Part shown: in pieces, positions 1-64,000 of the stretch | Position numbering within the stretch: position 1 is the first letter of the stretch | Layout: each line of letters opens with the position of its first letter | Virus record (IMG/VR): IMGVR_UViG_3300042305_002088 | Coordinates: 39,279 to 103,278 of that record | DNA: 64,000 nucleotides | Reading direction: 5' to 3' (one strand) | DNA from: a virus | The notes under the pieces: model-generated | The model's database searches: none | Seen by the model: the letters and a program-made list of their open reading frames with translations, nothing else | What the model was told of the DNA's origin: nothing | Program-made: the position numbers and the translations under genes

Positions 1-1
1 C

Positions 2-847
2 GATATTGTTTTTAGAGAAGATATTCCTGACTTTAATCGTAACAAAGATGCGTTTGTAGCAGATGAAATTCGTAACTCTATTTTAGAAATTCTTGATATG
101 TGTGACGAGGTTACAGTTACCTGTGACTTTATGAAAGATTACTTTAACGAAAAAATGGGAGTAAAAAAGACTACTGTTATTCCAAACTATCTTACAAGAT
201 GGTGGTTTGACAGATATTACAACCTCGATAAGCTTGTTAAGAACTTTGAGAAGAATAAAAAGAAGCCTGTTGTATCTATTTTTGCCTCTGGTACCCACGT
301 CGACGTCACTAATCGTACAGGGCAAAAAGATGACTTTGAAATGGTTGTACCCGCTATTATTAAAGCTAGAAAAGATTTTAGGTGGAAGTTCTACGGGTGT
401 TATCCTCTACCTCTAAAGCCGTTTATTGACAGAGGTGAAATAGAATTCTGTGAATGGACACCACTTCCAGAGTTTCCAGGCGCTATGGCAGAGTCTGGTA
501 CTCAAGTAACCTTTGCTGCTCTTCAAGATAATAACTTCAATAGAGCTAAATCTAATATTAAACTCTTAGAAGCTGCTGCTTTGGGCATTCCTTGTATTTG
601 CCCAGATATGGTTACATATAAGGACGCTAAGCTCAAATATTCAAATCCTGCAGAATTTATTGACTGTATTAAAACTGCTACTAAGAACCAACATACCTAT
701 GCTGACTATTGTAAGAAAGCACGTGAGTATGCTGATGGCTTTTGGTTAGAAGATGAAAAGAACCTTATGAAACATCATGAGGCTTATTTCACACCTTACG
801 GTTCACCTGACCGCAAATATTTGCTTGAGACTAATCCTAAGTCATAA
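2..847 (+). CDS. Glycosyltransferase (GT-B/GT4-like), 5'-truncated by window edge
   Basis: Frame is open from nt 2 (DIVFREDIPDFN...), upstream of the annotated ATG at 98. GT-B-type motifs 'CDEVTVTC', 'VIPNY' and 'FNRAKSNIKLLEAAALGIPCI' (KS-x-K-x-x-E-A-x-A-x-G-x-P). Confidence 0.8.
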   Translation, partial: DIVFREDIPDFNRNKDAFVADEIRNSILEILDMCDEVTVTCDFMKDYFNEKMGVKKTTVIPNYLTRWWFDRYYNLDKLVKNFEKNKKKPVVSIFASGTHVDVTNRTGQKDDFEMVVPAIIKARKDFRWKFYGCYPLPLKPFIDRGEIEFCEWTPLPEFPGAMAESGTQVTFAALQDNNFNRAKSNIKLLEAAALGIPCICPDMVTYKDAKLKYSNPAEFIDCIKTATKNQHTYADYCKKAREYADGFWLEDEKNLMKHHEAYFTPYGSPDRKYLLETNPKS

Positions 848-853
848 TACAAT
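825..853 (+). promoter_or_regulatory. sigma70-like early/middle promoter for the DNA polymerase
   Basis: TTGAGA-17nt-TACAAT, 8 nt before the GTG start at 862. Confidence 0.55.
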
Positions 854-861
854 AGGTAGTA

Positions 862-3408
862 GTGTATAGGAACGCATCATATAACCCACGAGAAGGAACT
901 GTTTATCTTAGAACTTGGACTGAAGACGGTGTAAGAATTGATACTGAAGTTCCGTTTACTCCTTATCTCTTTACAGAAAGTAAAGATGCTAAGGATGCTA
1001 CTTCTATTTTCAAAACACCCCTAAAGAAGCATTATTTCAAGAATACCTTTGAGCGTACTAAATTTGTTCAAGAAACTAAGAATCCAAGATTATTCGGTAA
1101 TCTATCAGTGGATCAGCAGTTCTTAGTAGATAGATTCAAAGAGGAAGTTCATAAACCTGAGTTCAGTCAGTTCCCTCTCAAGGTTTACTTTATAGATATC
1201 GAAACATACTCACCAGGTGCGTTTCCTATTCCTAAGTATGCAAAAGACCCAGTCAATCTTATTACAGTATTAGATACACTTAGCGGTAAAATACACACTT
1301 GGGGTCTCAGAGAAGACTACAAACCAAAGCTTGATAACGTCACATACTATTGCTGTAAGACCGAAGGTGAGTTGTTTGAAAGATTTGTTAATTTTTGGAA
1401 GAAAGATCCTCCAGATATCTTAACTGGTTGGAACACCGAGCAGTTCGATATTCCCTATATCATTAATCGCGCTAAGAACTTACTCGGTGAAGACTTTATT
1501 CGTCAACTCTCACCCGTCGGTCAAGTTCATTACAGAGAAAATTTTGCCAAGTTTGGTAAAGAAATGGGTAGATGGTATATCTCCGGGGTTAGCTGTTTGG
1601 ACTACATGGAGATTTATAAAACTTATTCAAAGGGTGATAGAGAGTCGTTCTCTCTGAATTATATCTGTGAATATGAACTTGGTGAAGGTAAACTTGCTAT
1701 TAATGCTACTAACCTTTCATCTCTATCTGAAACTGACTGGGAAAACTTTGTAGATTATAACATTCAAGATGTTGATCTGCTTCGTAAACTTGAAGAGAAG
1801 CTTAACTATCTTAAGATTATTCGTCTCTTATCCTATAAAGGTTGTACCAACTTCGAAAGAGCTTTAGGTAAGGTATCGATTGTAACTGGTGCTATGACAC
1901 TTCAGGCACAGAAACAAGGCTACATTATTCCTACCTTTAAGAATGAGACAGAAAGAGAGTCCCTTGAAGGTGGCTATGTCCGTGATCCGGAAAGAGGCCT
2001 CAAAGAGGCTATCGTATCCTTTGACGTTAACTCTCTATACCCGAATACCATTATCACTCTTAATATTGGTTCTGAGACTAAACTTGGTAAAATTGTAACT
2101 GGGGATCCAGAATACGATAAAGAGGTTGAGATCAAGCTTGAGTCCGGAGGAATGTTTAAAGTAACTGTAGCTAAACTTAAGAAGTTTCTAAAAGACGAAA
2201 ACGTAGCTCTATCAAAGGCTGGTGTACTTTACTCTCAGAAATTTAAAGGTGTTTGCCCTAACTTGATTAATAGTATCTACGAAGAGCGAGTGTACGCTCG
2301 AAATGAGATGATTAAACTCAAGAAGACAAAACAAAAGGATAAAGAGACTGTTGGTAAGATTCAGTATTTTGATACTCTTCAATATACGTTAAAGATTCTT
2401 CTTAACTCCATCTACGGAACGTTTGCTAACAAGCATTCAGCGTTCATGGATATTGATAACGCCTCGTCTATTACTCTAACCGGTCAAGCAGTTGCTAAAG
2501 CTGGTGGAGCTATTGTAGATGCCTGGGCTAAAGAAAAGTTCGGTATTGATGAGTCACTTATTATTGCTGGTGACACCGACTCTCTTTATACCACAATTCA
2601 GCCTATTCTTAATAAGCTTAATTTACCCCTTGTAAAAGACGGTACTATTACCCAAGAGGCTCATAAGATTATTAATGCCATGGAAAAGCATCTCAATACT
2701 GAGATCATTAACTGGGCTAAAACCGATCTTAACTCTGCTGATCCTCGATTCGTCTTTAAACGAGAAGCTATTGCTGATGTAGGCTCCTTCTTAATGAAGA
2801 AACGCTATATTATTCATATCCTGGATGAAGAAGGTGTTCCTACTAATAAGTTCAAGTACGTAGGTGTTGAACTAGCTCGGTCAACAACCCCTAAGGAAGT
2901 TAAGGCTTTGATTAAGAAAACCATTGATACGGCCTTTCTATCAAAGGATGTTAAAAAGACTAACGAAGTGTTCCGAGAAGCTTATGACCACTTTAAAAAT
3001 TTAGATATAACCGAGGCTGCCTTTCGCAAAGCTGTTAAAGAGCTTGAGAAGTATTCAGGTGGCGCCTCACTTCATAAGTTTAACCTCGGTACACCCTGCC
3101 ACGTTAAAGCGGCATTAGCTTACAACTTCCTTCTCGAAAAAATGGGCATACAGACCAAATACGAACAGATTAATTCAGGGCAGAAGATCAAATATTTTTA
3201 TGCGATGAAAAACCCCTATGGCTTAGATGCCGTAGCGTTTGCAAGTGAGTATCCAAAAGAGTTTCATGAGATTAAAATCGATTACGATAAAATGTTTGGT
3301 AAGATTGTTGTACCACCAATTGAGGCTGTTTACGAGGCTATTGGATGGAGAATACCTGTGATCGGTAAAGAAGTACAAACTGATTTATTTGATTTATTTG
3401 GAGATTGA
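862..3408 (+). CDS. gp43: B-family DNA polymerase (T4 gp43-like)
   Basis: Exo I DIET, Exo II NTEQFDIPY, Exo III YNIQD. Pol motifs DVNSLYP, KILLNSIYG, IAGDTDS, KKRY. C-terminal clamp-binding-like QTDLFDLF. Confidence 0.97.
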   Translation: MYRNASYNPREGTVYLRTWTEDGVRIDTEVPFTPYLFTESKDAKDATSIFKTPLKKHYFKNTFERTKFVQETKNPRLFGNLSVDQQFLVDRFKEEVHKPEFSQFPLKVYFIDIETYSPGAFPIPKYAKDPVNLITVLDTLSGKIHTWGLREDYKPKLDNVTYYCCKTEGELFERFVNFWKKDPPDILTGWNTEQFDIPYIINRAKNLLGEDFIRQLSPVGQVHYRENFAKFGKEMGRWYISGVSCLDYMEIYKTYSKGDRESFSLNYICEYELGEGKLAINATNLSSLSETDWENFVDYNIQDVDLLRKLEEKLNYLKIIRLLSYKGCTNFERALGKVSIVTGAMTLQAQKQGYIIPTFKNETERESLEGGYVRDPERGLKEAIVSFDVNSLYPNTIITLNIGSETKLGKIVTGDPEYDKEVEIKLESGGMFKVTVAKLKKFLKDENVALSKAGVLYSQKFKGVCPNLINSIYEERVYARNEMIKLKKTKQKDKETVGKIQYFDTLQYTLKILLNSIYGTFANKHSAFMDIDNASSITLTGQAVAKAGGAIVDAWAKEKFGIDESLIIAGDTDSLYTTIQPILNKLNLPLVKDGTITQEAHKIINAMEKHLNTEIINWAKTDLNSADPRFVFKREAIADVGSFLMKKRYIIHILDEEGVPTNKFKYVGVELARSTTPKEVKALIKKTIDTAFLSKDVKKTNEVFREAYDHFKNLDITEAAFRKAVKELEKYSGGASLHKFNLGTPCHVKAALAYNFLLEKMGIQTKYEQINSGQKIKYFYAMKNPYGLDAVAFASEYPKEFHEIKIDYDKMFGKIVVPPIEAVYEAIGWRIPVIGKEVQTDLFDLFGD

Positions 3409-3423
3409 TTTATTATTACAACT

Positions 3424-4254
3424 ATGCTTATATCACACGAAACACCTGTATCGTTGCTTCCATACTCTTGGGGCTATAATGATTACTGCTATTGTTTAGT
3501 ACATCTATTGCCTGAGAATCAAAAATACAAAGACTTCTATTTTAAGTCTGTAGAATACGGACGCAGAGTACTTTTAGACAATTCTATTTTTGAGCTCGGT
3601 ACTGCTTTTGATCCTGAGCAGTTTGCTTATTGGGTTAAAGAGCTTAAGCCTTTTGAATATGTTATCCCTGATGTCTTAGAAGATACTACAGGTACTTGTA
3701 TGTCCATGGATAACTTCTTGTCCAAGTATTCCGATCTCCCTGGTCGTAAGATCGGTGTTGTTCAGGGCAAGACATATCAAGATATTGTTGACTGTTATCG
3801 TTTTGTAGCACCAAAGGTTGATAAAGTCGCCATTTCTTTTGATTACTCGTATTATCTAGAAAATTGCGATTGGTCTCAGATTAATGTTCCCGGTTTTGTT
3901 AAGAAGCAGGAAGATAACAAATGGCTAAAGTACGCTATTGGTAGAGTTAAACTACTGGATGACCTCTATGACGATGACGTTCTTGATGTAAATAAGCCAC
4001 ACCACCTACTTGGGGCATCATTACCTTGGGAGTTTGCTCTGTATGCAGATAATTACCTTAGTGAATATATTGAAACTATTGATACTTCAAATCCAATTGT
4101 CGCTGGTATTTTGGGGAAAAAGTACGAACCTGAATACGGTCTGTCAGAAAAATGGTCAGTGAAGCTTGTTGACTTTATTGATGCTGAATTGACCACCCAG
4201 CAAATTTACGATTCGTTCTGGAATATTACACAGTTTAGAAATCTATGCCGGTAG
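3424..4254 (+). CDS. dpdA: Divergent TGT-fold 7-deazaguanine transglycosylase (DpdA-like, probably DpdA3 type)
   Basis: TGT/DpdA-like motifs LLDNSIFE (cf. DSGGF), IPDV, GVVQG, HHLLG and IDTSNP. Clustered with queF, folE and a formyltransferase. Confidence 0.75.
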   Translation: MLISHETPVSLLPYSWGYNDYCYCLVHLLPENQKYKDFYFKSVEYGRRVLLDNSIFELGTAFDPEQFAYWVKELKPFEYVIPDVLEDTTGTCMSMDNFLSKYSDLPGRKIGVVQGKTYQDIVDCYRFVAPKVDKVAISFDYSYYLENCDWSQINVPGFVKKQEDNKWLKYAIGRVKLLDDLYDDDVLDVNKPHHLLGASLPWEFALYADNYLSEYIETIDTSNPIVAGILGKKYEPEYGLSEKWSVKLVDFIDAELTTQQIYDSFWNITQFRNLCR

Positions 4255-4793
4255 CACAGCCCTGGGTTACGTTCTTTAGTCAGACCGGTTCTGAGATTTA
4301 TAAAATATCTAAAAGAATTAATCGTGTTCCAGATGTTATTGTAACAAATAAAACTAAAGATAAAGTTTTAGAAATTAACGAAGATTTATTCTTTGAATAT
4401 GTAGATAAAATTGTTTGGTTACCTAAAAAACCTACTATAGAAGAATACAGACAAGTTATTCCTAAAGGCGCTTTTGTAACTCTTCATGGCTGGTTAAGAA
4501 TTATTCCTCCTGAGATTTGTCAAGAGTTTGAAATTTATAATTTACATCCTGCTCCAATCCATTTAGAAGGTTATGACAAATATAAAGGTAAAGACCCTCA
4601 AGTTAGAATCTTTGAAGATAAAGCTACATATTCCGGAAATGTTATTCATGAATGTATTGCCGAGCTTGATGCAGGAAAGATTCTAGCTCAAAATCAATTT
4701 GATGTTCGAGGTTTTGATCTTGATATGGTTTTTAAACTAACACATTCTAAAGCTACGGAACTTTGGTGTAGCTTTTTAGAAAATAGAATATAA
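4245..4793 (+). CDS. dpdN: PurN-like formyltransferase (DpdN-like, preQ1 N-formylation)
   Basis: GAR-transformylase motifs FSQTGS, LHGWLRII, NLHPA...KG, GNVIH...ELDAGKILAQ. Overlaps the dpdA stop, suggesting coupling. Confidence 0.75.
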   Translation: MPVAQPWVTFFSQTGSEIYKISKRINRVPDVIVTNKTKDKVLEINEDLFFEYVDKIVWLPKKPTIEEYRQVIPKGAFVTLHGWLRIIPPEICQEFEIYNLHPAPIHLEGYDKYKGKDPQVRIFEDKATYSGNVIHECIAELDAGKILAQNQFDVRGFDLDMVFKLTHSKATELWCSFLENRI

Positions 4794-4804
4794 TATAGAG
4801 AGTT

Positions 4805-5353
4805 ATGAGAGTTTCGTTTACAGGTGCGCAGAGTACTGGTAAGACTACATTACTGAATAAGTGTAAAGAAATCTACAAAGATTATAAATTTGTAGACGAG
4901 GTTACTCGTTATGTTCGTCGGACTTATGACGTTAAGATTAACGAAATTGGTGGTACTGAAACTCAGCTTTACATTTTAGCTGAACATATTAAGAACCATC
5001 TTAAACTAGATGAAAACTTGATGCTTGATCGTTGTATCTTAGATGGTTATGTTTATACAAAATATCAAGTGGAACAGGGTAAAGTAAAAGAAGATGTTTT
5101 ACGAGCTTTTAATGGAGTGTTTAATGCACTCTTTGATAGACTTGACTACGTCTTTTATACTGATCCGTCGGATGTAAAATTAGTAGATGACGGAGAACGT
5201 TCTGTCGATTTTAAATTTAGAGATGATATTATTGTACTTTTTGAAGATTTGATTACACATAAAATATCTCCTAAGAATAGAGAAAAGATTATCCGGCTTA
5301 AAGGCTCTGTCGAACAGAGAATGAAAACAATTGAAAAATATTTAAAACAATGA
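4805..5353 (+). CDS. P-loop nucleoside-monophosphate-kinase-like protein (AAA_28/thymidylate-kinase-like)
   Basis: N-terminal Walker A GAQSTGKTT, 'LDRCILD' kinase motif, 'DDGER'. ATGA overlap with queF. Confidence 0.75.
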   Translation: MRVSFTGAQSTGKTTLLNKCKEIYKDYKFVDEVTRYVRRTYDVKINEIGGTETQLYILAEHIKNHLKLDENLMLDRCILDGYVYTKYQVEQGKVKEDVLRAFNGVFNALFDRLDYVFYTDPSDVKLVDDGERSVDFKFRDDIIVLFEDLITHKISPKNREKIIRLKGSVEQRMKTIEKYLKQ

Positions 5354-6294
5354 ACACTAACTTAAACGACATCGCATCCAAGTCACTCGGTTCTTCAGCA
5401 TCTTACGCTGTTTATACTGACAGTCATGACGCTTCACTTCTCAACCCAATGCCTAGAAAGCTCGCCCGAGACGGCTGGAATATTAAAGGTACTGAGTTTG
5501 TAGGGTACGACACTTGGCATTGTCATGAATCTACTTTTCTTTTAAACAACGGAGCCCCTATCGCGGGTACTTTAAAATACACATATTCTTCTGACTCAGA
5601 GTTTATGGTAGAATCAAAGTCAGCTAAACTTTATCTTAATACATTTGATATGTGTAAGATGGGTCAGTCCGTTGATACAGCTATTCAAAATTACGAATTA
5701 CAGGTTAAGGCTGATCTTGAAAAAGCTTTAGAAACTTCAGTTGATGTTAAGTTTTTTAAATCTGGTGACGACGAGATGGGGTTATTTCCTATGACAGGTT
5801 ATCTCGATCTTCAAACCTTTTTAGGTAAAGATCTTGAAGAGTTAGAAATTAACGATTACAACGCTGAGAGTAATCACTTAGAGTTTGAAAAAGCTAATTT
5901 CTCAGGTTATGGTTATAGTGTTAACGAAAATAAAGCACTATTTGCAAACAAATACTTTACTAATGCACTAAGATCTCGTTGCCGTCATACGAAGCAAAAA
6001 GATACAGGAGCTGCTTACATCTCTATCAATTCCTTAGATTCAGTCATTAAACCAGCCTCCCTCTTTAAACAGATTATCTCTCTGAGAGAGGTTAATGAGT
6101 TTCATGAATTCTGTGCAGAAAAACTTTATACAGAAATTATGAAGTGCCCGGAGGTTGAATCCTGTTGTGTCACTTTACTTTATTCTAGGAGAGGCTCTTT
6201 AGATATTAATCCTACCCGAGCTACATCCTTCGATATGCTACCACCTGCACTGTACAATACAAAATACTACACTAAAAAGGCAATGGGGCAGTAG
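5350..6294 (+). CDS. queF: NADPH-dependent preQ0 reductase QueF (bimodular type)
   Basis: QueF motif VESKSAKLYLNTF, catalytic Cys/Asp region LRSRCRHTKQKD, FHEFCAE, YSRRGSLDINP. Confidence 0.93.
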   Translation: MNTNLNDIASKSLGSSASYAVYTDSHDASLLNPMPRKLARDGWNIKGTEFVGYDTWHCHESTFLLNNGAPIAGTLKYTYSSDSEFMVESKSAKLYLNTFDMCKMGQSVDTAIQNYELQVKADLEKALETSVDVKFFKSGDDEMGLFPMTGYLDLQTFLGKDLEELEINDYNAESNHLEFEKANFSGYGYSVNENKALFANKYFTNALRSRCRHTKQKDTGAAYISINSLDSVIKPASLFKQIISLREVNEFHEFCAEKLYTEIMKCPEVESCCVTLLYSRRGSLDINPTRATSFDMLPPALYNTKYYTKKAMGQ

Positions 6295-6329
6295 AACTTT
6301 AAAACTAACAAATATAAATTATATACATT

Positions 6330-6704
6330 ATGGCTAACACAGAAAATAAAATTGCAGTATTCTTCGACTCAGTCGGTAGAACAATCCTCGGAGAAAAATT
6401 AGAAGATAAAACAACTGATAAAGTTCTTTCAATTAAGAACCCAGCTGTTGTTCACATTATGCCTAATCAGCAAACAGGCCAACTTCAGCTTCAAATTCTT
6501 CCTTTGTTCTTTAAGGAGTTCTTAGCTGATAAAGATTCTGGTACTATTTGGAGCTACAATCGAGAAAACATCACTGAAGCTGTTGACGTAACCTTTGACT
6601 TTAAACTTGAAGCTCAATACCGTCAAATCTTTGCTTCAGGCCCAGCCCCTGCACCTCAGCAGCCACAAGGTTCACCAGAAGTTATTAAACTTTTTGACGA
6701 ATAG
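6330..6704 (+). CDS. Hypothetical protein
   Basis: Clean 124-aa ORF, beta-rich N-terminus, Pro/Gln tail. Confidence 0.65.
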   Translation: MANTENKIAVFFDSVGRTILGEKLEDKTTDKVLSIKNPAVVHIMPNQQTGQLQLQILPLFFKEFLADKDSGTIWSYNRENITEAVDVTFDFKLEAQYRQIFASGPAPAPQQPQGSPEVIKLFDE

Positions 6705-6708
6705 TAAG

Positions 6709-6736
6709 TTGCAATCCTCTAGGTTTCCTTCATCAT
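6709..6736 (+). promoter_or_regulatory. sigma70-like promoter for uvsX
   Basis: TTGCAA-16nt-CATCAT, 6 nt before ATG 6743. Confidence 0.45.
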
Positions 6737-6742
6737 TGAGGT

Positions 6743-7852
6743 ATGGCAAAAAAGACTAATAACCCTTTAGATAACCTCAAAGACATCTTTAAGTCTGTTG
6801 ATGATTTAAACCCTGATGCAGCAGTACTAGACGCTTCTACACTATCAACCGCTGAAGATTGGATTGATACAGGCTCATATGCCCTCAATGCAATTATTAG
6901 CGGTTCGATGTATAAAGGTATCCCGGTAGGTCGTATCACTGGGTTCTCCGGTCCTTCAATGGCTGGTAAGACTCTCATCATGAATAAGATTATGGCTAAT
7001 GCTCAGAAGAAAGGGTATATTGCTGTAATTTGGGATTCTGAGGTAGCTGTTGATAAGAAGGGTGCTGAAGCAGTTGGCATGGACCCAACCATGACAAAGT
7101 ACTACCCGGTTGAGACTATTGAGGATTGCCGTAATCAGATTTGTACGTTCCTAGATAACGTTATTAAGTCTGAAAATCCTGATCTGAAGTTTATTGTTTC
7201 AATTGACTCGTTGGGTAACTTAGCTTCTGCTAAAGAGATTAGAGATACAACCGCTGGTAAAGATGCCTCTGACGTCGGTCAAAGAGCTAAAGCTATCAAG
7301 TCGATGATGCGAGTCTTAACTTATAAGGCTGCAAAAGCACGCGTACCGATTCTCTTTTCCAATCACGTCTACGACTCAATGGAGATGTTCCCGACCTTGG
7401 TTAAAACCCAATCAGGTGGCAAGGGACCGATTTATCTTGCTTCTGTCCTTGTACAGCTTTCTACACGAAATGAAAAAGTATCTGACAACCCTAACGAACA
7501 GTCTATTGCTATCGCTCACAATATCAGTGGTGTCACTTTGGGCGCTCTTACTATTAAAAATCGATTCGTACCTAATTACCTTAAGACTGAATTGTACCTT
7601 AACTTCAAAACAGGTCTGGATAAGCATGCGGGTTTATTTGAAATTGCTGAGGCGTTTAGCGTCATTGAAAAGCCAGGCCGCACAGTAATGTTTAATGGGG
7701 AGTCTCTAGGTTATCGTAAAGACCTTGAAAAGAATTCAGAGTTCTGGGGCAAGATTATGCCTAAACTCGAAGAGGTTCTTCAAGACAAGCTTTGTTACGG
7801 TGGCGGTGAAACGTCAGTTGATATCGAAGAAGAAATTGATAATATTGATTGA
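6743..7852 (+). CDS. uvsX: RecA-like recombinase UvsX
   Basis: IDTGSYALNAIISG, Walker A GPSMAGKT, WDSE, IDSLGNL, SGGKGPIY. Confidence 0.95.
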   Translation: MAKKTNNPLDNLKDIFKSVDDLNPDAAVLDASTLSTAEDWIDTGSYALNAIISGSMYKGIPVGRITGFSGPSMAGKTLIMNKIMANAQKKGYIAVIWDSEVAVDKKGAEAVGMDPTMTKYYPVETIEDCRNQICTFLDNVIKSENPDLKFIVSIDSLGNLASAKEIRDTTAGKDASDVGQRAKAIKSMMRVLTYKAAKARVPILFSNHVYDSMEMFPTLVKTQSGGKGPIYLASVLVQLSTRNEKVSDNPNEQSIAIAHNISGVTLGALTIKNRFVPNYLKTELYLNFKTGLDKHAGLFEIAEAFSVIEKPGRTVMFNGESLGYRKDLEKNSEFWGKIMPKLEEVLQDKLCYGGGETSVDIEEEIDNID

Positions 7853-9207
7853 TGTCTTCTAAACTCGATCTTGATTATTACGAGAATATAATCCTCTTTA
7901 ACTCTCTCCTAAGTCAGGAGTATCTCTCGTCGATTATAGAGTATGCAGATCCTGCTTACTTTAATGACAGTAATATTAAAACTGTCTTTAAGGCTATAAC
8001 TTCATTCTTTAATGAAAGAGGTTTATGTCCTTCAGTTACAGAATTAAAAGCTCGTCTTACTACTGATGAAGAGAGAAAAGCTTTTAATGAAGTAGCAGTT
8101 AAGTTTAAAGAACTTGATACAAAGTTTAATAAAGAGGAGTTGCTCAATAATACAGAGCGCTTTCTTAAAGAGCGGTGCTTATATAAAACTATTGTTGATA
8201 CTGCTGAGAAGTACGCTCAAGGTAAAGCAGATCCTGCCGATACTTTAAGAGACTTTGAAAAAGCTTATAATATTACTTTAGCTGAAGACTTTGGTTCTTG
8301 GTATTTCGAAGACATTGATGAGCACATTAATGAATTAACTAAAATTTATAACCCACTACCTACTGGTTGGAACTTCTTAGATGAAAGATTAGAAGGTGGG
8401 TTATTCCCTAAAACTTTAACATGCCTTGTCGGGCAGGTCAATGTCGGTAAGAGTATCTTTTTAGGCAATTTAGCCACTAATATGGTTATGAAGGGTAAGA
8501 ATGTCTTACTCATTTCTCTTGAGATGTCTGAGTTCATGTATGCAAAGAGAATTAGTACTCAGCTAACTCAAATTCCTCATAACGACTTAAAGGTTTATAC
8601 AGATGAACTTAAGCAGCAGATTAGTCATCTTAAAAAGCAATTAGACTCTAGACTGATTATTAAAGAGTATGCACCTAAAACAATTACCGTACGTCACGTT
8701 GACGGGTATATTGGTAAATTAAAGCATAAAGGGTTTACTCCAGAGGTTGTAGTTATCGACTATATCAATCTTTTAAAACCAACTTCAAAGAATCTAAATT
8801 CTTATGCTGAAGTTAAAGAGATTGCTGAACAACTCCGTGCACTCTCCTTTAAATATAATATACCGTTTGTTACGGCATCTCAATTAAACCGTGGAGCATT
8901 TAACACAGCATCGCCCGGGATGGAGGGCATTTCTGAAAGTATTGGCCTTGCTGCCACTTGTGACGTTATTTGCTCTCTTTGGCAGGAAGAAGAAGACAAA
9001 GAACTCGGACTCATTCATTTGGGTATGCAAAAAAACCGATTCGGGGTTAACTACGGTCACTGTACCTTTAAAGTTAAGTACGAAACACTCACACTCACTG
9101 AAGTTAACCCAGACCATTTTGCCCAAGAAAATACTCAACAAGCTGTACAAGAAGCTGAAAACACTTTAGCAAAATTAACAGAAGATAAAAAAGATCCGGA
9201 AACTTGA
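7852..9207 (+). CDS. gp41: Replicative DnaB-like helicase (gp41)
   Basis: Walker A GQVNVGKS, ISLEMSE, VIDYINL, TASQLNR, SESIG, KNRFG. ATG overlaps the uvsX TGA. Confidence 0.95.
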   Translation: MSSKLDLDYYENIILFNSLLSQEYLSSIIEYADPAYFNDSNIKTVFKAITSFFNERGLCPSVTELKARLTTDEERKAFNEVAVKFKELDTKFNKEELLNNTERFLKERCLYKTIVDTAEKYAQGKADPADTLRDFEKAYNITLAEDFGSWYFEDIDEHINELTKIYNPLPTGWNFLDERLEGGLFPKTLTCLVGQVNVGKSIFLGNLATNMVMKGKNVLLISLEMSEFMYAKRISTQLTQIPHNDLKVYTDELKQQISHLKKQLDSRLIIKEYAPKTITVRHVDGYIGKLKHKGFTPEVVVIDYINLLKPTSKNLNSYAEVKEIAEQLRALSFKYNIPFVTASQLNRGAFNTASPGMEGISESIGLAATCDVICSLWQEEEDKELGLIHLGMQKNRFGVNYGHCTFKVKYETLTLTEVNPDHFAQENTQQAVQEAENTLAKLTEDKKDPET

Positions 9208-9244
9208 TTATTGGAGTAGTATGTAGTAAATACTCTACATACAA

Positions 9245-9553
9245 ATGTTTAACGAAAAAGTCCTCAATGATTTTAATTCTCGAACAAATCCATTAAATCA
9301 GATTTGTACAAAAGAGTATATTCTTGGGGTATTTAAATTTGGATCTTTTCTTTCTATCATTCATAATAAAAGACTAAACCCTGCTGCTATATTTGTATGT
9401 ATTTTAGAGAACAAAGAAATAAGAGACTTATTTGTAGAAGTTACTCATTCAGACAGTGTGCACGAAGCCTTACTTGGCCTGTTGCAATTATACCCCCCGC
9501 TATTAAAATCGAAAAATACCAAACGGTTGTTTAAGAAGTCGATAGCAAAGTGA
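9245..9553 (+). CDS. Hypothetical protein (at the gp33 position in the T4 order 33-59-32)
   Basis: 102-aa ORF. Function suggested by synteny only. Confidence 0.55.
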   Translation: MFNEKVLNDFNSRTNPLNQICTKEYILGVFKFGSFLSIIHNKRLNPAAIFVCILENKEIRDLFVEVTHSDSVHEALLGLLQLYPPLLKSKNTKRLFKKSIAK

Positions 9554-10221
9554 TTACTGATTTAGAGCGCAGAATTTATAACAAACATTTAGCTGTATCT
9601 CGTTCTCTACGAGGTAAGGCTTTTAAGTTAAAACAAGACTTTACAGACTTTCAAAACGATCCCAAATATCTTCATATTAAGCGTCTTGCTACCTTCTTTT
9701 CCAAGTACCCAGACGTTAATATGGATACCTATTTTATAGCACCTTATAAACTCTATACAGACGTTCAATATTTTGATCTATCTTATTTTGCATCGCCGAG
9801 AGCCATCAAAACTTATACAATTTATAAACAACAACTCTTACAAGAATCACCAGACTCTCAAAAAACAGATGTTAAGGAATCATTAACATTTTTAGTCCGT
9901 TATTGTTTACAGAACAGTATTCAACTTCATGATTACGTCTTTCATAAAGAAAAAGGAATAGAGCCAATTTGGACATACCATATTAAACATAACAAAATTA
10001 ACCCTTACGTTTTAATGGAATTTCCAAATCTTTTTCATACAATACAAGAAATGCCGAGAGATGAGAGGGAAATACTTCTAGGTCGTTTTGGAACTAATTT
10101 CCTCGAATACCGGACACGATATATGAATTCTAAAGAACTAAGACCGTTTTTGGAAAAAGCTTTTGTTCGCCTAAAACTTTTTGTAGATAAAAACTTGAAC
10201 TCTGCAAAATATCAACCATAA
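9550..10221 (+). CDS. Hypothetical protein, possible gp59-like helicase loader
   Basis: 223 aa, aromatic/basic, directly upstream of gp32 as gp59 is in T4. No diagnostic motif. Confidence 0.45.
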   Translation: MITDLERRIYNKHLAVSRSLRGKAFKLKQDFTDFQNDPKYLHIKRLATFFSKYPDVNMDTYFIAPYKLYTDVQYFDLSYFASPRAIKTYTIYKQQLLQESPDSQKTDVKESLTFLVRYCLQNSIQLHDYVFHKEKGIEPIWTYHIKHNKINPYVLMEFPNLFHTIQEMPRDEREILLGRFGTNFLEYRTRYMNSKELRPFLEKAFVRLKLFVDKNLNSAKYQP

Positions 10222-10222
10222 T
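10195..10222 (+). promoter_or_regulatory. sigma70-like promoter for gp32
   Basis: TTGAAC-16nt-CATAAT, 9 nt before ATG 10232. Confidence 0.45.
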
Positions 10223-10231
10223 AATAACACT

Positions 10232-11158
10232 ATGACATTCACTAAAAATATGTTTAACGAAATTAAGGCCTCTTTGTCTGATAAGAAAGATTCTTCTTAT
10301 AAAGAGATCATGAAATTTGAGCCCGGCAAGACTTACGTTGTTCGTCTTGTACCTAATGTTACCGATCCTAAATCGACCATGTATCATTACTATCACCATT
10401 CCTGGAACAGCCTTTGTACAGGTCAGTTTGTTACTACCCTTTGCCCTTCGACTTATGGAGAGCAATGCCCTATTGATCAACTCGTTCTTAAGACCTACAA
10501 TACAGGTTCTGCAGAAGAGAAGGAGAAGATTAAGCCTATTACTCGTAAAGAGAACTGGTATGTTAATGCTTATGTTATCTCTGATCCTACCAACCCTGAG
10601 AACGAAGGTAAGGTTAAGGTTATTCGCTACGGTAAAGAGCTTGCTAAGATTATTAACTCTGCCATTGATGGCGATGATGCCGATGAGTTTGGTGTTAAGA
10701 TCTTTGACGTTGCTGAAGGCTGTTCTCTGAAGGTTAAGTGTGAATCCCGCACTGGTATGGGCGGTAGCCGAGCTTTTGTTACTTACTCGGCCTCTAAGTT
10801 CACCTCACCTTCTAAGCTTGAGGGTATTGATGCCAAGAAGCTCGACGCTATCTATGAATCCGCTCACGATCTTAGTAAGCTTGTTAAACCTAAGACTTAT
10901 GCTGAGCTTCAACGTATGCTCGATCAGCACTTCTTCTGCATTCAAGATGTAACTAATCTTGAAGAAGAAGACGAAACACCAACACCTGCTAAAGTAGCTG
11001 AGGTTAAAAAGAACGATGCTCTTGATTCAATCTTTGCAGGTATTAAAGAGTCTACCTCTACTACTGAGCCTGCTGTATCTAAAGTAGCAGTCTCTGAAGA
11101 GAAGCCTGCCGTGGATGACACTGATGCTAAACTCAAAGAACTTCTCGCAAGTCTCTAA
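10232..11158 (+). CDS. gp32: Single-stranded DNA-binding protein (gp32)
   Basis: VRLVP, HSW...CPSTYGEQCPI Zn site, YVISDPTNPENEGKV, acidic tail. Confidence 0.92.
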   Translation: MTFTKNMFNEIKASLSDKKDSSYKEIMKFEPGKTYVVRLVPNVTDPKSTMYHYYHHSWNSLCTGQFVTTLCPSTYGEQCPIDQLVLKTYNTGSAEEKEKIKPITRKENWYVNAYVISDPTNPENEGKVKVIRYGKELAKIINSAIDGDDADEFGVKIFDVAEGCSLKVKCESRTGMGGSRAFVTYSASKFTSPSKLEGIDAKKLDAIYESAHDLSKLVKPKTYAELQRMLDQHFFCIQDVTNLEEEDETPTPAKVAEVKKNDALDSIFAGIKESTSTTEPAVSKVAVSEEKPAVDDTDAKLKELLASL

Positions 11159-11161
11159 TTT

Positions 11162-11827
11162 ATGTTAAGAAGTAAAAAGAAACTCCAATACGCTAACCAC
11201 AACGTAATTCATTCTCAAGAAGAGATTAATGAGCTTATTGAGAATGGAGCTAAAGCTTACGAAGCATATCTTGATGCCTTAGGTTTTGACTGGCGCAATG
11301 ACCCTAATAGTTCAGATACACCTCGTCGTGTTGCCAAGGCATTTGTTACAGACCTAGCTATGGGCTGTTATACAGAACCACCTAAAGTGACTGCCTTTGA
11401 TAACGTAGATAGTTACGATGGTATGGTCTGTCAGAATAACATTAAGGTTGTTTCGATGTGCTCTCATCACCATGCACCTTTTATGGGTGTTGCGCACGTT
11501 GCCTATATACCTGCTGCAAATGGTAAAGTAATTGGTCTCTCGAAGCTCAATCGTATTGTTGATTGGTTTTCACGCCGCCCTCAAGTTCAGGAGAACCTTA
11601 CTATGCAGATTCACCAGTATATTGATGCAGTCTGCGAGAAGAATAAAGGAGTAGCTGTCTTAATTGAAGCTAATCATACTTGCTGTTCTAATCGCGGTAT
11701 TAAACATGATAGTACTATGAGGACTGCTAGAATGTCTGGATCTTTCTTAGATGAAAAAGATAATTCAAGGGCTGAGTTTTACAAATTTGTTGAATTTGCC
11801 CAAAACAATAAAGGCCACATTTCGTAA
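11162..11827 (+). CDS. folE: GTP cyclohydrolase I
   Basis: [41 protein letters not shown]. Confidence 0.96.
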
Positions 11828-11828
11828 A

Positions 11829-12278
11829 ATGATCACGGATGAACAACTTGCAACAGCGCTAGTCGCTAAAATGGCTGGTATGGAGCTTAAAAAGGTTGAC
11901 GATAACACCCTTACTCAATCTTCTACTGGTCCTGCTACTAAAATTGACCCGAAGAATTTTCTTCCCGGGGTTCAACAACATCAGCAAAACCAGCAGCAAA
12001 GAATGATCGAAGAGCTCAATAGGCAGGCTATGATGGCCCATCCACTACCTCAGCAGCAAATGCCTATTCAACAAGCGCCTGTTGTTCAAACAGTAAGTAC
12101 ACCACAACCGCAAACCTTCACGGGACAGGATCCTAATCAATTAACCTTTGATTTTATTGATGAAGCTACACAGAAAAAGTCACTTAAGCAGCTTGATTTA
12201 ATTGTTGATTACCTGTATTCTATTAACAACAAATTAGATAAGATTTTAAGTCGTGACAAACATTCTGTCTCTCAATAA
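11829..12278 (+). CDS. Gln-rich hypothetical protein with QLTFDF motif
   Basis: Likely start is ATG 11829, just after the folE stop. Q/P-rich middle. Confidence 0.6.
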   Translation: MITDEQLATALVAKMAGMELKKVDDNTLTQSSTGPATKIDPKNFLPGVQQHQQNQQQRMIEELNRQAMMAHPLPQQQMPIQQAPVVQTVSTPQPQTFTGQDPNQLTFDFIDEATQKKSLKQLDLIVDYLYSINNKLDKILSRDKHSVSQ

Positions 12279-12990
12279 AGAATCCTTCGTACAGAAGTTC
12301 TTAACACCTATCAGCAAATTAGCTGATAACGTTTCAATATCGTTTAATGATGATGAGGTGTTTACTACTTGTGCTTCTCAAGACGGGTCAATTGTATTAC
12401 TGGCCAGTTATAAAACTGATACAGCTGTAAAAGGTATTCCTCGGATTAATCTTCCTGATGTTAAGAAGTTTGTAAGGCTTCTTGATTGTGTAGACCAGGA
12501 TAATATTGCCTTAACCATTGAGAACAATCATCTCAAGTATACTACTCCTTCCTTTAAGTTTAATTACTTCTTACTTGAAGACAGCTACATGCAGAGGTGC
12601 CCGGTTAACCCAGATAAGATTAAACAGCTAAAATATGATACAGCTTTCCTTTTACCTAATACAAAGTTTAATGAAGTATTAAAGGGTAGCTCCATTGCTA
12701 CAGATTCTGATAAGTTATATTTTTATACAAAAGACGGTAAGGTGTATTGTGAATTAAATGATCTGGAAAGACAGAACATTAATAATATTACATATCTTGT
12801 AGCAGAGAAGTTTGTTGGTGAAAGCATTAAGAATACTTTACCTCTTAACTTAGAGAATATCCGTTTACTTGCTGGAACTAAATGCAACGAATTCACTGTA
12901 AAGGTTAACAACGAACTAAAAGTAACCCTTTTTCAGATTGAAGAAAAAGATATTGATATAAAATTTATTATATCAGCGCTGGTAAAATAA
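12253..12990 (+). CDS. gp45: Sliding clamp (gp45-like)
   Basis: 245 aa, two-domain alpha/beta pattern of PCNA/gp45, C-terminal 'IKFIISAL', replication context. Confidence 0.75.
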   Translation: MTNILSLNKESFVQKFLTPISKLADNVSISFNDDEVFTTCASQDGSIVLLASYKTDTAVKGIPRINLPDVKKFVRLLDCVDQDNIALTIENNHLKYTTPSFKFNYFLLEDSYMQRCPVNPDKIKQLKYDTAFLLPNTKFNEVLKGSSIATDSDKLYFYTKDGKVYCELNDLERQNINNITYLVAEKFVGESIKNTLPLNLENIRLLAGTKCNEFTVKVNNELKVTLFQIEEKDIDIKFIISALVK

Positions 12991-13013
12991 CACCTTGTAG
13001 TATAAGTTTTAAT

Positions 13014-13343
13014 ATGTCAAATAAATTGTCCACATTAGGTTACACACTGAAACGTTTACGGGATTCAGGTTATTATGCTCATAAACTTTTTACTGAGTAC
13101 AATGAAGCTGATCCTCGAGCTTGGACAATTGTTATCGACCCAAGTGTATCATCAGTGTTTTGCACCTGCTTTGTCAACGAACCTTTTTATGGAGATTCTT
13201 ATTTTGAGTTAACAGATGGTGATCAAAGAATTCCTGGTCGTTTAAAAATTTCTACCTCTTCGTTTGAGGTACTTGTTGAGCATTTAGTCAAATATAACAT
13301 TAATAATAAAGCACCAGGGTATAATAAGAAATTTAATAAATAA
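13014..13343 (+). CDS. Hypothetical protein
   Basis: Clean 109-aa ORF. Confidence 0.6.
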   Translation: MSNKLSTLGYTLKRLRDSGYYAHKLFTEYNEADPRAWTIVIDPSVSSVFCTCFVNEPFYGDSYFELTDGDQRIPGRLKISTSSFEVLVEHLVKYNINNKAPGYNKKFNK

Positions 13344-13347
13344 TTGT

Positions 13348-13722
13348 ATGCCCGGGGAGGACAAAAATAAAAAGAAACCCAAACGGGCTTATCGTAAAAA
13401 GAAGACTGATGCTATGGGTCTGAGTGCCCTAAACCCTGAAGATCAATTACTACCAGCTAAACAGTTAGCACAAGTTGAAGATGTTATTAAACAGGCTTTT
13501 CTTCGCTTCTACGATAACGCAACCCTAAAACAATATAAGGTTAAAGATCTAGAACACCTTGATACTGTTGTATCAGAGTTTTTAGGTTCATTTATGATTT
13601 TAGGTTACGATATAAATGGTGAAAAGGTTCTTATTATGCATGCCACAAACCCTCATGATAGGGATGCACTTATAGAGCATATGAGAACAACATTGCTTGG
13701 AATTATCAATCCACAAGGTTAA
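13348..13722 (+). CDS. Hypothetical protein with basic N-terminus
   Basis: 124 aa. TAAATA box 5 nt upstream (13337-13342). Confidence 0.6.
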   Translation: MPGEDKNKKKPKRAYRKKKTDAMGLSALNPEDQLLPAKQLAQVEDVIKQAFLRFYDNATLKQYKVKDLEHLDTVVSEFLGSFMILGYDINGEKVLIMHATNPHDRDALIEHMRTTLLGIINPQG

Positions 13723-13725
13723 ATA
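13720..13725 (+). promoter_or_regulatory. T4-type late promoter core TAAATA (terminase)
   Basis: TAAATA 5 nt before GTG 13731. One of about 26 such boxes ahead of start codons. Confidence 0.65.
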
Positions 13726-13730
13726 ACTTC

Positions 13731-15512
13731 GTGCCAAAAAACGAAGAGGTATTTAAAGATCCCTACGAAGATGTTATAATAGAGAACCCTATAGACGATT
13801 CTCAGTTCTATAGAGGTGATAAAAATGTACCAAAAGAGGATGCCCAGTTTGAATGGACTCCTAAGATGGTTAAGGAGCTCAAGAAGTGTAAAGAGAATAT
13901 CATACACTTTGCTGAGAACCATTTCTGGATTGTAAACCTCGATCGAGGTAAGATGAAGATTGAGCTCTATAAAGCTCAAAAACGTGCCCTTAAGTCTCTT
14001 GCCGACAATAGGTTTGTCTGTGTCTTAGCCTCCCGTCAATGTGGTAAGACGACGATTACTACGATATACGCGCTCTGGAATACCTGCTTCTTTGACGACC
14101 AAAGAGTTATTATTGTTGCCAATAAAGAAAATACTGCAATTAACATTTTTAAGAGAATAAGAATGGCTTATGAATTATTACCGAACTATCTCAAACCCGG
14201 TGTTAAAGAGTATGGTAAGACGGGTGTTACTTTTGCTAACGGTTCTAGTATAGGTATTAGTACCACGACGTCGACAGCAGCTCGTGGTGATACGGCTTCT
14301 ATTCTTTGTATTGACGAGGCAGCTTTCATTGACCCTCACTTTATGGATGAGTTCTGGAAATCAGTTATCCCGATTGTTTCATCTGGTAAAAAGACAAAAA
14401 TTTTCATGGTCAGTACCCCAAACGGTTCAGGTAACAAGTTTTACGAAATATATTCTGGTGCTGAAAAGGAAACTAATGGTTGGACAGCTGAAAGAATTGA
14501 TTGGTGGGATGTTCCCGGAAGAGGTGAAAAGTGGCGAAAGCAGATGGTAGCAGCTCTTGGTTCTGATGAAGCTTTTCAACAAGAGTTTGGTAATACGTTT
14601 CTTGATGCTGGTAATTCTGCAGTCGGAGCTTCGGTTATTGAGAGATTTAAAGAAAATAAAAAACCTGCCATCCATACAAGCGATGAAGGTGCGTACAAAG
14701 TCTTTGAGGTCCCAGATATTAACAAACTTTACGCAATCGGTGTTGACGTCGGAGAGGGTATTGGGAGAGCCTCCTCTGTGGCCCAAGTACTTGATGTTAC
14801 AGACTTAACTGACATTAAACAGGTAGCTGTGTACGGAACTAATACTGTTGAACCTTATCACTATGCTAACAAATTAGTTAATCTTTGTTCCCAATGGGGT
14901 AACCCACCTCTGTTAGTTGAGAGAAATAACTGTGGTGCACAAATTATTGATGCCCTTTTCCACAAACACATGTACGAAAAAATTGTATCATGTTCCAAGT
15001 TAGCCAACACCGGGTCATTTTCTAATACCAGACATCTAGGAATTCTTTCACATAATAATCTCCGCTTTGCAGGTGTTGCTAATATGCGTTACTGGGTCAA
15101 CTTCCTACAGGTTGTCCATATTAATGATCTCGACACAATTAAAGAGTTTGAAACTTTCATCCGTTACCCAAACGGAACTTACAGAAAGAAGAATGACCAA
15201 TTTTACGATGACCGAATTATGTCTCTTGTTTGGGCTTTGTTTATTTTAGAACCAGAAATCTGCCAACAATATTTTGAAGTTAAAGAGTTTGATGACCAAA
15301 ATAAACCTCTACGCATTGGAAACCTCGATTACTATGAACCTGATAAAAGTCTTTATAAGGTAAAAGACTTAAATAATAGTAACAATATAACAACTTTGGG
15401 TAACACTGAAGAGTCAATGTTTCAGCCATTAGTTTCAGAAAAAGAATTTGAAAAAATGTATGATACATCGGATTTAGACGATTTAATGTCTCAAGGTTGG
15501 AAACCAATGTAA
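13731..15512 (+). CDS. gp17: Terminase large subunit (gp17)
   Basis: ASRQCGKT, LCIDEAAF, VSTPNG, FQQEF, nuclease motifs GVDVGEG and DDRIMS. Confidence 0.97.
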   Translation: MPKNEEVFKDPYEDVIIENPIDDSQFYRGDKNVPKEDAQFEWTPKMVKELKKCKENIIHFAENHFWIVNLDRGKMKIELYKAQKRALKSLADNRFVCVLASRQCGKTTITTIYALWNTCFFDDQRVIIVANKENTAINIFKRIRMAYELLPNYLKPGVKEYGKTGVTFANGSSIGISTTTSTAARGDTASILCIDEAAFIDPHFMDEFWKSVIPIVSSGKKTKIFMVSTPNGSGNKFYEIYSGAEKETNGWTAERIDWWDVPGRGEKWRKQMVAALGSDEAFQQEFGNTFLDAGNSAVGASVIERFKENKKPAIHTSDEGAYKVFEVPDINKLYAIGVDVGEGIGRASSVAQVLDVTDLTDIKQVAVYGTNTVEPYHYANKLVNLCSQWGNPPLLVERNNCGAQIIDALFHKHMYEKIVSCSKLANTGSFSNTRHLGILSHNNLRFAGVANMRYWVNFLQVVHINDLDTIKEFETFIRYPNGTYRKKNDQFYDDRIMSLVWALFILEPEICQQYFEVKEFDDQNKPLRIGNLDYYEPDKSLYKVKDLNNSNNITTLGNTEESMFQPLVSEKEFEKMYDTSDLDDLMSQGWKPM

Positions 15513-15513
15513 T

Positions 15514-16122
15514 ATGCCAGATAACGACCTTTGCGAGACACCTCAAGCTACCCAGCAATCAGTTCTTAATAGATCAAGTAAAGATAAATTTTTGCTTGTT
15601 TTAAATTTACCTACCATTCTTAAAGAAAGATCTAAAACCGATTCTAAAATTAAACTTGACCCTTTACAGATGAGTGTGCACGGAACTATAGTTCCTGCTA
15701 TTCAGGTACCAGCTAATGAAGTTCGTTTTGCAGGACAATCTTACAATGTATCCTCTCACTCTCGCCCAAACTATCAACCACTAACTGTTAATTTTATTGT
15801 TGACAACAAATTTTATAATTATTGGCTACTTTGGAAATGGTTAGATGTACTCAATACATCCCGTGGTAGCTTGTATGACGGTACAAAAGAAAAAAACAAA
15901 ACAAGACAATATAACACAGAACAAGGAGATCTATTAGAATATCAATCTAATTTAACTGTTTTTAGTTTAAACGAATACAATCAAAGAAGTGTGGAATTTT
16001 TATATTTTAACGCTTTTATAACCAATCTCGGAGCTATTAATTATAGTTATAGAGATTCAGAAATTATAGAAGCCACTGCAGAATTTCAGTTTAGTCAGCT
16101 TAAAATTAATTTATTAAGCTAA
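15514..16122 (+). CDS. Tail tube terminator / completion protein (gp3-like)
   Basis: Tube-fold motifs 'YQPLTVNFIVD...NY..LWKW' and 'FITNLGAINYS..DSE'. Confidence 0.7.
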   Translation: MPDNDLCETPQATQQSVLNRSSKDKFLLVLNLPTILKERSKTDSKIKLDPLQMSVHGTIVPAIQVPANEVRFAGQSYNVSSHSRPNYQPLTVNFIVDNKFYNYWLLWKWLDVLNTSRGSLYDGTKEKNKTRQYNTEQGDLLEYQSNLTVFSLNEYNQRSVEFLYFNAFITNLGAINYSYRDSEIIEATAEFQFSQLKINLLS

Positions 16123-16141
16123 ATTTCGATAAAAAAATATA

Positions 16142-16158
16142 CCCAGAAACAATAAATA
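16142..16158 (+). promoter_or_regulatory. Extended late promoter CCC-N6-AATAAATA (tail sheath)
   Basis: Same architecture at 55697-55713 and 62043-62059. Confidence 0.55.
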
Positions 16159-16171
16159 ATAATATAACAAT

Positions 16172-18376
16172 ATGGCTATTCAAAGACCGCAAAGAAGAAT
16201 TAATTCACCGGGTGTACAGATCGACGAAACTGATTTGTCCCAATATTTAAACCCAACACCAGGTACAACAGTATTTGTTGCTGGTTATGCCCCACAAGGC
16301 CCGGTAGATGAAGTATTAAGTATTACTTCAAATTCTGAGTTAGATCAAGTTTTCGGTCTTCCGCAGACACCTGCTGAGCGTTATTTTTATCACTCATGTA
16401 AGGAAATTTTAAATTCACCAGGTAACTTACTTGTTACTCGTCTACCATATGGTTCTGGTGGAGGTGAAGTTTTTGGCGGTTCATACGGAGCATTATTTTA
16501 CCCTGTTTTAAGCTCAGGTACAACAATAGGTACAGGAATCTCGGGTGTCGGTGCACTTTCAGCAACAGAGCTTTCAGCAACTACAATAACCGGTTATCAG
16601 ATTGGTCAACCAACACATCTTACATTAAATGACGATCAATACGACAATATTATTCAAGGTAACGTTACCTGGTCGTCTTTATCATCTACTCAACTAACAC
16701 CAAGTCTTTCTACAACTGGATCAGTATATAATATTAACAACACAGGTATTATTGTTCTCAACTCTTCTAAAACAACAATTAATGAAGCATTTGAAGGTTA
16801 TTACATAACATTTGCTGATAATACAAATTTTGGTCCTGATTCTGATTACAACGCAGTAACAAGTCTGTATAGTCTTACTGCAGCAAATGATTTTACACAA
16901 CTACCATCAACTCGTCTCGGTTTTGCATTATCAGCTGCTTCCGGTACTACAAGAGATTCAATCTCTGAAGTTATTGAGAAGACACCAACATACAATTTTG
17001 GTGATTCGTACTATAAAGATTCTCTGATCGTTAATATCTTTAAAATTCGTAATTCGATTTATGAGCCAGAAAATTTAACATACTCGTTAGCAGAAACCCA
17101 CATCGGTTCTTTTGATCCTAATAAACAAATCGTAGCCGATGGTGGCGGTACACCGAAAACGTTTTACTTAGAAAATATCGTTAACCGTGGTTCAAATAAT
17201 ATAAAGCTACTAATTAACCCAGCACTAACAGATAGAACTAATTGGGTATCCCTAAGTGCTAATACACCAGCAAGAGCTGTTACGATTAATTCAGCAGCAC
17301 GAGCCATATTCCCGGTAGGTTCATATTTACCAACATACGCTTATCAAAGAGGTAAAGATATCGGTAATGTAGTAACAAAACTACAGCGTGCTTTAACCCT
17401 AGTTGAATTACCTGAAACTATTAATATCGATGTACTCGTTGATGCAGGCCTTTCAACAATTCATGCAAATAGTATTACAACCAGTAACGGTGACAAGTAT
17501 TATGATGATAAAACCTTCCAAGTTACTACAAATCTTACCTCAAGTATTGAGTTATGGCAGTCAATTACAAATACATTTAATACATTTGTAACACTGACTC
17601 GTAAAGATTGTGTATTTATTTCTGATCCACTACGTCAAATATTTGTAAACGGTGAAGATACTAAAACACTCTCACTTAAAACTAAAAACTTTACAACAAA
17701 CGTTTACACACCTCTCAAAAACAGCTATGGGAGTATAAATTCAAATTACTTAGCAGCATATGCTAACTGGGTTAAGATATACGACTCAACAATTGATAAG
17801 CGCGTATGGGTACCTATTTCAGGTTTTGTAGGAGCTGTTTATGCTCGTTCTGATGCACAAACTCAACAGTGGTTTGCACCAGCTGGCCTAAATCGCGGTA
17901 TTATTGCTAACGCTCTTGATTTAGCTATCAACCCCAACCAAAAGCAAAGAGATAACCTTTACACAATTGCTCTTAACCCTGTTGTATTCTTCCCAGGAGA
18001 CGGTTATGTAGTATTCGGTCAAAAGACCTTACAAACAAAACCAACAGCATTTGACAGAGTAAATGTAAGACGTCTGTTCTTAGCTCTGGAAAAAGCAACT
18101 CTTAAAGCTCTTAAGTACTTCGTATTTGAACCTAACACTGAGTTTACACGCTCACGTCTCAAAGCAACCCTTACACCAATTTTTGAATTGGCTAAGAATA
18201 CAGAGGGTGTTTATGACTACCTCATTGTTTGCGACGAGCGTAACAATACATCAGATTCAATCGATCGTAATGAGTTACTAGTAGATATCTATATCAAGCC
18301 AGTTAAGGCTGCAGAGTTTATCTTAGTCAACTTCATTGCAACACGCACTGGTCAAAACTTTGAAGAATTGATCTAA
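16172..18376 (+). CDS. gp18: Contractile tail sheath protein (gp18)
   Basis: SPGVQIDETDLS, WFAPAGLNRG, FGQKTLQ, FDRVNVRRLF, VFEPN, IYIKP. Confidence 0.96.
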   Translation: MAIQRPQRRINSPGVQIDETDLSQYLNPTPGTTVFVAGYAPQGPVDEVLSITSNSELDQVFGLPQTPAERYFYHSCKEILNSPGNLLVTRLPYGSGGGEVFGGSYGALFYPVLSSGTTIGTGISGVGALSATELSATTITGYQIGQPTHLTLNDDQYDNIIQGNVTWSSLSSTQLTPSLSTTGSVYNINNTGIIVLNSSKTTINEAFEGYYITFADNTNFGPDSDYNAVTSLYSLTAANDFTQLPSTRLGFALSAASGTTRDSISEVIEKTPTYNFGDSYYKDSLIVNIFKIRNSIYEPENLTYSLAETHIGSFDPNKQIVADGGGTPKTFYLENIVNRGSNNIKLLINPALTDRTNWVSLSANTPARAVTINSAARAIFPVGSYLPTYAYQRGKDIGNVVTKLQRALTLVELPETINIDVLVDAGLSTIHANSITTSNGDKYYDDKTFQVTTNLTSSIELWQSITNTFNTFVTLTRKDCVFISDPLRQIFVNGEDTKTLSLKTKNFTTNVYTPLKNSYGSINSNYLAAYANWVKIYDSTIDKRVWVPISGFVGAVYARSDAQTQQWFAPAGLNRGIIANALDLAINPNQKQRDNLYTIALNPVVFFPGDGYVVFGQKTLQTKPTAFDRVNVRRLFLALEKATLKALKYFVFEPNTEFTRSRLKATLTPIFELAKNTEGVYDYLIVCDERNNTSDSIDRNELLVDIYIKPVKAAEFILVNFIATRTGQNFEELI

Positions 18377-18391
18377 TAAATATTTAAAATT

Positions 18392-18919
18392 ATGGCACAA
18401 AATATAGCAGACTTCTATAGAACAGTACAAGAAAGAGATTTTGCACGTCAATTTCAATTTCGTGTAATTCAGCTTGCAAATACTAACTTTAACGAAGATG
18501 AATTCGTTTATTTAGAAACTGCAAATCTACCAGGCAGAACAATTAATAATATTCAGGTACCTTTCATGGGCTTGAATTTCAATGTACCTGGTACAGCTTC
18601 ATACCCTGGTTCTGAGAGTTATGCCGTATCATTTAGGTGTGATCAGAATTATGACATTCGTTCTACTCTAGAAAACGCTACATTTAACACTTTTGATGAT
18701 CAAACATCAACCGGGGACTACAATATTGCAAGAAATTCTTCTGTTATCATCTTAAATCTTCTTGGCAAAGACTCAAGTGTTATTAGACAATATACCCTAT
18801 ATGGAGCTTATGTAGTATCAGTAGGAGATATTGCTTACAATCTAGGAGATAACGGAGCTATCGTAACCGTTCCTTCTACTCTAGCCTATCAGTACTGGAG
18901 AGTTACTGCTGCCTCCTAA
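18392..18919 (+). CDS. gp19: Tail tube protein (gp19)
   Basis: TANLPG...VPFMG...PG and C-terminal LAYQYW, directly after the sheath gene. Confidence 0.88.
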   Translation: MAQNIADFYRTVQERDFARQFQFRVIQLANTNFNEDEFVYLETANLPGRTINNIQVPFMGLNFNVPGTASYPGSESYAVSFRCDQNYDIRSTLENATFNTFDDQTSTGDYNIARNSSVIILNLLGKDSSVIRQYTLYGAYVVSVGDIAYNLGDNGAIVTVPSTLAYQYWRVTAAS

Positions 18920-18925
18920 TTTATA

Positions 18926-18946
18926 TTAATAGGTAAAACCTATTAA
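18926..18946 (+). terminator. AT-rich hairpin after the tube gene, overlapping the next TAAATA box
   Basis: TTAATAGGT-AAA-ACCTATTAA perfect 9-bp inverted repeat. Confidence 0.45.
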
Positions 18947-18959
18947 ATAATATAAATGT

Positions 18960-19634
18960 ATGGGTGTCGAGCTCACTAATCAAATACCATTCTTTTTAGA
19001 GTCGTTTCTTAGCAAACCTGCATCTGCTTTACCGAAAGGTGCGCAGTGGGTACTAATATTTGATCCTATTCCAACTACTTTAATTAAGAGAATTGCTTCA
19101 GGTTGGGAACCACGAAAATGGAATATAGATAAAGCTATAGAACAAACAAACGATAACAGCAACTACATGAATAAAAAGGGCTGTTTGTTTGTTCAAGCTG
19201 CAGAGATTCCTAGCGAAGGAACTGTTATAAACGCAGAAGGTTTACAATATAATGGGTTTTTAAGAACAAATATCGGAGCTGGCCGGGAAGCATACTCTAC
19301 TGTACAAATTATATTTCTAGATACAAATATTAGTTTTGCTGATAATGTTATTAGACCTTGGGTTATAACTACATCCCATTTAGGTATGATGGCACGTGGC
19401 GTAGAAAATGGAGTCGACTACAATTACAGATGTAATTTTACCCTTTATAAATTAGGTGTTAAAAATAGAAAAGACCCTCCAAAAATTACTCAAAAAGTAA
19501 CATTTATTGGGGGATGCCCGGTATCAGTTGGCAGTGAGGAATTAAATTACTCCCCGGTTACTTCTCCAAGTCTACGAAGCACAACATTCACTTTTCATTA
19601 TTATACGGTAGAAGGTCCTCAAAGTACCTTTTAA
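18960..19634 (+). CDS. Tube-fold baseplate/tube initiator (gp54-like)
   Basis: Tube-like motifs 'EIPSE', 'GGCPVSVGSEELNY', 'TFTFHYY'. Follows gp19. Confidence 0.6.
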   Translation: MGVELTNQIPFFLESFLSKPASALPKGAQWVLIFDPIPTTLIKRIASGWEPRKWNIDKAIEQTNDNSNYMNKKGCLFVQAAEIPSEGTVINAEGLQYNGFLRTNIGAGREAYSTVQIIFLDTNISFADNVIRPWVITTSHLGMMARGVENGVDYNYRCNFTLYKLGVKNRKDPPKITQKVTFIGGCPVSVGSEELNYSPVTSPSLRSTTFTFHYYTVEGPQSTF

Positions 19635-19646
19635 GTAAAGGTAAGA

Positions 19647-20549
19647 ATGAGCTTTTTATATAAGGCAAAATTATTAGATCAAGAGATATTCTATAGTGAG
19701 TTAAGGGTTTATCAGCATAAAAAACTTTTAAAATGCTTTATAGGAGATCAAATACAGCCAGATGTTTTAATAAAGAACCTTAATGATATAATTTTTCAAA
19801 ATACACAACTATCTGAAAAAGATATTGAAAAAATGTCTTTCTTTGATTACTTTTTATTAGTATTGTATTTACGTTATACAAGTATCGGTGATTTAATTTT
19901 TGCTGAAATTGTTACTGATAAAAAGACAAAATTAGAAATCAGTATTAATAAAATGTTAAAAGAGTTTTATTCTTTTAATATTCAAGATATTTTAAAATCA
20001 ACTATATTAGAGAATTTCGAAATCGGTTATAAAATACCAGATATATATTCTATTTTAAAGCTTCAAGACAAAGTAATCCAAAATACTTTTTACTTATATT
20101 TTTTAAAATATATAAAAGTAGGAGACCAAATTTTAAATTTAGAAAAATTTAACGATACCGAGAAACAGATTATATTTGATAGTCTGCCTGCTAAGGTTAC
20201 TGCCCAAATTATCAAACATACCTCAATGATTATTAAAACAATTAATAACTTTAACATTTTAACATTTTTGCCCGGACTTGAAGCAAAAATTTATTTTAAT
20301 CTGAACATAGAAAACTTTTGCAGTTTAATAAGATTATTAGTTGGAGGGGATTTACTAAGCCTTTATGAAAACATTTTTGCTCTTAGTAAGTATGGAAATC
20401 TACCCCCTGAGTACATAGAGCAATGCACACCTGGTGAATACTTGTTCTTTGTTAAGAAGTTAGAAGAAATTGCTAAAAAACGAGCAGCTGAAAATATGCC
20501 ACCCTCTGATATGAGTGAAACACCATTTGATGATGGTATAAGTGGATAA
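19647..20549 (+). CDS. Baseplate hub assembly protein (gp26-like with gp51-like C-terminus)
   Basis: 'FFDYFLLVLYLRYTSIGD' (gp26-like) and 'LYENIFALSKY...IEQCTPGEYLFFVKKL' (gp51-like). Confidence 0.55.
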   Translation: MSFLYKAKLLDQEIFYSELRVYQHKKLLKCFIGDQIQPDVLIKNLNDIIFQNTQLSEKDIEKMSFFDYFLLVLYLRYTSIGDLIFAEIVTDKKTKLEISINKMLKEFYSFNIQDILKSTILENFEIGYKIPDIYSILKLQDKVIQNTFYLYFLKYIKVGDQILNLEKFNDTEKQIIFDSLPAKVTAQIIKHTSMIIKTINNFNILTFLPGLEAKIYFNLNIENFCSLIRLLVGGDLLSLYENIFALSKYGNLPPEYIEQCTPGEYLFFVKKLEEIAKKRAAENMPPSDMSETPFDDGISG

Positions 20550-20563
20550 TTATTTTACACAAA

Positions 20564-20571
20564 TATAAATA
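20564..20571 (+). promoter_or_regulatory. Canonical T4 late promoter TATAAATA
   Basis: Exact consensus, 5 nt before ATG 20577. Confidence 0.7.
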
Positions 20572-20576
20572 CCGCT

Positions 20577-21443
20577 ATGAGTGAAATTATAGAACAAGCC
20601 CAGCCCACCCCTAAAGAAAGTCTTAGTAGCATCTTATCTCTTCTTAGTAACGAAGATTCTAAACTAACATTTAGTATTTTAGTACCCTCTCTTCAACAAG
20701 AGATAACTTTCAAACAGCTTACTACAGAACAGCTTAAAAGACTTTTAAAGACTATCATTGATTCTCCTGTTTATAATACCGAGTTTACCCTTACTATTAA
20801 TAGTGTCATTAAAGAGAATTGCACAGATAAAACTATTGATACCGGTAAATTTACCATTTTTGATAAGTTATTTATTGTCTTTAAAACAAGAATAGAAAGT
20901 ATATCTGATACCTATATAGTTAAATTTACAGATGAGGAAATTAAAGACAATAACTTAACTGAAAAATCTTTATCTATTAATCTCGTTGAACGTTTAGATA
21001 ACTTTGCAAAACAGAACAACACATTTGATAACAAAGACTATTCTTTAAATGAATTTACTATCACATGCTCATTACCTACTTTGGAAATTGAAAATAAATT
21101 TGAAAAAGAACTTCATAAAAACATTAAGACAGATATTAACACACCTGAAGAACTACGAGAAATTATCGGTAGCACCTTTGTAAATGAGATTAGCAAATAC
21201 ATTACTAAGCTTCAGATAGGTGAAAAAGTTATTGATCTATCTAATTACAACTTTAAAGAACGAGTTAAAGTAATAGAAAAACTTCCAACAAATTTAATCA
21301 ATAATGCCATCAAATTTATTGAAAAATATAAAGACCTTACCGGTTTGTTATTTAAGATTAATACAGACATTAAAGACACTACTGGCAATAGTGTAGTACT
21401 CGAAAAAGAACTTCCATACGACGCAACTTTCTTCAATATCTAG
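20577..21443 (+). CDS. Baseplate hub assembly protein (gp26-like)
   Basis: 'VPSLQQEITFKQLTTEQLKRLL', 'TIFDKLFIVFKTRIESIS', terminal 'FF'. Confidence 0.6.
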   Translation: MSEIIEQAQPTPKESLSSILSLLSNEDSKLTFSILVPSLQQEITFKQLTTEQLKRLLKTIIDSPVYNTEFTLTINSVIKENCTDKTIDTGKFTIFDKLFIVFKTRIESISDTYIVKFTDEEIKDNNLTEKSLSINLVERLDNFAKQNNTFDNKDYSLNEFTITCSLPTLEIENKFEKELHKNIKTDINTPEELREIIGSTFVNEISKYITKLQIGEKVIDLSNYNFKERVKVIEKLPTNLINNAIKFIEKYKDLTGLLFKINTDIKDTTGNSVVLEKELPYDATFFNI

Positions 21444-21468
21444 GCTTCTCTTCTTAAATATTTAAGAA

Positions 21469-23742
21469 GTGACAGCATCAACGTTCTTACAGTCAAATCC
21501 TGAATTAATTGATATTCTAGCGGATTTATTGTCTTCAAAGTTTGACATTCCCCCGGATATGTTGAAGACAATAACCCAGAAAGCTATAGCTACTTCTACA
21601 CGCAAAACAAACATTTTAATAGATAAAACTCTCAAAGAGAGATTAAAAGATATTAATGATAGATTTAAAGAGAGCGGGTTAATTGGTTTAACAAAAGATT
21701 TTCTTAAAAGCAAAGCACAAGCTAAAATAACCCCTGCAAAAGAAAAAACAGTTACTGAATTAACTGTACCAAAGTCTAAAGAGTTACCTACCTTACCTTC
21801 TATTATACCATCTAATATACAAACTTTAGGGTCTGAAAAAAGCGGTTCAGAAGCAGATAGAAAATTAACTGAAGAAAAAAAAGAACCGATACCTGTATTA
21901 TTAGCCGGTATTACTAACGACGGTGAAAAAAGCTTAAGAGAAAAATTACCCGGTATTTTTGAAGATATCTTTAAAAAGATGCCTAAACAAGAACAAAAAG
22001 AGGATATGAAGTCTCAATTCTCTGAAAAAGGTCTTTTAGGTCTATTACCAAAAGGTTTATTAGGTTTAGGGGCTGGTGTTGCGCTGCTGCTGGGCGGTTT
22101 AGGAGCTTTAGTGGCAGGTCTTCAGACAGAAGGACCTTTTAAAGGTCTTCTTAAAATTTTTAGTAGAGTTGGTCTTGAAGGTGGTTTAAAACTTTTACAA
22201 AAAAGCGCTCTAACATTTTATAAATCCATATCTTCTTTTGTAGAGGCTCCAATTCGTTTGCTACAAACAGCAGCAAAATCTATAACCGAAATTTTTACAA
22301 CAGGAGCTTTAAAGGGAGTAGGCGGGTTATTAAAAGGCGCTAAAGGTATCTTCACTAAGATGTTTGGTGGTGTAATAAAATTTTTAACCCCTTTTGTTAA
22401 GAGAATACCTTTTGTTGGCTCGTTAATTAGTTGGGGATTTGCATATTCTCGTTTTAAGTCAGGGGATATAGTAGGCGGAGCCATAGATCTTTTATCCGGT
22501 ATCGCGACGCTTTTCCCCGGTATAGGTACCGCCATAGGTATTGGATTAGATATACTCAACGCTTTCTTAGATTATAAATCTGGAGGTGCTGATAAAAAAG
22601 CATCACAGAAAAAAGGTAATATATTATGGGATTGGGTTAAAGGTCTCGGTAGTATGATCTGGAAAGGCATAAAATATGTCCCTGTGATTGGCCCGTTACT
22701 TGACATGGTTGAATCAATTACAAAAGGTAATTGGTTTGATGCTCTATGGAATTTTGCTCGTATTAACCCGTTATTTGACCCTCTAGTAGGTATTATAGAA
22801 TACTTCACTGGTGGCAACATAAAAGAGGAGGCGCAAAAAGGAGTAATAAACTTTGCAAGTAAAATGCTCGACTGGGGTAAAGGTCTCAGTAAATGGGTTT
22901 ATGAAGGTGCTAAAAAGCTTCCAGTAATTGGTCAGCTTATTAAGACAGGGGAGTTTTTATTACAAGGAGAATGGAGTAAGGCTCTTGTAGCGTTTTCTCG
23001 TGTAATACCTGGCGTCGGTTGGGTAATGGATATGCTTGGCTTTACTGAAGAAAAACAATTACAAGCAACAGAGAAAGGTTTAGATGCAATTAAAGGTCTT
23101 TGGAAATGGATTAAAGATTCACTTTGGGAAAAAGTTACCGGCTTTGTTGGTAGTTTAATTGACAGTGTTAAAGACTGGTGGAACAATTTATCTTTGGACC
23201 CTCGTTCTTGGGTAGGTATGGGCCCTCAGGCCCCTGAACCAACTACCTCTCAAACCACCCAATCTACATCTACTCAATCAACTCAGCAGACTACCCCCCA
23301 GACTACATCAACACCTAACTCTGCACCTCTTTCTACAACGCCCGAACCAATAATACCTATAAGTACGCCCGAACCAATAATACCTATAAGTAGCGAAAAA
23401 ATTATAACTCAAACAACAAACCCCTTAATAGGGGAAGCGGCACCCGAAATTACAACACCTTCAGAAACTCTATTAAGTGGTGCGTTTGGAGATGAAAATA
23501 ATATTTTAAATAATAAAGCTCTTGAAGATATTGCTAGTAATACCGGAGACACAAATAATGCTATAGGTAATTTAACAAATGCTATTTTTAAATTAGCTCA
23601 AACTTTTGCAAAACAACAGCCACAAGCTGGTAATAATATTATAATTAACGGTCAGCAGCAAAGTAACATACCTTCAGCCTCGCAAATTGCTGCTACTAAT
23701 GTTGACCCAATAAGAAATATTAGAGCCCAATTTGCGATTTAA
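21469..23742 (+). CDS. Tape-measure-like / hub protein (gp29-like)
   Basis: Gly/Leu-rich amphipathic repeats (xPxIGxLI, WxW spacing), hydrophobic segments, T/P-rich linker, tail-module position. Confidence 0.7.
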   Translation: MTASTFLQSNPELIDILADLLSSKFDIPPDMLKTITQKAIATSTRKTNILIDKTLKERLKDINDRFKESGLIGLTKDFLKSKAQAKITPAKEKTVTELTVPKSKELPTLPSIIPSNIQTLGSEKSGSEADRKLTEEKKEPIPVLLAGITNDGEKSLREKLPGIFEDIFKKMPKQEQKEDMKSQFSEKGLLGLLPKGLLGLGAGVALLLGGLGALVAGLQTEGPFKGLLKIFSRVGLEGGLKLLQKSALTFYKSISSFVEAPIRLLQTAAKSITEIFTTGALKGVGGLLKGAKGIFTKMFGGVIKFLTPFVKRIPFVGSLISWGFAYSRFKSGDIVGGAIDLLSGIATLFPGIGTAIGIGLDILNAFLDYKSGGADKKASQKKGNILWDWVKGLGSMIWKGIKYVPVIGPLLDMVESITKGNWFDALWNFARINPLFDPLVGIIEYFTGGNIKEEAQKGVINFASKMLDWGKGLSKWVYEGAKKLPVIGQLIKTGEFLLQGEWSKALVAFSRVIPGVGWVMDMLGFTEEKQLQATEKGLDAIKGLWKWIKDSLWEKVTGFVGSLIDSVKDWWNNLSLDPRSWVGMGPQAPEPTTSQTTQSTSTQSTQQTTPQTTSTPNSAPLSTTPEPIIPISTPEPIIPISSEKIITQTTNPLIGEAAPEITTPSETLLSGAFGDENNILNNKALEDIASNTGDTNNAIGNLTNAIFKLAQTFAKQQPQAGNNIIINGQQQSNIPSASQIAATNVDPIRNIRAQFAI
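23338..23391 (+). repeat. Perfect in-frame 27-bp tandem duplication (TPEPIIPIS x2)
   Basis: ACGCCCGAACCAATAATACCTATAAGT at 23338-23364 and 23365-23391. Confidence 0.95.
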
Positions 23743-23752
23743 ATAATATAAT

Positions 23753-24796
23753 ATGGCCGCTCAACCAACAGATACATATAAAAAAATATATGAACCTAAA
23801 CCCCAAACAGGTGGTGGAGGATTAGCTAGTCTATATAAACCTTCTGGAGGCACATACGGTTATGTAAACGTTGTAAAGGATTATGAATGGACTTTATCCC
23901 CTTCCTATATTCGAGATACAGCTCCCGTAGTGGTTCTTAAAGAATATGAAGTTAATGAAACAGCTATAAAAAGACAATTATATTTTTACGGAGCAGGGGC
24001 TACCGGACAGACAAGTGATACTACTAAAGGTATACTCGCACCTTATGCAGAATTATTTCCAAAAGATAAACCTACAGGATTTGTTTATCAGCTTCCTTAT
24101 TTAACTGATATAAATTTTCAATTAAACACCCCTCAGTGGGCCTCACTAGATACCCTTGAACAAGGTCAAAAATTTGCTAGTAGCGTGGCAGGTGTTATAG
24201 GTGGGCAAGGTGCAGCTGCTACTACTGAAGCAATTCTTGGCGCTGCTGGTGGAGCTTATATGGGTGCACAAGCTTTAAGTTACCCAAAAGTAGGTATCAT
24301 GGATAGACCAAAATTATGGCAAAGCCATGATTTTCGAACAACAGAAATTAGATTCCCTCTCTTCAATACTCATACAGTAAATGTATGGCAGCGTAATAGG
24401 GATTTATGTTGGCTTTTAATAAATCAAAATTTGTATAATAAAAGAGACTTCATTACAAGTGTGCCTCCTGTATTTTACGAACTATACGTCCCTGGTCAGC
24501 ATTATAGTATTGCTGCCTGTGTGACTAATATTACAGTTACCAATCGAGGAAATATGAGAAGAATGGTAGGTTCTGATGGAATGGAGAGCAATGTACCGGA
24601 CGTTTATGATGTACAGCTCACTTTAACAGACATGGTTATGCCAAGTAAAAATTTACTACAAACACTAGAAAATAGAACTGTAAGAGTACAAGTATTTCAA
24701 TCTCAAACAGGGATCGGTGCTCGTGCTACTGAAGCTACTGTTAACGCTGCTGGACAAATAGAGGAAGGTATTAGAGAAACAAGCCAACCAACCTAA
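23753..24796 (+). CDS. Baseplate tube-cap protein (gp48-like)
   Basis: Tube-fold features with a Gly/Ala-rich insert. Lies between tape measure and gp53-like gene. Confidence 0.5.
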   Translation: MAAQPTDTYKKIYEPKPQTGGGGLASLYKPSGGTYGYVNVVKDYEWTLSPSYIRDTAPVVVLKEYEVNETAIKRQLYFYGAGATGQTSDTTKGILAPYAELFPKDKPTGFVYQLPYLTDINFQLNTPQWASLDTLEQGQKFASSVAGVIGGQGAAATTEAILGAAGGAYMGAQALSYPKVGIMDRPKLWQSHDFRTTEIRFPLFNTHTVNVWQRNRDLCWLLINQNLYNKRDFITSVPPVFYELYVPGQHYSIAACVTNITVTNRGNMRRMVGSDGMESNVPDVYDVQLTLTDMVMPSKNLLQTLENRTVRVQVFQSQTGIGARATEATVNAAGQIEEGIRETSQPT

Positions 24797-24805
24797 AATT
24801 AATAT

Positions 24806-25156
24806 ATGAAACAAAACAGTATTAAAGATTTACCTAAACTAAGACCTGATTGTTACGAAAATATTTTTAATATCTATGAAGATGTTAGCGGTCTTTATTT
24901 TTATAATATATTACAAACTATTTCATTACCTGATAATTTACCCAAAGGGTATTATAAAGAATATAATGTAGTGTACGGTGATACTTGGCCTTTAATTTCA
25001 TATAAAAATTATAATACTCCAAATTTATGGTGGTTGATACTAATGGCTAATAAAATAAATAACCCAACAGTTCAGCCACAAGTTGGTCAAAAAATTGACA
25101 TACTAAACAATAATGTAGCTCGTTCTGTTTTATCCCAAATAACTGTATCTGAATAA
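24806..25156 (+). CDS. gp53: Baseplate wedge protein with LysM-like fold (gp53-like)
   Basis: 'YNVVYGDTWPLISYKNYNTPNLWWLILMANKINNP'. Confidence 0.8.
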   Translation: MKQNSIKDLPKLRPDCYENIFNIYEDVSGLYFYNILQTISLPDNLPKGYYKEYNVVYGDTWPLISYKNYNTPNLWWLILMANKINNPTVQPQVGQKIDILNNNVARSVLSQITVSE

Positions 25157-25157
25157 A

Positions 25158-26774
25158 ATGGCAGAAGTAACTACAAAGTTTAATCAATTACTACATAGCG
25201 TTGAAATTTACATCGAGACTGGTAACGGTCAAAAGTACAACGTTAACCCTAATTCTATTGTAAATTTTTCTATTGAAGATACCCTATCAAACTGGGTAAC
25301 TCAAGGTACTTTATCCTTTTTTTATAACCCTGATATTGATGGCAACACAATTTACGATTCCCGGACAGGTAACGATGTAAAAGCAACAGACGGGTTAACA
25401 AATAGCGATGAAACAGCTAGTTTAAACTTTACTTGCGACGGAAATGATAACGTTTTTATTCATATAGTACCTAAAACAGAAAATACTAACTCAGCATCTG
25501 TTGGAGGTGTTTCAACACCTGAATTTAACATACCTGAAGACTCTGTATTCTGGAGTATAACTCATAAAATGGCCATATACGATATGGAAGATATAGATCT
25601 ACCACCCGGTGCTCAAAACGCTGCCTCTTCTACTCTTAAATGTTATAAGCTTTATTTTTGGGATTACTGGTATCAAAAATTACTAACTAATGTTATAGAG
25701 TATTCAACCGGGGAATCGTCTAATGCTAACCCTCAATCTGATATTGAAAAGGGTTATGAGCACCCGGGTACTATACCAACAGGTATTGCTATGAAGGAGA
25801 TTTTAGAAAAAGGATTAGAAGATGAATTAAAAATAGGTGAAGGAGAGGACTGGGAAGATGGAGCTACAAATATATTTTATACTGCCCCTGCTCAAGCAAC
25901 AGCGTATGATAATTTAACGTACATTTACGAACAACATATTAGTAATAAGAGTTCCGGAGATATACACGATCAAAGTATACTATTAAAAGAAAAAGGTCCT
26001 AACTTTAAAGACACCGGATACCTAACGTTACGACCTATTTCACATTTTTTCGAAAAGGCAGGTAACTCAGAAAAAAGCCCAGGGGAATATCAAATTGAAC
26101 ATTTCTTTTTACAGAGTTATACTGACAGCGATACTGAAGGATCTCGACCTACTAAAAACTTTAAAGCGCCTATAGCTGAAAACTCTAGTAATATAGAGGT
26201 AGATATTAAAACTTTAAAATATCATCAAATCACTAATTACCGTTTTGTTGATGTTGCTTCAATTACTAATTCTCGGGAGTTTTTATCTCGACCTGTTTAT
26301 TCAGTTAACTTTAAAACTCGAGAACTCTTAGTTGAGTTTCAGGCTAATAAAGTTGATGCTGCTAAAAAATTTATCGCTGATAATTACATTTCCCAGTTAT
26401 ATAAGGGTGGTGGTTCTCCAGAAGATTTATTCTTAATTAACGTCGATAAAAACAAACAAAGTAAAAATATAAGACCTGTGTTTTCTTTATTCCGAGACGA
26501 ATCTAAAGGTAGACAAGCGGTAGGGGCTCAAAAAATATTATACACCGGGCTTTATCATAATGCCTGTATAAACTTTAGAACTTTAGGCCTCACTTATCGA
26601 GAGCCGGGCCGTTTTATAGCAATCGATAAAACCGAGGGTGTCGAGTCTGGAGATTTTCAGAATAAATTTTTCGGTCAGTGGTTTGTAATAAACGTAAAAC
26701 ATATTTTTGAATCTGAAATGTATTATAACGATATTACTGCTGTTAAAATACATAGATTTGAACCTTTAAGTTAG
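25158..26774 (+). CDS. Baseplate hub protein (gp27-like)
   Basis: C-terminal 'GLTYREPGRFIAI...FFGQWFVINVKHIF' typical of hub proteins. Confidence 0.6.
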   Translation: MAEVTTKFNQLLHSVEIYIETGNGQKYNVNPNSIVNFSIEDTLSNWVTQGTLSFFYNPDIDGNTIYDSRTGNDVKATDGLTNSDETASLNFTCDGNDNVFIHIVPKTENTNSASVGGVSTPEFNIPEDSVFWSITHKMAIYDMEDIDLPPGAQNAASSTLKCYKLYFWDYWYQKLLTNVIEYSTGESSNANPQSDIEKGYEHPGTIPTGIAMKEILEKGLEDELKIGEGEDWEDGATNIFYTAPAQATAYDNLTYIYEQHISNKSSGDIHDQSILLKEKGPNFKDTGYLTLRPISHFFEKAGNSEKSPGEYQIEHFFLQSYTDSDTEGSRPTKNFKAPIAENSSNIEVDIKTLKYHQITNYRFVDVASITNSREFLSRPVYSVNFKTRELLVEFQANKVDAAKKFIADNYISQLYKGGGSPEDLFLINVDKNKQSKNIRPVFSLFRDESKGRQAVGAQKILYTGLYHNACINFRTLGLTYREPGRFIAIDKTEGVESGDFQNKFFGQWFVINVKHIFESEMYYNDITAVKIHRFEPLS

Positions 26775-26790
26775 CAAGATAAATAAACTT

Positions 26791-27036
26791 ATGAACGGTT
26801 TTTTCTCAACTATTACTATGGAAAACGGGGGTTATATTGGTACTGTTTTTAATTCATCAACAAATCAACAAGTGTATCAAACCCAGCCTCATCCATCTCA
26901 ACTTTTAGCTACAAGAGATATGAATAACTTTATTAAAAGAGGGCAGACAAATATCTCTACTACAGACGCTGTTCCAACCACACAAACCACAACTCCAACA
27001 GTCTACTCTAGCCCGAAACGTTGTTGTGGCCGTTAA
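26791..27036 (+). CDS. Small hypothetical late protein ending in RCCGR
   Basis: 81 aa. TAAATA 5 nt upstream. Confidence 0.55.
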   Translation: MNGFFSTITMENGGYIGTVFNSSTNQQVYQTQPHPSQLLATRDMNNFIKRGQTNISTTDAVPTTQTTTPTVYSSPKRCCGR

Positions 27037-27938
27037 TTATAGAGTTTTAAACAGGTACTAAACCAATTAATCTCTTTATCAATTACGATGGCATCTTTAT
27101 ACATGCCTTCAGAGATTACAAGCAAGGTATTAGCATCTGAATTAGCTTCAAACATTACCTCAAACATCTCTTTAAGAAGCTGGAGATAGTCCCCGGAGAA
27201 TTCTTGCTCTCGTTCAATAACATACTTACGAAGTTCATGAGGTGTAACTTTACCTCTAATCTTGTCTACCACTTTACTAGCAATCCCTTTAACCTGATTG
27301 TCTTTAATCGTTAAAGTTCCAGTATAAGAGAACTTCTGAATATCGTTAATAATACGCCGTAAGTCAGGGTAACCAGAACGAACAAGTTCTACTAGCTTCT
27401 GTTTCTCGGTATCAGGAACGGTGATTCCCTCATTTTTAAGTATAGCTACTACTCTATTCAATACTCCATCTAAAGGAGGTGTTAAACTAAAGATCTGACA
27501 CCGCGATTGCAGAGCAGGAATGATCTTAAACAGATAGTTACAAGTAAAGATAAACCTTGTATTATGTGAATACTCTTCAATAACATTGCGAAGTGCTTTC
27601 TGTGAATCTAAAGTAAGGGCATCACATTCATCAAAGAGTACAATTTTTAACTTACCATCTAAAGACTTTGTAGAGGCAAACCCGATAACTTTAGAACGTA
27701 TCGTGTCAATACCGTTCTCGTCAGAAGCATTAATGTAAAGATACTGACAATCTAGGATATCATTTGCGATGATCTTAGAGAGTGTAGTCTTACCAGTACC
27801 TGGGTTACCAGCAAATAAAAGATTTGGTACCTCTTCTTTACTCTTAAGAGACTCAAAGTATAACCGATCTTCGTTAGCAAGAACAATATCAGTTAAGGTC
27901 TTAGGCCTATACTTCTCAACAAATAGATTCTGAAACAT
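27033..27938 (-). CDS. gp44: Clamp loader AAA+ subunit (gp44/RFC-like)
   Basis: VEKYRP, GNPGTGKTT, INASDENGID, DECD, ALQSRC. Confidence 0.95.
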   Translation of the reverse strand: MFQNLFVEKYRPKTLTDIVLANEDRLYFESLKSKEEVPNLLFAGNPGTGKTTLSKIIANDILDCQYLYINASDENGIDTIRSKVIGFASTKSLDGKLKIVLFDECDALTLDSQKALRNVIEEYSHNTRFIFTCNYLFKIIPALQSRCQIFSLTPPLDGVLNRVVAILKNEGITVPDTEKQKLVELVRSGYPDLRRIINDIQKFSYTGTLTIKDNQVKGIASKVVDKIRGKVTPHELRKYVIEREQEFSGDYLQLLKEMFEVMFEANSDANTLLVISEGMYKDAIVIDKEINWFSTCLKLYN

Positions 27939-27944
27939 GAATAG

Positions 27945-27973
27945 ATTATACTATCAATGACCGGAACTGCCAA
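27945..27973 (-). promoter_or_regulatory. sigma70-like promoter for gp44
   Basis: Minus strand TTGGCA-17nt-TATAAT, 6 nt before ATG. Confidence 0.6.
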
Positions 27974-28427
27974 ATCCTTTTTCCCCTCGTTCAGTTTCAT
28001 GAACGGTTTCAGACCAAAACGAATCTAAAGTAACAAGAGGGTAGAGAACAAATTGTGCAACTCTGTCACCTTTCTTAACTGTATAATCGTTATCAGAATG
28101 ATTAAGAATACGAATACCTAAATCACCTCTATATTGATTATCAATAATTCCGTTGAAGGCTTGAAGACCGTATTTGAACTGTAAACCAGAACGAGACTCT
28201 ACTCTAATCCAAAACCCCGGTGGAAGATAAGCCAGTTTAAGACCAACAGGTACAATAGTGGCACCTCTTGCAGGAATAACAGTATCTTCAACTGCTGTTA
28301 CATCATAACCAGAATCTCCTGTTTGAGAGTCTTTATGATTACGTTCAGGTAGAACTGCATCAGGATGAGTTTTAAGAAACTTTACCCCTGAATTAGGACT
28401 TGTTGTATATGTGAATGAACTATTCAT
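27954..28427 (-). CDS. dut: Trimeric dUTPase
   Basis: SGYDV, RSGL, GIIDNQYRG, GDRVAQ, RGEKGFGSSG. Confidence 0.96.
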   Translation of the reverse strand: MNSSFTYTTSPNSGVKFLKTHPDAVLPERNHKDSQTGDSGYDVTAVEDTVIPARGATIVPVGLKLAYLPPGFWIRVESRSGLQFKYGLQAFNGIIDNQYRGDLGIRILNHSDNDYTVKKGDRVAQFVLYPLVTLDSFWSETVHETERGEKGFGSSGH

Positions 28428-28584
28428 TGATTAATTGACGTCCAGTGTAGTTACCTTCTTTAATTTCTCCAATAGGCTTTGCACCAGGTCTTACAGCATT
28501 AATTTCAAGCCACTGAATAAGCTGATCGAGTTTATCAGTAGGAACGATATAAGTCCCATTAATTGTGTTAACAATAGTTTCCAT
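28420..28584 (-). CDS. Small hypothetical protein (54 aa), absent from the ORF track
   Basis: METIVNTINGTYIVPTDKLDQLIQWLEINAVRPGAKPIGEIKEGNYTGRQLINE*. Fills the gap, overlaps the dut start, and has a promoter 6 nt upstream. Confidence 0.7.
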   Translation of the reverse strand: METIVNTINGTYIVPTDKLDQLIQWLEINAVRPGAKPIGEIKEGNYTGRQLINE

Positions 28585-28590
28585 CTCGAT

Positions 28591-28618
28591 ATAATACTAT
28601 AAAGTTTATAAAAAGCAA
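28591..28618 (-). promoter_or_regulatory. sigma70-like promoter for the small ORF-dut unit
   Basis: Minus strand TTGCTT-16nt-TATTAT, 6 nt before ATG 28584. Confidence 0.55.
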
Positions 28619-28638
28619 CTGGCAGCTTAATTAATTTG

Positions 28639-29148
28639 ATGTCAGATTTAGATACCCTTTTAGATGAACTGTCTTCTTTTTCGTTCCCTCAACCTACAAC
28701 AGCTAAGTCTGTACCTAGAGGTACCCCAACTCATATTACTGAAGATAATATTAACGATTATATTTTACAGAAAACCGGTACACTAATTGATGCTGGTCTC
28801 GGAGCTGTTAGTGATTTAAAAGACTTTATTGTACAAGGACAGAACCCTGATGAGATAGCCGCTCTTTCTGAACTTATTTCTTCTACCACCAAAGCTATCG
28901 AGGCTCTTAATAAAATTAACTTACAGAATAAAAAAGCTAAAACCGATAAAGAGCTTAAAGCTATTGATATTGAAGGTAAGAAAGCTATTGCCGGTTCTTT
29001 ACCAGGAAACGTTACCAACAATACAGTTAATTTGGTTGCCAGTAGAGAAGAGATCTTCAAACAGCTTTTAAACAATGTTCAAGAGGATGTTGTAGAAGCT
29101 ATTGAAGTAGTTGATTCTATTGTTATAGAAGAAAAAGAAGATAAATAA
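28639..29148 (+). CDS. gp16: Terminase small subunit (gp16-like)
   Basis: Helical 'PDEIAALSELISSTTKAIEAL' and C-terminal 'NNTVNLVASREEIFKQL' resemble gp16. ATG 28639 preferred over TTG 28636. Confidence 0.6.
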   Translation: MSDLDTLLDELSSFSFPQPTTAKSVPRGTPTHITEDNINDYILQKTGTLIDAGLGAVSDLKDFIVQGQNPDEIAALSELISSTTKAIEALNKINLQNKKAKTDKELKAIDIEGKKAIAGSLPGNVTNNTVNLVASREEIFKQLLNNVQEDVVEAIEVVDSIVIEEKEDK

Positions 29149-29153
29149 TTGAT

Positions 29154-29840
29154 ATGGCACTTCCTATTTCAATTAATAATGACCCGAACTTCCCGCCAAC
29201 AGGTGCAGGACCTTATAGAATTGATAGAACCTGGTGTTTAGGTGACACGTTACCATACTTAAACGGTAATACTACAATTTTTGCAAATGAAATTAATAGT
29301 TTAGGTACTGCATTAGCTTCTACTAGTGCTAATTTAGTTACAGGGTATACAACGCTTGTAAATTCAACAAGTTCAAATTTAAATAATCAAATTTCTGAAA
29401 CCGGGAAAGTGCTTCAAGTAGTTGCTCAAACAACTGATTTGTCCCAACTCGGCGGAGCAATTACCTCAATAACTGATACAGGTATACCCGCTCTTACTCT
29501 TACTCGAAAAAGTACCACATCCAAAATATTGATAGACTTAATAGGAGGCCGCGCCTATACCAACTCACTAGCGCCTGCTCGAACATATTTTTATATTCAA
29601 TTAAATGGCTCGGGTAGTTATGTAAATATTGACGGTAGTGGTAGATCTGTCGAATATTTAGATTCCAGTACTCAAGTCTGGACTCCACATTCAGCTCGTT
29701 ATTTTTATACACCGATTTCTACAACAACTACTATAAGTTTAAAAGTTTATTATAGTATAAGTACAGCTGCTTCAACTTTCTGGCATCATGTTGGTACTAC
29801 AGCAGAACCGTTTATATTAACAATGTCTGAAATCGCTTAA
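29154..29840 (+). CDS. Short fibre/adhesin-like virion protein
   Basis: N-terminal 'CLGDTLPYLNGN' anchor shared with the three genes at 53825-55683. C-terminal 'GKVLQVV...ILTMSEIA' fibre-head domain. Confidence 0.6.
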   Translation: MALPISINNDPNFPPTGAGPYRIDRTWCLGDTLPYLNGNTTIFANEINSLGTALASTSANLVTGYTTLVNSTSSNLNNQISETGKVLQVVAQTTDLSQLGGAITSITDTGIPALTLTRKSTTSKILIDLIGGRAYTNSLAPARTYFYIQLNGSGSYVNIDGSGRSVEYLDSSTQVWTPHSARYFYTPISTTTTISLKVYYSISTAASTFWHHVGTTAEPFILTMSEIA

Positions 29841-29844
29841 TAAT

Positions 29845-31836
29845 CTACTTGATCGGACAAGCACCGCCTGCACATTCCATACTTTCAATATCCCCTTGAC
29901 CGATATTAATTGATGTAATTGACTTAACTTTTTCAGTTAACTTCTGATACTCTTCTTCAGAAATCTCTTCGTACGGTGCTTGTGCAAATCCATGCTCATT
30001 ATGAAGCAGGAATGATACCGATTTAATAGATGTCTCGTAGTTGTATTCAAGCCAAGCTTTAATCTCTTCTAGCTCTTCTTGTTTATAATATACTGTAACA
30101 GACACAGCATTATCTGACCAATAGGTTTGAAGCTTCTTAACTAAGTCAAGCTGCTGAACAGCTGTCATTGATTTAGCTACTACACATTCATTACCTGCTG
30201 AACAAGGAAATGAAACAACTACAGTTGAATGGTCATCTTTACCATCAAAACCGCGAACATATTCTACATGATAACCAAGATCGCGGCAGATATTAACAAG
30301 CTTATCTCCAGACCCCATTCTCACTCTACGAATATAGAACGGTGAATAAGCAGGGTGAACCCCAGGTGTTGAACCTGCGAGTAATGAAAGAGTACCAGAC
30401 GGTTTAACTGTGGTTAACTTAATTGATTCAGGATAACCCTTATGTTTTGACCACTCTTTATCAAATTTACGAAGAGCCTCATAAGCCTTATCAAGCCATT
30501 GAATCTTCTCATCTGAACACTGACAGATGCCGGTAACACCGAGTCCTAAACGCATGTTCTTATGAACAATCTTATTTGTCTCATCATGAATAAAGGGCAT
30601 CGCTGCTGTTGCTTTTTGTGTCTTATAAAGCAGAGTAGCACAGTCAGTCAATTCTTCAACAGATGTAATATTGTTAAGATATAGCTCAGACAGATTGCAG
30701 CACTCATAAGATGTTAAAGAGATTTCTGCACAAGGGTTAGTTCCAAGTACGTTATCTTCATTTGTAGGATAGAGCTTAGAACTCTTCATAGGACCATCTT
30801 TAAGACGACCAAACTTTTGAGATAAAGGAAGATTAAAGAAGCCGTAAGGTTCCCCTTTAGCAAAACCTGTCTCTTTATCTACAATATAACCGTTAGTCCA
30901 AATTTCACTAGAAATATGAGAAAAATCATCGGCATAGATTGTATTATTGGACATTGCTCTCCAGTTAGGAATGTTACCCAATGACCAGTTCTTAGCTCTT
31001 AGATAAAGATAATCATCCGGGTCACCAAGAGCGATTTGCGCTGAACGACGTACATTTCCAGCCACTACAATAGACCCAATAATATTACAGATATCGAGAA
31101 CATCTGTAGAACGAAGTTTTTTACCTTCTCTTGATTGAAAGATCTTAGAAATCTTTTCAATACCTTCAATAAGGATACCAGGACCAGAAGCCGTACCACC
31201 AAAACCTGAAATACGTTCACCGGAACCTCTAACTAAGATAGTTGAGTAACTAAATGATTTACCAGTTACATAATAAGCGTCCAAAACTTTACGAAGCAGT
31301 TCAACCCAACCAGAACGTGAATCAGGAACAATAAAATCAGCATCCTTAGTGCATTGATGCTCAATAGATACACTCTTCTTAATCTTAGGAAGTTCGTGAA
31401 TGTCTTCTCTACGGATAGAGAAACCAACACCACCTCCAAGCATTAAGTTCTCAAAAATAAAGAGAAAAGTCTTCGGGTCGTTAATACTGCAGTACCAGCA
31501 GTTAAGTAAAGAGTTAGCACCAAACTTCTTAACTGTTTCAGTACCTAACTGCCAAAGCATTCTACCAGCAAAGTTACACTTGAGATTAAAAACTAAATCA
31601 TACAAACGTTGAGCTTCTTCAGGTGTATAGTCAGCACCAATTTCTTGCGCACCATTAATACAACGAGCCACTGTCTGCCACCACTCCTCAGTATTGTCTG
31701 TACCTTCTATTTTTCTAGCATAGGTTCTTTTATAGACAATATATCCTAATCCGTTGAAGCCCCAAGGCACTTCTTTATTGATATATTTTTGTAGAAATTT
31801 TTCTGGTAACAGGTCAGAGGTATAGTTTGTAATCAT
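29845..31836 (-). CDS. nrdJ: Class II (adenosylcobalamin-dependent) ribonucleotide reductase, monomeric type
   Basis: YKRTYAR, AGRMLWQLG, LLNC, GGGVG, VAGNVRRSA, TNPCAEI, VKPSGT, terminal CAGGACP. Confidence 0.93.
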   Translation of the reverse strand: MITNYTSDLLPEKFLQKYINKEVPWGFNGLGYIVYKRTYARKIEGTDNTEEWWQTVARCINGAQEIGADYTPEEAQRLYDLVFNLKCNFAGRMLWQLGTETVKKFGANSLLNCWYCSINDPKTFLFIFENLMLGGGVGFSIRREDIHELPKIKKSVSIEHQCTKDADFIVPDSRSGWVELLRKVLDAYYVTGKSFSYSTILVRGSGERISGFGGTASGPGILIEGIEKISKIFQSREGKKLRSTDVLDICNIIGSIVVAGNVRRSAQIALGDPDDYLYLRAKNWSLGNIPNWRAMSNNTIYADDFSHISSEIWTNGYIVDKETGFAKGEPYGFFNLPLSQKFGRLKDGPMKSSKLYPTNEDNVLGTNPCAEISLTSYECCNLSELYLNNITSVEELTDCATLLYKTQKATAAMPFIHDETNKIVHKNMRLGLGVTGICQCSDEKIQWLDKAYEALRKFDKEWSKHKGYPESIKLTTVKPSGTLSLLAGSTPGVHPAYSPFYIRRVRMGSGDKLVNICRDLGYHVEYVRGFDGKDDHSTVVVSFPCSAGNECVVAKSMTAVQQLDLVKKLQTYWSDNAVSVTVYYKQEELEEIKAWLEYNYETSIKSVSFLLHNEHGFAQAPYEEISEEEYQKLTEKVKSITSINIGQGDIESMECAGGACPIK

Positions 31837-31901
31837 AAATTTGACAAAGAATGTGTAGGAATAACTTAAGCTATTCTACGCCAAAAAACTAGTAAATCTA
31901 C

Positions 31902-32447
31902 TTAGTATTTTCTCTTTGGCGAATTACCTGCACCTGGCTCTTTATCATTCCACTTTGTTCCGCCAGGAAGTTGTACATTTTTGTTTTGCAGGTTAATATC
32001 AAAATCAGCCTTTTGTTCAGCTTCTACCTTTTCAGGTTTAATATTAATTTTAGATTTACGACGAACTGAATCAGGTACCGGGCCTGTATTGATACCATCA
32101 TCTTGAAGCTCCAATATCTCAATAGGTACTGTCATTGGTGTACGATAAAGACCTGGAGCGTATTCTACAATAACATCTGCATAAATACTATCAGGAGATT
32201 CAGTACCACCACGATAGTTTTGAGTTGTTGTTGGATAGATTGATTTAATTGCGGAAATTCTTAAGTTAAGATCAAAACCCGGATCCATACAAGATTTTAC
32301 AACATCGATAAAGTTTTGCCCTTTACCTTTCATAAAATCTGATTTTAAAGCGTCCTTTTTAAAACGAACACGGTCTCCAATAATAAAACCGCCCTGTTGA
32401 TAACGCTCCAATAGATTTTCGAATAAGACATCAAATTTAGTTTCCAT
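31902..32447 (-). CDS. Hypothetical late protein (possible internal head protein)
   Basis: 181 aa. Divergent TAAATA at 32462-32467 (minus). N-terminus METKFDVLFENLLE. Confidence 0.6.
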   Translation of the reverse strand: METKFDVLFENLLERYQQGGFIIGDRVRFKKDALKSDFMKGKGQNFIDVVKSCMDPGFDLNLRISAIKSIYPTTTQNYRGGTESPDSIYADVIVEYAPGLYRTPMTVPIEILELQDDGINTGPVPDSVRRKSKINIKPEKVEAEQKADFDINLQNKNVQLPGGTKWNDKEPGAGNSPKRKY

Positions 32448-32497
32448 AATAATTCTGATATTATTTATGCAACTCTTGCTCTAAATAATAGTGTAAA

Positions 32498-32998
32498 ATG
32501 GCTATTAAGATACAAGCACTAGAAAACATCTCAAAAACATATAAAGACAAGACATATGTTTATAAAGATCTTACTCTTGACTTAACAACCACAAAAATTG
32601 ATTCCCCGGGGGTTTCTTTACCAGTACCTGGATCCGATATCAAAGCTTCATTTGATTTAGCAGCCATAAACAACTCTCTAACAAATCTTTTTAATACTCT
32701 TCCTGGTCAGAGATTTTTATTCCCCGAATACGGACTTAATTTATATCAGTTTTTATTTGAACCTGTAACACCTGAAAACGGCGAACTTATTGGCGATGCT
32801 GTATTTCGTGCAGTTACAACTTTTGAACCAAGAATAACTGTCAAGAACATCAATATTTCAGTAGACGCAGATAATAATCAATATTACGTTACAGCTATTA
32901 TTCAACTACCTATACTCAATCTTATTGAAGAACTTGACTTTGTTTTTAATATTAAAAAACAATCTTTTATCTCTTTACCCGTACAAAGAAGAAAATAA
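32498..32998 (+). CDS. gp25: Baseplate wedge protein (gp25-like)
   Basis: YKDL, AINNSLTNLFNTLPGQR..PEYG..L..LFEP, FEPRI. Confidence 0.9.
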   Translation: MAIKIQALENISKTYKDKTYVYKDLTLDLTTTKIDSPGVSLPVPGSDIKASFDLAAINNSLTNLFNTLPGQRFLFPEYGLNLYQFLFEPVTPENGELIGDAVFRAVTTFEPRITVKNINISVDADNNQYYVTAIIQLPILNLIEELDFVFNIKKQSFISLPVQRRK

Positions 32999-33001
32999 CA
33001 T

Positions 33002-34903
33002 ATGGCAACTAACTCACTAAACAACTTCGATTTACCGAAAAAAGGCTATGCTGCCTTTGACGCTCTATCTTTACGACAACTTATTATTGACCGACTTAAC
33101 GATCAAAAAACATTTACCGATCAAACTTATCTAGGCTCTAATCTCGCAGCAATTATAGACATTGTAGCATACTCCTATCATACTTTAATTTACTATCTAA
33201 ACAAAACTGCAACAGAGTCAATGTTTACAGAAGTTCAGCTTTATGAAAATATTAACCGCATCGTTAAACTTATTGACTACTCCCCGGTAGGTTTTCAGAC
33301 ATCAACTCTTTCCTTTACGTGTTCTGCTTTAGGTCCTACTCAAACTGTGGAAGGCCTTCTAGCTGGTTTGTATACAATTCCAAGATATTCATATGTTATG
33401 ACCGGAAATGGTAGTATACCGTTTTCATTTAACGAAGACATTACTTTTAATAAAACTATTGATGGTAATGAAGAACAAACTGAACTAAGTCAGCAAAAAT
33501 TGATATATCAGGGATACTACGTTGAACATCCTGTATTTACAGCGACAGGGGAAGACAGAGAAATGTTTGTTGTAAACCCCGGAGATGATCTAGTAGATCA
33601 TTTTAATATCGATGTTTATGTTAAACCTGCCTTAACAAATAAGTGGGAGCAATATACAAAAACTGCTAACCTTTATCTTGAAGACGGATCTGCTAAAAAA
33701 TATGAAATTCGTTTAAATGGTAATAACCGCTACGAAGTGCAATTTGGTAACGATGTTAATGGCAAAAAACTTTCTCAAGGAGATCAAGTAGCTGTTTACT
33801 ATCTAGGATCAAAAGGTACAGACGGAGAAGTAGGACCTAATGCCTTGGGTGTATCTCGTCTTGTTCGTTTTAATACTGTACAATATAATAGCATTGTTAA
33901 TGACATATTAGACAACCAGTACAACCTCCTAACTAATGATCGAATGAACGCTGTTATTTTTAATAACACTAGTAGTTCTACACCAATTAAGTTAGCAGAG
34001 TCGGTTGATGATATTCGTAAGACAGCTCCAGCCACTTACCGTAGTCAATATCGCCTAGTAACAACGGGAGATTATGAAACATACTTACGCACCAATTTTG
34101 CTAATCTTTTAGCAGACGTGAAAATTGTTAATAACTGGGATTATATTTCAGGTTATCTAAAATACTTTTATGATATTGGCTTAACACAACCGGCTCAAAC
34201 AGAAAGAGCATTATTTAACCAAGTATTATACTCTGATTCATGTAACTTCAATAATATATACTTTTTAATAGTTCCAAGAACAGCAAGTACTAATTTTGAT
34301 TACCTGTTACCCGCTCAAAAAGAACTTATAAGCTCGTCTTTATTAAACGTAAAAATGGCTACTACTGAAAACGTATTTGTAGACCCGGTATATAAGGCTG
34401 TCAGTTTCGGTGTCGCAAGCACCACAATACCTGATGAACTTTATGCTGATAGACCTGCTAATTTCGTTCCTTACCTCTTAACAAACTTTGACCCTGTGTT
34501 AGATGAAAGTGTATGTGAATTACAAGTAATAAAGAAAGCATCTTCTCGTAGAGATAATCAAGCAATTGCAAATGACATTGCTAATGTTTTTATAAATTAC
34601 TTTAGTCGAGAAAGTGTTAACCTTGGCCAAACAATTGACGTACGTCAATTAACTCAAAACATTCTAGCTGTCGACGGTGTAGAAACTTTTTATACTATTC
34701 GCAACGGAGACGAATTTGCTAAAGTTGAAGGTCTGTCACTTTTTGTATGGAACCCCATTTACCCGAGTAACGATAAACAGGTTATAGCTAATAACTTACC
34801 TTTAAGATATTTTGAATATCCGTACTTTAATAATATTAGTACAATAACAAACAAAATTAAAGTAACATCTGTTTCAACTGTTTACGAACAGGTTGAATAC
34901 TAA
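33002..34903 (+). CDS. gp6: Baseplate wedge protein (gp6-like)
   Basis: FTDQTYLGSNLAAIIDIVAY, YEVQFGNDVNGK, ESVDDIRKTAP...QYRLVTTGDY. Confidence 0.9.
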   Translation: MATNSLNNFDLPKKGYAAFDALSLRQLIIDRLNDQKTFTDQTYLGSNLAAIIDIVAYSYHTLIYYLNKTATESMFTEVQLYENINRIVKLIDYSPVGFQTSTLSFTCSALGPTQTVEGLLAGLYTIPRYSYVMTGNGSIPFSFNEDITFNKTIDGNEEQTELSQQKLIYQGYYVEHPVFTATGEDREMFVVNPGDDLVDHFNIDVYVKPALTNKWEQYTKTANLYLEDGSAKKYEIRLNGNNRYEVQFGNDVNGKKLSQGDQVAVYYLGSKGTDGEVGPNALGVSRLVRFNTVQYNSIVNDILDNQYNLLTNDRMNAVIFNNTSSSTPIKLAESVDDIRKTAPATYRSQYRLVTTGDYETYLRTNFANLLADVKIVNNWDYISGYLKYFYDIGLTQPAQTERALFNQVLYSDSCNFNNIYFLIVPRTASTNFDYLLPAQKELISSSLLNVKMATTENVFVDPVYKAVSFGVASTTIPDELYADRPANFVPYLLTNFDPVLDESVCELQVIKKASSRRDNQAIANDIANVFINYFSRESVNLGQTIDVRQLTQNILAVDGVETFYTIRNGDEFAKVEGLSLFVWNPIYPSNDKQVIANNLPLRYFEYPYFNNISTITNKIKVTSVSTVYEQVEY

Positions 34904-34908
34904 TTTAT

Positions 34909-37900
34909 ATGCACACAGTAGACTTTATAGTGACACCTAATATCGGGGATGTTTATGCAACAGGGTTTACTGCTTCTGTAATAACTACAGGTATTTCAAT
35001 TGCAAAGTATATTTGGAATTTTGGGAATAACGAAAATTTAATTTATAATGTTGCTACACCAACTTACATTTATAATTACCCAGGCATATATACTATTACC
35101 TTAACTGCTGTTGACTTTGATGGTCATGCTGCTACTTCTACACAGCAAGTTACTGCTGATTTTGTTTATAGAGATTACATCCGTTTTACACAGATACCGG
35201 AAAAATACCCTGACCCGGGTAAATCCACAACACTACCCTTTAAGGCTGAAATTGTTTGCTCTCAGCCTAACCAACCATTAGTCGTCGATTTATTCGCTAC
35301 TAACTCTCAATCTACACCTTATCAATACATTCCTGATAGATGGAGGTTCCTAAACCCTACATGGAAATTTTTAGATAAAGATCAAAATATTATAACTTCT
35401 ATCTCTGCTACACCAGTACCTCTTTATAAAAACAATACTGTAGTCGGGGTTTCAAGCACCATAGAATTTTATTATGTTGATTCAATCGGTATTACAAATC
35501 CCGTAGAACAATGCCCGATTTTAATATCTGTTACTCTACAAACTTCTGGTTTTAGTAACCCTAATGACTCTAGTTTTTATACATACCCAGGCTACGCTAA
35601 TAACCAAACAGTTCGCGCAGGGGTATTATGGCAAATTAACGATTTATTTCCAAACGTATTGAAGGTGACTGGTAACTATATTGACCCTATACAATCCCCA
35701 CAATGGACTGAGGTACCCACACCTGTTTTAATTACCTGCCACTCAAATCGAAGTTTAGTACTATCTGGAAGTGAAGATTCATTAAGTGAGCCTATCTTCA
35801 CCTACCCGGTAAGTAATGAAGTAGGTCAGAAAACTTCTCTTAATCTAACAGTAACTAATTTGCTGTCTAATGAATACACTGTAGATGAAGCTCCTTTATA
35901 TTTTCAAGCAACAGATAGCGGTGATTTTGACTCAAGAGGGTACGTTTTTACAACTATAACATCTAAAGCTACTGCAGTTAGCGCAACAATTTTAGCAGAA
36001 ACTAACGCATATACCGGTGCTGAATATCCTTCTGGGCAGTTTTATTACCCAAAAGGTTTTGCTCCAAATACAAGTGTATGGGTATCAAATCCAGAGCGTA
36101 ATACCCTTAATAAGATTACCCTTGTACCTTATAATAGTTCTTGTTCTACAGTTAATTACTTCGTAGAAAATAATATTTTAGTAGATGGTCAGGTAAAACA
36201 AATTGAAGTACCTCACGTAAATACATCAAGCACATTTAACTATTCAATGTCTGGTTTTTCTGGCATTTACGGTATAGCTATTGACCCTCGTAAATATGAC
36301 ATTATTGCCTGTGATAGCGAGCTTGATCGTCTATACCGCATATCAAATACTGGTGAGATTTTAAAAACCTTTGAACTTTCAAGTCTTGGTGATTACGATC
36401 CGTTCAAAAAAATGATGGACTACTGGCACTTCACAACACCAGCTCAAAGTCTTTCATCTACAAGATATGCTTTATATAACCCTACATTTATATCAGAAAA
36501 TATTGCAAACTATATTATATCTATCGGTGGAGTTGTGCAGCCTGTTAAAGACCGTTTAATAGATCGTTATGATAGAATTTGTCGTCTAATGGCTAGTCGA
36601 GTAGTTAACGGAAATGTTAACGCTGACTACCCACCTGGAGATGTACCTATTGATATTATACAAATTTTTAGTCCTACTCTACCTACAGAATATATTTCAA
36701 CTTTAGCTTACTGGTTAACGAGCTTTGCCGCACCTTCAAATACGTTCCACTTAACTGATGCGCCAAATCTTTCATCTAATACCAGTCATTATCTTGTAAC
36801 TATTGACGGTGTAGTTCAAAACCCTTCAACATACACAATTAACAATACTACAAAATCCGTTCAATTTACTGAAACTGTTCAGCCCGATTTAGACGTTCAG
36901 GTACATTATATACCAAAACTTAATAACCCAATTACTATTAGTTATACAACTACTAATCCTACCTCATCTATAAGCGTTTCTGCTATTAATGACGATCCGG
37001 AGTCATCATTTATTGTTGCAATAGGGGGAGTATATCAATCCCCAAATAACTACAAATATAACTACTCTGACCAAACTATAACATTTGGTGGCACTATACC
37101 TGGCAGTACACCTGTACAAATAACACAGTTATCAATTAGCGACAAGGTGTATATACCCGCTGCATATACGCCTTCTTATATTTCAATCGATAAAAATTAT
37201 GATATTTGGATATCTCTCTATAATACAGTTTCTGTTTTAAAGTTTGATCAAGACTTTAACTTACTGTTTAGTGTAGCTCCTTCAGGTGTAGGCTGGCAAC
37301 ACGAAGCATGGACAGTACAGCCGGAAGGTATAGACTATCAATTTTCTAGATATGGTGTAGATACTCGATATTCAAACCCGGAAACTCTTCCGCCTGAGCC
37401 CTACATGAAAGAGTTTTTCTTAAGACCGCCAGTTGTTGAAACTGATAGAGAAAATAACTGTTGGGTCACCTATGCGCACCCACTATGTAGTATCTTAACA
37501 AAGTATAGTCCTACCGGGCAGTTACTCGGTCAAGTAAATTTACCGGATTATACTATCCCTGTAGGGATAGCTGTTAATGCAAATAACAACGTATGGATTA
37601 CAAACACTCATAATAGTTCCTATACCTATACCCCGCTTTCCGGTAGTTTGCAATTGTTTGACACCACATCCTTGAGCCCTTTGAGTACTATTACCGGCTT
37701 TACAAGACCTCAATATATAGCTCTTGATAGAGAAAACAATGTTTGGTTTACTCACGGTTTACGCAGAATCGGTTATTACAACCCAACTACAACACAGCTA
37801 CAGATGTGGACTCTAACTCTCACAGGAACGTTTGAACCATTTACTGTTCCTACTGACTCAACCCTTCAGGTCTTTGATCAAGATATTTTAGAAGATGATG

Positions 37901-38979
37901 AAGAACTAAATGGCTTAGCAGTAGATGTCTTTAACAGAGTTTGGATTATAGATGGAATGCAAAACTTCGCCTGGGTTATATCCGCTACTCCAAACTTTTC
38001 TCAAGCACCTATTCGTTACTTTAAAATAAAACCTGATTCTACTATCGGTTATTATGCAGACTCAGAATCAGGAGAAACTTATACAGAATCAGGAGACTAT
38101 TATTATAAATCCGCTCAAGCCACCGGAGACTGGACCGGAAACAGATGGTATCAAAAATACGTAACAGCGCAAATGCTTTCAGGGTTAGCTCTTTCAGGTA
38201 TTTCAGAACCCTTCACAATAAGCCCGTTTGAAAATTCTAATCAGATATACAGAGTCAATGAATCATTTAATGCTTCAGAGTATATGCATTCTTTAGCGCT
38301 ACCTGAAAATTTATATAGTAATACATTATTCTTTGATCAGTTTTTAGGTGCTGCAGCTGGAACGGGTATGTTAAGTTCTTATGAAGACGTAGGCCAGATT
38401 ACTTACGAAAAAATTGCAAACTTTATCAATAATTTTGCCGATATTGATACATGTAATGTCGATCAGTTATTGTCAATTGCTGTTCAAACTGACACAGCAG
38501 CTTCTGATTATGGTGCTACATATCCTACAGAAATTAAAAGACTTATTGATATAGCATCAGTTAGTAGAACAAGACTATGGGGTATTAAAGACGATGTACC
38601 AGTTTTACCGAGAAGCACTGGAAACGAGCTTGACACTCAAACCAGTTATATTACTGCAGGAACTAGAATTATTTTAAAAAGTAAGTTAGATAATACATAT
38701 AGTCTGATACCGGTACCACCGAAAGAAGATAATACCTTAATTTACCCTCTATCTCAGCTATCTGGCTATGGTTTTGTTCAGCCGGTATTAGTAAACTATC
38801 AGTTTTTTGAACTTGACCCTCAATATGATAACACATATCTAGAAAATATAATAGATTGGGATTCCCCGTATACTCTATTAACACCAACAGCATCTTCATT
38901 TAACGAGTGGTATGGTCCAGGTGGTGCTATAGAAACAATGTTTAGATACGTGCTAACTAAAAATCTCTTCACTAAATAA
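34909..38979 (+). CDS. Large baseplate/virion protein with PKD domain, beta-propeller-like repeats and three 'IxGVxQ' modules (gp7 position)
   Basis: PKD 'YIWNFG...YNYPGIYTITL', repeats 'IAVNANNNVWI', 'IALDRENNVWF', 'LAVDVFNRVWI'. Follows gp6. Confidence 0.65.
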   Translation: MHTVDFIVTPNIGDVYATGFTASVITTGISIAKYIWNFGNNENLIYNVATPTYIYNYPGIYTITLTAVDFDGHAATSTQQVTADFVYRDYIRFTQIPEKYPDPGKSTTLPFKAEIVCSQPNQPLVVDLFATNSQSTPYQYIPDRWRFLNPTWKFLDKDQNIITSISATPVPLYKNNTVVGVSSTIEFYYVDSIGITNPVEQCPILISVTLQTSGFSNPNDSSFYTYPGYANNQTVRAGVLWQINDLFPNVLKVTGNYIDPIQSPQWTEVPTPVLITCHSNRSLVLSGSEDSLSEPIFTYPVSNEVGQKTSLNLTVTNLLSNEYTVDEAPLYFQATDSGDFDSRGYVFTTITSKATAVSATILAETNAYTGAEYPSGQFYYPKGFAPNTSVWVSNPERNTLNKITLVPYNSSCSTVNYFVENNILVDGQVKQIEVPHVNTSSTFNYSMSGFSGIYGIAIDPRKYDIIACDSELDRLYRISNTGEILKTFELSSLGDYDPFKKMMDYWHFTTPAQSLSSTRYALYNPTFISENIANYIISIGGVVQPVKDRLIDRYDRICRLMASRVVNGNVNADYPPGDVPIDIIQIFSPTLPTEYISTLAYWLTSFAAPSNTFHLTDAPNLSSNTSHYLVTIDGVVQNPSTYTINNTTKSVQFTETVQPDLDVQVHYIPKLNNPITISYTTTNPTSSISVSAINDDPESSFIVAIGGVYQSPNNYKYNYSDQTITFGGTIPGSTPVQITQLSISDKVYIPAAYTPSYISIDKNYDIWISLYNTVSVLKFDQDFNLLFSVAPSGVGWQHEAWTVQPEGIDYQFSRYGVDTRYSNPETLPPEPYMKEFFLRPPVVETDRENNCWVTYAHPLCSILTKYSPTGQLLGQVNLPDYTIPVGIAVNANNNVWITNTHNSSYTYTPLSGSLQLFDTTSLSPLSTITGFTRPQYIALDRENNVWFTHGLRRIGYYNPTTTQLQMWTLTLTGTFEPFTVPTDSTLQVFDQDILEDDEELNGLAVDVFNRVWIIDGMQNFAWVISATPNFSQAPIRYFKIKPDSTIGYYADSESGETYTESGDYYYKSAQATGDWTGNRWYQKYVTAQMLSGLALSGISEPFTISPFENSNQIYRVNESFNASEYMHSLALPENLYSNTLFFDQFLGAAAGTGMLSSYEDVGQITYEKIANFINNFADIDTCNVDQLLSIAVQTDTAASDYGATYPTEIKRLIDIASVSRTRLWGIKDDVPVLPRSTGNELDTQTSYITAGTRIILKSKLDNTYSLIPVPPKEDNTLIYPLSQLSGYGFVQPVLVNYQFFELDPQYDNTYLENIIDWDSPYTLLTPTASSFNEWYGPGGAIETMFRYVLTKNLFTK

Positions 38980-38984
38980 TAATA

Positions 38985-41900
38985 GTGAGTACCATTAACC
39001 AACAGCTAGATCGTTACGCTAGACCACAGCTTATATCTACTGATAAAAATGATATACAGTCACCGTTTTCGTTTCGTTCTTGGTATCAAGCCCATCGAGG
39101 TATTATACCTGGTCAAGAGTATAAGCAATATAATGATTACCTCCTACAATGGTATAAAGATAAAAACGCTCAAACTGTTGATTTTAAAACACAGTTGCGC
39201 ATTAACTATCTAACTTTATTAAGACAAGTACAATTATTCTTTACAAAAGAAGAGGCTGATAATTGGTATAATAATATTGATCTTAATAATGACAAAGAGC
39301 TTTTACTTTCTATACCTTATTTTGCAAAAAAATTAAAAGATATTTCTTTATATTATTTACAGCTCCGGGAAAACATCAAACACTCTCGGTTACTATATAA
39401 TCAAACAGGCACAGAATCAGGCATCCTACTCCAGCTACAAAAGTTTCTTTTAAATAATTACACCCAAAAACCTGATACAACAATATCTATACCTCCAACT
39501 ATCTGGAAAAACGTACCCGCTTTAAGCTCCATTAAAGACACTATTACTCTTCAAGTTGAAGACTTATACGACTTTCATGACTATTACGACCAAACAACTG
39601 ACGTTCCAGTTTCTGCATACTACGATTTAACAAATGCTGATTTACAAAACTTTTTAACTAGTAAGAATCTTACTTTAACTTCTTCAGAATGGATATACCG
39701 TTTAGGCACTTACTCAGTTTCAGGAGATTTAACTCCGAGAGATAGTGCTTTACCAGAAGTTCCGCTGTTAAGTGATATAGTACAAAAATATATCGGACAA
39801 GATTTATATACTGCTCTAGCACCTGTTTTAAGTGCACAAAAAGACTTTTATGTTATGCCAATAGAAGTCGGCAACAACTTCTTCTATTGGCCGTATGGCC
39901 CGTATGTGAGTAGTGATTTTAACCCTAAGCGCTACACCTCTGTTGCGTTAAGCTCTGTTGGTTTAGAAACTTTAGCTACAGGGGGTTCGAGTATTGAACT
40001 TGCTGATACAATCTTTGTAAAAACTAAAAAAGGTGTACAGGGCGCCTGGTTGCACAATATACCTTATAGCCGTCAAGAGAAAACAATGGAAGCAATTATA
40101 CCTGCTTCTAAAAAAATTAAATTTAAATTTCCGTTCCCAGGTTACGGCTTATCAGGTGATGACTTTGAATGGACAGGTCCTGGCCTTGTTACTGATAATA
40201 GATTCTTTTACCTTGAAGACAAGTATAAACAAGCAGTAGAACAAACATACTGGTCAACCACTTACGGTTTAACCTCTATCAATCAAATATCAATTAACGA
40301 TACAAATTTAATTGATAACAAAGCATATGCAAGTAGATCTTACGACCTAGCCGATAAAGTTCGCTATTGGACCGAACCTCCTGCCTATAATGAACCTAGC
40401 TATATAGGGGAGGTTAAAGAGGCTTGGTTGTATCGCATGAATACAACTGATATCTCTATTGCCCCTGGAGACAATGTAGTTTATTGGCCATTTGAAAAAA
40501 TATCATCTAGTGATTCTTTCCCTACATACTTTCCTACTGATGTAACTAATTTCTGTACCTCAATACCCGTTTCAAATGTTAAATTACCTTTTGCAACAGC
40601 AGGTAAAGCTTTAACTGCTGGTGCTGATATGATTTTTAAAATTCGTAATTACCAAGACTCTAAAGACGATGCTATTGAATGCTGCTGGTTATCCGGCCAA
40701 GATTCTTTTTACCCTAAATATAGCACCCTCGCTACAAAACAACCGGGTCTAAATTTACTTTTACAGCCTGGTGAATTTACAAGATTTGTTTGGGACGGAG
40801 GGGATAACGTAAGTGTTGATAGTGTATTTGGTAACTTTAAACATCAGCCAGATTGTGAGTTTTCTACAAACCCTGACCTCACCTACAAAGATCATGAAAA
40901 GTGTTCTTGTCGTCAAGTGTTGTTTGCTCCATTTGGCCACCCTAATGACAACTACACAGATAAAACATTTTTAGCAGATTTCATAGCAGAAGATACGTTT
41001 ACACCACGGTCAATTAATATTGACTCAACATATTTTAACAACAGTAAAACATATTGCTGGTATCAAACAAATTCAAAAATAGGCTGGGGGGACGGTAAAT
41101 GGGTTTCAAAAAATAACGCTTTATATAACCGTTTTAACCTTAAAAAAGGTCAGGCATATATTTACTACCGTGCTAACGAAAAAATCGATAGTGAAACCAC
41201 TAACAGTTTACCTGAACTTGTTATTCGCTATCCGTACTCTCAATATGAATCTGAATATAATAAATCTTTAGTTTGGTTAAAAGCAGTTAAAGATGAAAAT
41301 GATAACTGGGTGTCCACGAATGAGCGTTCCAGGATGGTTTTATTCCCGGGAGACACTCTCATTTACAGTAAATTCGATACTGCCACCTATAACCTCTCAA
41401 CAAATGTAATTGCTACTAGAACAGTAACGGAGAACAGAGGAAGCATATGGTCTAATTACGATTATGTAACTATTAATAACTCTCTAAATGAAGTAGTAGT
41501 TGCTCCACCGGTTACTTTTTATCCTGGTATTTCTACTCTTAATCAAGGTGATCCATATAAGCAATATGTTAATCTACAGCCACCCACTTTACAGAGAGTT
41601 GTTCAGTGGATAATTACTAGCCCTGACAACAGAATAAGTCGCCTCACAAACGGTGAACCGATTATCACTTTTACACCTACCCTCACTGGTTTATACACAA
41701 TCGGGTTGACAGCTTTAACTGCGCAATCTGTTGTACTATCTGGAACAGTTCCAATATCGATTTATCAGTTTACTTCAGCGTTTAACGCTTCAACAGAAAC
41801 AGCACGTATATCAACAATCCAAGGTTACGCTTTTATTAACACGATACCACCTATAACAGCTATTTCAGAAAAATACAACACAATATCCTTAACAAGTATT

Positions 41901-44063
41901 CAAATACCTCAAGTAGGTTTTGCAATGAATACACCTCTAGAGGGTTGGGATTATAACCGCAGTATATATAGTCCTTATACAGCTTCTGAAAATAGAGGTG
42001 CACGGCCCTATTGGGCTATAACCGGGGTAGTTAAAAATGAGTTTACTAGTTTTAAGGGTATTGAATCCTGGGGACAAGCTTTAAGACTAACAGATAGACA
42101 TAATGTAATTTCTCAGCCATTATTCTCAGATATTATTTTTAACATTGGTAATTACATTGAATACATACGTAACTATCCAGTAGAGATGACTTGGATCCAG
42201 CCGGTTACACTATTTTACCCTATTAATCAAAATATATGGTCAACTTTAAACTTTAATACAACTGCGATTTCTAATTTTGCAAACTTCCTTAAAAACACTC
42301 AAAATCAACTTGTAGTAAATACTACTACTGATCCATCACCTATAATGCTTACAAATGTAGTTGAGGACGAACCAGTTGAAGTTTATTACAATGCTCTCAG
42401 TTCATTTACTTGGCCAATAACTGCTGAATCAGAAATTCTTATAACAACTTACTCTGAACCCTCTGTTAGTTTAGGTGTTAAAGCCGCTAGACCTTGGAGC
42501 AATTTATTAAACCAATTTAACCCAACGGTAGCAGCGTTTCCAGCTTTTGAAGATTTATACAGTGTAACAGATACAGGCGGATTCTTTACACCTAACAATC
42601 TTGGTATTTCAGTTTATACCGACAAAGATTATACAGCAGAATATAATCTTTCTTCAACAGCTTATTCAGGTTATTTTGAAGATGTTAAAAAACATGTTGG
42701 TGGTCGAGGGTTGTCAAAGACGGATAACCCTACACCTTATAAAATCACCGAAGAAAATAATATATGGCTTAAAGAATCCTTATTATCGGGGCCTATTGCA
42801 GGTAGTGTAAATAAACAAGTATTTAAAAAGTTTCAAAAGTTTATTCCGTATCAATCTGGCTACGAATCTAACCCACGCTTAAGAGTTGGGTTAATTTCAC
42901 CAGCCTCAATACAAACACCTTGGACCGGAAAAGAAGATTCTGAATGGGGCGATCTAGCCAATTACCCAAAAACATATACTGGAGAAGTAGACGTATCTAA
43001 ATGGGCTGACTCCCAAATTCTTAAACAAAATAAACTAGAAGTTGACAACTGGGTTACAGATATCTTTGGTAACCAGTACGGTTTGTATAAAAATCTCGAT
43101 GGTACTTTACCTAACGACCGTAAAAACATATCTGGGGAAATTTGGGTTCGTAAAAATTCTCAATATACATCTCCTGCTAAAATTGCTCTAGAAAACGTTT
43201 TTGATACATATAAAACAATTCCTCTTTACAATGAGTTAACCGGTATAGGAATTAAAAAAATTGACATGTTCTTTGATACGCTGTATGTTGAAACTACGGG
43301 TCTAGTTCTTTTTGAAAAAATAAATTACGATTATGATAATGATGTTGTGTTTAGTTTAGCAGATGAAGCACGTTACATTTCATTACCACTTCCAGTAACT
43401 ACAAATATTAGTAGAGAGCTTACATCAACAAACCTGCCAACTAATATTGCTAAAGTTGGTGAAACTTGGTTTTTCCCTAACGAGAAAAAAGTTATAATAA
43501 GTGTTTGTGGTTTAGAAAATAATATACTCACCCCAGAGCTATATGCTTTAGACACCAATCTTTTGAATCTTACAAAGGTATTCCCTGTATTAGAAAGTGA
43601 TAAAATTTTAGTTAACGAGCTTTCAGGTCTGAATACATCATCTATTAACTCTCCAGTTTTAACGCATAATACTCTTAAAAAAGAATTTATATTAACCTTA
43701 CAAGCCGGTACAAACATTATTGAGTTTAATATTAGAGACTTACCTGTATTAGAGCTAACTAATATCACTGTATATCAGTCAACAGTACAAACAGATAGTC
43801 AAATACCACCTTATATTTCACAAAATCTAACTATTACTACTACAACAAATACTTCTTTTGAGTTTGAATGTAGTACTGTAAACAGCTCTACTACATTTAT
43901 ATCTACGTCAACCCCTACATGGGTTAACTTGAATCAAATAAACAGTAACACATGTAAGTTTATAGGAACTGCGCCAAATACAACAGGAACATATTTTGTA
44001 GAATTTTATGTAGAAAACAGTGTAGGTAAGACTTATTACACTTTAAGTATTATAGTGCAATGA
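38985..44063 (+). CDS. Very large virion structural protein (baseplate region)
   Basis: 1692 aa, Thr/Ser/aromatic-rich, 'WVTDIFGNQYGLYK', Ig-like C-terminus, TAAATA 6 nt upstream. Confidence 0.6.
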   Translation: MSTINQQLDRYARPQLISTDKNDIQSPFSFRSWYQAHRGIIPGQEYKQYNDYLLQWYKDKNAQTVDFKTQLRINYLTLLRQVQLFFTKEEADNWYNNIDLNNDKELLLSIPYFAKKLKDISLYYLQLRENIKHSRLLYNQTGTESGILLQLQKFLLNNYTQKPDTTISIPPTIWKNVPALSSIKDTITLQVEDLYDFHDYYDQTTDVPVSAYYDLTNADLQNFLTSKNLTLTSSEWIYRLGTYSVSGDLTPRDSALPEVPLLSDIVQKYIGQDLYTALAPVLSAQKDFYVMPIEVGNNFFYWPYGPYVSSDFNPKRYTSVALSSVGLETLATGGSSIELADTIFVKTKKGVQGAWLHNIPYSRQEKTMEAIIPASKKIKFKFPFPGYGLSGDDFEWTGPGLVTDNRFFYLEDKYKQAVEQTYWSTTYGLTSINQISINDTNLIDNKAYASRSYDLADKVRYWTEPPAYNEPSYIGEVKEAWLYRMNTTDISIAPGDNVVYWPFEKISSSDSFPTYFPTDVTNFCTSIPVSNVKLPFATAGKALTAGADMIFKIRNYQDSKDDAIECCWLSGQDSFYPKYSTLATKQPGLNLLLQPGEFTRFVWDGGDNVSVDSVFGNFKHQPDCEFSTNPDLTYKDHEKCSCRQVLFAPFGHPNDNYTDKTFLADFIAEDTFTPRSINIDSTYFNNSKTYCWYQTNSKIGWGDGKWVSKNNALYNRFNLKKGQAYIYYRANEKIDSETTNSLPELVIRYPYSQYESEYNKSLVWLKAVKDENDNWVSTNERSRMVLFPGDTLIYSKFDTATYNLSTNVIATRTVTENRGSIWSNYDYVTINNSLNEVVVAPPVTFYPGISTLNQGDPYKQYVNLQPPTLQRVVQWIITSPDNRISRLTNGEPIITFTPTLTGLYTIGLTALTAQSVVLSGTVPISIYQFTSAFNASTETARISTIQGYAFINTIPPITAISEKYNTISLTSIQIPQVGFAMNTPLEGWDYNRSIYSPYTASENRGARPYWAITGVVKNEFTSFKGIESWGQALRLTDRHNVISQPLFSDIIFNIGNYIEYIRNYPVEMTWIQPVTLFYPINQNIWSTLNFNTTAISNFANFLKNTQNQLVVNTTTDPSPIMLTNVVEDEPVEVYYNALSSFTWPITAESEILITTYSEPSVSLGVKAARPWSNLLNQFNPTVAAFPAFEDLYSVTDTGGFFTPNNLGISVYTDKDYTAEYNLSSTAYSGYFEDVKKHVGGRGLSKTDNPTPYKITEENNIWLKESLLSGPIAGSVNKQVFKKFQKFIPYQSGYESNPRLRVGLISPASIQTPWTGKEDSEWGDLANYPKTYTGEVDVSKWADSQILKQNKLEVDNWVTDIFGNQYGLYKNLDGTLPNDRKNISGEIWVRKNSQYTSPAKIALENVFDTYKTIPLYNELTGIGIKKIDMFFDTLYVETTGLVLFEKINYDYDNDVVFSLADEARYISLPLPVTTNISRELTSTNLPTNIAKVGETWFFPNEKKVIISVCGLENNILTPELYALDTNLLNLTKVFPVLESDKILVNELSGLNTSSINSPVLTHNTLKKEFILTLQAGTNIIEFNIRDLPVLELTNITVYQSTVQTDSQIPPYISQNLTITTTTNTSFEFECSTVNSSTTFISTSTPTWVNLNQINSNTCKFIGTAPNTTGTYFVEFYVENSVGKTYYTLSIIVQ

Positions 44064-45598
44064 AAGCTGATTTTTCAATATATACAGGTGTAACCGTGCC
44101 GTCCAATTATTCTTGGGATAAAGGAGAGCCTCTAGACGGTTCTGTTGCAACAACTACCTCAGCATATAACACTCAAACATATATTTCAGGTTATGCTCCA
44201 GGACTTAAGGTTTCATTTTTTAATGAATCTATAGAAGAATTAAATTATAATTTAATAGATTATAATTGGAATTTCGGGGATTACTATAATGATGAAAATA
44301 ACACTGTTGCGTTATCATGTCTATCTTATATAGAACATACATATATAATGCCAGGTAAATACACTGTATCAATGACAATGACTCAGGCTCAAAATGAGGA
44401 AGATAAACAACCCGATCTTATTGACCCGAATGATTTAATTTGTAGAGGTAAGGGCGGTATTAGATGGTTCTGGGATGCATTAAGTGCCACTGATTGTATT
44501 ACCTGGGATGGAGCTGAGTGTCAAATTTATGGTAATTTAGTACCTCCTAACTCTGCATATGATAAGTGGTGGGATGACGAGTTAAAATGTATACAAAAAT
44601 ATTGTAAGCTATGGTCTTGGGAAGCTTTAAAGAAGGGTTATACCTTTTATTCTCCGCAAATTGAACCTGATAAGCCAGTCACGGATAACCCTGTAACCTG
44701 GAAAGAGACAAAATACAATCAAGCTTTTGAGAAAAAATGGATGTATGAAGCACTTGGTAAAGCGTGTAGAATTGATATTATTGATGTACCTACAGCATTT
44801 GTACAAACCGTTACAAAACCTTTTGTTGTTGAAGTATTTGAGCTACCACCAACAGCCGGTTTAACCTGTATTACACACCCTGTTACAGGCTACTCACCAT
44901 TTACTGTTAGACTTTCCCCGTCTGCATGTTTGCCTGGGTCGTTCCCGATTGACCGTCTTGACTGGGACTTCGGAGATGGTTCACCAATTAAAACAGTATC
45001 CCGCTATACACCTTTAACTAGTGACCCAGAAGTTATAAACACTAATACGTTTTTTGACGATAGAGACGATGTCCGTAATTTTGATATCATACATACATAT
45101 ATAGTTAATAAGAATACATATCCGGTATTTTATCCTTCTTTAACCTGCTATAGTGCAAATACAGACACATCTGATGCATGTAGTACTGTAGTTGGCCCTG
45201 TTCTATTAGAACCTGTACCTCAAGATATACAACTCATTAAATCTAAAGATACTCTTAAGGGCACAGTATACGCCTTTAATGTTGATAAAAATTTAATGTT
45301 TACAACAACTAATATTATTACTTCTGATAGTACAACTATTGTTGCAAATAAGCCATCTGCACCAAATAAAAACTCCTACAATACCCCCCTTGGTGGCCGT
45401 AGTGGTTTTACTGCAGTTTCAGGTGTAGGTGCAAATAGTGTACCTATTTACCCAAAATATGTTACACCTTCATGCTTACTTACGGCTGTTACTTACAAAC
45501 GTATAGTTACTGAAGATAATAATATGCCTCCACCAGCTGAAAATTTACCTAATACCCCTATTAACACTGAACTGAATAGTTTCGATATTATTCCATAA
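44060..45598 (+). CDS. PKD-domain virion protein with Cys/Trp repeats
   Basis: PKD motifs 'YNWNFGD...HTYIMPGKYTVSM' and 'LDWDFGDGS'. Confidence 0.65.
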   Translation: MKADFSIYTGVTVPSNYSWDKGEPLDGSVATTTSAYNTQTYISGYAPGLKVSFFNESIEELNYNLIDYNWNFGDYYNDENNTVALSCLSYIEHTYIMPGKYTVSMTMTQAQNEEDKQPDLIDPNDLICRGKGGIRWFWDALSATDCITWDGAECQIYGNLVPPNSAYDKWWDDELKCIQKYCKLWSWEALKKGYTFYSPQIEPDKPVTDNPVTWKETKYNQAFEKKWMYEALGKACRIDIIDVPTAFVQTVTKPFVVEVFELPPTAGLTCITHPVTGYSPFTVRLSPSACLPGSFPIDRLDWDFGDGSPIKTVSRYTPLTSDPEVINTNTFFDDRDDVRNFDIIHTYIVNKNTYPVFYPSLTCYSANTDTSDACSTVVGPVLLEPVPQDIQLIKSKDTLKGTVYAFNVDKNLMFTTTNIITSDSTTIVANKPSAPNKNSYNTPLGGRSGFTAVSGVGANSVPIYPKYVTPSCLLTAVTYKRIVTEDNNMPPPAENLPNTPINTELNSFDIIP

Positions 45599-45607
45599 AT
45601 ATAGTAT

Positions 45608-47266
45608 ATGGCAGGTATTAAAATTTCTCAATTAGAAGACGGAGGTAATATAAATTCTTCAGACTACTTCCCTGTAGCAAGAGGTACAAGTACAACTTAT
45701 AAAATACCTGCCAATAAGATAGCAACAGATGGTCAAAATTTAGGAAACGGGGTTGGCGTGTTTCATAGTAAAGATACCGGTAATAGCACTACCTTACAGT
45801 TTCGTTCTCTATCAGGTACTGATGAGAGTTTATCAATCACTCAAGTTGGCAGCACTATTGTAATTAATACTTCAGCACAAAATCCTTTAAAGTATAGATA
45901 TACCGGTAACGGAGCAAATACTTCATTTGCTGTAGGCGGTAACTTATCTCGTAATATTAATAACTATAGAGTTGATATTGATGGGGTATTACAAGAGCCT
46001 GGCGCTGACTATAATATAGTAGGATCTAATATTGTATTTACTGATGCACCACCTCTATCAAGTAAAGTAGTTATTGTTACAAACAATCTTCTTAAAGCAG
46101 TTGATCTCAATCTCAATACTACAAACTCTGATACAATTAATTTATCAATACAAAATACTACTTTATCAGCAGATATAAGAAGTAATTCTGTTGGTATTGT
46201 ACAATTGTCGGCAGGTGCTGTTCCTACAAAACTTGGTAGTGAAATTGGTGCTTTTAGTTTTAGAAATAAGATTATTAATGGTAATATGGCTATTAGTCAA
46301 AGGGGTATCTCTTTTTCAATACCATCTTTAACACCAAATATATATACACTAGATAGATGGACTGCTTATAATGCTACAACAACAGGCGCCTTTACGGTTT
46401 CAAGTTTTAGTCTTGGATTACAAGATGTTAATCCTATTAATGATGGTTCCCGTTATGCACTGAGAGTTGTTGTTAATACTGCAGATACATCCCTAAGCGG
46501 TACAGAACATGTAAGCTTAGTACAGTTTATTGAAGGTAACAATATACATAACTTATTATACAAAACATTCACATTATCTTTTTGGGTTCAATCATCAAAA
46601 CCTGGTACATATAGTGTTTCTTTTAGAAATGGAGACACTGTCGCTCTTAATATAGATAGAAGCTATGTTTCACAATATACTATTAATGCTGCTAATACTT
46701 GGGAATACAAGACAGTAACTGTTGTTGGAGGAATTGATCCTACTGTTGGTTCGAGTTGGAACCTCAATGAAAAAGCTGGTCTACATGTACTTTTTACTTT
46801 AGCTAACGCTACAACTTATAGAACATCAACACTCAATCAATGGCAAAATGGTAATTTTATTGCCGGTAGCTCTCAAACAAACATTATGGATGCTATCAAT
46901 AATGAATTTTATATTACGGGAGTTCAACTTGAAGAAGGCCCCTATGCAACACCTTTTGAACAAAGACCTATCGGGACCGAGTTAGCTTTATGTCAAAGAT
47001 ATTTTCAGTATTATCCGGGTAATAATACTAACGCTGGTTATACTACCTCTGGTACCGCTCAAGTAGTTACAACATTTTTACCCGTACCAATGAGAACTTC
47101 ACCGGTAATTAATTTTACCCCTCTAAATGTTGTAAATGCTACATTAGCTTATTTTGATGACGGAGGATCAAATGATAGAGTATTTTTTGGTGTATTTTCT
47201 ACATCCTCTACAGGAGGGGTATTTCAATATACTGCTCAAAACGCTTCTTTTAATGCTGAGTTATAA
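45608..47266 (+). CDS. Tail fibre protein
   Basis: 'KISQL' N-terminus, 'FRNKIINGNMAISQRG...DRW', 'ITGVQLEEG..ATPFEQRPIGTELALCQRYF'. Followed by a chaperone gene. Confidence 0.85.
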   Translation: MAGIKISQLEDGGNINSSDYFPVARGTSTTYKIPANKIATDGQNLGNGVGVFHSKDTGNSTTLQFRSLSGTDESLSITQVGSTIVINTSAQNPLKYRYTGNGANTSFAVGGNLSRNINNYRVDIDGVLQEPGADYNIVGSNIVFTDAPPLSSKVVIVTNNLLKAVDLNLNTTNSDTINLSIQNTTLSADIRSNSVGIVQLSAGAVPTKLGSEIGAFSFRNKIINGNMAISQRGISFSIPSLTPNIYTLDRWTAYNATTTGAFTVSSFSLGLQDVNPINDGSRYALRVVVNTADTSLSGTEHVSLVQFIEGNNIHNLLYKTFTLSFWVQSSKPGTYSVSFRNGDTVALNIDRSYVSQYTINAANTWEYKTVTVVGGIDPTVGSSWNLNEKAGLHVLFTLANATTYRTSTLNQWQNGNFIAGSSQTNIMDAINNEFYITGVQLEEGPYATPFEQRPIGTELALCQRYFQYYPGNNTNAGYTTSGTAQVVTTFLPVPMRTSPVINFTPLNVVNATLAYFDDGGSNDRVFFGVFSTSSTGGVFQYTAQNASFNAEL

Positions 47267-47267
47267 T

Positions 47268-47618
47268 ATGAAAATATATATTAAAAATAATGAAAGAAAT
47301 ACTTTAACTACTACTAATGAAAATGGTTCAATTACTATTGTACCTATTAATAGTGCAAGTGAGGTATACTTAAATATTTTAAAAGATATTGAGGATAAAA
47401 AAGCAGAAATTATACCTTATGTAGCATCTGCTCCTACCTGGGAACAAATTAGACAACAACGAAATCAATTACTAACAGAGTCTGATTGGATAACATTAAC
47501 AGACGCGACACCTAAACCAAACAAAGAAGCTTGGTTAACCTATCGCCAGGCTCTGCGCGATATAACTAAAACATATTCAAAACCAGAAGACGTCATTTGG
47601 CCAACAAAGCCGCAGTAA
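47268..47618 (+). CDS. Tail fibre assembly chaperone
   Basis: 'WEQIRQQRNQLLTESDW...WLTYRQALRDIT...VIWPTKP'. Start placed at ATG 47268. Confidence 0.88.
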   Translation: MKIYIKNNERNTLTTTNENGSITIVPINSASEVYLNILKDIEDKKAEIIPYVASAPTWEQIRQQRNQLLTESDWITLTDATPKPNKEAWLTYRQALRDITKTYSKPEDVIWPTKPQ

Positions 47619-47661
47619 TCTTCTTTATAGCTCCTAATTTAAACGATAAATAATACTAGTA

Positions 47662-48588
47662 ATGGCTAGTATCGTCTATAAATCCTTATCTGCTCTATCT
47701 CCTATTGAGTTAAAGTATAACTATTACAGAGATGAAGAATTGCAGTCTTCTTTACAGACCTATGCAGATGGTCGTAGTTTTTATAAAATAGACGGTTTAA
47801 CAAATTATCAAGATTTAGCTATTAACCGAGAGTCCTGTTTTGTATTAACCACAGCGGTTAATTTAAGCTCCATTTTTACTCCAACTAAAGATGTAACTTT
47901 AGGAGAGCTACCTGCTTCTATCGCTCTACAGCCTAGAAATTCTTTAGTTTATTTTATAGATTATGATGAAATAGCAGACAACTTTACTTTAGCTTTAACA
48001 TCAAGTTCTATTTTATTTGTTAAACCAATACCTGAAACAGGAGAAATAGAACTAAAATTAGATGGTAAATTTCTTCAAGTACAAAAAGAATACCCGTATG
48101 AGGTTAATTTAAATTTACGCTCTTTAGATCCTGAAGATATAAACCGTCAAAGATTTAAGATTGTTTATCAAGGCGGGCTAATAACTATAAGAACTCGAAC
48201 AGATGAAGGATATCGCTATCTTGCTCTCGGTAATGATTATATTCTTCGAGCTACAGGGCTTATTTTAAATAATTCAGTTGTTAATGATTATGTTTTTAAA
48301 TGTGTGCCAGTTACTGATGACATATTAAAGCGTGGCTTTATTTCTGCTAACACTTGGGCAACATACTATTTCGATATTGAGTCAGGTGTAAATAACAAAA
48401 ACGTTAAAATAAACAAAGATATTACCCCAGTCCAAACTAACCTATTGATAGACTTTCCTGCAGAAAAAGCTGCTGAAACAGGGATTGCCCATATTAATGC
48501 AGCAAATCTTAAAACTGCTGTTACACCTTCTGGTGGCCCTGCTCCAATAGAAAACGCATATACAAAAGAAGTTATAACCACAAATTAA
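47662..48588 (+). CDS. Hypothetical virion protein
   Basis: 308 aa, beta-rich, late box upstream, structural cluster. Confidence 0.55.
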   Translation: MASIVYKSLSALSPIELKYNYYRDEELQSSLQTYADGRSFYKIDGLTNYQDLAINRESCFVLTTAVNLSSIFTPTKDVTLGELPASIALQPRNSLVYFIDYDEIADNFTLALTSSSILFVKPIPETGEIELKLDGKFLQVQKEYPYEVNLNLRSLDPEDINRQRFKIVYQGGLITIRTRTDEGYRYLALGNDYILRATGLILNNSVVNDYVFKCVPVTDDILKRGFISANTWATYYFDIESGVNNKNVKINKDITPVQTNLLIDFPAEKAAETGIAHINAANLKTAVTPSGGPAPIENAYTKEVITTN

Positions 48589-48589
48589 T

Positions 48590-51064
48590 ATGGCTGAATT
48601 AAAACAAAGAAAGTATTATAAAATATTTACAGGTTCAAATCAGGCTGATGGCTATGATAAAATACACCTTGGCTATGAGGCTACCTCAACAGAAATTTTA
48701 TTAAAAAAGGACTACACAACATATTTTCATATGCCCTTTTTTGCTGATATTACACCTATACAAAGTACAACTCTCGTTGCTGATGGTGCTATACCTGGCC
48801 CGATTCCCGCTCTTGCTGATAGAATTTATAAAAAATTAGGCAATTACGGAAACACAACCCCCTGGGGAACATCAACACAGAGACAGGATGGTACCTGGCT
48901 CTGTTCTTGGCTATATGCTGTATCATCAGAGCCACCTCAGTGGATGGATCGTTATTATAACCCAGGCCGTTTAGCGTATAAAGAAGCTTTAGAAGGTAGA
49001 GCAAATTTTACTGACTATTACAAAAGTGATCCAATATACTACGACATCCCTTCGGCTCTGACTCTAGAGCCTGGCGTGCTTTATCAATACACACATTGCG
49101 GTGAAAAATTTGCAGCTGAAGCAGTACATACTTTTAGCGGTAATGATAATACTAAACTCAGACTTAATATTGATACCTGGGCTGATAGCCCTCTTGATAG
49201 TTCAATTTATAAAAACACCGTTACTATTAAAGACTTTAAACAGTCTTGGATTGAGAGTGTGTACGACCCTGGTTATCAAGATAGAAATGTTCTTTCTTTT
49301 AATCACTCGGACTTTGTTGACGCTCAATCCTTATATAGTAATTCATACAATTTAAGTAGTGAGTTTACTCTCTCAATGTGGGTAAGTCACCCAAATTGGG
49401 CGAACGCTACATCTACTCAGCTGGTCGGTAACTTACAACGCGGAGGTTACGGCTTATTTTATAACAATTTATATTATAATCCTTTTATAGCCATACCCGA
49501 AACAAACTACGGTCACCTGTTCTTTTTTAATCAAGAGACTAATTTTTACTACGAAAAAAATATACAAAACACTCTAGGTAAATTTGTAGAAACTCAAATT
49601 GTTAATTTAAACTCAGAGCAAGAAGTAATAGGTTTAGTTTCTGACATTGACGTTACTCGTCTTTATAAGTATGACCATTTAGGTTTTAATATAACTCAAT
49701 CAAGAGATCTTTCTGGTGGTTTTTATAACTTTAATAATGGTACACCAAAATCTTTTATAATAGATCAAAATAATAACTCAATTGTATTTACACTTTCCGG
49801 AGTAGAAGTTTTTGATAAAGATCTCTTATATAAGGGAACAACATATAATAATTTTTATAATACCGCTTCTAGTAATACCCCGTATCAGCCTGGTGAACGT
49901 TATGCATTTGATATGGAAGGTAAGTTACATCGAGAACAAGAAAGCAAAGATGTAAAGTTCGATATTTACAATAATAAATGGTCAATTAAAAATGACGGTA
50001 ACGTATACTGCAACAGTTCTCTTGTAGCTACGATGCAATACGGCGCTACAAAGCTCAGCATTGATCCAAATAATTTTGTTTGGGTTATAGGTAATAACAA
50101 TATTGTATATAAGATTAGCACTATTACAAGAACTATATCTCAAACCTTTTTAGTTGGAGCAGAATTTAAAACAGAGAATATTAAAAGTATAGGTTTTATT
50201 AAATCGTATGATAAAAAAACTAATGAATATACCTGGTATGCTGTAATTTCTTGCAATAATGAAAAAACAGTTTATTTTGTCACTCTAGACGGAAAAATTT
50301 TTAAAAACATTTATTTACCACCGAGACTCAATATTAGAGAACCAGCTACCTCCACCCAAAACCCTAACGCTCTTCAGTTTACATGTCCGGGAGACTTCAC
50401 TGGGTATGAATGGAAAAGAGTGTTTAATGAAAAACTATATAATAATAACCCTCAAGTACAGTTCAAGATTTCTACAAAAGGTAATTATCGAGGGCTACCA
50501 ATCGTAACCCAAGTACTATCTGTACCTGTGCAGTACCTTTTAGATAGTGTATGGAATTTAATAACCGCTACTTTTAAAAACGGGGTAATGAAACTGTATA
50601 TTAATAACTATTTACGGGACTCAATTCAAATACCTCAAAACTCAAATCTAGTATATAACCTAAGAAATAATTTAATATTTGGTTGCCCGTTTGGCGAAGC
50701 AGATAATTTAAATAAAGAAATATTGACAACATCTATTATCTGGAATGGCTATATTGATAGTGTTAAGATTTATGATTATGCTCTAGATCCAAAATTTATA
50801 CAATACCTAGTAAGAGAGAAAGTAAAAGCAGGAGATATTACCTGGAATATTCCAACAGCAGCTTTACAGTATGTAGAGGTTGTAGATAGATTCTTTAAAC
50901 ACAGAGTACCCGGTTCCAAAAGCCAGTTCTTTAATATTAGACTCACTGGTTCTAGTATTACTGATCCAGCCGTTAAAAAGCAAATTGAAGAAGATATTAA
51001 ATTAGCCGTCAGTCAAATTAAACCAGCTTACACCGAACTTCTTCAAATTGAATGGATAGAATAA
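48590..51064 (+). CDS. Virion protein with LamG/ConA-like domain interrupted by propeller-like repeats
   Basis: 'FTLSMWV', 'WNLITATFKNGVMKLYIN', 'WNGYIDSVKIYDYAL'. Confidence 0.65.
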   Translation: MAELKQRKYYKIFTGSNQADGYDKIHLGYEATSTEILLKKDYTTYFHMPFFADITPIQSTTLVADGAIPGPIPALADRIYKKLGNYGNTTPWGTSTQRQDGTWLCSWLYAVSSEPPQWMDRYYNPGRLAYKEALEGRANFTDYYKSDPIYYDIPSALTLEPGVLYQYTHCGEKFAAEAVHTFSGNDNTKLRLNIDTWADSPLDSSIYKNTVTIKDFKQSWIESVYDPGYQDRNVLSFNHSDFVDAQSLYSNSYNLSSEFTLSMWVSHPNWANATSTQLVGNLQRGGYGLFYNNLYYNPFIAIPETNYGHLFFFNQETNFYYEKNIQNTLGKFVETQIVNLNSEQEVIGLVSDIDVTRLYKYDHLGFNITQSRDLSGGFYNFNNGTPKSFIIDQNNNSIVFTLSGVEVFDKDLLYKGTTYNNFYNTASSNTPYQPGERYAFDMEGKLHREQESKDVKFDIYNNKWSIKNDGNVYCNSSLVATMQYGATKLSIDPNNFVWVIGNNNIVYKISTITRTISQTFLVGAEFKTENIKSIGFIKSYDKKTNEYTWYAVISCNNEKTVYFVTLDGKIFKNIYLPPRLNIREPATSTQNPNALQFTCPGDFTGYEWKRVFNEKLYNNNPQVQFKISTKGNYRGLPIVTQVLSVPVQYLLDSVWNLITATFKNGVMKLYINNYLRDSIQIPQNSNLVYNLRNNLIFGCPFGEADNLNKEILTTSIIWNGYIDSVKIYDYALDPKFIQYLVREKVKAGDITWNIPTAALQYVEVVDRFFKHRVPGSKSQFFNIRLTGSSITDPAVKKQIEEDIKLAVSQIKPAYTELLQIEWIE

Positions 51065-51086
51065 AAAACAACTTTAAATACATATA

Positions 51087-53804
51087 ATGCCTGCAACAAC
51101 ACCTCCATATATATTTACCCAAGGTATACCAGATAACATCTACTTACCTGCTGACGGTCAGGGCGTTGAATATACTACTATTTTAAATATTGGTTTATCC
51201 GGTACTCTTTCTCTTGAAAATTGTTATGACAAATACGGTGTGTTATGGAGATGGTCAACATTTGAATCTGGTGCATCTGCTAATACGAATTTACTAGCTC
51301 TCGGAATAGATTCAAGTACAAACTCTTCAGGTCTCTGTGCTTTAAGCAGCACTCGAGTTCCCTTTCCTTCTTCTTGGGCTACAACAACGTGCTTTTCAGA
51401 CGCTAGCAATATACCGGTTAGTCTTACACCACAGTACGGAACGTATCCAAAAACCTGGCAAAATGAAAGGCCATTATCAGCAGAACTCTTTAATCCGGTC
51501 GCTGTTAATACTATTTGCTCTGCAGTATCTATTACTTTTACTCTAAGTACTGATCTTTGGTCAGACTCCCACACAGTACCACTATCAGTTGGTAATAGTC
51601 ATATTTTTGAATTAAGCTTATTAGAAAATGGTTCTACTGCCTTAACATTATCCCGTAATCAAGCAACTATTTTAACGTTGAATGCAACCTCATCTGGCTC
51701 ATGTTATGATGTTGCCACCGCTACGTTTAATGATTGGGTTATTAGCGAAACTAAACAGCTAACATCTTACCCGCCACCTATTATTAGTATATATACCCCA
51801 AATCGATTTGTATTATCGGGTTCAGTAATAAACTTTGAAAATATTTCTACCTCTTTAGAATTAGTCACCGGTCTTAATATAAATTTAGACGACGGTAAAA
51901 GTATCTTTTTATCAGGTAATAATATTAATAACTCTTTCAGTGTTTCGTATGATATACTAGGATATAAAACAATTCATGTTACAGTACTACCCGATTATAA
52001 CGGTCTAACTTTAACTCAATCTTTCCCTAACATCATTCAAGTAGTAGAAAACTACGACGATGTATCCCCTACGGAGTATCGTTCTCAGCTAACACCTATT
52101 AGCTTACCATGGTCAACACCACCGGTTGTTTACTCTAACGACTGGGTAACAGAAGATAATATCAATAGTTGTTTTAAGAAGTTTTATGACAACCTAGATT
52201 ACCTGGAATCTAGAGGTCGTGTTTATAATAGTAATGTTACAGATTATTTTGGCTATCTCGGGGTTCAACCACTTGACTCCGAATTAAACCGTAGTAGATG
52301 TCTTAGATGGACATGGCAGGACCTCGACTGCTTAAATTCAAACCTACCGTATACAGTAACTTGGGCGGATGTTTTATCTTCTTCAATACCAGGTCTTAGA
52401 GGTGTATGGACTTCAAACGCTTTAAGTGGTAGTTGCGGAACTTGGTTTGATAACAGACCTAGAGCTCGGGACGTAAGTATTAGTTGTTATCAAAAATATT
52501 GTACAGAATGGAAGTGGATATCCCGTAAACTTGAAACCGCTGCAATACCTATTACCTGGTCTCAGTCTGTTTCTGGAGGACAGTATCAAAAGAGATGGTA
52601 TTACGAGCCCTGTGAATCAGAAGACCGTAGTATTGATATCTCTTGTAGTACTGGTGTTTGGAACGTCAATATTCCAAAACTTGACACCTACTACGACCCT
52701 ATTGCTAACCCTTACAGACAACCTAGATGCATACTCACAGGTATTGCTTCTAAGAATAATCAAATTTACCTTACAAGAAAAATACAGCTACTGCTTCTTA
52801 CAAAAGAATATAACTATGGTACTAACTTCTTACCTAGACTTTATTCAAATCTTAAAAATATCTGTATAGATTCTCAAGATAAAATTTATGTTCTTGATAG
52901 TACACAATCTCGAGTAGATGTTTATACATATCAAACGGGTACTCCAGGAGAAGATTGGGAACTATTTACATCATGGGGCGGTGTAGGCACCGCTGGTTCT
53001 AATATTCGTTTCTTTAACCCTAATGATATACATATTGATCAACTTGATAACGTTTGGGTTTGTGATACCGGTAATAATGTTGTTAAACATTATTCAAACT
53101 CTGGTACCTGGATTAAAACACTTCGAGACGATGTATTTAAAGACAATCCGCCAACCTCTCTATGTGTTGACAGTCAAAAGAATGTACACATTTTAACTGG
53201 TAAAGAAATTAGAATTTATACGTATGACGGAGCATTTGTAGGTATATATAAACATGATGAAATAGAAGGCGCAATAAAAATTAACTCATCTCACAACCGG
53301 GAAGTTGTTTACGTTATATCTCAAACCCAAGCTGGTAAATATTTCCGTAATGGTATATTTTTCGGATACATAATTGAAGAAAAACAAAATGTAACTAATA
53401 TAAATGCAATTTATCAAGATGAATTTAGAAATATTTTAATAACAACAGATGATAAAGTTTTAAAGTATCCCGATTTAATGTTATTAGAGCGTATAAAGGA
53501 TACACTACCAACATCCTATTGGACTCTTCAAGATCTCTATATTCATAAAAACGAATATATACAGAGCTGGGTTTATACAAAATCGTTCCAGAGACTCTGG
53601 GACAATATTGAAATCTTTAGAAACACTCTATATTTCTCTTCTGGTAACTGTAAATCCTATGTTGGTCCTATACACGAAAAAGAAAAAATGGTAATAGGTC
53701 AAAACGAAATTGTAACATCTACGGTTGTAAATAGAGTCTTAGGTTATCTTTGGGAAAACCTTTATACTCTTATAGACTACTTTGACCCAGATTGCCGTAA
53801 TTAA
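51087..53804 (+). CDS. Virion protein with Cys/Trp repeats and NHL beta-propeller
   Basis: NHL repeats 'ICIDSQDKIYVLD' and 'FFNPNDIHIDQLDNVWVCDTGNN'. Confidence 0.7.
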   Translation: MPATTPPYIFTQGIPDNIYLPADGQGVEYTTILNIGLSGTLSLENCYDKYGVLWRWSTFESGASANTNLLALGIDSSTNSSGLCALSSTRVPFPSSWATTTCFSDASNIPVSLTPQYGTYPKTWQNERPLSAELFNPVAVNTICSAVSITFTLSTDLWSDSHTVPLSVGNSHIFELSLLENGSTALTLSRNQATILTLNATSSGSCYDVATATFNDWVISETKQLTSYPPPIISIYTPNRFVLSGSVINFENISTSLELVTGLNINLDDGKSIFLSGNNINNSFSVSYDILGYKTIHVTVLPDYNGLTLTQSFPNIIQVVENYDDVSPTEYRSQLTPISLPWSTPPVVYSNDWVTEDNINSCFKKFYDNLDYLESRGRVYNSNVTDYFGYLGVQPLDSELNRSRCLRWTWQDLDCLNSNLPYTVTWADVLSSSIPGLRGVWTSNALSGSCGTWFDNRPRARDVSISCYQKYCTEWKWISRKLETAAIPITWSQSVSGGQYQKRWYYEPCESEDRSIDISCSTGVWNVNIPKLDTYYDPIANPYRQPRCILTGIASKNNQIYLTRKIQLLLLTKEYNYGTNFLPRLYSNLKNICIDSQDKIYVLDSTQSRVDVYTYQTGTPGEDWELFTSWGGVGTAGSNIRFFNPNDIHIDQLDNVWVCDTGNNVVKHYSNSGTWIKTLRDDVFKDNPPTSLCVDSQKNVHILTGKEIRIYTYDGAFVGIYKHDEIEGAIKINSSHNREVVYVISQTQAGKYFRNGIFFGYIIEEKQNVTNINAIYQDEFRNILITTDDKVLKYPDLMLLERIKDTLPTSYWTLQDLYIHKNEYIQSWVYTKSFQRLWDNIEIFRNTLYFSSGNCKSYVGPIHEKEKMVIGQNEIVTSTVVNRVLGYLWENLYTLIDYFDPDCRN

Positions 53805-53811
53805 ATTAACT

Positions 53812-53819
53812 TATAAATA
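53812..53819 (+). promoter_or_regulatory. Canonical T4 late promoter TATAAATA
   Basis: Exact consensus, 5 nt before ATG 53825. Confidence 0.7.
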
Positions 53820-53824
53820 AACAT

Positions 53825-54376
53825 ATGGCCTGTAATACAAGCATAACAATTATTAATCAAGACGAATATATAGGCAACTCTTTAGACGCTATAAATAGAA
53901 ACTTTGAAAATCTTCGGGATGGTGTAAATACTAATTGCACTAACCTACTTTCAGCTACTGATGTTTTAGGTACTTTAAGAACTATCACAACTACATTGCA
54001 AGGTTATGCACAAGGTAGACCAAAAGCTTGGGTTGTATTCGATGGCACAAGAGATATTGATAATATAGTAAATGCGGTTCCAAGTCTTCGCTATATAAAC
54101 TCATCTTACAAGATTATTGAAGTATATAAAGAGGATACTGGTGTATATAGTGTGTATTTTGCTGAGGATGTTATTTTTGTCGATCCTCCACCAAACGAGC
54201 TACCTGCCTATAGTGCACTTGTAACATCTACTACAAAAACTGCTACTACTGGAGGACTTTATACCTGGGCACAAGTAACACAGTATGAAGTTGACCGGTT
54301 AATTGTAGTAGTAAACGACGGTCAAAGTTCTCCTAATTACGCAGATCCTGATCGTATAACTGTAGCTATATTTTAA
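53825..54376 (+). CDS. Short fibre-like virion protein
   Basis: 'IGNSLDAINRNFENL' anchor and 'KAWVVFDG...TGVYSVYF' head. Confidence 0.65.
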   Translation: MACNTSITIINQDEYIGNSLDAINRNFENLRDGVNTNCTNLLSATDVLGTLRTITTTLQGYAQGRPKAWVVFDGTRDIDNIVNAVPSLRYINSSYKIIEVYKEDTGVYSVYFAEDVIFVDPPPNELPAYSALVTSTTKTATTGGLYTWAQVTQYEVDRLIVVVNDGQSSPNYADPDRITVAIF

Positions 54377-54379
54377 TTT

Positions 54380-54907
54380 ATGAGTGTAAGACTTTGTACA
54401 GACCCTTACGCAATTTTACCAATCAATATAAATGAATGTATTGGTCAGTCTCTTAACACTATTAACTCTTATTATACACTTGTACAAGAGAACGTCTGTC
54501 TACAAAACGATGAAGTAGAAGAGTTAAGAAGTGATCTACGAGCTCTATCCTCTGATGTTTACGCTTTATCATCTGATATTACAAATTTTCCAAAAGCCTT
54601 TGTATCGTTCAGTGGCAACCTTTCAACCGTTGCAAATACTTTAGAAATTTTTAATAGTTATAATGTTAGTACAGTTGTCGTTGTAACAACGGGTATATAT
54701 GACATTTATTTTACTACAAATTTTGCAAATACTAATTTCGGCGCAATTGCAACCTGTTCTAGTGTATTAGGTACAACAGGTTACGGCCGTACAACTCTTG
54801 GTACAGGTAATTACACAGTCTCTTCTGTGAGAGTACGAGTCGAGAATAAAGACGGAACAATTACAACTAACACTCCAACCACAGTAGCAGTAGTAGTATT
54901 TGCTTAA
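54380..54907 (+). CDS. Short fibre-like virion protein (paralogue of 53825)
   Basis: 'CIGQSLNTINSYY' anchor and 'KAFVSFSG...TGIYDIYF' head. Confidence 0.65.
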   Translation: MSVRLCTDPYAILPININECIGQSLNTINSYYTLVQENVCLQNDEVEELRSDLRALSSDVYALSSDITNFPKAFVSFSGNLSTVANTLEIFNSYNVSTVVVVTTGIYDIYFTTNFANTNFGAIATCSSVLGTTGYGRTTLGTGNYTVSSVRVRVENKDGTITTNTPTTVAVVVFA

Positions 54908-54924
54908 TAAATAAATAAGAAGAT

Positions 54925-55683
54925 ATGCCTCGCAGCTTTACAACTTTTATACCTGATTCAGATTGTATTGGGGATTCTCTCAATACTATTAATACAAGTT
55001 ATCTAAAATTAGATGAAGAGTGTCAGAGGTTAGATACATATGATAACACTTTACGAGCAGCTATAACACCCTCTGGAAACAATCTTACAGTAGCCAATAA
55101 TTTAACAGTTACAAACATAGCTACGACAAATACACTTACAGTAACTAACAATTTAACTGCAACAGGTGGTAACGTTAAACTTCAAACCGGCAGAATAATA
55201 CGACAAATTATGGTAGAGTCAGACACTACCGGTCGTGCTATTCCTGCAGCCTGGACATTAGGGCCTGTATTTACAACAATGACTGGGTGTAAAGCCGGTT
55301 CGTTAATACGTCTATCTTATTATGTGCCTGCCAGAAATGACGGCAACAGCTGGGGCGGCTTATATATTGAACCTCAAATTTCATTTAATAATGGAGCAGG
55401 TTATTTTAGTTTAGGTTCTACCGGCCATTCTCTTGTAATGGAGTCTTATGCAAGTATTGCGACACTCTTTAATCAGTTATTAATAGACCCGAATCAAACT
55501 TCAGACTTTTCGGTTAAGTTTAGATTTTATTATCTATGCTATAACGATGCAAATACTACCGTTAATTCAGGTAATGCTATTAATAATATAAGTTCTACTG
55601 CAACGCTCGGGCTATTACCTAATACAGCAATAAACAACCAAAACCAGCACTATACAAAAATTATAGTAGAAGAGCTTTATTAA
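54925..55683 (+). CDS. Short fibre-like virion protein
   Basis: 'CIGDSLNTINTSYLKL' anchor, 'NLTV' shaft repeats, 'GRIIRQ...IIVEEL' head. Confidence 0.65.
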   Translation: MPRSFTTFIPDSDCIGDSLNTINTSYLKLDEECQRLDTYDNTLRAAITPSGNNLTVANNLTVTNIATTNTLTVTNNLTATGGNVKLQTGRIIRQIMVESDTTGRAIPAAWTLGPVFTTMTGCKAGSLIRLSYYVPARNDGNSWGGLYIEPQISFNNGAGYFSLGSTGHSLVMESYASIATLFNQLLIDPNQTSDFSVKFRFYYLCYNDANTTVNSGNAINNISSTATLGLLPNTAINNQNQHYTKIIVEELY

Positions 55684-55725
55684 CATAGAAAATCACCCCC
55701 TCTAGAATAAATATAATTACAACAT

Positions 55726-56520
55726 ATGAAGAAAAATCCTCTCGAAGAAATCTATGCATCAAAGGTTCTAGTTTCTGAATCAGTACCTTCAAGTAAAGTT
55801 AAAGGCGAAAAAGAATTAGACGCAATGATTCACGGTAAGAAAGCACAACCAGTATCAGGCCAAGGCCCAGATAAGGTTAAAGACGTTGAAAAGCCAGAAG
55901 AAGCTGAAGGCACAGACGTTAAAGCTGCTGCTCCAAAAGTTCTTAAGGATTCAGTAGAAGAAGCCCCTAAGAAATCATTCGAAGGTTCATTTGAAAAACT
56001 TTTCAAAGCCACAATCAATGAAGACATGATGGAAGATATGGCTGCTGATTCAATGGAAGTTGAAGTGCCAACCTCAAACGAAGAGATGGTAGACGAGCTC
56101 GAAGGTGAAGCTGATGAAGTGTCAGATCTCGTATCAGATCTTAAAGATCTTATGGGTAAGCTTCAAACAATTCTCGATAAAGTAACTGACGAGGCTGGTT
56201 CAGAAGAAAAAGAAGACGAAGCTGCTGAGATGGAATTCGGTGACGAATCAGCTGAAGAAGAAGTAGAGTCAGAGGAAAAAGAAGAAGAGAAGCCAATGGG
56301 TGAAGCTACTGAATTAAAGCCGCTCGGTGATAAGAGTAAAGTTCTTCAAAATAAGAACAACAAAGCTGGTTCAGTAAAACCTCACGGTGGTAAAGCTCAT
56401 GGTGGTGATGTTGAATCAGATCCAGAGCTCAAGCCTGCTAAATCATTTGATAAAGCACTTCAAAACCCAAAAGGTAAAGCTGAAGTTGGCAACGTCAAGA
56501 AGGGCGAATTCTTCAAATAA
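55726..56520 (+). CDS. Acidic/charged low-complexity protein, probably abundant in the prohead
   Basis: E/K-rich. Has its own extended late promoter and a strong terminator. Confidence 0.55.
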   Translation: MKKNPLEEIYASKVLVSESVPSSKVKGEKELDAMIHGKKAQPVSGQGPDKVKDVEKPEEAEGTDVKAAAPKVLKDSVEEAPKKSFEGSFEKLFKATINEDMMEDMAADSMEVEVPTSNEEMVDELEGEADEVSDLVSDLKDLMGKLQTILDKVTDEAGSEEKEDEAAEMEFGDESAEEEVESEEKEEEKPMGEATELKPLGDKSKVLQNKNNKAGSVKPHGGKAHGGDVESDPELKPAKSFDKALQNPKGKAEVGNVKKGEFFK

Positions 56521-56543
56521 GAAGTCTTAACAGAAATTAAATG

Positions 56544-56570
56544 ACGGCCCCGCAAGGGGCCGTTTCTGTT
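56544..56570 (+). terminator. Rho-independent terminator
   Basis: Stem ACGGCCCC / GCAA tetraloop / GGGGCCGT followed by TTCTGTTT. Confidence 0.9.
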
Positions 56571-56596
56571 TGTAGAGAAAAGCTTAAATACAATAT

Positions 56597-57175
56597 ATGA
56601 AGAAACTGTTTGAAGAGGAATTTAATAAGGCTTATCTCAAATATCATACAGACCCTATTGCCCCTAATTCATTAGATCCTCGTGCATGGTACTTCCTCCC
56701 TAATGGTGGAGACCCGAAGTTACAACCCGAGGTAAAAACACAGATACTTCAAGATATCGACCGTATTAATGGTGCTGAGGGAGAGGGTGCAAAAAAAAGA
56801 GTCTGGGATTACTTTATTGTTGGCCCAGTATTAGATGAAAACTCTTCTGAAAAATGCTCTATAAACGTTCTGGTACAAATTAATAAAACAAATTTGGATG
56901 ATACGCTTAAAGAGAGAATACTTCAAACCATCAAACAAATTAATGGACGTTTAGCTACTGGCACCCTTCATCCCATTTATTACATCCCCACCGTTAGAGA
57001 TTTAGACAAAGAAAGATATCCAGCTATCTACCATCCCTTCACTGAGCAATGGGTTAAAAAGCCTAGATTTCTAGGAGAGGCTAAATCTGATTTAGATAAA
57101 CTCACAGAAGATCCAACCAAAAAGAAACACAAGTACTCCCTAAAAAGAGGTCTCAAGAAAATAGCAACTATCTAA
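56597..57175 (+). CDS. Hypothetical protein, degenerate nucleotidyltransferase-like
   Basis: 'KLQPEVKTQIL...VWDYFIVGPVL...CSINVLV' has the spacing of the GS...DxD motif without the catalytic residues. Confidence 0.4.
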   Translation: MKKLFEEEFNKAYLKYHTDPIAPNSLDPRAWYFLPNGGDPKLQPEVKTQILQDIDRINGAEGEGAKKRVWDYFIVGPVLDENSSEKCSINVLVQINKTNLDDTLKERILQTIKQINGRLATGTLHPIYYIPTVRDLDKERYPAIYHPFTEQWVKKPRFLGEAKSDLDKLTEDPTKKKHKYSLKRGLKKIATI

Positions 57176-57176
57176 A

Positions 57177-57890
57177 ATGGAAAAAGTCCGTTATCTAAAC
57201 AAAACAATAAATGATAACGAGAGAAATTTAGTCTCCGGTTATTGGAAAGAACAGATTGAGCACTATGGTGCTGAGGTAACTTATTATACTCATGGCTACA
57301 CTCTTTCTTCTCATTATTATCTTTACGGAGAAGATCCAACAACACCCTTCGTATCAGCTGGTCCTATTGTAATGTTAACCGATATTACAAATGATGCTAT
57401 TATGCTTTCTAAGTTTGGCATTATGGCTGACTGTGATATGACTTGTGTGTTACATATTTCATCCTTTCAAGAGTTCTTTGGAACATATAGAGAACCAAAA
57501 GCTGGAGACTTAATAGAATTAAAAGAGTATGGTGGTGCCGGAGACAGACCTGGCGGTAGAGGTGCTCCTGTATATGAAATAACTGAAAGAGATGATCAAA
57601 ATTTACAATTTAATGCCAACCAACTCATGGGCCATTACATTTGGGTTATAAAATGCAAACGTTGGGAATACTCATCCGAGCCTGGTACACCTCAAGAGCC
57701 GCTCAATATACAGTTTAACGATGACGAAGAGTATGGAAGAGAAGCTGGAGGCGCTAACCCTGAAGAACTGGTACAACCATACGAACAATCAAATGACAAG
57801 TCTGCTAAATGTATCGTTGATCAAGACTTATTACCTAACCAAGAGAAAACAGAAATCTATGGCTACTACGGAGGGTTGAAAGAATTATAA
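57177..57890 (+). CDS. gp14: Neck protein (gp14-like)
   Basis: EQIEHYG.EVTY, LYGEDP, LSKFGI, PKAGDLI, YIWVIKCKRWEYS. Confidence 0.8.
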   Translation: MEKVRYLNKTINDNERNLVSGYWKEQIEHYGAEVTYYTHGYTLSSHYYLYGEDPTTPFVSAGPIVMLTDITNDAIMLSKFGIMADCDMTCVLHISSFQEFFGTYREPKAGDLIELKEYGGAGDRPGGRGAPVYEITERDDQNLQFNANQLMGHYIWVIKCKRWEYSSEPGTPQEPLNIQFNDDEEYGREAGGANPEELVQPYEQSNDKSAKCIVDQDLLPNQEKTEIYGYYGGLKEL

Positions 57891-57903
57891 TTAAATAACT
57901 AAT

Positions 57904-64000: not shown

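What the first reader, a model, noticed from the sequence alone, without database searches (positions are those of the whole stretch)
4805..5353. Nucleotide kinase inside the deazaguanine operon suggests a pre-replicative modified-dGTP pathway
Seen: a P-loop NMP-kinase-like gene lies between dpdN and queF and overlaps the queF start (ATGA). Post-replicative base exchange on DNA would not need a kinase. Inference: the divergent DpdA acts on dGMP or a related nucleotide, the kinase phosphorylates d(f)PreQ1-MP, and the adjacent gp43 incorporates it. This parallels the T4 hmC logic, which uses a dedicated dNMP kinase. I do not know of a characterised kinase in this pathway.
Basis: inference. Interest (0 to 1): 0.75.

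Follow-up and report, generated by a model that had tools for sequence, protein, structure and literature searches.

The report
Kinase partner of phage DpdA3
A small nucleoside/nucleotide kinase gene sits inside this phage's gene set for replacing guanine with a 7-deazaguanine. It accompanies the base-swapping enzyme DpdA3 in every relative examined, which suggests but does not prove that the new base is built on free nucleotides before DNA is copied, not swapped into finished DNA as published.

Summary
Window 4805-5353(+) encodes a 182-aa P-loop kinase (Pfam AAA_28). It lies between a DpdN-like formyltransferase and QueF, and its stop overlaps the QueF start (ATGA).

- Among 50,697 phage records, homologues occur only in Flavobacterium immuto phages and in Campylobacter phages of Firehammervirus type. 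All but one of those phages also carry DpdA3, and these two groups are reported to replace all G.
- In IMG/VR, 79 of 79 unique kinase loci with at least 3 kb upstream carry DpdA3. Conversely, 88 of 88 DpdA3 loci with at least 3 kb downstream carry the kinase.
- phiST-type DpdA3 pairs with a different kinase family (AAA_18).
- DpdA3 modules in other lineages also carry a dNTP-cleaving enzyme of varying fold: MazZ-like dATP/dGTP diphosphohydrolase, MazG, PRA-PH, dUTPase/DCD-like or HD. None was found in this half-complete contig.

The fold is nearest NadR nicotinamide-riboside kinase and deoxynucleoside kinases, with thymidylate kinases close behind. Whether the substrate is a nucleoside or an NMP is therefore unresolved.

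Best reading (about 0.55): a pre-replicative route, dGTP to dGMP to deazaG-dNMP (DpdA3) to dNDP (kinase). Nothing here is biochemical.

Cui et al. 2023 never mention the kinase and propose post-replicative insertion. This scan has noted the same idea in at least 41 other genomes.

The parts
862..3408 (+). Family B DNA polymerase (T4 gp43-like), directly upstream of the module
   Evidence: Pfam DNA_pol_B E 1.1e-28 and DNA_pol_B_exo1. PHROG 262 E 1.1e-196.
3424..4254 (+). DpdA3-type transglycosylase (minimal TGT barrel, 276 aa)
   Evidence: 45.6% identical to the annotated DpdA of immuto_2-6A and 40% to CP220 gp056. AF2 pLDDT 92.4. VIA Z 17.6 to ArcTGT 1iq8 and 17.3 to DpdA 7ui4. TGT-like motifs LLDNS, PDV, VVQGK, HHLLG and DTSNP are conserved, and there is no Zn motif (mapping onto TGT residues is from memory).
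4245..4793 (+). DpdN-like formyltransferase; overlaps the dpdA3 stop by 10 nt
   Evidence: Pfam Formyl_trans_N E 1.8e-8. phmmer E 1.9e-43 to immuto26A_67.
4805..5353 (+). The kinase in question (182 aa, AAA_28)
   Evidence: Invariant residues in 43 diverse homologues: G7 G12 K13 T15 R35 Q54 D75 R76 D80 Y84 R132 G167 R172.
4823..4846 (+). Walker A / P-loop GAQSTGKT (residues 7-14)
   Evidence: Read from the sequence. G7, G12 and K13 are invariant.
5027..5056 (+). DRCILDGYVY: Walker-B-like Asp plus Arg (D75-R76), D80 and Y84. Aligns with the DRxxxSxxxY stretch of thymidylate kinase and the (D/E)RS stretch of dNKs.
   Evidence: HMM alignments to 2pbr and 8puu. Invariance.
5186..5203 (+). DDGERS lid motif (residues 128-133), shared with the NadR RNK lid (YIDDGFRH)
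   Evidence: Alignment to 6gye. The lid is placed at residues 304-318 of L. lactis NadR in PMC7221760.
5350..6294 (+). Bimodular QueF (preQ0 to preQ1 reductase); its start overlaps the kinase stop (ATGA)
   Evidence: Pfam QueF_N E 1.3e-20 and QueF E 1.5e-9. Present in 105 of 113 unique kinase loci.
6330..6704 (+). Conserved 124-aa ORF of unknown function after the module
   Evidence: No Pfam or PHROG hit. Syntenic in the window clade and in L053-L055. Atlas search uninformative.
11162..11827 (+). FolE (GTP cyclohydrolase I), first step of 7-deazaguanine synthesis
   Evidence: phmmer E 7.8e-72 to immuto FolE and 1.1e-61 to phiST FolE.
27954..28427 (-). Trimeric dUTPase-family gene. It is the only dNTP-pyrophosphatase-type gene found in the contig and is probably an ordinary dUTPase; it is listed only as a candidate.
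   Evidence: PF00692 E 1.9e-26 at G000:67238-67606(-).

Best explanation
The gene encodes a small-molecule kinase of the NadR-RNK / deoxynucleoside-kinase / thymidylate-kinase fold. It is a dedicated core component of DpdA3-type 7-deazaguanine systems.

Proposed pathway:
1. [quoted passage not shown]
2. A dNTP pyrophosphatase, where present, turns dGTP into dGMP and empties the dGTP pool.
3. DpdA3, a stripped-down TGT barrel, swaps guanine for the deazaguanine on the free deoxynucleotide rather than on DNA.
4. DpdN formylates the aminomethyl group.
5. The kinase adds a phosphate at the 5' end of the product. The most likely step is dNMP to dNDP; the alternative is deoxynucleoside to dNMP.
6. 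Host NDK makes the triphosphate, and the phage polymerase incorporates it in place of dGTP.

Shown here: gene identity, fold, conservation, strict synteny, and the recurrent presence of dNTP hydrolases in related modules.

Inferred: every substrate assignment and the order of steps.
For: Phage collection:
- Of 50,697 phage records, only 21 hold a homologue. All are immuto or Firehammervirus-type Campylobacter phages.
- In every such record that carries DpdA3, the kinase is its immediate neighbour.

IMG/VR loci:
- Of 113 unique kinase loci, 79 of 79 with at least 3 kb upstream carry DpdA3. Of unique DpdA3 loci with at least 3 kb downstream, 88 of 88 carry the kinase.
- The order DpdA3 > [DpdN] > kinase > QueF holds across kinases only 40-54% identical to this one.
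- The pair persists when DpdN and QueF are absent (L053-L055, CP220). The kinase's role is therefore independent of the 7-substituent.

phiST-type systems:
- phiST, reported as 100% dDG, has a different kinase family (AAA_18) abutting its DpdA3. In L162-L165 that kinase is fused to the DpdL domain.

dNTP hydrolases of five different folds sit in DpdA3 modules:
- PF18909 MazZ-like in 12 loci.
- MazG in phiST and PRA-PH in immuto.
- DCD-like in L162-L165.
- HD in CP220 gp055.
- In addition, a kinase-dUTPase fusion exists (P0241/P0273).
- MazZ is known to supply dGMP to PurZ in Z-genome phages (PMC8342488).

DpdA3 itself:
- It keeps the TGT barrel and lacks the Zn subdomain. Only 227 of the 413 residues of DpdA align.
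- It is acidic, with median pI 5.3.
- Cui et al. could not get DpdA3 to work alone in E. coli (PMC10516641).

From established knowledge: all characterised complete base replacements (T4 hmC, the Z genome) are pre-replicative, and 7-deaza-dGTP analogues are good polymerase substrates.
Against: - There is no biochemical evidence of any kind.
- No MazG, HD, PRA-PH or PF18909 gene was found in this contig or in four larger relatives, all of which are incomplete.
- The nearest folds are nucleoside kinases: NadR RNK Z 18.7 and human dGK 17.2, against thymidylate kinases at 14-16. The NMP-kinase step is therefore not favoured by structure.
- All characterised members of the TGT superfamily that I know of act on polymers, and Cui et al. 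2023 interpret DpdA3 as a DNA transglycosylase.
- The loci were fetched by similarity to the kinase or to DpdA3, so more distant kinase homologues in other contexts were not sampled.
- A second paralogue in this genome and in CP220 is not DpdA3-linked.
- The apparent DpdN-kinase fusions (P0222, P0248) resolve into two overlapping ORFs in 31 related loci.
Confidence: 0.55

Rival explanations
1. DpdA3 exchanges guanine on finished DNA, as published. The kinase is an accessory nucleotide-supply enzyme that is only co-expressed with the module. It might be a general dNMP or thymidylate kinase, or a guanosine/deoxyguanosine salvage kinase feeding GTP to FolE.
For: - Cui et al. 2023 propose post-replicative insertion for all DpdA families.
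- All characterised TGT-family enzymes that I know of act on polymers. The top structural matches are ArcTGT, DpdA and TGT.
- The family is annotated 'thymidylate kinase', and a paralogue sits next to a dUTPase in CP220.
- A PRTase in these genomes could salvage the released guanine under either model.
Against: - A general supply kinase should occur widely. In fact it was found in only 21 of 50,697 phage records, all from immuto or Firehammervirus-type phages, and all but one of those phages carry DpdA3.
- It is strictly adjacent to DpdA3 in 79 of 79 and 88 of 88 loci.
- Partly substituted Queuovirinae phages such as 9g lack it.
- A dGTP-cleaving enzyme inside the module would harm a phage that still polymerises dGTP.
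- Complete replacement by base exchange on DNA has no characterised precedent (my knowledge).
Confidence: 0.2
2. The phosphoribosyltransferase makes a 7-deazaguanine ribonucleotide from the free base and PRPP, as in toyocamycin and tubercidin biosynthesis. The kinase then makes the diphosphate, ribonucleotide reductase makes the deoxy form, and DpdA3 plays a secondary or proof-reading role.
For: A type I PRTase is encoded in this genome (G000 3102-3599), in the immuto cluster, about 5 kb upstream of DpdA3 in L037 and beside the DpdL-kinase fusion in L162. PRTases acting on preQ0 or CDG are known from Streptomyces deazapurine antibiotics (my knowledge).
Against: The PRTase is not part of the conserved core: it is not among the frequent neighbours of the kinase. 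DpdA3 is universal, and this model leaves it without a necessary role. Guanine salvage explains the PRTase equally well.
Confidence: 0.08
3. The protein is a nicotinamide riboside kinase, as JGI names many homologues. It would act in NAD+ salvage or counter-defence like the RNK half of phage NadR in NARP3.
For: It matches Pfam AAA_28, the best structural matches are NadR RNK domains (Z 18.7 and 18.5), and it shares the DDGxR lid motif. NARP3 shows that phages use RNK-NMNAT enzymes (PMC13464706). The second paralogue in this genome lies two genes from a cytidylyltransferase-like (NMNAT-type) gene.
Against: This copy has no adjacent NMNAT or PnuC. It is embedded in the DpdA3-QueF operon in more than 100 contigs. 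Identity to NadR is only 16%. It carries a DR motif (D75-R76), as thymidylate kinases and dNKs do and NadR does not.
Confidence: 0.04
4. The kinase acts after replication on DNA or on the modified base itself. It would activate a group by phosphorylation, as 5-hmdU DNA kinases do in thymidine hypermodification.
For: In other hypermodification systems, P-loop kinases phosphorylate bases in DNA (my knowledge; not tested here). So a kinase in a modification cluster does not by itself imply a nucleotide-pool route.
Against: The kinase is present whatever the final base is: ADG in CP220, and predicted preQ1 or formyl-preQ1 in other modules. phiST-type DG systems carry an analogous AAA_18 kinase instead. 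These bases share no phosphorylatable group at position 7. The fold and motifs are those of small-molecule nucleoside/nucleotide kinases.
Confidence: 0.05

Closest known systems
[quoted passage not shown]
   Same: Same gene order: DpdA3 - DpdN - kinase - QueF (immuto26A_65, 67, 68, 69). Identities to this window: DpdA3 46%, DpdN 42%, kinase 33%, QueF 35%. Both genomes also encode a PRTase and FolE, QueD and QueE.
   Different: The published description does not mention the kinase (annotated 'thymidylate kinase') or the neighbouring PRA-PH pyrophosphatase, and it assigns DpdA3 to DNA. Here the module sits in a T4-like replisome operon behind a family B polymerase, where immuto has PolA. No pyrophosphatase or QueC was found in the available half-genome.
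dADG system of Campylobacter Firehammervirus phages (CP220, CPt10; Crippen et al. 2019, cited in PMC6884629 and PMC10516641)
   Same: DpdA3 (gp056, 40% identity) is directly followed by the homologous kinase (gp057, 33%). G is reported to be completely replaced. A modified-dGTP route was proposed for these phages.
   Different: CP220 has no QueF or DpdN. An HD+AAA_33 fusion (gp055) precedes DpdA3. A second AAA_28 paralogue (gp006) lies next to a dUTPase.
T4 hydroxymethylcytosine pathway (gp56 dCTPase, gp42 dCMP hydroxymethylase, gp1 dNMP kinase)
   Same: The inferred logic is the same: destroy the canonical dNTP, modify the monophosphate, re-phosphorylate it with a phage kinase and incorporate it with the phage polymerase.
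   Different: The enzymes are unrelated. The modifying step here would be a base exchange by a TGT-fold enzyme, not a transfer onto the base. T4 gp1 did not appear among the top 50 structural matches. The pathway here is inferred, not shown.
Z-genome cluster DatZ / MazZ / PurZ (PMC8342488)
   Same: A (d)GTP or dATP diphosphohydrolase is co-conserved with the modifying enzyme and supplies dGMP. Related DpdA3 modules carry a PF18909 MazZ-2/DUF550-type gene.
   Different: By my recollection, Z phages rely on host guanylate kinase and encode no kinase of their own. This window's contig shows no MazZ-like gene.
NadR ribosylnicotinamide kinase domain / phage NARP3 (PMC7221760, PMC13464706)
   Same: Same Pfam family (AAA_28). 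It is the best structural match (6gye Z 18.7, rmsd 2.6 A, 168 residues aligned) and shares the DDGxR lid motif.
   Different: Identity is 16%. The protein stands alone, with no NMNAT domain or PnuC neighbour, and carries a DR motif that NadR lacks. Its genomic context is deazaguanine, not NAD.

Membership tests
Pfam AAA_28 (PF13521; NadR-RNK-like P-loop kinases) | HMM match above the curated gathering score | tested here: met
   58.2 bits against a cut-off of 27, covering profile positions 1-164 of 164.
Pfam AAA_28 (PF13521; NadR-RNK-like P-loop kinases) | Walker A GxxxxGK[ST], a Walker-B Asp and a lid with DDGxR | tested here: met
   GAQSTGKT (residues 7-14), D75 and D128-D129-G130-E131-R132. 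These are invariant or nearly invariant in 43 homologues and align to the NadR lid.
Pfam AAA_28 (PF13521; NadR-RNK-like P-loop kinases) | Fold of the NadR RNK domain | tested here: met
   VIA Z 18.7 (6gye; rmsd 2.6 A, 168 aligned) and 18.5 (8x7f).
Bifunctional NadR / NARP3 (NR kinase working with NMNAT and PnuC) | Fused or adjacent NMN adenylyltransferase and an NR transporter | tested here: not met
   The protein stands alone. Its neighbours are DpdN and QueF, and neighbour clustering over 74 loci found no NMNAT or PnuC.
Bifunctional NadR / NARP3 (NR kinase working with NMNAT and PnuC) | Nicotinamide riboside kinase activity | not testable with these tools
   Needs an enzyme assay.
Thymidylate kinase (PF02223) | HMM match above the gathering score | tested here: not met
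   No PF02223 hit at E<=0.01 for the window protein. The immuto homologue scores 17.3 bits against a cut-off of 27. A profile of the family reaches A. aeolicus TMPK only at E 3e-7.
Thymidylate kinase (PF02223) | DR[YH] motif and TMPK fold | tested here: inconclusive
   The motif is DRC, with the aligned Tyr (Y84) kept. Z to TMPKs is 14-16, below the nucleoside kinases.
Deoxynucleoside kinases (PF01712, dNK/dCK/dGK) | HMM match above the gathering score | tested here: not met
   No hit for the window protein. Some homologues score 23.8-31.8 bits against a cut-off of 27.
Deoxynucleoside kinases (PF01712, dNK/dCK/dGK) | Invariant catalytic Glu after strand 2 (the base that activates the 5'-OH) | tested here: inconclusive
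   The nearest acidic residue, E32, is kept in most of the displayed homologues but replaced by S, N or G in about a quarter of them. The mapping was made by eye from HMM alignments, not by superposition.
Deoxynucleoside kinases (PF01712, dNK/dCK/dGK) | Fold | tested here: met
   Foldseek top hits are dCK, dNK and dAK at E 5e-8 to 1e-6. VIA Z: 17.2 for human dGK, 16.2 for Dm-dNK, 16.0 for dAK.
DpdA3-type 7-deazaguanine DNA system (Cui et al. 2023) | A DpdA3 homologue | tested here: met
   Window 3424-4254 is 45.6% identical to immuto DpdA and 40% to CP220 gp056. TGT fold confirmed.
DpdA3-type 7-deazaguanine DNA system (Cui et al. 2023) | preQ0/preQ1 synthesis genes (FolE, QueD, QueE, QueC, QueF) and DpdN | tested here: inconclusive
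   FolE, QueD, QueE, QueF and DpdN are present. QueC was not found in the 103-kb contig, which is about 49% complete.
DpdA3-type 7-deazaguanine DNA system (Cui et al. 2023) | Complete replacement of dG by a 7-deazaguanine in virion DNA | not testable with these tools
   Uncultured IMG/VR contig. Needs LC-MS of phage DNA.
5-hmdU-DNA-kinase-type base-activating kinases | Homology to that family, and a phosphorylatable group on the base | not tested
   No reference sequence was at hand. The argument against is indirect: the kinase is present whatever the 7-substituent.

The most novel reading that the evidence does not exclude
DpdA3 is not a DNA transglycosylase. It is a deoxynucleotide (dGMP) : 7-deazaguanine transglycosylase. 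Together with a dGTP-cleaving enzyme and this kinase it forms a portable three-enzyme cassette that rewrites the dGTP pool. Under this reading, every phage genome with 100% deazaguanine is built before replication, and the published post-replicative model for this subfamily is wrong. A TGT-fold enzyme exchanging bases on a free nucleotide would be a new enzyme activity.
Probability: 0.45. Interest if true: 0.85.

Novelty: new variant of a known kind. Interest (0 to 1): 0.68.

Why it matters
How some phages replace every guanine with a 7-deazaguanine is an open question. The current paper on the DpdA3 subfamily proposes base exchange on finished DNA. Its authors could not reconstitute DpdA3 in E. 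coli, and they never discuss the kinase.

DpdA3 keeps a kinase beside it in every locus examined here, often together with a dNTP-cleaving enzyme. That turns the question into a short list of assays.
- Test the kinase on modified versus canonical nucleosides and nucleotides.
- Test DpdA3 on dGMP versus DNA.
- Co-express DpdA3 with the kinase and a pyrophosphatase.

If the nucleotide-pool route holds, three things follow.
- The TGT superfamily gains a new reaction.
- Complete substitution is explained.
- A compact gene set for making G-substituted DNA becomes available, comparable to the Z-cluster.

If it fails, the kinase still needs a role, because its linkage to DpdA3 is among the tightest in the module.

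Tried and rejected
- Megablast of the module against the phage collection gave no match, so there is no close cultured relative.
- MazG (PF03819), HD (PF01966), PRA-PH (PF01503), PF18909 and QueC were sought in the window's contig. All but QueC were also sought in four larger relatives. None was found, but all these contigs are 35-70% complete, so absence is uninformative.
- DCD and dUTPase searches found only an ordinary-looking dUTPase 22 kb away.
- hhalign among the small ORFs that fill the slot between DpdN and the kinase (c16, c23, c25, orf124, c45) and the MazG references showed no relationship above 50% probability. c16 matches only PHROG 1485 (unknown function) and c25 matches nothing.
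- An ESM Atlas search of orf124 was uninformative.
- The apparent DpdN-kinase fusions P0222 and P0248 are two overlapping ORFs in 31 related IMG/VR loci. I therefore do not count them as Rosetta-stone evidence.
- DpdA3-kinase fusions, reported by earlier notes of this scan, were not found. Longer forms of DpdA3 were two DpdA3-QueF fusions. The only longer form of the kinase was a kinase-dUTPase fusion. The C-terminal half of P0195 is neither DpdA3 nor QueF.
- The genomic context of the kinase-dUTPase fusion could not be obtained. There was no relative in IMG/VR, and the metagenome scan returned only a dUTPase-only hit.
- Complex prediction of DpdA3 with the kinase gave no answer (score 0.02 against a mark of 0.32). 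This is neither for nor against binding.
- The kinase tree was only a quick tree with a weak backbone. The placement of Kin2 and CP220 gp006 outside the DpdA3-linked kinases rests on long branches and is not reliable.
- Crippen et al. 2019 could not be read because it is not held.
- Deciding between a nucleoside and an NMP substrate from motifs was attempted and abandoned. R35, D75-R76 and R132 have counterparts in both kinds of kinase.
Full report
**Observation**

Window 4805-5353(+) is a 182-aa ORF. Its stop overlaps the ATG of the next gene as ATGA. The gene order, all on the + strand, is:
- family B DNA polymerase, 862-3408
- a 276-aa protein with no Pfam hit, 3424-4254
- a Formyl_trans_N protein, 4245-4793
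- the ORF in question
- a bimodular QueF, 5350-6294
- a 124-aa unknown ORF
- UvsX
- DnaB

The ORF has a Walker A motif (GAQSTGKT). It matches Pfam AAA_28 over the whole profile (58.2 bits, cut-off 27) and PHROG 2107 'thymidylate kinase'. It is a real, conserved gene: 1202 clusters at 90% identity match it, as do 1104 clusters at 50% identity.

**What the surroundings are**

The window is the right-hand 64 kb of a 103,278-bp IMG/VR contig estimated to be 49% complete. It has no close cultured relative.
- The 276-aa protein is a DpdA3. It is 45.6% identical to the annotated DpdA of Flavobacterium phage immuto_2-6A, 40% to CP220 gp056 and 24% to phiST gp042.
- Its AlphaFold2 model (pLDDT 92.4) matches ArcTGT (Z 17.6), the DNA preQ0 insertase DpdA (Z 17.3, 227 of 413 residues aligned) and bacterial TGT (Z 15.5).
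- An alignment of 24 diverse DpdA3 sequences keeps the motifs LLDNS, PDV, VVQGK, HHLLG and DTSNP. By my reading, from memory of the TGT literature, these correspond to the catalytic and base-binding motifs of TGT. The protein ends about 55 residues after the last motif and has no Zn-binding cysteines.
- The family is acidic, with median pI 5.3.
- FolE lies at window 11162-11827.
- Upstream of the window, the same contig holds QueD, QueE, a type I phosphoribosyltransferase and a second AAA_28 paralogue.
- QueC was not found.

**What kind of kinase it is**

The model (pLDDT 94.9) is a P-loop kinase with a lid.
- Foldseek ranks deoxynucleoside kinases first and thymidylate kinases just behind.
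- The exhaustive aligner gives NadR RNK domains Z 18.7 and 18.5, human dGK 17.2, Dm-dNK 16.2, dAK 16.0, vaccinia TMPK 15.9 and other TMPKs 14-15.6.
- A profile of 43 homologues reaches A. aeolicus TMPK (E 3e-7), L. lactis NadR (6e-7) and a deoxyadenosine kinase (6e-6) about equally.
- Invariant residues are G7, G12, K13, T15, R35, Q54, D75, R76, D80, Y84, R132, G167 and R172.
- The DDGxR motif aligns with the NadR lid. The DR motif is shared with TMPK and dNKs and is absent from NadR.
- The acidic residue nearest the position of the dNK catalytic Glu (E32) is replaced by S, N or G in about a quarter of the displayed homologues.

I could not decide from sequence or fold whether the acceptor is a nucleoside 5'-OH or a nucleoside 5'-phosphate. 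'NMP-kinase-like' is therefore an acceptable but not a secure label.

In the annotated phage collection:
- tblastn against 50,697 phage records finds the kinase in 21 records only: Flavobacterium immuto phages and Campylobacter phages of Firehammervirus type.
- These are the same phages that carry a close DpdA3. The exceptions are CC_R7 and one of the two vB_CcoM-IBB_35 contig records. Both match at the position of the second, non-DpdA3-linked paralogue, and neither was found to carry DpdA3.
- In the DpdA3 carriers the two genes are neighbours. In immuto the order is DpdA3 - small ORF - DpdN - kinase - QueF. In CP220 it is an HD+AAA_33 fusion (gp055) - DpdA3 (gp056) - kinase (gp057).
- Phage 9g (Queuovirinae; about 27% dG+ reported) and the deoxyinosine-containing Fletchervirus NCTC12673 are in the collection and gave no hit.

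In IMG/VR:
- Four scans, three seeded with the kinase or a kinase fusion and one with DpdA3, gave 113 loci with unique kinases.
- All 79 loci with at least 3 kb upstream carry DpdA3.
- All 88 unique DpdA3 loci with at least 3 kb downstream carry the kinase.
- QueF is present in 105 loci and DpdN in 85.
- An unbiased clustering of all ORFs within four genes of the kinase ranks QueF, DpdA3 and DpdN as its top partners. The rest are structural genes.
- The pair survives where DpdN and QueF are missing (L053-L055, CP220).

The kinase's task therefore does not depend on the group at position 7 of the base. That points to the sugar-phosphate end of a nucleoside or nucleotide.

One caveat applies. 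The loci were selected by similarity to these two proteins, so kinase homologues below about 35% identity were not sampled.

**A second, different kinase family in phiST-type systems**

Cellulophaga phage phiST is reported as 100% dDG. Its DpdA3 gene (gp042) directly follows a 165-aa AAA_18 P-loop protein (gp041). Upstream of that come DpdL (gp040) and a MazG (gp039). Cui et al. set this P-loop gene aside because no other deazaguanine phage had a homologue. In four IMG/VR relatives the DpdL domain and the AAA_18 kinase are one polypeptide. A DCD/dUTPase-fold gene takes the place of MazG, and in one relative a PRTase is also present. Recruitment of a different kinase-like family to the same position argues that DpdA3 systems need a kinase as such.

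None was found in this contig or in four larger relatives, all of which are incomplete. Related modules do carry one:
- In 12 of the 113 loci, a 110-136-aa gene matches PF18909, 'dATP/dGTP diphosphohydrolase, N-terminal' (E 1.2e-20), and PHROG 801. Where the gene order was printed, it lies between DpdN and the kinase.
- immuto has a PRA-PH-type pyrophosphatase just upstream of DpdA3.
- phiST has MazG, its relatives have a DCD-like enzyme, and CP220 has an HD domain.
- A kinase-dUTPase fusion exists (6 sequences, 2 contigs).
- The second AAA_28 paralogue of CP220 is followed by a dUTPase.

In Z-genome phages, MazZ converts (d)GTP to (d)GMP for the next enzyme (PMC8342488). A dGTP-cleaving enzyme makes sense only if dGTP is to be replaced, not if G is first polymerised and exchanged later.

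**Most likely mechanism (confidence about 0.55)**

1. The free deazaguanine base is made from GTP.
2. dGTP is cleaved to dGMP.
3. DpdA3 exchanges the base on the free deoxynucleotide.
4. DpdN formylates. This would be chemically close to PurN acting on a ribose-5-phosphate amine.
5. The kinase re-phosphorylates.
6. Host NDK completes the triphosphate.
7. Whichever polymerase the phage has (PolB here, PolA in immuto, Pol III alpha in phiST) incorporates it.

The PRTase can recycle the released guanine to GMP and so back to GTP. That fits either model.

Shown here: identities, folds, synteny and distribution. Inferred: all substrates and the order of steps. If the kinase is a nucleoside kinase, the exchange would be on deoxyguanosine and a second kinase would be needed. 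Two paralogues exist here and in CP220, but that is speculation.

**Rivals**

- Post-replicative exchange with an accessory supply kinase (0.2). It does not explain the strict linkage, the restriction to DpdA3 phages or the dGTP hydrolases.
- A PRTase-ribonucleotide route (0.08). The PRTase is not part of the conserved core, and this route leaves DpdA3 without a role.
- Nicotinamide riboside kinase, as in NARP3 (0.04). It fits the Pfam family and the JGI names, but not the context. It may fit the second paralogue, which lies two genes from a cytidylyltransferase-like gene.
- A DNA- or base-activating kinase like 5-hmdU DNA kinase (0.05). This is unlikely because the kinase is present whatever the 7-substituent.

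**Comparison with what is known**

The system is a member of the DpdA3-type deazaguanine systems, closest to the fdPreQ1 system of immuto. The kinase is a new functional branch of AAA_28. It fails the thymidylate-kinase and dNK Pfam thresholds and lacks the NadR architecture.

In the held literature no paper describes a kinase in this pathway. Cui et al. 2023 conclude that all 7-deazaguanine modifications are post-replicative and report that DpdA3 was inactive in E. coli. Hutinet et al. 2019 note that a modified-dGTP route had been proposed for Campylobacter phages; I could not read that paper. Earlier notes of this scan reached the same reading on at least 41 other genomes. I re-derived the linkage independently but could not confirm their reported DpdA3-kinase fusion.

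**Verdict**

The linkage is real, very tight and unpublished as far as I could search. The pre-replicative mechanism is the best explanation but rests wholly on comparative genomics. Novelty: a new variant of a known kind. Interest: 0.68.

Noticed in passing
outside the window: G000:C1:13380-14012(-) with neighbours 14015-14773(-), 14958-15404(-), 15719-16330(-) (locus L005): A second AAA_28 paralogue (210 aa, 27% identical to the first) lies next to QueE and QueD and two genes from a cytidylyltransferase-like gene. It could be a second kinase step of the deazaguanine route or a split NadR/NARP3-like NAD+ salvage pair. CP220 also has a second paralogue (gp006), placed directly before a dUTPase.
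   Followed up: partly
L162:5082-5996 and L163:3489-4457 (IMG/VR relatives of phiST): The DpdL domain (predicted CDG decarboxylase) and an AAA_18 kinase are fused into one protein. In L162 it sits directly before DpdA3 and is preceded by a PRTase; in both loci a DCD/dUTPase-fold gene precedes it.
   Followed up: partly
proteins P0271 (568 aa) and P0272 (531 aa): These are DpdA3 fused to bimodular QueF in one polypeptide. They were the only longer forms of DpdA3 found.
   Followed up: no
proteins P0198 (332 aa) and P0225 (312 aa): These homologues of the kinase are fused to a C-terminal GNAT acetyltransferase domain. They may point to an acetylated deazaguanine derivative that has not been described.
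   Followed up: no
L026 / L029 (IMGVR_UViG_3300007216_000090 and 3300007214_000017): The module is a mosaic. The kinase (83%) and QueF (87%) are close to the window's, but DpdA3 (53%) and DpdN (37%) are distant. An extra 116-aa ORF (PHROG 1485, unknown function) lies before the kinase. This suggests recombination inside the module.
   Followed up: no
L053-L055 (e.g. L055:10001-11433): A sister clade of T4-like contigs has PolB - DpdA3 - kinase - orf124 - UvsX with no DpdN and no QueF. Its final base is probably different (preQ0, ADG or CDG type).
   Followed up: no
window 6330-6704 (+): A 124-aa ORF is conserved immediately after the module in this clade and in L053-L055. It has no Pfam, PHROG or Atlas lead.
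   Followed up: partly
L067:6857-7399 and relatives (cluster c25, about 180 aa): An unknown conserved protein sits between DpdN and the MazZ-like gene in about 8 loci. It has no family hit.
   Followed up: no
Campylobacter phage CC_R7 (PQ092953.1:6554-7087): This 180-kb Campylobacter phage matched the kinase at one place only, at the position of the second, dUTPase-side paralogue of its relatives. No DpdA3 hit was found in it.
   Followed up: no
window 1-847 (+) (ORF G000 38866-40125, 419 aa): The gene just upstream of the polymerase has a glycosyltransferase-like C-terminal part (PHROG 7162, E 4e-16).
   Followed up: no
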